36,816 bases of DNA from an uncultured Acidimicrobiia bacterium (lineage in GTDB: Bacteria > Actinomycetota > Acidimicrobiia > Spongiisociales > JAOTWH01): the NCBI GenBank assembly GCA_964347285.1, contig CAYFYE010000012.1, positions 1-36,816 of the forward strand, given 5' to 3'. The position numbers and the translations under genes were made by a program. This document shows positions 1-36,816 of this stretch, piece after piece (position 1 is the first letter of the stretch; every line of letters begins with the position of its first letter). Under the pieces are notes generated by a model. The model was not told the origin of the DNA. It did no database searches and worked only from the letters and a program-made list of their open reading frames with translations.

Positions 1-54
1 AACCAGTGACCTCTGCCGTGTGAAGGCAGCGCTCTCCCGCTGAGCTAAGCGCCC
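1..54 (-). tRNA. tRNA-Val(CAC), 5' part (3' end runs off the window start)
   Basis: Reverse complement reads GGGCGCTTAGCTCAGCGGGAGAGCGCTGCCTTCACACGGCAGAGGTCACTGGTT: acceptor 5' strand, D-arm TAGCTCAG, anticodon stem CTGCC/GGCAG with loop TTCACAC (anticodon CAC), and start of the T-arm GGTT. Confidence 0.95.
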
Positions 55-89
55 GCCTGAGTTGCGATGGTAGCGGTGACGGCGCCCGC

Positions 90-1133
90 CTAGCCCTCGA
101 GGCCCGGCAGCGCCTCACCCCGGCTGAAGGCCCCGAGGACCTGACTCGCCTCGGGATCGCGGGGCGCCAAATACGACACGCCGCCTTCGGAGGCGTCGCG
201 CACGGGAAGGGTTGCGCTCTCGATTCCGTCGGTCCACGCCAGGCGCCAACCGATGGCGATCAGATCGGTGAGGGACAGGCCCTCGTCGGCGGCAATGCTC
301 TCCCCCACCGACCCGGCCAGCCACGGCAACGTGAAGAACCGGGCCGGAGAGATGGCTCGATCGAGCAGTTGATACAGCACCTGTTGCTGCCGGGTCGTGC
401 GGGCGATGTCGCCCTGATCGACCGCGACCCAGCCGCCACCCTGCAGCTCTTCATAGCTGCGGGACCGCACGTAGGCCAGTGCCTGCGGACCGTCGAGGTG
501 CTCGGTCCCGGCCGCCACCGCCAGCCCGGACTTGTTGTCCCGGGCCTCGTAGGGGAACGAGATCGAAACGCCCCCGAGCCCGTCGACGACGTCGGCGAAC
601 TCGGCGAAGCCCACCTCGATGTAGTGGTGGATGGGCAGCCCGGTGGCCGACTTGACCACTTGCACCAGGAGGTCGGGACCGCCGAAGGCGTAGGCGGCGT
701 TGACCCGGTCGGTGCCGTGGCCGGGGATGTCCACCTTGAGATCGCGGGGAATGCTGAGCATCTGCACCCCGCCCCCGGCGGCGTGAAAGACGATGATCAC
801 ATCGGCCCGCTCTCCCCCGAAATCGCCGAAGAAGCCCCCCAACTCAGGGGTCAGGTTCTCCCGGCTGTCGCTTCCCACCAGCAGGTAATTGGTGGGCCCG
901 GGTCCGGCCGGATCCAGGCTGACGAGCTCCTCCGATGGGATGTGGTCGATGCGGCTGGTGAGCAGCCAGGCCGCCACCGCCCCCCAGGCCGCCACCGCCG
1001 CCAGCACCAGAACCAGTCCAATGGCGAGGCGCTTCGGCCAACGGCGGCGGCGCGGCGCCGCCTCTCGGGGCTGGGGCCGGGGTGGGGCAGGTGGGCCCGA
1101 GTCCGGCGCGATCGTCAGTTCTTCAGTGTCCAA
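90..1133 (-). CDS. LCP (LytR-CpsA-Psr) family cell-wall glycopolymer transferase
   Basis: Basic stretch plus one N-terminal TM helix; motifs LLVGSDSRE, RADVI, LSIPRD, RVNAAYAFGG, ALAYVRSR, DIARTTRQQ. Confidence 0.93.
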   Translation of the reverse strand: MDTEELTIAPDSGPPAPPRPQPREAAPRRRRWPKRLAIGLVLVLAAVAAWGAVAAWLLTSRIDHIPSEELVSLDPAGPGPTNYLLVGSDSRENLTPELGGFFGDFGGERADVIIVFHAAGGGVQMLSIPRDLKVDIPGHGTDRVNAAYAFGGPDLLVQVVKSATGLPIHHYIEVGFAEFADVVDGLGGVSISFPYEARDNKSGLAVAAGTEHLDGPQALAYVRSRSYEELQGGGWVAVDQGDIARTTRQQQVLYQLLDRAISPARFFTLPWLAGSVGESIAADEGLSLTDLIAIGWRLAWTDGIESATLPVRDASEGGVSYLAPRDPEASQVLGAFSRGEALPGLEG

Positions 1134-1309
1134 AGCATCCCCTTCGCGAACGAGGGTCGGCTACCAAATCACTGGCCGACCTCGGCGAGCATGCTACTAC
1201 CACGATTGGGCGGTCCAGCGGAGCGCCTGGCTACCCGCTAATAGAGGCGGCCGGGTGTCGGGGCCGAGCCCCTTCCAACCCCTTGGGAGGGCTGACCTAA
1301 TCTCGTACC

Positions 1310-1675
1310 GTGGCTAAGAAGATGAGCCGGGCCGCCTTCGAGCGGGTGGTGGACGAGGCGCTCGAGGACCTCCCCCGCTGGGTGGTCGAGTCCGTCGACA
1401 ACCTCCACGTCGTCGTCGAGAAGGCCCCCACCCCCGAACAGGATCCCCACGGCGAGGGTCTGCTCGGCATCTACGAGGGTGTCTCTCTCGCCGATCGGGG
1501 CATGGACTACTACGGAGTGATGCCCGACCGCATCACGATCTTCATGCAGCCCCACCTCGAGCTGGGCCTCAATCGTGACCAGCTGCGCGACGAGATTCGG
1601 GCCACCGTAGTTCACGAAATCGCCCACCATCTCGGCATCGACGACCGGCGATTGGAAGAGCTGGGCTGGGACTAG
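1310..1675 (+). CDS. Zincin-like minimal metallopeptidase family protein
   Basis: LLGIYEGV, PDRITIF and TVVHEIAHHLGIDD (HExxH). TAATCT -10 box 6 nt before the GTG. Confidence 0.9.
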   Translation: MAKKMSRAAFERVVDEALEDLPRWVVESVDNLHVVVEKAPTPEQDPHGEGLLGIYEGVSLADRGMDYYGVMPDRITIFMQPHLELGLNRDQLRDEIRATVVHEIAHHLGIDDRRLEELGWD

Positions 1676-1734
1676 TCGCCCGGCAGACACAAAAGGGGCT
1701 TATCAACGGGGCGCCAAATGCCGATGACTCGGCC

Positions 1735-1932
1735 ATGGACCCGTTCGAGGTGATCCACGACCCGTACCGGCGCTGTGAGGAACAGTGCAACCACGATCTG
1801 GCCCGCGGCATCCTCGTCAGCGATCTCCTCGAAGGCGACGGCCCCCATCCTCCCTCTCACCTGATCGTCAACTTCAGCCTGCAGCGGTCCGCGTTCATGG
1901 ACGACGACGAGCCGCTCGCCGCCAGCGGCTGA
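1735..1932 (+). CDS. Small hypothetical protein (65 aa)
   Basis: Third codon positions are mostly G/C and the ORF fills the intergenic gap. Contains a CxxxCxH motif; no recognised family. Confidence 0.6.
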   Translation: MDPFEVIHDPYRRCEEQCNHDLARGILVSDLLEGDGPHPPSHLIVNFSLQRSAFMDDDEPLAASG

Positions 1933-1993
1933 GCCTCGCTCCTCCTCGCACTAAGGTTCGGCGCCTCTCGACCCCCGAAAGGAGGCGGAACGC

Positions 1994-2215
1994 GTGGAAG
2001 ATCTCATCCGCCAGATCACCGAGAAGTTCGACATCGACGCCGACAAGGCCAAAGGCATCGTCGGCACGGTGGCGGACTTCGCCAAGGACAAGCTGCCGGA
2101 GCCCATCGCCGGCCAAGTGTCGAAGCTGCTCGGAGGCAGCGAAGGCGGCGGCGAAAGCAGCGATGCGGGAGGCGGTCTGCTCGATCAGGGCAAGGGCCTG
2201 TTCGGAGGGGACTGA
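1994..2215 (+). CDS. Small conserved hypothetical protein (helical N-terminus, Gly-rich tail)
   Basis: Strong SD AAGGAGG about 8 nt before the GTG and high GC3. The LIRQITEKFDI..KAKGIVGTVADFAKDKLPEPIAGQV pattern resembles widespread small uncharacterised proteins. Confidence 0.8.
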   Translation: MEDLIRQITEKFDIDADKAKGIVGTVADFAKDKLPEPIAGQVSKLLGGSEGGGESSDAGGGLLDQGKGLFGGD

Positions 2216-2230
2216 GCCCTATACAGGTAC

Positions 2231-2266
2231 CAAAACGAAACGCCTCCCGCCTTGGGAGGCGTTTCG
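2231..2266. terminator. Intrinsic terminator hairpin, U-tract on the minus strand (possibly bidirectional)
   Basis: 13-bp perfect stem CGAAACGCCTCCC/GGGAGGCGTTTCG (2236-2266) with a 5-nt loop. AAAA at 2232-2235 gives a U run on the minus strand. Confidence 0.75.
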
Positions 2267-2335
2267 CCATGTTCGGCCACCCGACGAAACGAAGTCTCGG
2301 GTGGGAGCCGGGTGCCCGGCTCTCCCCTCCCAGTG
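2231..2335 (-). ncRNA. Candidate structured small RNA divergent from plsB
   Basis: Minus-strand -10 TACGTT (2347-2342), two abutting hairpins (2305-2322 and 2277-2304), then a terminator with a U tract. Not a family I recognise. Confidence 0.35.
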
Positions 2336-2357
2336 AGGGAAAACGTAGACTCGGTCG

Positions 2358-4733
2358 ATGGCCGACCAAGCCACCTTCCCGCTCATCGACGAGCCCCCCT
2401 GGCCACATCACGATGGCCGTCCGGTGGTCTTCCTCCTGGATGCCTCCAGCCCTCTCGAGCGCCGCCTGCTGCTCGGCTGGATCGACCGTCACCAGCCCGA
2501 CGACCTCGCTCCCGGAGAAGTGGAGCACGCCTCGCTTCCCCGCTCGAGGCGCCGGCCCCAAGGGGAGGCGTCGGTCGACCCTCGCCTGCAGATGATCATG
2601 CTGGAGGAGGAGGGCTACGACCCCCTGTTGGTGCCGGTGCGGGTGGTCTGGATGGCTCCGGAGCGCGCCGGGGTACGGGCGGTACGGCCGATCGACCTCC
2701 TCAAGCTCGGAGATCCTCGAGACCCCGATTGGCTCCGCCAGCACTGGATACTGCGCCGTCACCCCGACCGGTGCCGGATCGTGGCCGGCGAGCCGGCCAC
2801 GGCCTCCGATCTGAGGGCCCGCTGGCGAGAGCGCACGCTGCCCGGTGCCCCCGACGACGCCGGTCTTCCCGCCTTCGTCACCGTGCAGGCCGGACTGGCA
2901 CTGGAGCGGGCCGAGCGCACCCTGCGAGGAGATCGCTACAAGGTGCCCAAGTTCGTGCAGCAGGATCTGCTGAGCCGGCGCGCCTTCAAGGTGGGGTTGC
3001 ACCGGCTGGCCCAGGAGACCCGCTGGCCCGCCGAGCGCGTGCCCCGCAAGGCGGTGAAGTACCTGCGGGAGATCGCCGCCACCCACAGCCCGTACGTCAT
3101 CGACCTCCTTGCTCACTTCACCCGCTTCCTCATCGACAAGTCATACGGAGGCCGGGTCGAGTACGACCGCAAGCACCTGGCCGAGGTGTACGCATTGTGC
3201 GAGCAATACCCGCTGGTCTTCCTGCCCACTCACAAGTCCTACATCGACACGCTGATGCTGCGCTACGTCCTCTACGAGAACGACTACCCGCAAAACCACA
3301 CCGCCGGCGGGATCAACATGAACTTCTTCCCCATTGGTCCTTTTGTGCGCCGCGCCGGTGTGTTCTTCATTCGCCGTAGCTTTCGGGACAACCCGGTCTA
3401 CAAATTCGTCCTCCGTCAGTATCTCCGCTATCTCTTGGAGAAGAGCTTCCCGCTGGAGTGGTACATCGAGGGGGGGCGCTCGCGGTCCGGCAAGCTACGG
3501 GAGCCCCGCTTCGGACTGCTGGGCTACGTGGTCGAGTCCTACGAAGCGGGGGCCGCCGAGGACGTGATGCTGGTCCCGGTGTCGATCGCCTACGACCAGA
3601 TCCAAGAAGTCGGCGATTACGTGGCAGAACAACGCCTGGGCCGCAAGCGGGGGGAGAACTTCCGGCGCCTCGTGGAGTACATGCGCGCCTTGCGCCGGCC
3701 CCATGGAGGGGTCTATTTGCGCATCGGCGAGCCGGTGTCGGTGGCCGAAATGGCCCGACCCCCCCACCCGACCACCACCAAGGAGGAGCGGGCCCTGGCG
3801 GTACAGAAGATCGCTTTCGAGGTCTGCGCCCGGATCAACGACGTCACCCCGATCACCCCCATATCACTGGTGACTCTGGCGCTCCTCGGCTCGCCGGAAC
3901 GAGCCCTCACTGCCGCCGAAACGGCTGAGGCGATCCGTCCTTACCTCGAGTTCGTGGTAGCCCGAGGATTGCCCACCACCGAGCCGCTGCGTCTCGATAC
4001 CCCGGCCCAGGTGACCGAGGTCCTCGACCACCTGGTCGAGCACCGGGTGGTGAGCCGCTACGACGCCGGGCCCGATGTCGTCTACGCCGTCGGCCGGGGC
4101 CAGGATCTGGCCGCCGCCTACTACCGCAACACGATCATCCACTTCTTCGTGGAGACGGCCGTCTGCGACCTCGCTCTTTTGGCCGCCGCCGATTCTGCCG
4201 ATCCCGAAACCGGATTGTGGGAAGCCGCCGACCGGCTGCGCGATCTGCTCAAGTTCGAGTTCTTCTTCCCGCGGCGGGCCGCCTACCACAACCGACTCGT
4301 CGAACTGCTCGAGCTGCGCGACCCCGCCTGGCGGGCGTCGCTGTCCGACGGCGAGGCCCGCCGCGTGCTCCGGGAATCGCCTCTCCTCACCGCCCACTGG
4401 GTGCTGCGCCCCTTCCTCGAGGCCTACCGGGTGGTGGCCGAGGCTCTGCTGGAGCTCGATGCCGAGGAACCATTCGAGGAGAAACCGTTCCTGCGGTCGG
4501 CGCTCGCCCTGGGGCGCCAGTATTTGTTGCAGCGCCGCCTGGAGAGCCCGGAATCGGTCTCGGCCGAGTTGTTCCGCACCGCCCTGCGCCTGGCAGACAA
4601 TCGCGGCCTCCTCGAAGCGCTCGACACCGCCGAGGCCCGTAAGCAGTTCGCCGCGGAGATCTCCGATGTCCTCGACGACATCTACGTCGTGGAGGCGGTA
4701 GCCGCAGCTCGGCGGGCCGGAGTGGCCGACTAG
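2358..4733 (+). CDS. plsB: Glycerol-3-phosphate 1-O-acyltransferase (actinobacterial PlsB type)
   Basis: Acyltransferase blocks HKSYID (HxxxxD), GVFFIRRSF, YIEGGRSRSGK, VPVSIAYDQ; C-terminal DLLKFEFFF. Confidence 0.93.
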   Translation: MADQATFPLIDEPPWPHHDGRPVVFLLDASSPLERRLLLGWIDRHQPDDLAPGEVEHASLPRSRRRPQGEASVDPRLQMIMLEEEGYDPLLVPVRVVWMAPERAGVRAVRPIDLLKLGDPRDPDWLRQHWILRRHPDRCRIVAGEPATASDLRARWRERTLPGAPDDAGLPAFVTVQAGLALERAERTLRGDRYKVPKFVQQDLLSRRAFKVGLHRLAQETRWPAERVPRKAVKYLREIAATHSPYVIDLLAHFTRFLIDKSYGGRVEYDRKHLAEVYALCEQYPLVFLPTHKSYIDTLMLRYVLYENDYPQNHTAGGINMNFFPIGPFVRRAGVFFIRRSFRDNPVYKFVLRQYLRYLLEKSFPLEWYIEGGRSRSGKLREPRFGLLGYVVESYEAGAAEDVMLVPVSIAYDQIQEVGDYVAEQRLGRKRGENFRRLVEYMRALRRPHGGVYLRIGEPVSVAEMARPPHPTTTKEERALAVQKIAFEVCARINDVTPITPISLVTLALLGSPERALTAAETAEAIRPYLEFVVARGLPTTEPLRLDTPAQVTEVLDHLVEHRVVSRYDAGPDVVYAVGRGQDLAAAYYRNTIIHFFVETAVCDLALLAAADSADPETGLWEAADRLRDLLKFEFFFPRRAAYHNRLVELLELRDPAWRASLSDGEARRVLRESPLLTAHWVLRPFLEAYRVVAEALLELDAEEPFEEKPFLRSALALGRQYLLQRRLESPESVSAELFRTALRLADNRGLLEALDTAEARKQFAAEISDVLDDIYVVEAVAAARRAGVAD

Positions 4734-6248
4734 ATGGAATGGGCCCGCTCGGCAGGGATCCTCCTTCACCCCACCAGCCTTCCCGGCCGCTTCGGGATCG
4801 GCGATCTGGGCCCCGAGGCCTATCGCTGGGTCGACTGGGTGGCCGAGACCGAGTGCCGGCTGTGGCAGGTCCTTCCACTCGGTCCCACCGGATACGCCGA
4901 CTCCCCGTACCAGTCGTTCTCGTCCTTTGCCGGCAACCCCTACCTGGTCAGCCCCGAGCTGCTGGCCGAAGAGGGCCTCCTCGAGAGCGACGACCTCATC
5001 GATGCCCCCGACTTCCCCACCGCCCAGGTGGCCTACGACCGCGTCATCCGATGGAAGCTGGCGCTGCTCGATCGTGCCCATGAGAGATTCGAGCGAGGAG
5101 GTCGAGGCGAGCTCGCCGATGAATTCCAAGCCTTCCGCCAGGAGGAAGCGGACTGGCTGGACGAGTTCGTCCTCTTCATGGCGATCAAGGACGCCCACGA
5201 CCTCCGCCCCTGGTGGGAATGGCCGTCCGAACTGCGGCACCGCGACACCGACGCCCTGGTTGCGGCCCGGGATCGGCTCAGGGCCGGTTGCGAGCGCCAC
5301 GCCTTCCGCCAGCTCCTGTTCTTCCGCCAATGGCGCCTGTTGCACGCCCATGCCGCCGCCCGGGGCATCGCCGTGGTGGGAGATATTCCCCTCTACGTGG
5401 CCCACGACTCGGCCGACGTCTGGGCCCGGCCCGATATGTTTGCGATCGATACGGAGAGCGGCCAGCCCACGCTGATCTCCGGCGTGCCGCCCGACCTGTT
5501 CTCGCCGAACGGGCAGCGCTGGGGCAACCCCCAGTACCGCTGGGAGGTGATGGCCGACGACGGGTATGAGTGGTGGATCCGGCGCCTCCAGGCCAACCTC
5601 GACGAGGTCGACATCCTGCGGATCGACCACTTCACCGGCTTTGCCAAGTACTGGGAGATTCCCGCCGAGCTGCCGACCGCCGAGGTGGGACGATGGGTGG
5701 ACGGCCCCGGCGAGGCATTCTTCGAGGCCGTGCGGGAGCGCATCGGCGACGCCGCCATCATCGCCGAAGACCTGGGCCCCCTCGGCGACGAAGTCGAGCA
5801 GTTGCGGGTCACGCTGGGCCTCCCCGGAATGAAGGTCCTCCAGCAGGCTTTCGGCGGCGACCCCGACGACCTGTTTCTCCCCCACCGGTATGCCGAGGAC
5901 TTCGTGGCCTACACCGGCACCCACGACAACAACACCGCCCGAGGCTGGTTCGAGGCAGCCCCCGAAGAGGAGCGTTCCCGGGTACTCCAGTACCTCGGGG
6001 TGAGCGGCGAAGACATCGCCTGGGACATGATCCGGGCGGTGTGGGCCTCGGTCGCCCTGATCGCCGTGGCCCCGGTGCAGGACTTCCTCGACCTCGGCGG
6101 CGAGGCCCGCATGAACCACCCCGGAACCATCGGGGGCAACTGGAGGTGGCGCATGGCTCCCGGTGCGGCCTCTCCGGAGCTGGCGGACCGGATCGCCGCG
6201 CTCAACCGTCGCTACGACCGGGCCCGCCCGGCCCTTTCCTCTCCCTAG
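4734..6248 (+). CDS. malQ: 4-alpha-glucanotransferase (amylomaltase, GH77)
   Basis: GILLHPTSLP, WQVLPLGP, SPYQSFSSFAGN, GDIPLYV, GQRWGNP, RIDHF, IAEDLG, YTGTHDN, RMNHPG..GNWRWR. Confidence 0.96.
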   Translation: MEWARSAGILLHPTSLPGRFGIGDLGPEAYRWVDWVAETECRLWQVLPLGPTGYADSPYQSFSSFAGNPYLVSPELLAEEGLLESDDLIDAPDFPTAQVAYDRVIRWKLALLDRAHERFERGGRGELADEFQAFRQEEADWLDEFVLFMAIKDAHDLRPWWEWPSELRHRDTDALVAARDRLRAGCERHAFRQLLFFRQWRLLHAHAAARGIAVVGDIPLYVAHDSADVWARPDMFAIDTESGQPTLISGVPPDLFSPNGQRWGNPQYRWEVMADDGYEWWIRRLQANLDEVDILRIDHFTGFAKYWEIPAELPTAEVGRWVDGPGEAFFEAVRERIGDAAIIAEDLGPLGDEVEQLRVTLGLPGMKVLQQAFGGDPDDLFLPHRYAEDFVAYTGTHDNNTARGWFEAAPEEERSRVLQYLGVSGEDIAWDMIRAVWASVALIAVAPVQDFLDLGGEARMNHPGTIGGNWRWRMAPGAASPELADRIAALNRRYDRARPALSSP

Positions 6249-6261
6249 GCCGCTCGAAACC

Positions 6262-6891
6262 CTACTTCTTCGCCGCCTCGTAGTAGGGGTTGGTCCCCGA
6301 GGCATGGTCGGTCACATCCACCACCCGCTTCACTTCGGGGATGGCCGCCATCAGCGTCGTTTCGATCCCTTGACCGAGGGTCACCTGGGCCAGACCACAG
6401 CCCTGGCATCCTCCTCCCAACCGCAGGTACACCGTTCCGTCCTCCTCGGCGACCAGCTCGGCGTAGCCGCCGTGCGAGGCGATGGCCGGGTTGATCTGGG
6501 TCTGCAGGACCTGATTGACCTGCTCTGCCAGGGGGCCCGACAGGTCGGGTGGAGCCGCGCCGGGGTCGAAGATCTGGGGACTGGGGCTGTTGGGATTGGT
6601 GAGCACCAGGCCCGGATTGAGCAAGTCGCGGGACAGATCGAGAGTGGCCCCACGCAGGTCGTCCACGCTGTCGGCCGGATAGAAGGTGGACAGCTCCCCG
6701 TGCTGTTCGACGACGGCGTCCGGGGCGACGTCCTCGAGGCGCACCAGGACCATTTCGTAGGAGAACTGCGTGCCGGAGATTCCCGAGATCTTGATCCCGA
6801 GGGCCAATTCGTCCTCATCGGGCTCCTGGCTGCGAATCTCGAGGATCTTGGCCAGGGCCTTGTCGGTGATCGTGAGGACGCGATCGCTCAT
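6262..6891 (-). CDS. nfuA: Fe-S cluster carrier NfuA (degenerate A-type domain plus NifU C-terminal domain)
   Basis: N-terminal LTITDKA...FSYEM A-type-like domain; C-terminal INPAIASHGG, LGGGCQGC, DVTDHASGTNPYY. Start reset to the ATG at 6891 (TAGCAT -10 box 8 nt upstream). Confidence 0.9.
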   Translation of the reverse strand: MSDRVLTITDKALAKILEIRSQEPDEDELALGIKISGISGTQFSYEMVLVRLEDVAPDAVVEQHGELSTFYPADSVDDLRGATLDLSRDLLNPGLVLTNPNSPSPQIFDPGAAPPDLSGPLAEQVNQVLQTQINPAIASHGGYAELVAEEDGTVYLRLGGGCQGCGLAQVTLGQGIETTLMAAIPEVKRVVDVTDHASGTNPYYEAAKK

Positions 6892-6945
6892 GGCCGACAA
6901 TGCTAGGGGGGCACGGGCCCAAATCGGGTCGGCCATCATGAGGGC

Positions 6946-8202
6946 ATGCATCGCATCGCGCTGATCCTCCCGACGTCCACGTATCGGGCCAAGGACTTCC
7001 TGGACGCCGCCCGGGCCATCGACGCCGCAGTTGTGGTGGCCTCGGAACGAGGCCAAGCGCTCGCCGACGCCATGGGGGATCGCTTCGTCCGCATCGATTT
7101 GACCCGACCGCAATGGTCGGCGGACCGGATCGTCGAGCGTGGGCCCTTCGACGCGGTCGTGCCGGTGGACGATCAGGGGGTGATGATCGCCGCCTTGGCC
7201 GCCGAGAAGCTCCAATTGCCGCACAACCCCCCACCGGCGGTGGCGCTGACCGGAAACAAGAGCGAGATGCGCCGGGCCCTGGCTGAAGCCGGGGTAACCC
7301 AGCCCGATTTCACCCTCGTGGACTCCGACGACGATGCCGGCGCCGTCGTCGCCGCTCTCGGGCCTCCGTGCGTGTTGAAGCCCTTGTCGCTGTCGGCCAG
7401 CCAGGGGGTCATCCGGGTCGATGATCCTTCTCGGGCCCCTGAGACGGCCGAACGCATCCGGGCCATCGTGGCCGGAGCCGGAGGTCCTCCCGAGGCGCCC
7501 CTGCTCGCCGAGCGCTACCTTCCTGGCGCCGAGGTGGCGGTCGAGGGCATGGTGGCCGAGGGCCGGCTGCTGGCCCTGGCCGTCCTCGACAAGCCGGAGC
7601 CACTCGAGGGCCCCTATTTCGAAGAGACGATGTTCGTCGCCCCGTCCCGACTGGGATGGCAGATGCGGGGGGAAGTGGTCGGCGCCGCCCAGGCCGCGGT
7701 CACCGCCCTCGGGCTGTACGAAGGACCGATCCACGCCGAGCTGCGGGTCGTCGACGGCACGCCTTACGTCCTCGAGGTGGCCGCCCGACCCATCGGCGGC
7801 CTGTGCAGCCGCGCCCTCCGATTTGGACTGCTCGGAGCCAGCCTGGAGAGCGTGCTGCTCCGCCACGCCCTGCGACTCCCCCAGGCCGGGCTCGATCCCC
7901 TGGCGGCAGCGACCGGTGTGATGATGCTGCCGATCCCGGAGCGGGGCGTGCTCGAAAGGGTGGACGGGCGCAATCGGGCCCTGGCCGTGCCCGGCGTCCT
8001 CGACCTCCAGATCACGATCCCACCCGGAGAGCCCGTGATTCCCCTGCCCGAAGGCAACCGCTACCTGGGATTCCTCTTTGCCCGGGGCGCCAATCCCGTC
8101 TCCGTCGAAGAATCACTGCGGGCCGGCCTGGCCGCCCTCGACGTCCGGATCGCCCCGCCACCGGGGACGGCGGACGGTGGGGTATCATCGCTCCCTTCCT
8201 GA
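6946..8202 (+). CDS. ATP-grasp domain protein (L-amino-acid-ligase-like)
   Basis: NKSEMRRAL, PCVLKPLSLSASQGVIRV, LAERYLPGAEVAVEG, HAELRV, LEVAARPIGG. Confidence 0.88.
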   Translation: MHRIALILPTSTYRAKDFLDAARAIDAAVVVASERGQALADAMGDRFVRIDLTRPQWSADRIVERGPFDAVVPVDDQGVMIAALAAEKLQLPHNPPPAVALTGNKSEMRRALAEAGVTQPDFTLVDSDDDAGAVVAALGPPCVLKPLSLSASQGVIRVDDPSRAPETAERIRAIVAGAGGPPEAPLLAERYLPGAEVAVEGMVAEGRLLALAVLDKPEPLEGPYFEETMFVAPSRLGWQMRGEVVGAAQAAVTALGLYEGPIHAELRVVDGTPYVLEVAARPIGGLCSRALRFGLLGASLESVLLRHALRLPQAGLDPLAAATGVMMLPIPERGVLERVDGRNRALAVPGVLDLQITIPPGEPVIPLPEGNRYLGFLFARGANPVSVEESLRAGLAALDVRIAPPPGTADGGVSSLPS

Positions 8203-8387
8203 TGGCTGCCAAGAACACCAAGAGCGGCTCGGCCTCCGCCAAGACGTCCTCCAAGAAGGCGACCACGGCCAAGAAACCGGCGGCGAAGAAGGCCTCGGCT
8301 GCCAAGAAGCCGGCGGCGAAGACCACCAAGAAGGCGCCGGCCAAGGCCGCCCCGCAGGCGCCGGCCAAGCCCCGAAAGAAGACGCCG
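8202..8387 (+). repeat. Histone-H1-like AKKPAAK low-complexity coding repeats
   Basis: 62 aa with 18 Lys, 1 Arg, 19 Ala and no acidic residues; AKKPAAK occurs twice, plus KKAPAK. Confidence 0.85.
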
Positions 8388-8891
8388 TTCAAGGTGCGCG
8401 ACAAGGTCGTCTATCCCCATCACGGCGCCGCGGTGATCGTCAAGAAGGAGAAGCACGTCTTCGACGGCAAGAAGCAGGACTACTTCGTCATCGAGGCGAT
8501 CACCAATCCGCTGACCCTGCGCATCCCGGTGAACAAGGCCACCGAGCTCGGGCTGCGGCCGGTGATCTCCAAGCACGCCGCCCGCAAGGTGTTCGCCGTC
8601 CTCCAGGAGGACCCGGTCGAGGCCGATGCCACCTGGGCCCGCTGGTTCAAGCTGCTCCAGGACAAGATGTCGAGCGGCGACATCTATGAAGTGGCTTCGG
8701 TGGTGCGCGATCTGACCTACGCCCAACAGCTCAAACCGCTGGGCCCGGCGCTGAAGCGCATGCTGGCCAAGGCCCGGCTCATCCTCACCAGCGAGCTCCA
8801 GCTGGCGCTCAACACGGATGAGGAGCATGTCATCAAGCGCCTCGACCGGAGCCTCGAGCACCTCATCATCGAGCCGGTAGACGAGGAGTAG
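8202..8891 (+). CDS. carD: CarD-family RNA-polymerase-binding transcription factor with N-terminal Lys/Ala/Pro-rich tail
   Basis: FKVRDKVVYPHHGA, LTLRIP, LGLRPVI, TWARWFK, SGDIYEVASVVRDL, KRMLAKARLILTSEL. The ATG overlaps the upstream TGA (TGATG); TATCAT -10-like box at 8183-8188. Confidence 0.9.
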   Translation: MAAKNTKSGSASAKTSSKKATTAKKPAAKKASAAKKPAAKTTKKAPAKAAPQAPAKPRKKTPFKVRDKVVYPHHGAAVIVKKEKHVFDGKKQDYFVIEAITNPLTLRIPVNKATELGLRPVISKHAARKVFAVLQEDPVEADATWARWFKLLQDKMSSGDIYEVASVVRDLTYAQQLKPLGPALKRMLAKARLILTSELQLALNTDEEHVIKRLDRSLEHLIIEPVDEE

Positions 8892-8936
8892 GGGGAACCC
8901 CCAACAGGCGGAGCTAGACCTCCGGCGCCCCGGAGA

Positions 8937-10208
8937 TCACCGGCCGAACCGATCGAGCGTCCGGTACAGCACTGCCGCCGCCGGCAGGAACCACGGGGTC
9001 CTTCGGTAGTACCAGCGTCCTTTCCACGGGATCTCGCAGTACGGACTGCGGGTCAGCTCTCCCGAGATGAGCCCGCCCAGCTCGTCGCCCACATAGGTGC
9101 CGGTGGCCATCCCGTGGCCGCTGTAGCCGCCGGCCGCCCACACCCCTCCGAATCGCTCGATGTGGGGATGGAGGTCGAAGGAGGCGCCGACGTTGCCGCT
9201 CCACGAATGGGTGATCTCCACCTCGCGTAGCTGGGGGTACACCTCGAGAATCGTGCGTCGCAGCACGTCGGCGCTGTGAGTCCAGTCCAGACTGGTGGAG
9301 AGGTTCTGGCGTCCCCCCATCAGCAGCCGCCGGTCCGGGGTGAGCCGGAAATAGTTGATGAAGCGGCGGGCGGTCCACATCATGCGCTCTCCGGGGATCA
9401 GCTCCTGGGCGAGTTCCGCCGACAGCGGCTCGGTGACCACGATGTAACTGCCGATCGGAACGATCCTCCGCTGCAGCCCGGGCAGCAAACCCCCCGTGTA
9501 GCCGTTGGTGGCCACTACGACTTCCCCGGCCCGCATGGAGCCCAGAGCGGTGCGCAGCACGAACCCGGAAGGTTCGGCGGTGATTCCGAGCACTTCGGCG
9601 TGCTCGACGAGGCGCGCTCCGGCCCGGGCGGCGGCGGCGGCAAGGCCGTACGTGTACCGGGCCGGGTGGAGGCCGCCGCTGAATTCGTCGACCAGGGCGG
9701 CCACGAACCGTTCGCTGCCGATCACCTCGTCCATCCGGTCCGGCGCGACGAGGCGGGTGGAGAAGCCGACTTCCCGCTCCATCCACTCAGACTCCTCGGC
9801 AAAGGCACTGAGGTCCCGTTGGTGGTAACCGAGCTCGACGGCACCGGTCCGCCGGAAGTGGCAGTCGATGCCCTCCTCCGAGACGATCTTCTCCACCAGG
9901 TCGATGCAGTCGAGCGAGGCCTGCCACAGCTCCAGTCCCAGGGCCCGACCATGCTCGCGAATCGTGTGCCGGGTCCCGGCCTTCATGCCGTAGATCGTCA
10001 TGCCCCCACTGATGGTGGAGGCCCCGGCGCCGACCCGCCCCTCGTCGAGGACCGTGACCGAGGCCCCGCCCTTGGCCAGGCGCCGGGCGGCGGCCAGTCC
10101 GGTGACTCCGGCCCCCACGATGGCCACGTCGGCGGCGTCGGGAAGGGGACTGGTCTCCAGATCGGCGGGGCGAGGGAAATCGTCGGTCCAGAACGGGCTG
10201 AGCTGCAT
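8937..10208 (-). CDS. FAD-dependent oxidoreductase, DAO family (PuuB/gamma-glutamylputrescine oxidase-like)
   Basis: DVAIVGAGVTG, VGAGAS, LHPARY, VVATNGYT, SYIVVTEPL, YFRLTPDRRLLMGG, GYSGHGM. Confidence 0.85.
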   Translation of the reverse strand: MQLSPFWTDDFPRPADLETSPLPDAADVAIVGAGVTGLAAARRLAKGGASVTVLDEGRVGAGASTISGGMTIYGMKAGTRHTIREHGRALGLELWQASLDCIDLVEKIVSEEGIDCHFRRTGAVELGYHQRDLSAFAEESEWMEREVGFSTRLVAPDRMDEVIGSERFVAALVDEFSGGLHPARYTYGLAAAAARAGARLVEHAEVLGITAEPSGFVLRTALGSMRAGEVVVATNGYTGGLLPGLQRRIVPIGSYIVVTEPLSAELAQELIPGERMMWTARRFINYFRLTPDRRLLMGGRQNLSTSLDWTHSADVLRRTILEVYPQLREVEITHSWSGNVGASFDLHPHIERFGGVWAAGGYSGHGMATGTYVGDELGGLISGELTRSPYCEIPWKGRWYYRRTPWFLPAAAVLYRTLDRFGR

Positions 10209-10272
10209 CGGGCGAGCTTAGGTCCGCCGACAGCCGCCCCGGCGGGGCAGGGGCGTTTCGCCTAGCATCGCG

Positions 10273-10335
10273 CGCGGGTACTGCCCCACGTGAGAAAAGG
10301 AGGCGCGGGGTACTGCCCTACGTGAGATCAGGAGG
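10273..10335 (+). repeat. Imperfect 31/32-nt tandem direct repeat upstream of the ABC operon
   Basis: CGCGGGTACTGCCCCACGTGAGAAAAGGAGG followed directly by CGCGGGGTACTGCCCTACGTGAGATCAGGAGG (3 substitutions, 1 indel). Confidence 0.85.
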
Positions 10336-10343
10336 AAGGAACC

Positions 10344-11156
10344 ATGAATAGCAAGACCAGGCTATGGCTCGTTCTGGGCCTGGCCATGGCGATGGTCGCC
10401 GCCGCCTGCGGCGATTCCGGCGGCGACGGCGCGGCCGCCGACGTCGAAACGATCAGAGGCGGAGGCGTCCTCACGGTCGGCTCGGACATCCCCTTCCCGC
10501 CGTTCGAGGATTTCGAGGGTGACGAGGTCGTCGGTTTCGATGCCGACCTCATCAACGAGATGGCCGATCGGGCCGGACTGACGGTGGAATGGGTCGATAC
10601 CGACTTCGATACGATCTTCACCCAGCTGGCCACGGCCCGTTTCGACATGGTGGCTTCGGCAACGACGATCACTCCCGAGCGGGCGGAGCAGGTGAACTTC
10701 ACGATCCCCTACTACCTGGCACAGCAGGCGCTGACCGTGAACTCCGACCTCAACCCCGACATCGGCTCGGTCGACGACCTCGGAGAAGGGGACTCGGTGG
10801 CGGTGCAGACCGGAACCACCGGAGAGGCATGGGCTCTCGAGAACCTCGATCCGGGGGGCGTGGAGGTCAGGAGCTTCCCGCAGGCGGCCGACACCTGGAT
10901 CGCCGCCGAGGGCGGTCAGGTCACCGGCGTGATCTTCGACGAACCGGCCTCCGTGGAACAGGAAGCGACCCGCCCCGCGCTGACGGTCGTCGACGTGATC
11001 GACACCGGCGAGGATTATGGGTTCGGGGTGGATCCGGCCAATGAGGCATTGCTCGACGCCATGAACAGTGCCCTCCAGGACATGATCGACGACGGCACCT
11101 ACCAGGACATCTACGACACCTGGTTCGAGGCCCCGGCCGGGAGCGTCGCCGCCTGA
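10344..11156 (+). CDS. Polar amino-acid ABC transporter substrate-binding lipoprotein (family 3)
   Basis: Lipobox VAAAC; LTVGSDIPFPPFE, GFDADL, TITPERAEQVNFTIPYY, VQTGTTG. Confidence 0.93.
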   Translation: MNSKTRLWLVLGLAMAMVAAACGDSGGDGAAADVETIRGGGVLTVGSDIPFPPFEDFEGDEVVGFDADLINEMADRAGLTVEWVDTDFDTIFTQLATARFDMVASATTITPERAEQVNFTIPYYLAQQALTVNSDLNPDIGSVDDLGEGDSVAVQTGTTGEAWALENLDPGGVEVRSFPQAADTWIAAEGGQVTGVIFDEPASVEQEATRPALTVVDVIDTGEDYGFGVDPANEALLDAMNSALQDMIDDGTYQDIYDTWFEAPAGSVAA

Positions 11157-11180
11157 ACCGCGAGGAGCGAGGAACGGATG

Positions 11181-11211
11181 AGAGGGCCCACGCCTCGAGC
11201 GTGGGCCCTCT
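11181..11211 (+). terminator. Intercistronic stem-loop after the substrate-binding gene (partial terminator or mRNA stabiliser)
   Basis: 13-bp perfect stem AGAGGGCCCACGC/GCGTGGGCCCTCT with a 5-nt loop and a weak U tail. Confidence 0.65.
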
Positions 11212-11232
11212 TCGCGTACGAGAGGAGGAAGC

Positions 11233-12330
11233 ATGGCCGTAGCAGTAGCTGAGGAGCGGGTCCGCCCCGATAGGGGCATCCGGTACTTTCTGGAACATCA
11301 GACACGAACCTCGGCGGTGGCCCTCAGCGTCGGCGCCGCCTCGTTGGCGCTGCTCTTCGTCGGCTCGGTCGCGGTGCTCACGATCTTCGGCTGGACGCCG
11401 GTCGAATCGATCACCGAGGGGCTGACCAGCACGGAGCTGGCGGTCGTGCTGATCGCCTCGATTGCGCTGGGCGCAGTGGCGCTGGCGTTGGGGGTGGCTT
11501 CGTATCGAATCATGCCCAACAAGCCCGCCAAGGAAGCGGCCGTCGCCGGGGCGGTGCTCGGGGTACAGGCGGTGGCGGCCGGTGCTCTCCTGCTGTGGTT
11601 TCGAGGGGGCGACGTCGCCCTGGTGGCCCGCAACTTCTTGAACTTCGAGCTGATCGGCGAGTTCTGGACCCAGTTCGTCCGAGGCGGCCGCAACACCCTC
11701 GTTCTCTCATTCGTCGGCGGCGGCATCGGTCTCGCGCTGGGGATCGTGCTGTCGGTGTTCATCATGTCGAAGCGGGCGGTGGTCCGTGCTCCGGCCCGCG
11801 CCTACATCAACTTCTTTCGGGGCACGCCGCTCATCTGGCAGCTCTCGTTCGCCGGCCTGGGAGTCGTCACGGCGCTCCGGCTCGGCTTCTTCACCGGCAT
11901 CGACGGCCCGTACCGGGTGGCGATCGCCGTGCTGGCTCTCAATACCGGCGCCTATTCGGCAGAGGTGTTCCGGGCCGGCATCCAGTCCCTGGAGCGAGGC
12001 CAGCTCGAAGCGGCCCGCTCGGTGGGCATGAGCTACTTCCAGGCGCTTCGCTACGTGATACTCCCCCAGGCGGTGCGCCGGGTGATCCCGCCGCTGACCA
12101 ACGAGTTCGTCATCCTGATCAAGGACACCTCGCTGGTCATCGTCCTGGGTCTCACCGTCACCCAAAAGGAGCTGCTCGGCACGGCGCGAGATCTGTATTC
12201 GGCGACCTTCGACGCCACCGCCTGGCTGGGAGCCGCAGCCGGGTACCTGGTGATCACGCTGCCGCTCATTCGCCTGGTGACGATCCTGGAGCGGAAGCTG
12301 CGCAGCGGCCTGACGAGCGTGGTTGGATAG
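11233..12330 (+). CDS. Amino-acid ABC transporter permease (HisM/GlnP family) with extra N-terminal TM helices
   Basis: [30 protein letters not shown] (EAA loop), [34 protein letters not shown]. Confidence 0.92.
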
Positions 12331-12334
12331 GCAC

Positions 12335-13075
12335 ATGAATCCCGACGGTTCACTCATCCGGCTCGAGGACATTCACAAGTGGTTCGGCGACAACTACGTG
12401 CTGAAGGGCATCGACACGCGCATCGAGCCCAAGGAAGTCGTCGTGCTGATCGGGCCTTCCGGGTCGGGCAAGTCCACCCTCCTCCGGACGATGAATCTGC
12501 TCGAGGAGCCCACCGAGGGCAAGGTGTTCTTCGACGGACTCGAGCTCACGGACATCCGTACCAACCTGAACGAGGCACGCACCCACATGGGGATGGTCTT
12601 CCAGCAGTTCAACCTGTTCCCCCACAAGAGGGCCATCGAGAACATCACGCTGTCCCTGGTGAAGGTGCTGGGGCTTTCGTCCGACGAGGCCGAGGAGCGG
12701 GCTCTCCGCCAGCTCGGGCACGTCGGACTGGAGGATCGAGCCCAGGCCTACCCGTCCCAGCTCTCCGGTGGCCAGCAACAGCGGGTGGCGATCGCCCGCT
12801 CGCTGGCCATGCAGCCCAAGATGATGCTCTTCGACGAGGTCACCTCGGCCCTCGACCCCGAGCTGGTGAACGAGGTGCTCAACGTCATGAAGGAGCTGGC
12901 CGCCGAGGGCATGACCATGGTGGTGGTGACCCACGAAATGGGCTTTGCTCGCGAGGTCGGATCCCGGCTCCTCTTCATGGACGAGGGGCTCATCGTCGAG
13001 GAGGGCGACCCTCGCCAGATCTTCGCCGATCCCAAGGAGGAGCGGACCAAGGCGTTTCTGAGCCAGGTGCTCTGA
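12335..13075 (+). CDS. Amino-acid ABC transporter ATP-binding protein (GlnQ family)
   Basis: Walker [49 protein letters not shown] at 12335 preferred. Confidence 0.94.
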
Positions 13076-13108
13076 GGTTGTCCGGCCGGGCGGAACGGGA
13101 GACGGTGG

Positions 13109-14347
13109 CTACAGCGCGTCCAGCGCCGCCCGGAACCCGTCTGCCATCTCGCCGATCTGCTCCCTGGTGATCACCAACGGCGGCGACACCTGGTAGGCGT
13201 CCCCGGTGATGATCCGGGAGAGCACCCCGGCCCGGCGGGCCGCCGTCACCGCCCGCCCCGTCAGCGAGGGGTCGGCGGCGACCGCTTCCGGATCGAACTG
13301 GACCGCCCCCAGGGCCCCCAACCCGGCCCGAACCTCGGCGACGAGGGGATGCTCGGCCAGCGGCGCCAGCAGCGCCTCCAGGTCGCCTTCCAGGGCCAGG
13401 GCCACCTTGTGCAATCCCTCCCGCTCCATGATGTCCAGGTTGACGAGGGCGGCCACGCAGGCCGAGGAGTGGCCGGAATACGTGTAGCCGTGCCGCCACA
13501 GCACGTCCCCCTGCCAGAAGGGCTCGGCGATGCGCCCCGCTGCTATGACCCCCCCGAGCGGGGCGTAGCCCGAGGTGACCCCTTTGGCGAACAAGATGAG
13601 GTCGGGGTCGAGCCCGAAACGGGTGGAGGCGAACCAATCGCCCAGGCGGCCGAACGCGGTGATCACTTCGTCGGCGACGAACAACACGTCGGCGCCGGCG
13701 CAGATCTCCCTCACCTCCTTCAGGTAGCCCTCGGGCGGAATGAGCACTCCCCCTGCGCCAATCACCGGCTCGCAGAACACGGCCCCGACGGTTTCGGTGC
13801 TCTCGATGGCATCGGCGACCGCCCGGGCCGAGTCCCACGGCACCAGCACCGCGTCTTCGATGAGGGTGCCGTGCTCGATGCGGTTGGGCTCGATTCCGGC
13901 CAGGCTGGTGCCGTAGGCGTGCATGCCGTGATAGGCCTGCTCCCGGAAAACGATGGTGGTCTTGTCGGGCCGGCCGCGGAGAGCCCAGTAGCGCCGCACC
14001 ATCTTGGCGGCCGTGTCGACGGCATCCGATCCCCCGCTGGCCAGGAACACCCGGGCGTCGGCCATCGGAGCCAGCGCCGCCAGTCGCTCGGCCAGGTCGA
14101 GTGCCGGGCGGGTGGCCAGGTCACCGAACGTGTGATAGGCGTGCAGCCGCTCCATCTGGACCGCCACCGCGTCGGCGATCTCGGTCCGGCCGTAGCCGGC
14201 GTTGCAGTACCACAAGCTGGCGATGGCATCGAGATAGCGGTTGCCCTGCTCGTCCCACACGTACACGCCTTCGCCCCGATCGATGACGAGGTTGCCTGCG
14301 GCCTCGATCCGGGCCATGTCGGCGAACGGATGCCAGTACCGCTCCAC
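13109..14347 (-). CDS. Class-III PLP aminotransferase (putrescine/beta-alanine:pyruvate transaminase-like)
   Basis: [57 protein letters not shown]. Start placed at the GTG at 14347 because TAGCAT lies 7 nt upstream. Confidence 0.9.
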
Positions 14348-14350
14348 GTC

Positions 14351-14369
14351 GCCGATGCTACGCATCGGC
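14351..14369. promoter_or_regulatory. Inverted repeat overlapping the aminotransferase -10 box (candidate operator)
   Basis: GCCGATGC-TAC-GCATCGGC, perfect 8-bp arms, in the divergent aminotransferase/potA spacer. Confidence 0.4.
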
Positions 14370-14442
14370 CCTGCGGGAGGAGACACCTCAAGCCCCGCCC
14401 ATCGCCGCTCCCCCCGGTGGGGCGGGCGGTAGCCTCGCGCGC

Positions 14443-15510
14443 ATGGCCGAGCCCGCCGTTGAGCTCCACGGGGTGACCAAGCGTTTCGGCGACGTGACGG
14501 CGGTGGCCGACCTCGACCTGGACATCGACGACGGCGAGTTCTTCTCGCTGCTGGGGCCCTCCGGCTGTGGCAAGACGACCACCCTGCGCATGATCGCCGG
14601 CCTGGAATTCCCCACCCAAGGCAGCATCAGCATCCACGGCGAGGAGATGGGCCTGCGCCCCGCCAACCGGCGCCCCGTCAACACGGTGTTCCAGCACTAC
14701 GCGCTCTTCCCGCACATGACCGTCACGGCCAACGTGGCCTTCGGGTTGGAGATGCAGGGGATCGGAAAGAGCGAGATCGCCGAGCGGGTCGACAACGTCT
14801 TGGCACTGGTCCAGCTCACCGGCTTCGAGGACCGCCGGCCCAAGCAGCTCTCCGGCGGCCAGCAGCAGCGGGTGGCGCTGGCCCGGGCCTTGATCAACCG
14901 GCCCAAGGTGTTGCTGCTGGACGAGCCGCTGGGCGCCCTCGACCTCAAGCTGCGCCAGGCCATGCAGCTCGAGCTCAAGGCACTGCAGGAGCGGGTCGGC
15001 ATCACGTTCGTGTACGTCACTCACGACCAGGAAGAGGCGCTGACGATGTCGGACCGCATCGGGGTGATGAACGAGGGAGAGCTGCTCCAGGTGGGCACCC
15101 CGGAGGAGATCTACGAGGCCCCCACCGACCGCTTCGTGGCCGACTTCATCGGCGAGACCAATCTGCTCCATGCCACAGCAGACGTCGCCGGGACGGCGCT
15201 CCTGCGCGACGGCACACCGGTCCAAGCCGCCACCTCGCTGCCCGCCGGGACCGAGCTGATGCTGGTCCTGCGGCCCGAAAAGGTCGCTGTGTACCGCCCG
15301 GGAACCGAACCCGACGGGTTGAACAGCCACGACGCCTCGGTCACCCGGAGGGTCTACCTGGGCAATTCGATCTACTACGACCTCGACCTGGCCGGCGACC
15401 ACATTCGGGTTCGCATGGAAAACGCCCCCGGTGTGCCCCGATTCGAAGCGGGCGAGCGAGTGGTGGCCGCCTGGGAGCCCGAAGCCGCGGTGCCGCTCGA
15501 GGACACATGA
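14443..15510 (+). CDS. potA: Spermidine/putrescine ABC transporter ATP-binding protein
   Basis: [56 protein letters not shown]-terminal TOBE-like region. Confidence 0.93.
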
Positions 15511-16394
15511 CCGCCGCCACCGAGGCGCCGGTCACTCCCGAGCTGGAGCTGGCTGCCGAGAAGGCAGAGTCGCGACGGGGCTTCTTTCTGGCCCTGCCGG
15601 GCTACGTCTACTTGATCATCTTTTTCGCAACTCCGATGGCGATCCTGTTGGTCTACTCGTTCGCCATCCGCACTCCCACCGGGCGCACCCTGCTGGAGGA
15701 CTGGAACCTGGACTCCTACCAGCGCCTGTTCGACTCGACGGTGCTGCGGGTCATCTGGCGCTCCCTGTGGTTGGCCGTGGTCAACACCGTCCTGTCGCTC
15801 CTGATCGGCTACCCCTTCGCCTACTACATCGCCACCCGCACCGTTCGGATACGCAACCTGCTGCTGGTGCTGGTGATGATCCCGTTCTGGACCAACTTCC
15901 TGGTCCGTACCTACTCCTGGCGGGTCATCCTCGGTTCGGACGGGCCGTTCGCGGAGGCGACCAGCTGGTTCGGCTTCGAGAACGTGCGGCTGCTGTTCAC
16001 CGACTGGGCGGTGCTGATCGGCCTGCTCTACGGGTTCCTGCCCTTCATGGTGTTGCCCCTATATGCCGCCATCGAGCGAATCGACTGGTCGCTGATCGAG
16101 GCGGCCCGCGACCTCTACGCATCGGGCTGGCAGGCGTTTCGCCGGGTGACCCTGGCCCTGAGCATGCCGGGCATCATCGCCGGCGTCATCCTCACGTTCA
16201 TACCCAGCTTCGGGGCCTTCGTCACCCCCGAGATCCTCGGCGGGGCGCAAACCAAGATGCTGGGGAGCTTCATCGAGACCCAGTTCCTGGCCGTCGCCGA
16301 CTGGCCGTTCGGCTCTGCGCTGTCGTTCGTGATCATGGCGTTCATGCTGGTGGGCACGATCGTCTACTTCCGCACCGGAGCGCGGACGCTGTGA
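15507..16394 (+). CDS. potB: Spermidine/putrescine ABC transporter permease
   Basis: [44 protein letters not shown]. Confidence 0.9.
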
Positions 16395-17209
16395 CGGCCC
16401 GGCCCGCCGCCGCAGGAAAGGGCGTGGTCGATCGCCTCCTCGGCGCCCACGCCTGGGTCGTGTACGTCTTCTTCTATGCGCCGATCGTGGTGCTGGTGAT
16501 CTTCTCGTTCAACGACGGCAACCTGGTGAGCGTGTGGCGAGGCTTCTCGTTCCGCTGGTACGGCGAAATCCTCGAGAACAAGAACCTGCTCAACGCGGTC
16601 CGCAACTCACTGTGGGTGGCATTGTTCTCGACGATCATCTCGACGGTGCTGGGAACAGCGACGGCTCTGGCCATGGAGCGGTTTCGTTTCCGGGGCCGGC
16701 GCACGCTGGACGGCCTCCTCTACCTGCCGATCATCATCCCCGACGTGACGATGGCGGCGATGATGCTCGTCTTTTTCGTCCAGTTCTTCAATCTGCTCGG
16801 GCCGCTCGATCCCGGACTGGGTCGGGAGTCCATCATCCTCAGCCACGTCGCCTTCAACATCTCTTTCGTGGCGGTCATCGTGCGGGCCCGGCTTTCGGGG
16901 CTCGATCCCAACCTCGAGGAGGCCGCCGCCGACCTCTATGCCTCCCGGTGGAAGGCGTTTCGCCGGGTCACGCTGCCGCTGATCATGCCCGGCGTGCTCG
17001 GTGGGGCGCTGCTGGCGCTGACGCTATCGCTCGACGACGTCGTGATCACCAGCTTCGTGTCCGGACCGGGTTCGACGACCTTGCCGGTGTTCGTGTTCGG
17101 CCTGGTGCGCCGCGGGGTGACCCCGCTCATCAATGCGGTCTCAACGGTAATGTTGGCGGCGTCCATGGTCTTGGTGTTCTCGTCGCTCCTGCTGCAGCGG
17201 CGGAGATGA
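16391..17209 (+). CDS. potC: Spermidine/putrescine ABC transporter permease
   Basis: YAPIVVLVIFSFN, GFSFRWY, LEEAAADL, LSLDDVVIT. The GTG start overlaps the potB stop (GTGA). Confidence 0.9.
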   Translation: MTARPAAAGKGVVDRLLGAHAWVVYVFFYAPIVVLVIFSFNDGNLVSVWRGFSFRWYGEILENKNLLNAVRNSLWVALFSTIISTVLGTATALAMERFRFRGRRTLDGLLYLPIIIPDVTMAAMMLVFFVQFFNLLGPLDPGLGRESIILSHVAFNISFVAVIVRARLSGLDPNLEEAAADLYASRWKAFRRVTLPLIMPGVLGGALLALTLSLDDVVITSFVSGPGSTTLPVFVFGLVRRGVTPLINAVSTVMLAASMVLVFSSLLLQRRR

Positions 17210-17231
17210 CGGCAACGAGGAGGAAGGGATC

Positions 17232-18389
17232 GTGAAGGGCAAGCTTCTGGTAGTCGCATTCGTGATGGCCCTGGTGGCGGCCGCCTGTGGAGACACGGAT
17301 GGAGCGGGTGAAACCACCACCGAGGCGGCGCCGGCGGCGACCGAAGCGCCCGCCGCAGCGGCCGATGAGTGCGCCCCGGGCGAGACCGACGGCGACTTCG
17401 TCTTGTACAACTGGAGCGAGTACATCGACCCCGAGCTCATCACCACCTTCGAGGAGGAGTACGGGGTCAGCGTCACCGAGGACTTCTTCACGTCCAACGA
17501 AGAGTTGCGGTCCAAGCTCCAGGCCGGCGCCGAGGGCTACGACCTCATCGTGCCGTCCGACTACATGGTGTCGATCCTCAAGGAGGACGGCCTGATCCAG
17601 CCCATCGACAAGGACGCCATCCCCAATCTGAGCAACGTCGACGCAGTCTTCCTCGACCCGCCCTTCGACCCCGGTGGCGAGTACCACGTCCCCTACCAGT
17701 GGGGCACCACCGGGATCGGGTTCGCGTACGAGGCGCTCGGCGAGGACTTCGAGCCGACGTGGGGCATCATCTTCGATCCGGAGATATCGGCCGACTTCGC
17801 CGGTCAGATCTCGCTCCTCGACGATGCCCGCGAGACGATGGGGGCCGCCCTCAAGTACCTGGGCTACTCGCTCAACACCACCGATGAGGCGGAGATCCAG
17901 GAGGCGGCGGACCTCATCGCCGCCACCCGGGAGCGATTGGCCACCTTCGACAGCGACGCTTTCGAAGACCTGCTCATCGCCGGCGAGACCGTGGTGGCCC
18001 ACGGGTGGAACGGCGACTTCTTCGCCGGCTACGACGGGGCCTCGACGGACGACTACGACGCCTACGAGGACTACGGCTACTTCATCCCGCAGGAAGGCGG
18101 GGTGCAGTGGGTGGACACGATGGCACTCGTCACCGGAACCGACCACCCCTGCAGCGCCCACGCCTTCATCAACTTCCTGCTGGAGCCGGAGAACGGCGCG
18201 GCGCTGACCAACTTCAACTTCTACGCCAGTCCAATCACCGACACGGCCCGGGACTTGATCGAGCCCGAGATCCTCGAGGACACGTCGATCTATCCCGACG
18301 ACGTCACCCTGGAGAAGCTGGAGTTCATCGCCGACGTCGGGGAGGCCAACGCCCTCTACGAGCAACTCTTCGCCGAGGCGCAGAGCTAG
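17232..18389 (+). CDS. potD: Spermidine/putrescine ABC transporter substrate-binding lipoprotein
   Basis: Lipobox VAAAC; YNWSEYIDP, SNEE, YDLIVPSDY, PYQWGTTGI, WNGD, PQEG..WVD; very acidic. Confidence 0.92.
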   Translation: MKGKLLVVAFVMALVAAACGDTDGAGETTTEAAPAATEAPAAAADECAPGETDGDFVLYNWSEYIDPELITTFEEEYGVSVTEDFFTSNEELRSKLQAGAEGYDLIVPSDYMVSILKEDGLIQPIDKDAIPNLSNVDAVFLDPPFDPGGEYHVPYQWGTTGIGFAYEALGEDFEPTWGIIFDPEISADFAGQISLLDDARETMGAALKYLGYSLNTTDEAEIQEAADLIAATRERLATFDSDAFEDLLIAGETVVAHGWNGDFFAGYDGASTDDYDAYEDYGYFIPQEGGVQWVDTMALVTGTDHPCSAHAFINFLLEPENGAALTNFNFYASPITDTARDLIEPEILEDTSIYPDDVTLEKLEFIADVGEANALYEQLFAEAQS

Positions 18390-18433
18390 CCGGCGACCGG
18401 CGGCTGCATCGGCCCGCCTGCCAGACTCGCCGG

Positions 18434-19654
18434 GTGGCCGACCGCTCCACGCTGGGACGCGCGGTGGCCGCCCTGTTCGCCGGGCGGCTGGTGGTCAACA
18501 CCGCCCAGAGGTTCGTCTATCCGTTCCTGCCGGCCATCGCCCGGGGCCTGGGCATCTCGCTCCAGCAGGCCGGGCTGCTGGTGTCGGCTCGCTGGATCGC
18601 CGGGCTGCCCACTCCGGCGGTCGTGGCGGTGGCGGGAAGGCGGGAGCAGCGGCGCCGCCTCGCCTTCACCGGCCTCCTCCTCTTTGCCATCGGCGCCGCC
18701 GTCACCGCCCTGACCGGGGTGTTCGCCGGCGCCCTGGTCGGCTTCACCCTCATGGGCCTGGGCAAGCCCGCCTACGACATCTCCACCCTCTCCTACGTCG
18801 CCGACCGGACGCCTTACCGGCGCCGGGCCCGCTACCTGTCGCTGCTCGAGCTCACCTGGGCGGGCGGCCTGCTCGTCGGCGCGCCGGCCGCCGGCTGGGC
18901 CATCGATCGGCTCGGATGGAAGAGCCCCTTCTGGCTGCTCAGCCTCCTCGCGCTTTCCGTCATCGCCCTGCTGGCGCTGGTGCTCCAGCCGGATCGGCCC
19001 GCTGCTGCGGCCCCTCCGCCCCGCCTCCGGCTCACCACCACCGGGATGGCCCTGCTGACGGCCACCGGGCTGTTCAGCTTCGCTGCCGAGGTGATGTTCG
19101 TCGTGTTCGGCGCCTGGCTCGAGGATGCCTTCGGCCTGTCGCTGGTCGCCCTGGGCGGGGCGGCCTTCGTGGTGGGCCTCTCCGAGCTGGCCGGAGAGGG
19201 CGCCACCATCGCCCTGACCGACCGGTTGGGCAAGCGGCGGGCGGTCTCGATCGGCCTGGTCCTGTCGATCGCCGGATTCGGCTTGCTCGGGCTGGAGCCC
19301 TCGATCCTGTGGGTCGGCATGGCCCTGATCGCGCTGGCCCTGTTCGGCTTCGAGTTCACCATCGTCTCGGCCATACCCCTGGCCACCGAAGTGGCCCCGA
19401 CGGCCCGAGCCCGCTACCTGGCGCTGTTCATCGTCGGGATGTCATTGGGCCGCGCCGCCGGCGCGGCGCTGGGCCCGGTCCTGTTCGAAGATCTGGGACT
19501 GGCCGGCAACGCACTGGTTGCTGCCGGCGTCGATCTGGTGGCCTTGGCGCTGCTGCTCGGCTGGGTGCGGGAGCGTTCCCTCGCCCATCCGCCCGCCGAT
19601 GGGCCGTTACCTGAATCCCCTGCCCAGCGCCCTCGCGGCTCGAGGGAGAGCTAG
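18434..19654 (+). CDS. MFS transporter
   Basis: About 12 hydrophobic segments and motif A LTDRLGKRR. Start set to the GTG at 18434 (CAGACT box 6 nt upstream). Confidence 0.85.
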   Translation: MADRSTLGRAVAALFAGRLVVNTAQRFVYPFLPAIARGLGISLQQAGLLVSARWIAGLPTPAVVAVAGRREQRRRLAFTGLLLFAIGAAVTALTGVFAGALVGFTLMGLGKPAYDISTLSYVADRTPYRRRARYLSLLELTWAGGLLVGAPAAGWAIDRLGWKSPFWLLSLLALSVIALLALVLQPDRPAAAAPPPRLRLTTTGMALLTATGLFSFAAEVMFVVFGAWLEDAFGLSLVALGGAAFVVGLSELAGEGATIALTDRLGKRRAVSIGLVLSIAGFGLLGLEPSILWVGMALIALALFGFEFTIVSAIPLATEVAPTARARYLALFIVGMSLGRAAGAALGPVLFEDLGLAGNALVAAGVDLVALALLLGWVRERSLAHPPADGPLPESPAQRPRGSRES

Positions 19655-21090
19655 CGCACCTTCTCGAAGTCGACGATCACCGTCTGCAGGTCGGTGTACT
19701 CCTCGATGCGTCCCCGGCCCCAGCCGGTGTCGGTGCCGGCCGCGCCCCCGAAGGGCTGGGCGTTCTCCCAGAAGTCGGTCGAGTCGTTGACGATGACGGT
19801 GCCGGAGCGGATCCGGTCGGCGTACCAGAAGGCCCGCTTGAGGCTCGACGTGAACACGGCCGCCTGGAGGCCGAGCCGGCTCCGGTTGCAGATCGCCACC
19901 GCTTCTTCGTCGTCGGCCGCTCGCAGGATGGGAACCACCGGACCGAACGACTCCTCCTGGGACAGCAGCGAGTCCTCGGGCACCGCATCCACCACCGTGA
20001 ATTCGTAGTACAGATCGGTGGGGAAGCCGGACGCCCGGCCTCCCCCGACCAGGACCTCGGCCCCGCGCGTCCGGGCGTCGTCGAGATGGCGATCCATCTT
20101 GTCCGCCGTCTCCTCGTTGTTCAGCGGCCCCATGTTGGTCTGCTCGTCGAAGGGGTCGCCGAGGCGGACCCCTTCGGAAGCCTTCATGGTTTCGGCGACG
20201 AAGTAGTCGTGGACGCCGTCCACGACGATCACCCGTTCCGTGGCACAGCACACCTGTCCGGCATTGAAGTAGGCACCGTAGGTGGCCGCCTCGGCGGCGG
20301 CGGCCACGTTGGAATCGTCGGTGACGATCGTGGGCCCGTTGCCGGACATCTCCATCACCGAGCGCTTGATGCCCATCTGGGAGATGATCTTGCGCCCGGT
20401 CTCCGAGGACCCGGTGAAGCCGATCCCGTCGATGCGGTCGTCGCCGACGAGCCACTGCCCGATCTCGGCACCGCCCGGGATGACGCTGAAGAGGCCCTTG
20501 GGAACGCCGGCGGCGTCGAAGGCCTTGGCCAGCTCCAACAGCCCCCACGAGGTGAACTCAGGCGGCTTGCAGATCACCGCGTTGCCGGCGGCCAATGCCG
20601 GAGCCATGTGCTCAACCGGGATCGTCACCGGGAAGTTCCACGGGGTTATTGCCGCCCAGACCCCGACCGGGCGGCGGAACGTGAACATCTTTTTGCCCCG
20701 CTCCGAGGTGGGTAGGACGTCCCCGGTGAGACGCTTGACGTCCTCGGCGAAGCTGCGGAAGTAGTCGACGCAGTCCTCGATGTCCCCCACCGATTCCTCG
20801 TGATAGGGCTTGCCCTGCTCCAGCGTCTGGACCTTGGCGATCTCCTCGACCGACTCCTCGATGGCGTCGGCGATGCGGTGGCACAGCTCGGCTCGCTCGA
20901 AGGCGGTCCAGTGGCGGAAGTCGGACTGGGCCTCCCGGGCGGCGACGATGGCCCGGTCGACGTCCGGGTGGGAGGCGAGCGGGACGTTGGCGATGTGCTC
21001 CCCTGTCACCGGGCTGATGAGTTTGTGGGCCTGATCGCCGGTCCCCTCGGTCCACTCACCCGCCAGATAGATCTGGAGGTCGTCGGCCAT
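19651..21090 (-). CDS. NAD(P)-dependent aldehyde dehydrogenase
   Basis: ITPWNFP, FTGS, MEMSGNGP (catalytic Glu), FNAGQVC (catalytic Cys), EESFGP; SD GAGGAGGAG. Confidence 0.93.
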   Translation of the reverse strand: MADDLQIYLAGEWTEGTGDQAHKLISPVTGEHIANVPLASHPDVDRAIVAAREAQSDFRHWTAFERAELCHRIADAIEESVEEIAKVQTLEQGKPYHEESVGDIEDCVDYFRSFAEDVKRLTGDVLPTSERGKKMFTFRRPVGVWAAITPWNFPVTIPVEHMAPALAAGNAVICKPPEFTSWGLLELAKAFDAAGVPKGLFSVIPGGAEIGQWLVGDDRIDGIGFTGSSETGRKIISQMGIKRSVMEMSGNGPTIVTDDSNVAAAAEAATYGAYFNAGQVCCATERVIVVDGVHDYFVAETMKASEGVRLGDPFDEQTNMGPLNNEETADKMDRHLDDARTRGAEVLVGGGRASGFPTDLYYEFTVVDAVPEDSLLSQEESFGPVVPILRAADDEEAVAICNRSRLGLQAAVFTSSLKRAFWYADRIRSGTVIVNDSTDFWENAQPFGGAAGTDTGWGRGRIEEYTDLQTVIVDFEKVR

Positions 21091-21296
21091 TGCTCCTCCT
21101 CGTGCGCGTCCTCATGCAAAGCTAACACCGGGTCCCGGGGGCCATCGGTGCCGCGAGGGCTCCGCGATCCCTTGGGGAAGGCCCGGACCTCTGCGCCCAC
21201 CGTAGAGCAACTCGGAGTCCGGCGAACCGGGGAACGGAGGCCCGACCGCTACCGCCCCCGGATCGGAGATTCGTTGCCCGGGTATTCTCCCGGTAG

Positions 21297-22751
21297 ATGC
21301 GCACCGAGCTTCTCATCGATGGGCGGTTCGTCGAGGGCTCCGGCGAGTACTTCGACATCCTCGACCCAGCCACCGAAAAGGTGTATGCCGCGATCCGATC
21401 GGCGGAGCCCGAACAGGTCGACGAGGCAGTGGCGGCCGCCGCAGCCGCCTTCGAGGGGTGGCGGTCGGCTTCCCAGGAGGATCGCTCCGCCGCCCTCAGG
21501 GCCGTGGCCGGTGCCATCCGCGATCGTGCCGACGAGATCGCCGACGTGGTCACGCACGAGACCGGCAGGGCCCGCACCCGTAACGTCTTCTACGTCGAGT
21601 ACACGGCCCGGGTGTTCGAGCAATACGCCGAGCTGGCCCGGGTCCACGGCGGCCGGGTGGCGCCGTCCAACGAGGCCGGCCAGCTGTCGCTGGTGCTGCG
21701 GGTCCCCTACGGGGTCGTGGCGGCCCTCGTGCCGTGGAACTACCCGCTCACGCTGCTCGCGTTCAAGGCCGCCCCGGCCTTGGCCACCGGCAATGCCGTC
21801 GTCATCAAGCCGGCGCCCGAGACCACCGCCACCACCCTCCTCCTGGGCGAGATCCTCGACAAACACCTTCCCGCCGGTGTGGTCAACGTCGTGGCCGGAG
21901 GGGGCGGGGTGGGCGCATGCCTCGTCGAACACCCCGGAGTCCACCTCGTTGCGTTCACGGGCTCCACGGAGACCGGCAAGGACATCGGCTCGGTGTGCGG
22001 CCGCTTGGCCAAGCCGGTCCGCCTGGAGCTGAGCGGCAAGGACCCGGCCGTCGTGTTCCCCGACGTCGACGTGGAGGCCGCCGCCCACGGCGTGGCGTGG
22101 GCCGCGTTCCTCAACGCCGGCCAGGTGTGTACGTCCACCGAACGCGCCTACGTCCACGCCGACGTGTACGACCGGTTCGTCGAGCGGGTGACCACACTGG
22201 CTGCCGCGCTGCGGGTCGGCAACCCCTTCGATGCCCAAACCCAGGTCGGTCCGATGCAGAGCGAGCAGGGACGGCAACGAGTCCTCGATCAGCTCGGGGC
22301 GGCGATCGCCGACGGCGCCAAGATCCTCTACGGCGGCGATCCCCTGGCCGAGCCCGGCTACTACCTGCGACCCACCGTGCTCACCAACGTCGACCACTCC
22401 ATGGACGTGATGCGCGAGGAGACGTTCGGGCCGGTGCTGCCGATCATGCCGTTCACCGACGACGACGAGGCCTTCCGGCTGGCCGGCGACACCTACTACG
22501 GGCTGGGCGCCAGCTTCTACACCCGCGACCCGTCCCGGGTGCGCCGGGCCTACGAAGAGATGGCGGTGGGAACGGTGTGGATCAACGACCCGGTGGTGGA
22601 CAACCTGGGAGCTCCGTTTGGAGGCATGCGGGGCAGCGGCGACGCCCGCGAGCTCGGGGTGGAAGCGCTGGCCTCCTTCACATCCCCGCGCCACGTGCAC
22701 TGGAACATCGACCTCGAGATCAAGCCCTGGTGGTACCGAGAGGAGGAGTGA
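21297..22751 (+). CDS. Aldehyde dehydrogenase (aminoaldehyde/betaine-aldehyde dehydrogenase-like)
   Basis: PWNYP, FTGS, LELSGKDP, LNAGQVC, EETFGP, PFGG. Confidence 0.92.
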   Translation: MRTELLIDGRFVEGSGEYFDILDPATEKVYAAIRSAEPEQVDEAVAAAAAAFEGWRSASQEDRSAALRAVAGAIRDRADEIADVVTHETGRARTRNVFYVEYTARVFEQYAELARVHGGRVAPSNEAGQLSLVLRVPYGVVAALVPWNYPLTLLAFKAAPALATGNAVVIKPAPETTATTLLLGEILDKHLPAGVVNVVAGGGGVGACLVEHPGVHLVAFTGSTETGKDIGSVCGRLAKPVRLELSGKDPAVVFPDVDVEAAAHGVAWAAFLNAGQVCTSTERAYVHADVYDRFVERVTTLAAALRVGNPFDAQTQVGPMQSEQGRQRVLDQLGAAIADGAKILYGGDPLAEPGYYLRPTVLTNVDHSMDVMREETFGPVLPIMPFTDDDEAFRLAGDTYYGLGASFYTRDPSRVRRAYEEMAVGTVWINDPVVDNLGAPFGGMRGSGDARELGVEALASFTSPRHVHWNIDLEIKPWWYREEE

Positions 22752-24061
22752 TGGGACTGCAAGGACCGAAGACCAAAGAGTGGTTCGACCGGGCCCAAAA
22801 GTCTCTGGTACTGGGGGTCTCGAGCCAGTTCCGCTACTGGGGAGCCGAGGACACCCTGGTGATCGAGCGGGGCGAGGGGCCCTACATCTGGGACATGGAC
22901 GGCAATCGCTATATCGACTACCGGCTCGGCTTCGGCCCGGTGATCCTCGGCCACGGTGATCCCGATGTGGCCGCGTCGGTGGCCGAGGCCGCGGCGGCCG
23001 GCACCACCTTCGCCCTCACCCAGCAGCGCGAGGTGGAAGCCGCCGAGACCTTCCGCAAGGCCGTGCCCTGGGTGGAGCATCTCCGCTTCTCGAACACCGG
23101 CACCGAAGTGACCATGCACGCCGTCCGCCTGGCCCGGGGCTACACGGGCCGGGAAGTCGTCGTCAAGTTCGAAGGCCAGTACCACGGGGTCCACGACTAC
23201 GTGATGTTCTCCACCGCCGGTGGCAGCCCGACCTCGCTCGGATCGCCCTACGACCCCGTGCCGCTGCAGAGCTCCTCGGGCATCCCCGAGGCCATCCGCG
23301 GCCTCATCCGCACGCTGCCGTTCAACGACCTGGAGGCGGTGGAGCGCCTGTTCCGCTCCGAGGGAGGGAGCATCGCCGCCATCATCGTCGAGCCGATGCT
23401 GGGGAACTGCTTCGGTCTGATGCCGGTCGACGGCTTCCTCCCCGGCCTGCGACGCATCTGCGACGAGTACGGATCGGTGCTGATCTTCGACGAAGTCAAG
23501 ACGGGTTTTCGTCTCGCCCTGGGCGGCGCCCAGGAGTACTTCGGGGTCACCCCCGACCTGGGCACGTTCGCCAAGGCGATGGGCAACGGGTTCCCGGTCG
23601 CCGCGGTGGCGGGACGGGGCCCGGTGATCGAGGCCCTCCAACCGGGCAAGATCGTCCAGGCCGGCACCTATTCGGGCAACGGCGTCGCCGTCGCCGCCGC
23701 CAAGGCCACGATCGACCACCTCCTCACCGGTGAGCCCCTGGCGAGGATCGAAAAGGCCGGCCGGACGCTCATGGACGGAATCACCGGCGTCCTCGGCGAC
23801 CGGGGCATCGCCCACCACATCACCGGGGTCCCGGCGATGTTCTCGATCTTCCTGGCCGACGAGGCCCCGACCGACTTCCGGGACACCGCCGGCCACGACG
23901 CCGAGCTCTACGAGGCGATCGGCATGGCCATGATTCGTCGAGGGGTGTTCCCCGAGGTCGACGGACTCGAGCCGTACTTCCTGTGCGCGGCGCTGTCCGA
24001 CGAGGACGTGACCACCACCCTCACCGTGTTCGAAGAGGCGGTCGCCGAGGCGACGAGCTGA
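22751..24061 (+). CDS. Class-III aminotransferase, glutamate-1-semialdehyde aminomutase-like paralog
   Basis: DGNRYIDY, GPVILGH, NTGTE, FEGQYHG, LIFDEVKTGFR, FAKAMGNGFP, AGTYSGN. It lacks HemL's NSPVRA motif (has SSQFRYW). TGATG coupling to the upstream ALDH. Confidence 0.88.
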   Translation: MGLQGPKTKEWFDRAQKSLVLGVSSQFRYWGAEDTLVIERGEGPYIWDMDGNRYIDYRLGFGPVILGHGDPDVAASVAEAAAAGTTFALTQQREVEAAETFRKAVPWVEHLRFSNTGTEVTMHAVRLARGYTGREVVVKFEGQYHGVHDYVMFSTAGGSPTSLGSPYDPVPLQSSSGIPEAIRGLIRTLPFNDLEAVERLFRSEGGSIAAIIVEPMLGNCFGLMPVDGFLPGLRRICDEYGSVLIFDEVKTGFRLALGGAQEYFGVTPDLGTFAKAMGNGFPVAAVAGRGPVIEALQPGKIVQAGTYSGNGVAVAAAKATIDHLLTGEPLARIEKAGRTLMDGITGVLGDRGIAHHITGVPAMFSIFLADEAPTDFRDTAGHDAELYEAIGMAMIRRGVFPEVDGLEPYFLCAALSDEDVTTTLTVFEEAVAEATS

Positions 24062-24075
24062 GAAAGGAACAACCG

Positions 24076-25494
24076 ATGGACCAATCCCCGGCCCGCATCG
24101 GCGGGCGAGCCGTCACCACCGAACGCTCCATAGAGGTCCGCAATCCCTACGACGGCACCGTCGTCGGACTCGTTCCGGCCTGCACGGCCGATCACGTCGA
24201 CGAGGCGTGCCGGGCCGCCCAGGCCGCCCTGGAGAGGGCCGACTTCCCCCAGTATCGGAGGGCCGAGGTGCTGGAGCGGACCGCCGGGCTCATTGCCGAC
24301 CGGGTCGACGACCTGGGGCGAACGATCGCCCTGGAAGCGGGCAAACCGATCACCGCCGCCCGGACCGAGGCGGCCCGGTGCGTGGACACCCATACGTTCG
24401 CCGCCGTCGAGGCCCGCAAGCTGGCCGGCGAGATGATCCCCATGGAGGCGTCCAACACGGGGGCGGGCCGTATCGCCTTCGCCCTGCGCGTCCCCATCGG
24501 GGTCGTGGCCGCCATCAGTCCGTTCAACTTCCCTCTGAACCTGGTGGCCCACAAGGTGGCGCCGGCGATCGCCGCCGGGTGCCCGGTGGTGTTGAAGCCG
24601 GCCTCGGCCACTCCGCTGTCGGCGCTGGCCCTGGTCGATCTGCTCATCGAGGCCGGAATGCCCGAGGACTGGGTATCGGTGGTCACCGGGTCGGGCAAGG
24701 AGGTGGGCGATCCCCTGGTGGAACACCCCATTCCCAAGCTGATCTCCTTTACCGGCAGCCCGGCGGTCGGCTGGGACATTCCCGCCAAGGCGCCCCGCAA
24801 GAAGGTGTCTCTGGAGCTGGGCTCGAATTCTCCGGTCATCGTCGAACCCGACGCCGACCTGGACCGGGTGGCCGCCAAGGTCAGGGTGGGCGGATTTACC
24901 TACGCCGGCCAGTCGTGCATCTCCACCCAGCGCGTGCTCGTCCATCACTCCATCCAGGACTCGCTGGTGAAGGTGCTCAAGGACGCCGTCGAGTCGCTGG
25001 TGGTCGGGGATCCCCTCGACGAGGCCACCGACGTCGGACCGCTGATCGCCCCCGAGGAAACCGAGCGGGTCCACCGCTGGATCGACGAGGCACTGGGCGA
25101 CGGCGCCGAGTTGGTGGCCGGGGGTACGGTCCAGGGTGGGCTGCTGGCCCCGACCGTGGTCAACAACGTCGACCCGGCCGCCGACCTGTGCGCCCGCGAG
25201 GTGTTCGGCCCGGTGGTGGTGGTGATCCCCTACGACGATTTCGACGACGCCATCACCATGGCCAACGATTCCGACTTCGGCCTCCACGCCGGCGTGTTCA
25301 CCTCCGACGTGGCCAAGGCGATGGAGGCGGCTCGGCGGCTCGATTTCGGAGGGGTACTGATCAACGACGTGCCCACCTACCGGGCCGACCAGCAGCCCTA
25401 CGGAGGCGTCAAGGGATCGGGCAACACCCGCGAAGGCCCCGCCTATGCCGTGGCCGAGATGACCGAGCTGCGCTTCGTCGCCATCTCCCCCTGA
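24076..25494 (+). CDS. Aldehyde dehydrogenase (lactaldehyde dehydrogenase/GapN-like subfamily)
   Basis: ISPFNFPLNL, FTGS, LELGSNSP, YAGQSC, EVFGP, PYGGVKGSG. SD AAAGGA before the ATG at 24076. Confidence 0.92.
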   Translation: MDQSPARIGGRAVTTERSIEVRNPYDGTVVGLVPACTADHVDEACRAAQAALERADFPQYRRAEVLERTAGLIADRVDDLGRTIALEAGKPITAARTEAARCVDTHTFAAVEARKLAGEMIPMEASNTGAGRIAFALRVPIGVVAAISPFNFPLNLVAHKVAPAIAAGCPVVLKPASATPLSALALVDLLIEAGMPEDWVSVVTGSGKEVGDPLVEHPIPKLISFTGSPAVGWDIPAKAPRKKVSLELGSNSPVIVEPDADLDRVAAKVRVGGFTYAGQSCISTQRVLVHHSIQDSLVKVLKDAVESLVVGDPLDEATDVGPLIAPEETERVHRWIDEALGDGAELVAGGTVQGGLLAPTVVNNVDPAADLCAREVFGPVVVVIPYDDFDDAITMANDSDFGLHAGVFTSDVAKAMEAARRLDFGGVLINDVPTYRADQQPYGGVKGSGNTREGPAYAVAEMTELRFVAISP

Positions 25495-25539
25495 AGCCGG
25501 GGGCCGAGCGTCCGTCCCGCGGACTTCCGGGGGTTGCGC

Positions 25540-26547
25540 TCAGCCGGGCGGGGCGGTAGTGCCTCGCTCCACCAGCGACGGGGCCATCACCAGGTGCTCG
25601 GCCCCGGTCCGCCCGTGGTCGAGCCGCTCCGACAGGAGCCGCATGGCCGCCGCCCCCATTTCGAAGCGGGGCTGGTCCACGGTGGTGAGCGAGATGTGCT
25701 GGAGGCCGGCAATCGACGTGTTGTCGTAGCCGACCAGCGACACCTCGCCGGGGACGTCCAGACCGCGCTCGCCCAGCACCCCGAGCGCACCCAGGGCGGC
25801 CATGTCGTTGGCGGCCAGAATCGCCGTGGGGCGGGGGCGGCGGTCGAGGAGCTCTTCGGTTCCCCGGACTCCGCCCTCTTCGGTGAAGGCGCCCCGGGCC
25901 ACCTGGACGTGAGCCGCCAGGCCCAAGTCGGTCATGGTGGCCTCGTAGGCGTGGCGCCGCACCTTGGCGGCCGGAGCGGCTCCTCCATCGACATGGGCGA
26001 TCCGCCGATGCCCGAGGCCGGCCAGGTGCTCGACCGCCGCCCGGACGCCGGCCCGATCGTCGTTGACCACGCTGTCCACGGCGGCATTCCGGGTCGCCCG
26101 GCCCACGATGACCACCGGAGCCACTCGGGCCGCTTCGGCGATCTTGCCGATGCCCAGCTGGGGGCCGGCCAGGACGAGGCCGTCCACCCGTAGCTCGAGG
26201 AGCATCTCCACCGCGGCCGCCTCCTGGCCGACCGCCCGATTGCCGGTGTCGATGAGCGGGTGGTAGCCCGCCCGTTTGGCCTCGTCGTCCAGGCCGTCTA
26301 CCACCTCCGCGAAGAAGGGGTTGTGCAGGTCGGACAGCATGACGCCGATGACCCGGGTCCGGCGGCTCACCAGGCTGCGGGCCACCCGGTCGGGCCGATA
26401 GCCGAGTTCCTCGATGGCCTGCCACACGGCCCTCCGCTTGTCGTCGCTGACGTGAGGGGCATCCCGCAGCACCAGCGACACCAGCGATTTGGACACACCG
26501 GCCCGGGCGGCGACGTCGTGGATGGTGGGCCTGGCCGTGGCTTTCAT
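25540..26547 (-). CDS. LacI-family transcriptional regulator
   Basis: HTH PTIHDVAARAGVSKSLVSLVL, LGYRPDRVARSL, NPFF, NDMAALG, VGYDN, LTTVDQP. Start at the ATG at 26547; TATAGT -10 upstream. Confidence 0.95.
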   Translation of the reverse strand: MKATARPTIHDVAARAGVSKSLVSLVLRDAPHVSDDKRRAVWQAIEELGYRPDRVARSLVSRRTRVIGVMLSDLHNPFFAEVVDGLDDEAKRAGYHPLIDTGNRAVGQEAAAVEMLLELRVDGLVLAGPQLGIGKIAEAARVAPVVIVGRATRNAAVDSVVNDDRAGVRAAVEHLAGLGHRRIAHVDGGAAPAAKVRRHAYEATMTDLGLAAHVQVARGAFTEEGGVRGTEELLDRRPRPTAILAANDMAALGALGVLGERGLDVPGEVSLVGYDNTSIAGLQHISLTTVDQPRFEMGAAAMRLLSERLDHGRTGAEHLVMAPSLVERGTTAPPG

Positions 26548-26578
26548 ACTTCCCGGGCCGACTATAGCCACCACTCCT

Positions 26579-26590
26579 TGGAACGTTCCA
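26579..26590. promoter_or_regulatory. LacI-type operator
   Basis: Perfect palindrome TGGAACGTTCCA with central CG, between the divergent lacI and iolG-like genes; near-copies at 36345 and 36362. Confidence 0.85.
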
Positions 26591-26629
26591 TGCCATTTGG
26601 GGTCGATCGGCTGTGCCAATCTGAACGCC

Positions 26630-27628
26630 ATGCGGGTGGGAGTCATCGGAGTCGGGCGGATCGGGTCCCTCCATGCCGCCGCCCTGGCCGCTCATCCCGA
26701 GGTCGACTCGCTGCTCCTGGCCGACGCCGACAACGCCCGGGCCGCCCAAGTAGCCAACCGCCTCGGTGTCGAGGCGTCGACCTCGGTCGAATCCGTCTTT
26801 GGCGACGTCGAGGCGGTGGCCATCGCTGCGCCCACGAGTTTCCACGCCGAGCTCATTCATCGGGCCGCCGACGTCGACCTTCCCACCTTCTGCGAGAAGC
26901 CCATCGCCCTCGACCTCGCCACCACCGCTCGAGTGGTCGATCACGTGTCCGCCGCCGGCATCCCCCTCCAGATGGGCTTCAACCGCCGCTTCGATGCCGG
27001 CTTTCGGAGAGCTCACGAGATGGTGGCCTCCGGGCGGCTCGGCACGCTCTACCTGGTGCGCACCGGCACTCACGATCCCGAGCCTCCGCCCCCCGACTAC
27101 ATCCCCCACTCCGGTGGGATCTTCACCGACATGCACATCCACGATTTCGACGCCGTCCGCTTCGTCACCGGCCGAGAGGTGGAGGAGGTCTATGCAGACG
27201 GCTCGGTGCTGATCTCGGAATCGTTCAAGCGCTTCGACGACGTCGACGTGACCGCCACCGTCCTCCGACTCGCCGGCGGAGCGCTCGGCATCGTCTCGGG
27301 TTCGCGACACGATCCGCTCGGCTACGACATCCGCATGGAGCTGTTCGGCTCGAAGGACAGCGTCGCCGTCGGAGTGGACGACCGCACCCCGCTCCGCTCT
27401 CTGGAGCCCGACGTGCCTCCTCCCCCCGGACCCGCCTATCCGTCCTTTCAGGAGCGGTTCGCCGACGCCTACCGGGCCGAGCTGGATGCCTTCATGGAGA
27501 TGGCCCAGGGACGCATGGAGAGCCCGTGCACGGCGGAGGACGCCCAGGCCGCCCTCCGGATCGCTGCGGCCGCCGCCCGCTCGCGGGCCGAGCACCGCCC
27601 GGTGCGCCTCACCGAGATCGCCCCCTGA
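26630..27628 (+). CDS. iolG: Gfo/Idh/MocA oxidoreductase, myo-inositol 2-dehydrogenase-like
   Basis: MRVGVIGVGRIG, FCEKP, GFNRRFD, HDPEPPP, SGGIFTDMHIHDFD, GYDIRMELFG, ERFADAY. Confidence 0.85.
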   Translation: MRVGVIGVGRIGSLHAAALAAHPEVDSLLLADADNARAAQVANRLGVEASTSVESVFGDVEAVAIAAPTSFHAELIHRAADVDLPTFCEKPIALDLATTARVVDHVSAAGIPLQMGFNRRFDAGFRRAHEMVASGRLGTLYLVRTGTHDPEPPPPDYIPHSGGIFTDMHIHDFDAVRFVTGREVEEVYADGSVLISESFKRFDDVDVTATVLRLAGGALGIVSGSRHDPLGYDIRMELFGSKDSVAVGVDDRTPLRSLEPDVPPPPGPAYPSFQERFADAYRAELDAFMEMAQGRMESPCTAEDAQAALRIAAAAARSRAEHRPVRLTEIAP

Positions 27629-27629
27629 C

Positions 27630-28394
27630 CTATTGGGCGGTCCAGCCGCCGTCCACCACCAGCACCGACCCGGTGACCATCGCCCCGGCCGGCGACGCCA
27701 GGTAGATCACCGCGGCGGCCACGTCGGTGGTCGTTCCCACCCGGCCGATCGGGAGTCGATCGAGCACCCCCTCCAAGTAGGCGGGATCGTCGAGGCGCTC
27801 CGCCGTCCCCGGCGTGTAGATGAAGGTGGGAGCTATGGCATTGACGGTGACGCCCCGGTGAGACCATTCCAGCGCCAGCACCTTGGTGAGCATGTTCACC
27901 CCGCCCTTCGATGCCGAGTAGACGGCATGGTCGCGTATCCCCACCAGCCCGGCCTGGGAGCTCATGTTGATGATGCGCCCCTCTCCCTGTTCCACCATGA
28001 TGCGGCCGGCCGCCTGGCAGCAGAAGAAGAGCCCCTTGAGGTTGACGTCGGTCATCTCGTCCCAGTCCGCCTCGGTCACCTCCAGGGCCGGCGCATTGTC
28101 CCCCAGCCCGGCGTTGTTGACGAGGATGTGCAGGCCGCCGAAGTGGCTGCGCACCCGATCCATCGCCGCGTCGATCTGGCCCAGGTCGCGTACGTCGAGG
28201 GGCACCGCCAGGGCCCGGCCCCCGCCGGCCTCGATCTCGCCGACGAGGTCGGCGACGGCGGCCGGATCCCGGGCCGCCGCTCCCACCGCCGACCCCGCTC
28301 CGGCGAGGGCGAGAGCGACATCGTGCCCGATGCCGCGACCCGCCCCCGTGACCAGGGCGACCCGGCCGTCGAGGCGAAAGTCGGGCTGCTCCAC
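27630..28394 (-). CDS. Short-chain dehydrogenase/reductase (gluconate-5-dehydrogenase/KduD-like)
   Basis: TGAGRGIG, NNAG, YSASK, VNAIAP, VDGG. Start set to the GTG at 28394, just after the upstream gene's stop. Confidence 0.88.
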   Translation of the reverse strand: MEQPDFRLDGRVALVTGAGRGIGHDVALALAGAGSAVGAAARDPAAVADLVGEIEAGGGRALAVPLDVRDLGQIDAAMDRVRSHFGGLHILVNNAGLGDNAPALEVTEADWDEMTDVNLKGLFFCCQAAGRIMVEQGEGRIINMSSQAGLVGIRDHAVYSASKGGVNMLTKVLALEWSHRGVTVNAIAPTFIYTPGTAERLDDPAYLEGVLDRLPIGRVGTTTDVAAAVIYLASPAGAMVTGSVLVVDGGWTAQ

Positions 28395-28396
28395 CC

Positions 28397-29116
28397 TCAG
28401 TCCGGCTCGTGGATGCTGCGCATCGACCACACCAGGGTCCGCATCGTCTTGGGCTGGCGCAACACCGCCACGACGGCTGCCGCCACGTCTGCGGGGCGCA
28501 GCATCTCGTCGAGGCCGGGCATATCCGGAGTGCGGCCGGCGCCCATGGCGAATTCGGTGGCGGTGCCTCCCGGACAGATGGCGGCCACCCGGATCCCCTT
28601 CTCCCGAAGCTCGCGATCAAGAGCCCCGGCCAGGCCCACCTGGGCGAACTTGGTGGCGGCGTACACCGCCTCGTCCCCGGCTCCCCGCAGCCCGGCCACC
28701 GAGGCGACGATCACGATGTCGCCCCCGCCCTGCTCCAGGAACTTGGGAACCGCCGCCCGGATCGGCCACACCGTCCCGGCGACGTTGGTGTCGATCATGT
28801 CCTGGAGCTGATCGTCGGTCAGGTCCATGATCCCGCCGTACGCCCCGATGCCGGCATTGGCGACGAGGATGTCCAGTTTCCCGTACGCCTCGACGGCGGC
28901 CTCCACCAGCCGGTCGGCGTCCTCGCGACGGCGCACGTCGATCTCCACCGCCGTGGCCGCCTCCCCCAACTCTTCGACCAGCGCCTTCAAGCGGTCGGTG
29001 CGCCGCGCCCCCAGGACCACTCGGCCTCCTTCGGCCGCGAGGGCCCGGGCCGTGGCGGTCCCGATGCCGGCGCTGGCCCCGGTGATTGCGGTGACCGATC
29101 CCTGCAACTGCGTCAT
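28397..29116 (-). CDS. Short-chain dehydrogenase/reductase (YdfG-like, probably NADP-dependent)
   Basis: TGASAGIG, GARR, ANAG, YAATK, ICPG; SD GAGGAGGAAGG. Confidence 0.88.
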   Translation of the reverse strand: MTQLQGSVTAITGASAGIGTATARALAAEGGRVVLGARRTDRLKALVEELGEAATAVEIDVRRREDADRLVEAAVEAYGKLDILVANAGIGAYGGIMDLTDDQLQDMIDTNVAGTVWPIRAAVPKFLEQGGGDIVIVASVAGLRGAGDEAVYAATKFAQVGLAGALDRELREKGIRVAAICPGGTATEFAMGAGRTPDMPGLDEMLRPADVAAAVVAVLRQPKTMRTLVWSMRSIHEPD

Positions 29117-29131
29117 CCCTTCCTCCTCACC

Positions 29132-30979
29132 TCATACCCCGATGCGCTGGTGCTTGCGCTCGGCATCCATCTCGGCCCGGGCCACCCGCACCGCCTCTCT
29201 CTCGCTGACCTCGGGCACGCCCACGTCCCACCAGGCGTCGCCCGGCGTCCACTCGTACGCATGGGTCTCCATGACGATCACCGCGCTCCGATCGGCGTTC
29301 TTGGCCCGACCGAAGGCCTCCTTGAGCTGGGCGATGGTGGACACCGTCTCCGCGTGGGCTCCCATGGCCTCGGCGTGCTTCTGGAAGTCGACGCGGAACA
29401 GCCGCTCGACCGCAGCGTGCTCGAAGAGGTTGTTGAACGGAGCCCCTCCCTTGCCTTCCTGGAGACGGTTGATGACGGCAAACCCGCCGTTGTCGCACAG
29501 CACGAAGATGACCTTTTGTCCGGTGAGCACGGTGCTGTAGATCTCCGAGTTGAGCATGAGGTACGAGCCGTCGCCGACGAACGAGACGACGTCCCGATCC
29601 GGGTGGGCCATCTTGGCGCCCCAGGCCCCACCGATCTCATAGCCCATGCAGCTGTAGCCGTACTCGCAGTCGAAGGCGCCGGGGGTCTGCACCCGCCACG
29701 TCTTGTTCAGCTCCCCGGGGAACCCGCCCGCCGCCGCCAGGGCCACATCGGTGGGTTCGGCCACCTCGTTGATCGCCTTGATCACCTGGGCGTACGAGGG
29801 CTTCTCCCCGTCCGCCGGAGGCTTGGTGGTCTCATCCACCAGCCGGTACCAGTCGGCCAGGTCGCTGCCGGCCCGCTCCAGCCACCCCGCCGGAGCCTTC
29901 CAGTCACCGAGGCCTTCGTCGAGCGCCCCCAGGGCCATCTTGGCGTCGGCGACCACCGACACCGCCCGGTGCTTGGTGGCGTCGAAGCGGGCGGCATTGA
30001 CCGCCACCAGCCGCATGTCCGGGTTCTGGAACACGGTCCACGACCCGGTGGTGAAGTCCTGGAGCCGGGTGCCCACCGCCAGCACCACGTCCGCTTCCGC
30101 CGCCAGCGCGTTGGCCGACGTGCTCCCGGTCACCCCGATCGGTCCGGCGTAGTTGGGATGGTCCCAGGTCAAAACGCCCCTTCCGGCCACGGTCTCGACG
30201 ACCGGCAGGCCGTGGCGGGCCACGAAGTCGGAGAAGTCCTCGGTGGCCAGGGAGTAGTGGATCCCACCGCCGGCGATCACCAATGGCTTTTGGGCTCCGG
30301 CCAGCACCTCGGCGGCCGCCTCGATCTCGACCGGGTCGGGTCCGGGACGGCGGACCCGCCACACCCGCGGCTCGAAGAACACCTCGGGATAGTCGAAGGC
30401 CTCTGCCTGGATGTCCTGGGACATGCCCAGGAAGGCCGGTCCGCACTCGGCCGGATCGAGCATGGTGGCGATGGCCTGGGGCAACGACTCGATGATCTGT
30501 TCGGGCCGGGTGATTCGATCCCAGTACCGGCTGACCGCCTTGAAGGCGTCGTTGACCGTCACGGTCGGATCGCCGAAGTGCTCCACCTGCTGCAGGACCG
30601 GATCGGGCAGCCGGTTGGCAAAGGTGTCGCCGGACAGCAGCAGGACCGGGAGCCGGTTGGCGTGGGCGATGCCGGCAGCGGTCACCATGTTGGTGGCTCC
30701 GGGTCCGATCGAGCTGGTGGCCACCATGATCTGGCGCCGCCGCCTGGCTTTGGCGTAGCCGATGGCGGCCATGGCCATCGACTGCTCGTTCTGGCCCCGG
30801 AAGGTGGGGAGCCGGTCCCGGACCGGTTCGAGCGCCTCGCCGAGAGCCGTCACGTTGCCGTGCCCGAAAATGGCGAAGACACCGGCAAACAGAGGCGCCT
30901 CGCCGCCGTCGAGGATGGTCCGCTGGGCGGTCAGGTACTTGACCAGCGCCTGTGCCATCGTGAGGCGAATGGTCTTCAT
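29132..30979 (-). CDS. iolD: 3D-(3,5/4)-trihydroxycyclohexane-1,2-dione acylhydrolase (TPP-dependent)
   Basis: TIRLTMAQAL, IFGHGNV, QNEQSM, SIGPGATN, PDPVLQQVE, GTRLQDFTTGS, EYGYSCMGYE, GDGSYLM, WWDVGVPEVS. Confidence 0.96.
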   Translation of the reverse strand: MKTIRLTMAQALVKYLTAQRTILDGGEAPLFAGVFAIFGHGNVTALGEALEPVRDRLPTFRGQNEQSMAMAAIGYAKARRRRQIMVATSSIGPGATNMVTAAGIAHANRLPVLLLSGDTFANRLPDPVLQQVEHFGDPTVTVNDAFKAVSRYWDRITRPEQIIESLPQAIATMLDPAECGPAFLGMSQDIQAEAFDYPEVFFEPRVWRVRRPGPDPVEIEAAAEVLAGAQKPLVIAGGGIHYSLATEDFSDFVARHGLPVVETVAGRGVLTWDHPNYAGPIGVTGSTSANALAAEADVVLAVGTRLQDFTTGSWTVFQNPDMRLVAVNAARFDATKHRAVSVVADAKMALGALDEGLGDWKAPAGWLERAGSDLADWYRLVDETTKPPADGEKPSYAQVIKAINEVAEPTDVALAAAGGFPGELNKTWRVQTPGAFDCEYGYSCMGYEIGGAWGAKMAHPDRDVVSFVGDGSYLMLNSEIYSTVLTGQKVIFVLCDNGGFAVINRLQEGKGGAPFNNLFEHAAVERLFRVDFQKHAEAMGAHAETVSTIAQLKEAFGRAKNADRSAVIVMETHAYEWTPGDAWWDVGVPEVSEREAVRVARAEMDAERKHQRIGV

Positions 30980-31764
30980 CGATTACTCCTCTCCCCGGTT
31001 GACCACGAACGTACTTCTTCCAGGTACCGGCGCATGGAGCGGCTGACGAATCCCTCGATCCCGGTGGCCAGGTAGCGGGCCCCCCGCTCCCTCCAGCGGC
31101 CGGCGCCCTCGGCGTTGCCGACGAACACACCCAGCGCCTTGTCGGATTCCAGCACGGCAGCGGTCGCCTCCTCCAGAGCGGCCACCACCGAGGGGTGATC
31201 GGTCTGCCCGGGCACGCCCAGCGAGTGAGACAAATCGGTGGGCCCCAGGAACAGGACGTCGATGCCGTCCACGGCCAGGTAGTCGTCGATGCGCTCGATC
31301 GCCTCGCCGGTCTCGAGGTGGATCACCACCAGCGTCTCGGCGTTGGCCCGGGCCGTGTAGTCGGCCAGTGATTCGGTCTGGCCGAAGTCGGCGGCCCGGC
31401 TCCCCGCCAGGCCGCGGACTCCGCGCGGGTGATACTTGACCGCCTGCACGGCCGCCTCCGCCTCCTCGCCTGAGTTCACCCAGGGAACGTGGATTCCGTG
31501 CACGCCGGCATCGAGGAAGCGCAGGATGATGTGAGGCTGGTTGGTCGTCACCCGCGCCAGCGGGGTGACCCCCCGCAGCTCCACCGCCCGGGCGAAGTTC
31601 TCGATGTCGGCCGGAACGAACGTGCCGTGTTCCCCGTCTGCGATCACGAAGTCCCACCCCTGGAGAGCGACCAGCTCCGCAAGAGCGGGATCGGGGTACT
31701 TGACGAAGCAGCCCAGCACCACGCCGCCTTCGGCGAGCTTGGCCTTGGTCGTGTTGACGAGCAT
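30976..31764 (-). CDS. HpcH/HpaI class II pyruvate aldolase family protein
   Basis: DGEHG, LARV, LDAG, YHPRGVRG, LET, FLGPTDLS. The stop overlaps the iolD start (ATGA). Confidence 0.9.
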   Translation of the reverse strand: MLVNTTKAKLAEGGVVLGCFVKYPDPALAELVALQGWDFVIADGEHGTFVPADIENFARAVELRGVTPLARVTTNQPHIILRFLDAGVHGIHVPWVNSGEEAEAAVQAVKYHPRGVRGLAGSRAADFGQTESLADYTARANAETLVVIHLETGEAIERIDDYLAVDGIDVLFLGPTDLSHSLGVPGQTDHPSVVAALEEATAAVLESDKALGVFVGNAEGAGRWRERGARYLATGIEGFVSRSMRRYLEEVRSWSTGERSNR

Positions 31765-32658
31765 TCAGTCCATTCCTAGTCGATCGCAGAACTCCCGGTT
31801 GTGCCGAGCCGCCGCCACCACGTCGATGCCGGACCCGGGCAGCACGTCTTGCTCGACCACCGCCCATCCGGCGTAGGTCGTGGCGTCGAGGGCGTCGCGC
31901 AGGGCGGCGAAGTCCACACTCCCCTCGCCCAATAGAGGAAACACGCCCTCTTCCACGGCGCGAAAGTAGTCCCACTCGTTGGCCCGGACCCGTTCGAGAA
32001 CGGCCCGGTCGCAGTCCTTGAGGTGGAGATAGCGGACCCGGTCGCCCCAGCGCCGGCACAGCTCCACCGGATCGTCCCCACCGTAGGCGGCGTGGCCGGT
32101 GTCGAGGCACAGCCCGACCAGTTCGGGATCCGAGTCCTCCAGCAGCCGATCTACCTCCCAGGGGGCTTCCACCCAGGCCCCGACATGGGGGTGGTACACG
32201 GTGCGCAGGCCGAAGCGATCGGCGGCCCGTCCGGCAAACTCCTCCAGATTGACCACGAAACGCCTCCAGTCGTCCCCGTCGAGACCGTCCTCGGGCCGGA
32301 TGCGGCCCGCCCTTTCGGCACGGACGGAGTCGACAAACAGGGCGTCGGACAGGACCACCCACTCGCACTCCATGGCGCCGAGGAATGCGATCACCTCCGC
32401 CGCCTCTCGCGCCTCATCGGGACGCCGTCGGGGGTCCACCAGGTTCAGCGGCACGAAGGCCGAGATCAGCTCGAGGCCCCGCTCGGACAGCTCGGCGGAC
32501 AGGCGGGCCGGCTCGAGGGGAAGGAACCCGAACGGGCCCAGCTCGGTACCCGAGTAGCCGGCCGCCGCCATCCCGTCGAGCACCTCGTTCCAGGGCGGCA
32601 CCCCGGGGGTGTCCTTGAGGAGCACCCCCCAATTCACCGGGGCGGTGGCGATTCTCAC
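31765..32658 (-). CDS. iolE: Inosose dehydratase IolE-like TIM-barrel protein
   Basis: APVNWG, GTELGPFGFLP, YHPHVG, LCLDTGH, HLKD, LGEGSVDF, VVEQD; located in the iolD operon. Confidence 0.75.
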   Translation of the reverse strand: MRIATAPVNWGVLLKDTPGVPPWNEVLDGMAAAGYSGTELGPFGFLPLEPARLSAELSERGLELISAFVPLNLVDPRRRPDEAREAAEVIAFLGAMECEWVVLSDALFVDSVRAERAGRIRPEDGLDGDDWRRFVVNLEEFAGRAADRFGLRTVYHPHVGAWVEAPWEVDRLLEDSDPELVGLCLDTGHAAYGGDDPVELCRRWGDRVRYLHLKDCDRAVLERVRANEWDYFRAVEEGVFPLLGEGSVDFAALRDALDATTYAGWAVVEQDVLPGSGIDVVAAARHNREFCDRLGMD

Positions 32659-32686
32659 GCCGACCGGGGCCGGGCCGGTGCGGGCA

Positions 32687-34111
32687 TCAGTCCCGGTCCA
32701 CGTCGTGGAACACGACGGTCTTGAGCTCGGTCATCTCCTCGGCGGCGTAGCGGGGGCCTTCCTTGCCGATCCCGCTGCCCTTCAGCCCCCCGTAAGGCAT
32801 GAAGTCGGCTCGCCACAAAGGAGACCAGTTGATGTGCACGTTGCCGGATTCCACTTCGCCGACAAAGCGCATGGCGTGGTTGATGTTGCGGGTGAAGATG
32901 GAGGCGCTGAGTCCGTAGTCGGTGTCGTTGGCCATCGCGATGGCCTCGTCGATGGTCTCCACCGGAGCCACGCCCATCGCCGGACCGAACAGCTCGTCGA
33001 CGGCGATGCGCATCCCCGGGGTCATGTCGGCCACCACCGTCGGCTGGAAGCGGGCGCCGTCGTGCTCACCGCCGGCCACCACCCGGGCCCCTCCCTCCCG
33101 GGCCTCGCCGATCCACGCTGCCACCCGCTCCGCCTCACCGGCCGAGATCATCGGTCCCAGCCGGGTGTCGTCGAGGGAAGGATCGGCTACTGAAATCGGG
33201 GCCACGGCCTCTTCCAGCGCGCCGAGGAAACCGTCGTAGATCTGCTGGTGGACGTAGATGCGCTGCAGCGACAGGCACACCTGCCCGGCGTTCACGGTGC
33301 CGGCCACCGCAGCGATCTCGGCGGCCCGCTCCAGGTCGGCGTCCGGCAACACGATCATCGGCGAGTTCGACCCCAGCTCCAGCGACAGGCGCTTCACCCC
33401 GGCCACCCGGGCGATCGCCTCGCCCACCGCCGTGCTCCCGGTGAAGCTGATCTTGCGTACCCGCCCGTCGGCACACAGCGCCGGCCCCACCTCGCTGCCC
33501 CTTCCGGTGAGGCATTGGATGCCGAGCTCGGGCAGGCCGGCCTCCAACAGCGCCTCGGTGAGCTTGAGGGCGGCCAGCGGGGTCTGGTTGGCCGGCTTGA
33601 GGATGACGGCGTTGCCGGTGGCCAGGGCCGGACCGACCTTGTGCACTACGAGCAGCAGCGGATAGTTGAAGGGGCTGATCGTCACCACCACTCCGGCCGG
33701 GACCCGCACGGTGAAGCCCATCTTTCCCACCGCACCCGGTTGCGCATCGAGTGGCAGCGTTTCGCCCCGGAGCTGTGAGCCCTCGAACGCCGAGAGGCGC
33801 AGGAGCTCGGCCGATCGGGTGGCCTCGGTCCGTGCCTCCGAAATGGGCTTGCCGACCTCGGCACTGATCGTGGCGGCGATGTCGTCGAGCCGGGCGTCGA
33901 GCAGGTCGGCGGCCCGGTTGAGGATCGCCGCCCGCTCGGCGGCCGTCAGCGACCGCATCGCGGCCGCCCCCCGGTGGGCGGCCGCCAGCGCCATCTCGAC
34001 CTCTTTCGGTCCCGCCGCCGGCACCACCTCGATGGGCTCGCCGGTGTAGGGAGCGATGATCGTGTCCTCGGCGCCGGCCCCCCGCCAGGCGCCGTCGACG
34101 TACATCTTCAT
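32687..34111 (-). CDS. Aldehyde dehydrogenase (non-CoA-acylating type)
   Basis: ISPFNYP, FTGS, LELGSNSP, NAGQVC, ELFGP, PYGGLKGSG. SD AAGGAG 6 nt before the ATG at 34111. Confidence 0.92.
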   Translation of the reverse strand: MKMYVDGAWRGAGAEDTIIAPYTGEPIEVVPAAGPKEVEMALAAAHRGAAAMRSLTAAERAAILNRAADLLDARLDDIAATISAEVGKPISEARTEATRSAELLRLSAFEGSQLRGETLPLDAQPGAVGKMGFTVRVPAGVVVTISPFNYPLLLVVHKVGPALATGNAVILKPANQTPLAALKLTEALLEAGLPELGIQCLTGRGSEVGPALCADGRVRKISFTGSTAVGEAIARVAGVKRLSLELGSNSPMIVLPDADLERAAEIAAVAGTVNAGQVCLSLQRIYVHQQIYDGFLGALEEAVAPISVADPSLDDTRLGPMISAGEAERVAAWIGEAREGGARVVAGGEHDGARFQPTVVADMTPGMRIAVDELFGPAMGVAPVETIDEAIAMANDTDYGLSASIFTRNINHAMRFVGEVESGNVHINWSPLWRADFMPYGGLKGSGIGKEGPRYAAEEMTELKTVVFHDVDRD

Positions 34112-34122
34112 GGGCAACTCCT

Positions 34123-35295
34123 TCAGTCGAGACGCAGGGTCTGCACGTCCTCCCAGGCGCCACTCTCCCACGAGCGCATCATGGCCGCCTGGACGTCGGC
34201 CACCGCCAGGGCCTCGGCCAGTCCCGGCGCCCCCTGCGTCCCCGAAGCCACCGTCCGCAGAAACTCGAAGGCTTCGATGACCTTGAGATCCTCGTAGCTG
34301 AGCCCCAGCCCGTCGCCGGGCGCGAAGTTGCCGTGGTGCGGATAGGCCGGGCCGCCCAGCAGCGTCGTGTAGCCGTCGTGGTCGGGATCGCCGCTCGAGA
34401 ACACTTCCAGCTCGTTCATCCGCTCAAGGTTCCAGCGCAGGGCCCCGGTGGTGCCGCTGAACTCGAAGGCCATCTCGCTCCTCGGGCCCAACGCGGTCCG
34501 GGACGCCTCCAGGGTGCCCACCGAACCGTTCTCGAACTCGACCACGGCACCGGCGTAGTCCTCGTTGGTCACCGGGCCGGTGGGGTCGTCGGGATCGCCC
34601 ACGCCGTAGTGGGTCCCCTTGCCGGGGACGGGCAGGGGCCGCTCGGTGATGAAGGTCTTATGGGTGGCGGCCAGCCGGGCGATCGGTCCGTTGAGGTGGT
34701 GGGCCATGTCGATGGCGTGCGACATCAGATCGCCCAGGACGCCGAGCCCCGACACCTCGGCGTCGAACCGCCAGGTGCGCAGCCCCAAGGGGTTGGAACC
34801 GTACATCGAGAAGAAGCGTCCCCGGTAGTGGGTGGCGGTCCCCAGCTTGCCTTCGGCGACGAGCCGCTTGGCGTGCTGCACCATCGGTGCCCACCGGTAG
34901 TTGTATCCGACGAAACTCAGCACTCCGGCCTTGCGGGCCGCCCGCTCGATGGCGGCGGTCTCTTCGGGCGAGCGGCCCACCGGCTTCTCGCAGTAGATGT
35001 GCTTGCCGGCGGCGGCCGCCGCCTCCCCGATCTCGACGTGTTCGCTGTTCGGCGCGGTGATGTTGACCGCCTGCACGTCGGGGTGGGCGATGACCTGCTG
35101 CCAGTCGGTGGTGGCCTCATCGAAGCCCAACAGATCCTTGCCGAGCCGGGCCCGCTCCTCGACGGTGTCCGAGCACACGATCAGTCGAGGCCTCAGTTCC
35201 GAGTGGGGAAAGCGCCACGGGATCTGGCGGTAGGAGCGGCTGTGGGCATGGCCCATCCAGCCCATTCCGATGACACCGATGCCGACATCGTTCAT
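34123..35295 (-). CDS. Gfo/Idh/MocA oxidoreductase (sugar/cyclitol dehydrogenase)
   Basis: [46 protein letters not shown] overlap with the upstream gene. Confidence 0.9.
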
Positions 35296-36284
35296 GTCTC
35301 TTCCTCCTGCGGCGGCGGTTTGCGATGCTCCCACACATCGGGGTTGACGAGGTGGGACGGCCGGTCGCCCCGCAGCACCGCCAGGGCCTGCTCCAGGGCG
35401 GTGCGGTAGATGCGTTCCCGGGCCGCTCCGGTGGCCGCGGCCACGTGCGGTGTCACCACCACGTCGTCGCGGCCCAGCAGCGGACTGCCGGGAGGGGCCG
35501 GTTCCGGATCGGTGACGTCCAGGCCGGCCCCGGCCAGCCGGCCCTCGTCCAGGGCGGCCAGCAAGGCCTCTTCGTCCACCAGCCCGCCCCGTGCCGTGTT
35601 GATGAGGATCGCCCCCGGCTTCACGTTGGCGAGCGCTTCGCCATCGATCACGTGGAACGTCGCATCGGTCAGGGGCATGTGCAGGGAGATCACGTCGGCC
35701 GTGGCCAGCAGCTCGGCCGGCGACACCGCCTCCTTCACGCCGACCTCGGCCATTTCCCGGGAGTCGACCCCGGGATCGTGGGCGACCACCTCCATGTCCA
35801 GGGCCTGGGCGGCCCGGGCCACCCTCCGGCCGACTCGGCCCAGCCCCATCAGTCCCAGCCACCGTCCGGCCAGCTCCACGGCATGGTGGCCGGCGTAGAA
35901 GTCGGTGGTTCCTCCCTCGGCGAGACGGTGCTCCGCCTCTTTCACCCGCTTGGCGACCGCCAGCATCAGCGCGATCGTGTGCTCGGCGGTCGAGATGGTC
36001 GGACCGTCGGGGGTGTTGCACACCGCTATTCCCCGCTCGGTGGCGGCCGCCAGATCGACCCGATCGACCCCGATGCCGGTCCGGGCCACGACCCGCAGAT
36101 CGGGAGCCCGATCCATCACCGGACCATCGAAGGGGAGGATCGAGGCGATGGCGGCCTGAGCACTCGGCAACGAGGCAAAGGGGTCTTCGGCGGACAGATC
36201 GGCCGAACCCACCGGCACCGCGATGTCGCTGATCGAACGGGCCACATCCTCCGGCATCGGCCTCTCCGACCAGATGCGGTACAT
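35292..36284 (-). CDS. D-isomer-specific 2-hydroxyacid dehydrogenase (SerA-like core without ACT domain / hydroxypyruvate reductase-like)
   Basis: [47 protein letters not shown]. Start reset to the ATG at 36284 (SD GGGGAGGG, TATACT -10 upstream). Confidence 0.9.
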
Positions 36285-36344
36285 ATCCTGCGCCCTCCCC
36301 GAACCGTTTGACACCGCGCCGAGCCGGAGTATAGGTTTTCGCCT

Positions 36345-36373
36345 TGGAACGCTCCATGGCCTAGAACGTTCCA
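36345..36373. promoter_or_regulatory. Two tandem LacI-type operators
   Basis: TGGAACGCTCCA (36345-36356) and TAGAACGTTCCA (36362-36373), each one mismatch from the palindrome at 26579. Confidence 0.85.
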
Positions 36374-36406
36374 AAACGCCGGGGTGCTCGGGAGGAGGCG
36401 ACGAGA

Positions 36407-36816
36407 GTGCGGGTCGGGCTCATCGGGGTGGGCCGCATCGGCACGTTCCACGGCGGCGTCCTCGCCGACCATCCTGCGGTGTCGTCCCTGGTCATCGCCT
36501 CGCGGCGCCCGGAGCGGGCGGCGGTGGTGGCCGAGGAGTTGGGCGCCGAAGCCGCCCCCTCCCCTTCCGACCTCTTCGAAGCCGTCGACGCAGTGGTCAT
36601 CGCCGCCGCCACCGACGTTCACGCCGAGCTGATCCTCCGGGCCGCCGACGCCGATCTCCCCATCTTCTGCGAGAAGCCGATCGCGCTGGATCTCGAATCG
36701 ACCGACCGGGTCATCGATCACGTGCGCCGGCGTGGCGTCCCCCTCCAGGTGGGTTTTCACCGCCGTTTCGAACCCGGATACCTCCGGGCCCGGGCGCTGG
36801 TGCCCGACGGCGAGCT
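36407..36816 (+). CDS. Second IolG-like Gfo/Idh/MocA oxidoreductase, 5' part (truncated by the window end)
   Basis: SD GGAGGAGG, then GTG. My translation: MRVGLIGVGRIGTFHGGVLADHP...FCEKPIALDLESTDRVIDHV...PLQVGFHRRFEPG. Absent from the ORF track because it has no stop in the window. Confidence 0.9.
   Translation, partial: MRVGLIGVGRIGTFHGGVLADHPAVSSLVIASRRPERAAVVAEELGAEAAPSPSDLFEAVDAVVIAAATDVHAELILRAADADLPIFCEKPIALDLESTDRVIDHVRRRGVPLQVGFHRRFEPGYLRARALVPDGE

Follow-up and report, generated by a model that had tools for sequence, protein, structure and literature searches.

The stretch analysed here (the window) is the complete contig CAYFYE010000012.1 (C12; positions 1 to 36,816, i.e., 36,816 nucleotides) of assembly GCA_964347285.1, a MAG of 187 contigs from an uncultured Acidimicrobiia bacterium. 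Genes were called using Pfam and NCBIfam profiles together with inspection of start codons. Positions 27630-36284 harbor eight co-directional, tightly packed minus-strand genes, which are read in the order 2HADH-GFO-ALDH-IolE-HpcH-IolD-SDR-SDR (Table 1); the packing and the gene identities agree with those given in the initial annotation of this DNA. GFO overlaps 2HADH by ATGA, ALDH starts about 9 nt past the GFO stop and is followed after 28 nt by the IolE-like gene, which abuts HpcH with zero gap. IolD overlaps HpcH by ATGA, and gaps of 15 and 2 nt separate IolD from SDR2 and SDR2 from SDR1, respectively. The end of the window cuts iolG2.

Table 1. Genes and operator sites of the inositol locus in the window
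Feature	Position	Strand	Basis
lacI, LacI-family transcription regulator, probable iol repressor	25540..26547	-	LacI HTH + Peripla_BP_1/3 (Pfam); in-frame ATG at 26547
Palindromic operator TGGAACGTTCCA, perfect	26579..26590	.	zero mismatches; between lacI and iolG1
iolG1, inositol 2-dehydrogenase-like	26630..27628	+	TIGR04380 331 bits, cut-off 355
SDR1, short-chain dehydrogenase	27630..28394	-	top matches GolD/DthD, KduD, gluconate 5-dehydrogenase, all sub-cut-off
SDR2, classical short-chain dehydrogenase	28397..29116	-	generic SDR matches only
iolD, 3D-(3,5/4)-trihydroxycyclohexane-1,2-dione hydrolase (ThDP enzyme)	29132..30979	-	TIGR04377 883 bits, cut-off 715
HpcH/HpaI-family class II aldolase, uncharacterised Acidimicrobiia subfamily	30976..31764	-	PF03328
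IolE-like TIM-barrel dehydratase, copy 1/2 of locus	31765..32658	-	TIGR04379 206 bits, cut-off 290
NAD(P)-dependent aldehyde dehydrogenase (ALDH), not MmsA	32687..34111	-	PF00171
Gfo/Idh/MocA oxidoreductase (GFO), levoglucosan-dehydrogenase / LgdA scyllo-inositol dehydrogenase clade	34123..35295	-	Pfam, NCBIfam, PDB matches
D-isomer-specific 2-hydroxyacid dehydrogenase (2HADH), glycerate/glyoxylate/phosphoglycerate dehydrogenase-like	35292..36284	-	Pfam, NCBIfam, start inspection
Two operator sites, TGGAACGCTCCA + TAGAACGTTCCA	36345..36373	.	divergent promoter region (2HADH/iolG2 gap)
iolG2, 5' part; rest on contig C89	36407..36816	+	PF01408; 48 % identical to G126 IolG (residues 1-135)

Regulator and Operators

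The LacI operators reported above the operon were recovered. Three exact TRGAACGYTCCA sites lie within two regulatory gaps, i.e., at 26579 (between lacI and iolG1) and at 36345 and 36362 (between 2HADH and iolG2), and nowhere else. When up to two mismatches are allowed, 16 matches are found as compared to 5.76 ± 2.66 in shuffled sequences, and 16 was reached in 0/100 shuffles. A LacI HTH, a periplasmic-binding-fold sensor and palindromic putative operators in the target promoters are all present, as would be expected for a LacI regulon. Relatives carry the operator 12-mer at their iol loci as well, where it directly precedes 2HADH, SGL or ALDH in G399, G126, G198, G372, G502 and G538, as it does in the window. 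In the genomes without IolC, IolB adjoins the operator (in G126 and G399 it is just upstream).

Canonical Inositol Genes in the Genome

As was noted initially, the window contains no iolB, iolC, iolJ or iolA: profile searches of C12 gave no IolB or IolC-type matches, and none of the four ALDHs of the window comes near the MmsA cut-off of 448.5 bits, with scores of 223-235 (the operon ALDH 235 bits on the MMSDH model). A search beyond position 36816 and through the genome changed part of this picture. At its end the window connects to contig C89 through a 62-nt overlap (59/62 identical) with the iolG frame unbroken across the junction, and C89 carries the rest of iolG2 followed by iolE2, an inositol-type ABC transporter, which is the only transporter found at the locus, and iolB (C89:3767-4639, 299 bits, cut-off 205). 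MmsA/IolA is found at C1:11601-13028 (719 bits, cut-off 448.5) in a pyrimidine/beta-alanine context, with a further match to the MmsA model on C90 (451 bits against the same cut-off). IolD clears its equivalog cut-off, while iolG1 scores below its own, as do both IolE-like proteins (163 bits for the C89 copy), which share 44 % identity.

The remaining canonical steps were not detected. The top match to TIGR04382 in this 90.5 % complete MAG reaches 54 bits (cut-off 300) and the IolC of L025, used as a query, found no orthologue and nothing better than E = 1e-6. No class II FBA/IolJ (PF01116) is matched anywhere in the genome, and the DeoC-type aldolase of L025 has no match. The sole DUF2090-like gene lies beside two PFK genes on C2, outside the iol context, and PfkB-family genes are found on C23, C36 and C51, with a partial PfkB gene on C180, a short contig. 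The suggestion of a substitute lower pathway stands as far as IolC and IolJ are undetectable and the new gene set is conserved and linked to the iol regulon (see below), and it does not extend to IolB and MmsA, which are present.

An alternative explanation would be that the organism uses an ordinary lower route (IolB, IolC, a class I aldolase and MmsA), where IolC is missing because of MAG incompleteness or because the kinase is not recognised, and where the accessory HpcH, 2HADH, GFO and ALDH (in relatives the lactonase and SDR) either extend the range of substrates, e.g., to further isomers of inositol, to L-sugars or to lactones of sugars, or deal with side products. We consider this rather unlikely, even though the assembly is incomplete and fragmented, the iol locus itself is interrupted by the gap between C12 and C89, the genome has the PfkB and PFK genes listed above, and a non-orthologous kinase may be present. 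The two places where iolC is usually found, behind iolD and ahead of iolB, are both assembled here and occupied by other genes, and no fragment exceeds the 54 bits given above.

The HpcH Aldolase and Its Partner Enzymes

The HpcH protein matches PF03328 over its full length (114 bits, residues 18-240), and falls below the cut-off of every equivalog: 174 against 369 bits for HpaI, 157-160 against 393-407 for GarL and 124 against 441 for rhamnonate aldolase. The closest solved structures are HpaI (4b5s) and GarL (1dxe), at 141 bits each over the full length. The motifs DGEH, PLARV (with its R), ETGEA and GPTDLS align with DGEH, PVVRP, ETREA and GPADLS of 4b5s such that the catalytic and metal-binding His, Arg, Glu and Asp positions are conserved (presumably His45, Arg70, Glu149 and Asp175 in HpaI numbering). 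At ≥60 % identity, over 120 clusters were retrieved, all of them bearing automatic names only. HpcH/HpaI enzymes are known for the use of 2-oxo-acid nucleophiles.

G198, G369 and a second actinobacterial family (f65) have orthologues of the window ALDH (55-62 % identity) in their iolD/HpcH clusters. Across the loci of relatives the window-type ALDH and an SGL lactonase mostly replace one another, which fits oxidation of a sugar-like aldehyde. The GFO adjoins IolD or HpcH in most relatives; it scores 310 bits on NF052479 (cut-off 650) and matches PDB entries 6a3f (272 bits) and, over the full length, 5ya8 (238 bits). The two SDRs, initially proposed as pathway components, are not part of the conserved set: SDR1 is not kept in the loci of relatives (27-41 % identity), and the top relative of SDR2 (46 % identity) is found in G306, near HpcH and MmsA. 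The label "YdfG-like" for one of the SDRs finds no support; the top NCBIfam and PDB matches are generic SDRs.

Some of these data are in line with the ordinary route. SGL, 2HADH, GFO and SDRa/b accompany IolD also where there is no HpcH orthologue (G182, G378, G303 and G271), i.e., these accessory genes need not serve HpcH. Furthermore, the GFO falls in the same clade as LgdA, an inositol-cluster scyllo-inositol dehydrogenase that also oxidises L-glucose to a lactone (PMC5969746).

Distribution among Relatives

In a class sample of Acidimicrobiia, HpcH orthologues are found in 12/44 IolD-positive as compared to 4/357 IolD-negative genomes. The orthologues share 55-60 % identity, and in 7/12 of the IolD-positive genomes having them no more than 30 nt separate HpcH from IolD. 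Family f65 (seven genomes) displays the order ALDH-IolD paralogue-HpcH-GFO-LacI-2HADH-SDR, which differs from that of the window, and its proteins are 37-56 % identical to those of the window. HpcH, ALDH, 2HADH and GFO are a conserved set linked to the inositol regulon rather than a chance neighbourhood.

The predicted conservation of the iolD-HpcH adjacency was borne out, but the expected anticorrelation with iolB and iolC was not. IolC is present in 9/12 HpcH-positive genomes as compared to 28/32 HpcH-negative ones and in 6/7 members of f65, while IolB is present in 12/12 (including the three without IolC) and 7/7. G174, G198, G242, G372 and L025 have the three genes in a single string, in the order HpcH-IolD-IolC. 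The occurrence of IolC and an aldolase in most genomes with the accessory set, as well as the presence of an IolB that is operator-linked in relatives, is what the ordinary route would predict. That route leaves the translational coupling of HpcH and IolD in two lineages unexplained, and it must also accommodate two more genomes of the same architecture without IolC: this genome, G126 and G399 belong to different families and are 90.5, 95 and 95 % complete, respectively. In these three genomes the putative HpcH branch is the only lower route detected.

Comparison of gene orders shows that HpcH and IolC plus aldolase swap inside otherwise syntenic operons. Within one genus, G126 has HpcH and no IolC while G078 has IolC and no HpcH. 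The operon of G399 is SGL-2HADH-GFO-HpcH-IolD-SDRa-TIM-SDRb, without IolC, and that of G303 is SGL-2HADH-GFO-IolD-SDRa-SDRb-IolC-DeoC aldolase. The last genes of the G399 operon encode an acylating ALDH and a CoA transferase, as would be expected if malonate semialdehyde were a product.

Because the swapping unit is IolC plus aldolase against HpcH, with IolB constant (also in 3/3 genomes without IolC), HpcH could replace the kinase and the aldolase only. IolB would then make 2-deoxy-5-keto-D-gluconate, which HpcH would split unphosphorylated, either directly or after oxidation at C6, to malonate semialdehyde and dihydroxyacetone or hydroxypyruvate. We regard this as improbable. 2-Deoxy-5-keto-gluconate is not a 2-oxo acid, unlike the known nucleophiles of HpcH/HpaI enzymes, it is hard to see what the conserved ALDH or lactonase would do in a direct cleavage, and a Dak1 dihydroxyacetone kinase domain is found in 1/3 genomes without IolC and is absent from the matches of this genome.

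In addition, the set could represent a non-phosphorylative pathway for a sugar or sugar acid that has nothing to do with inositol and is only co-located and co-regulated with iol. The combination of a dehydrogenase, a lactonase, an HpcH-type aldolase and an ALDH recalls non-phosphorylative deoxy-sugar and uronate routes. In G023, G333, G336 and G369, HpcH is found apart from IolD, where it has a lactonase and a LysR regulator as neighbours and lacks the operator (the SGL-HpcH pair of G333, G336 and G369 lies apart from iol genes), and the orthologues of the four IolD-negative genomes are found in unrelated contexts. We nevertheless hold this to be very improbable: no acid-sugar dehydratase (enolase-superfamily or IlvD/Edd) was found in the window operon or in the scanned loci of relatives, the only transporter is of the inositol type, HpcH overlaps or abuts IolD, and in f65 the set includes an IolD paralogue of its own.

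A Possible Kinase-Independent Branch

The reading that we tentatively favor, at slightly less than an even chance, is that HpcH acts as the aldolase in a second lower branch of inositol breakdown. This branch would need no kinase, and in most relatives it would run parallel to IolB-IolC-aldolase. The window would constitute half of an inositol regulon under a LacI-type repressor, where the eight-gene operon is divergent from iolG2-iolE2-ABC transporter-iolB. A literature search found no description of an HpcH-type kinase-independent inositol branch.

The branch would start from 5-deoxy-D-glucuronate, the product of IolD (or from the isomer that IolB makes of it), whose aldehyde end the ALDH would oxidise; in relatives an SDR and an SMP-30 lactonase would take this step. 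The 2HADH or the GFO would then oxidise the alpha-hydroxyl to yield a 4-hydroxy-2-oxo dicarboxylate (3,4-dihydroxy-2-oxoadipate), which HpcH would cleave to hydroxypyruvate and malonate semialdehyde. This predicted split of oxidised 5-deoxyglucuronate into the two products is plausible. Hydroxypyruvate could be converted by the 2HADH to D-glycerate and by the MOFRL glycerate kinase (on C112; present in 3/3 genomes without IolC) to 2-phosphoglycerate, while malonate semialdehyde could yield acetyl-CoA via MmsA (C1). Direct oxidation of 5-deoxyglucuronate would require no IolB, and the retention of IolB in all HpcH-positive genomes of both lineages counts against this branch. The frequent co-occurrence of IolC, the accessory genes that accompany IolD without HpcH, and the HpcH orthologues that lie away from IolD or in IolD-negative genomes count against it as well. 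Given that there is no anticorrelation with IolB or IolC, and that the SDRs are not conserved, the branch is best referred to as parallel, sometimes standing alone, rather than as a general substitute.

The strongest version of the proposal is a complete, undescribed end of inositol catabolism that is ATP-free at the C6 level, i.e., 5-deoxyglucuronate to 5-deoxyglucarate to 3,4-dihydroxy-2-oxoadipate to hydroxypyruvate and malonate semialdehyde, formed by HpcH, the ALDH (or an SDR and the lactonase) and the 2HADH or GFO. In this genome, G126 and G399 it would stand in for IolC and the DKGP aldolase, and it would be parallel to them elsewhere; as a whole it must be considered doubtful.

Myo-inositol catabolism is a textbook pathway that serves as a marker in microbiological work on soil, the rhizosphere and the gut, and annotation tools score it as absent when IolC or IolJ is missing. 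If correct, a conserved HpcH-type branch would bring sugar-acid metabolism an aldolase specificity and intermediates (5-deoxyglucarate and a dihydroxy-oxoadipate) that are new to it, explain genomes that are IolD-positive and IolC-negative, and provide a rule for pathway-gap tools that would apply to abundant uncultured Acidimicrobiia.

Comparison with Known Systems

The canonical myo-inositol route of Bacillus subtilis proceeds via IolG-IolE-IolD-IolB-IolC-IolJ-IolA. In common with it, IolD and IolB are encoded here, together with IolG-like and IolE-like proteins and an ABC transporter of the inositol type, in a single locus under a probable repressor, with MmsA elsewhere. The locus differs in the absence of IolC and of an IolJ (class II) or DUF2090/LacD aldolase, in the additional HpcH, ALDH, 2HADH, GFO and SDR genes, and in the LacI type of its regulator. 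The alternative inositol route of Thermotoga maritima bypasses IolE and IolD by a second ring oxidation and hydrolysis; it also departs from the IolB/IolC/IolJ steps, whereas IolE and IolD are kept here.

The oxidative hexuronate route involves uronate dehydrogenase, a lactonase, a dehydratase and GarL or KdgD. The proposed branch would follow the same logic, from a uronic aldehyde to an aldaric acid to a 2-oxo acid and an unphosphorylated cleavage, and relatives carry the SMP-30 lactonase; in contrast, no Udh-type enzyme or dehydratase was found here, and the 2-oxo group would come from a dehydrogenase. HpaI (4-hydroxy-2-oxoheptanedioate aldolase) and GarL (2-dehydro-3-deoxyglucarate/galactarate aldolase) have the PF03328 fold family in common with the window HpcH. 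They cleave 4-hydroxy-2-oxo dicarboxylates to a 2-oxo acid and a carboxy-aldehyde, the reaction type proposed here, but their context is homoprotocatechuate or glucarate rather than inositol, and the HpcH scores are far below their cut-offs. The proposed HpcH substrate has a 3-hydroxyl and would yield hydroxypyruvate, not pyruvate as with HpaI and GarL.

The IolC-DUF2090 variant (Price et al. 2022; PMC9007349) demonstrates that the aldolase step can be replaced by non-orthologous enzymes. This variant still phosphorylates; here, the only DUF2090-like gene stands alone beside the PFK genes on C2 and no IolC domain was detected in the genome, while the long IolC frames of relatives G198, G174 and G242 may be IolC-DUF2090-type fusions. 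Finally, LgdA of Paracoccus laeviglucosivorans is a scyllo-inositol / L-glucose dehydrogenase encoded in an inositol cluster (PMC5969746). The window GFO matches the structure of this enzyme (5ya8) over its full length and is closer to levoglucosan dehydrogenase (6a3f).

Organization of the iolD operon

The source genome (G000) is a metagenome-assembled genome (MAG) of 2.63 Mb in 187 contigs, 90.5% complete, where the window constitutes the entire contig C12; its nearest public relatives are MAGs of Acidimicrobiia. Pfam and NCBIfam scans and inspection of in-frame starts identified eight co-directional minus-strand genes between positions 27630 and 36284 (see Table).

Table. Genes of the inositol region and the basis of their assignment (2HADH, 2-hydroxyacid dehydrogenase; GFO, Gfo/Idh/MocA oxidoreductase; HpcH, HpcH/HpaI-family aldolase)
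Gene	Coordinates	Strand	Basis and remarks
2HADH	36284-35292	-	Pfam/NCBIfam; glycerate/glyoxylate/phosphoglycerate dehydrogenase-like
GFO	35295-34123	-	ATGA overlap with 2HADH
ALDH	34111-32687	-	Pfam/NCBIfam
IolE-like	32658-31765	-	206 bits, just under the cut-off of 290
HpcH	31764-30976	-	PF03328; no gap to IolE-like
IolD	30979-29132	-	883 bits, firm (cut-off 715); ATGA overlap with HpcH
SDR2	29116-28397	-	Pfam/NCBIfam
SDR1	28394-27630	-	Pfam/NCBIfam
IolG1	26630-27628		331 bits, just under the cut-off of 355
LacI-family regulator	25540-26547		adjoins iolG1

Operators were located by sequence reading and pattern search. In the window, exact matches to the 12-mer TRGAACGYTCCA occur only at 26579, in the gap between lacI and iolG1, and at 36345 and 36362, in the gap upstream of the 2HADH gene; sites with at most two mismatches number 16, as compared to 5.8 ± 2.7 in shuffles. 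An inverted-repeat finder (seed 6, length 12) returned no repeat in either regulatory gap, and neither a sigma-70 promoter nor a terminator was found upon scanning 36150-36500. Because the scans, the start inspection and the zero-mismatch operator sites agree, the gene description, coordinates and "LacI operators" of the initial annotation are correct. The label "YdfG-like" for one of the SDRs was not supported by NCBIfam and PDB matches, the best of which are generic SDRs.

Positions 13109-25494 of the window define a catabolic region of the amine/polyamine type. It encodes an MFS transporter and a spermidine/putrescine-type ABC transporter, two class-III aminotransferases, and three aldehyde dehydrogenases besides the one in the operon; MmsA is not among these three. 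That one of these (19651-21090, 21297-22751 or 23983-25494) is a hidden IolA was ruled out by scores of 223-228 bits against the MmsA cut-off of 448.5, and is also disfavored by the amine/polyamine context.

Lower-pathway genes beyond the window

The window ends within the gene for a second IolG (PF01408): the final 410 nt cover the 135 N-terminal residues of the protein. Over 62 nt, the window terminus matches the end of another contig, C89 (59/62 identical), and the reading frame continues across the overlap; the joined gene order agrees with that in relatives such as G126. On contig C89, the 3' part of iolG2 is accompanied by another IolE-like gene, the genes for the binding protein, permease and ATPase of an inositol/rhizopine-type ABC transporter, and IolB (299 bits, cut-off 205), and therefore IolB is found in the adjacent, divergent operon. 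The absence of IolB noted initially holds within the window, but not on the joined contig. The stretch that separates iolB from the ABC ATPase gene contains an antisense ORF of 182 aa (4690-5238, plus strand, in locus L009, i.e., C89). Its N-terminus resembles that of a lipoprotein, and an HEFAHH motif (HExxH-like) is present; the ORF has no Pfam match and is kept at the same place in the loci of seven relatives (42-55% identity).

Elsewhere in the genome, contig C1 encodes MmsA (719 bits), with genes for an aminotransferase and a dihydropyrimidinase-like protein alongside, and MmsA is also encoded on contig C90 (451 bits). For the kinase IolC, the top TIGR04382 score on the contigs was 54 bits, and no orthologue of the kinase from a relative's locus, L025, was found. 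A search of the genome for class II FBA/IolJ (PF01116) returned none, and the LacD-type aldolase of relatives (L025 protein as query) has no orthologue. The suggested genome-wide check of the canonical lower route thus revealed IolB and MmsA, but not IolC and IolJ. A stand-alone DUF2090-like class I aldolase gene on contig C2 (60577-63679; 5577-8679 in locus L019) was not accepted as an IolJ analogue, given the two phosphofructokinase genes that adjoin it; it is probably a glycolytic aldolase. The IolC-DUF2090 form of the inositol pathway is that of PMC9007349.

Co-occurrence of HpcH with IolD, IolB and IolC

In a sample of 401 Acidimicrobiia genomes, 44 are IolD-positive (including G000 and the unpublished G254), and 12 of these harbor an HpcH orthologue at ≥55% identity (G000, G399, G318, G023, G333, G372, G369, G126, G174, G336, G198 and G242, the last with the gene split over two contig ends). 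Another 22 hold only paralogues (31-41% identity), and 10 have no HpcH match at E ≤ 1e-20. The orthologue is found ≤30 nt from IolD in seven of the 12 genomes; in G318 the distance is 11 kb, and G023, G333, G336 and G369 have it at another location.

HpcH had been predicted to anticorrelate with IolB and IolC. IolC (at least about 295 bits) is found in 9/12 HpcH-positive genomes (missing in G000, G126 and G399) vs 28/32 genomes without the orthologue, including G254 (missing in G166, G170, G210 and G370). The corresponding numbers for IolB are 12/12 and 30/32, and gene strings of the type HpcH-IolD-IolC or HpcH-IolD-SDR-SDR-IolC-IolB-aldolase are found in G174, G198, G242, G372 and L025. Therefore, the anticorrelation is absent. 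Nevertheless, HpcH orthologues are tied to IolD: outside the IolD-positive set they occur in 4 of 357 genomes (G150, G262, G306 and G315), in unrelated gene contexts.

We tentatively propose a kinase-independent branch with HpcH as its aldolase; in most genomes this branch would operate in parallel with IolB-IolC-aldolase, and in G000, G126 and G399 no other lower route is detectable. Of the explanations weighed, we think that this is the most likely. The universal retention of IolB argues for a version of the branch that depends on IolB, which seems improbable overall, or for the ordinary pathway with a kinase that is unassembled or non-orthologous, which is unlikely, if less so. A MOFRL glycerate kinase is found in all three IolC-less genomes. 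Dihydroxyacetone kinase, which would have favored direct cleavage of 2-deoxy-5-keto-gluconate, is found in only one of the three.

In two IolD-positive genomes, G166 and G210 (loci L103 and L104), IolB and IolC were both undetected. The IolD of these genomes is just 44% identical to that of the window and is flanked by SDR genes, and the locus may represent another non-canonical context.

Gene partners of HpcH

A comparison set of 20 IolD neighborhoods was taken from genomes without an HpcH orthologue. A plain type has the order LacI-IolD / IolG-IolE-transporter-IolC-IolB (e.g., G018, G074, G102, G339, G226 and G363), and in a second type GFO adjoins IolD, often together with 2HADH, an SMP-30 lactonase (SGL) and SDR genes (SDRa/b; G182, G378, G303, G279 and G271); three of the 20 (G166, G210 and G370) fall outside both types. 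Since these genes are present without HpcH, GFO, 2HADH, lactonase and SDRs have no obligate tie to it; it is the kinase/aldolase pair that changes when HpcH does. For example, G399 displays SGL-2HADH-GFO-HpcH-IolD-SDRa-TIM-SDRb-acylating ALDH-CoA transferase (TIM, TIM-barrel gene) without IolC, in contrast to SGL-2HADH-GFO-IolD-SDRa-SDRb-IolC-aldolase in G303. Similarly, G126 harbors HpcH without IolC, and the congeneric G078 harbors IolC with no HpcH match at E ≤ 1e-20; in G198, IolC and IolB follow IolD where the window holds SDR2-SDR1.

The window-type ALDH (G000, G198, G369 and four loci of the actinobacterial family f65) and the lactonase (G399, G126, G502, G023, G333, G336, G369 and L025) are mostly mutually exclusive, with both found only in G369 and neither within the fetched stretches of G318 and G372. 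In relatives, the operator 12-mer directly precedes 2HADH, SGL or ALDH, and also IolG, IolB or LacI; it was not found in stand-alone SGL-HpcH loci, which carry a LysR regulator. In three loci (L061, L064 and L068, from G333, G369 and G336, respectively) the lactonase-HpcH pair adjoins this regulator and a myo-inositol-1-phosphate synthase gene, with 3-hydroxyisobutyrate-dehydrogenase-like and SDR genes close by in L061 and L068. In the HpcH operon of G399 (L024/L057), the last genes (16591-19477 in L057) encode a SauS-like acylating aldehyde dehydrogenase (482 bits) and a CoA transferase of the succinyl-CoA:acetate type, which could provide a CoA-dependent outlet for malonate semialdehyde.

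A second sample comprised 401 Actinomycetota genomes, 68 with IolD, a count that takes in the unpublished G417, G512 and G559, which have no HpcH match. Seven f65 genomes (GC 73-75%; G420, G434, G462, G488, G514, G526 and G538) contain a second, paralogous IolD followed directly by an HpcH homologue. Five of these loci were examined (L081, L082 and L085-L087); their diverged IolD paralogue scores about 770 bits. The order in L082 (G538) is ALDH-IolD2-HpcH-GFO-LacI-2HADH-SDR-IolG-IolE, with identities to the window of 55-56% (ALDH), 40-42% (IolD2), 37-40% (HpcH), 46-47% (GFO) and 43-46% (2HADH). In L081 (G462), the stretch between ALDH and SDR is arranged identically, and L085-L087 are shorter contigs with parts of this arrangement, i.e., the f65 loci hold the component set of the window in a different order. 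The same genomes retain a canonical IolC-IolB-IolD1 cluster (IolC in 6/7, IolB in 7/7), so that the anticorrelation is not seen here either; the two clusters could serve two inositol pathways for different isomers. In G502, from another family, SDR-HpcH (63%)-2HADH-lactonase adjoins LacI-aldolase-IolB-IolC-IolD-GFO.

Proposed reactions and relation to known systems

The HpcH protein is a bona fide PF03328 member that matched no equivalog. Full-length alignments to HpaI (4b5s) and GarL (1dxe) each score 141 bits, and the motifs with the catalytic His, Arg, Glu and Asp are kept; HpaI and GarL cleave 4-hydroxy-2-oxo dicarboxylates. Relatives at ≥60% identity form >120 sequence clusters, all from MAGs or metagenomes and with automatic names only. 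In L025 (7998-10619), a single 873-aa frame contains the domains of both HpcH and IolD. A search for longer, fused forms returned no other at E ≤ 1e-40 (weak evidence), so the fusion may be a sequencing artefact, and as Rosetta-stone evidence from a single locus it was treated as unconfirmed.

The chemistry suggested in the initial annotation is the most economical use of the conserved partners. The aldehyde of 5-deoxyglucuronate would be oxidized by ALDH, or by SDR and lactonase, after which 2HADH or GFO would oxidize the D-configured alpha-hydroxyl. HpcH would then split the product into hydroxypyruvate and malonate semialdehyde; the former would be reduced to glycerate, the substrate of the MOFRL glycerate kinase, and handling by MmsA would complete the route. 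On this route, "kinase-free" would hold at the C6 level only. The GFO protein groups with levoglucosan dehydrogenase (6a3f) and LgdA (5ya8); according to PMC5969746, the LgdA gene is found within an inositol cluster, and the enzyme oxidizes scyllo-inositol and also the L-glucose hemiacetal to the lactone. An unrelated, co-regulated sugar-acid pathway is the least likely explanation, and a very improbable one, because an acid-sugar dehydratase is absent from the window operon and from the loci of relatives scanned, and HpcH is translationally coupled to IolD.

A full-text literature search returned no paper linking HpcH with iolD in inositol catabolism, a single unrelated paper on fungi for non-phosphorylative inositol catabolism with an aldolase, and no malonate semialdehyde plus hydroxypyruvate aldolase in an inositol context. 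For 5-deoxyglucarate/4-hydroxy-2-oxoadipate, the matches listed concerned "4-hydroxy-2-oxoadipate" only, with no title on inositol, and for 5-deoxyglucuronate the titles and abstracts among the matches listed describe no such branch. The initial observation is confirmed and its interpretation partly supported; the locus is a previously undescribed variant of the known inositol pathway.
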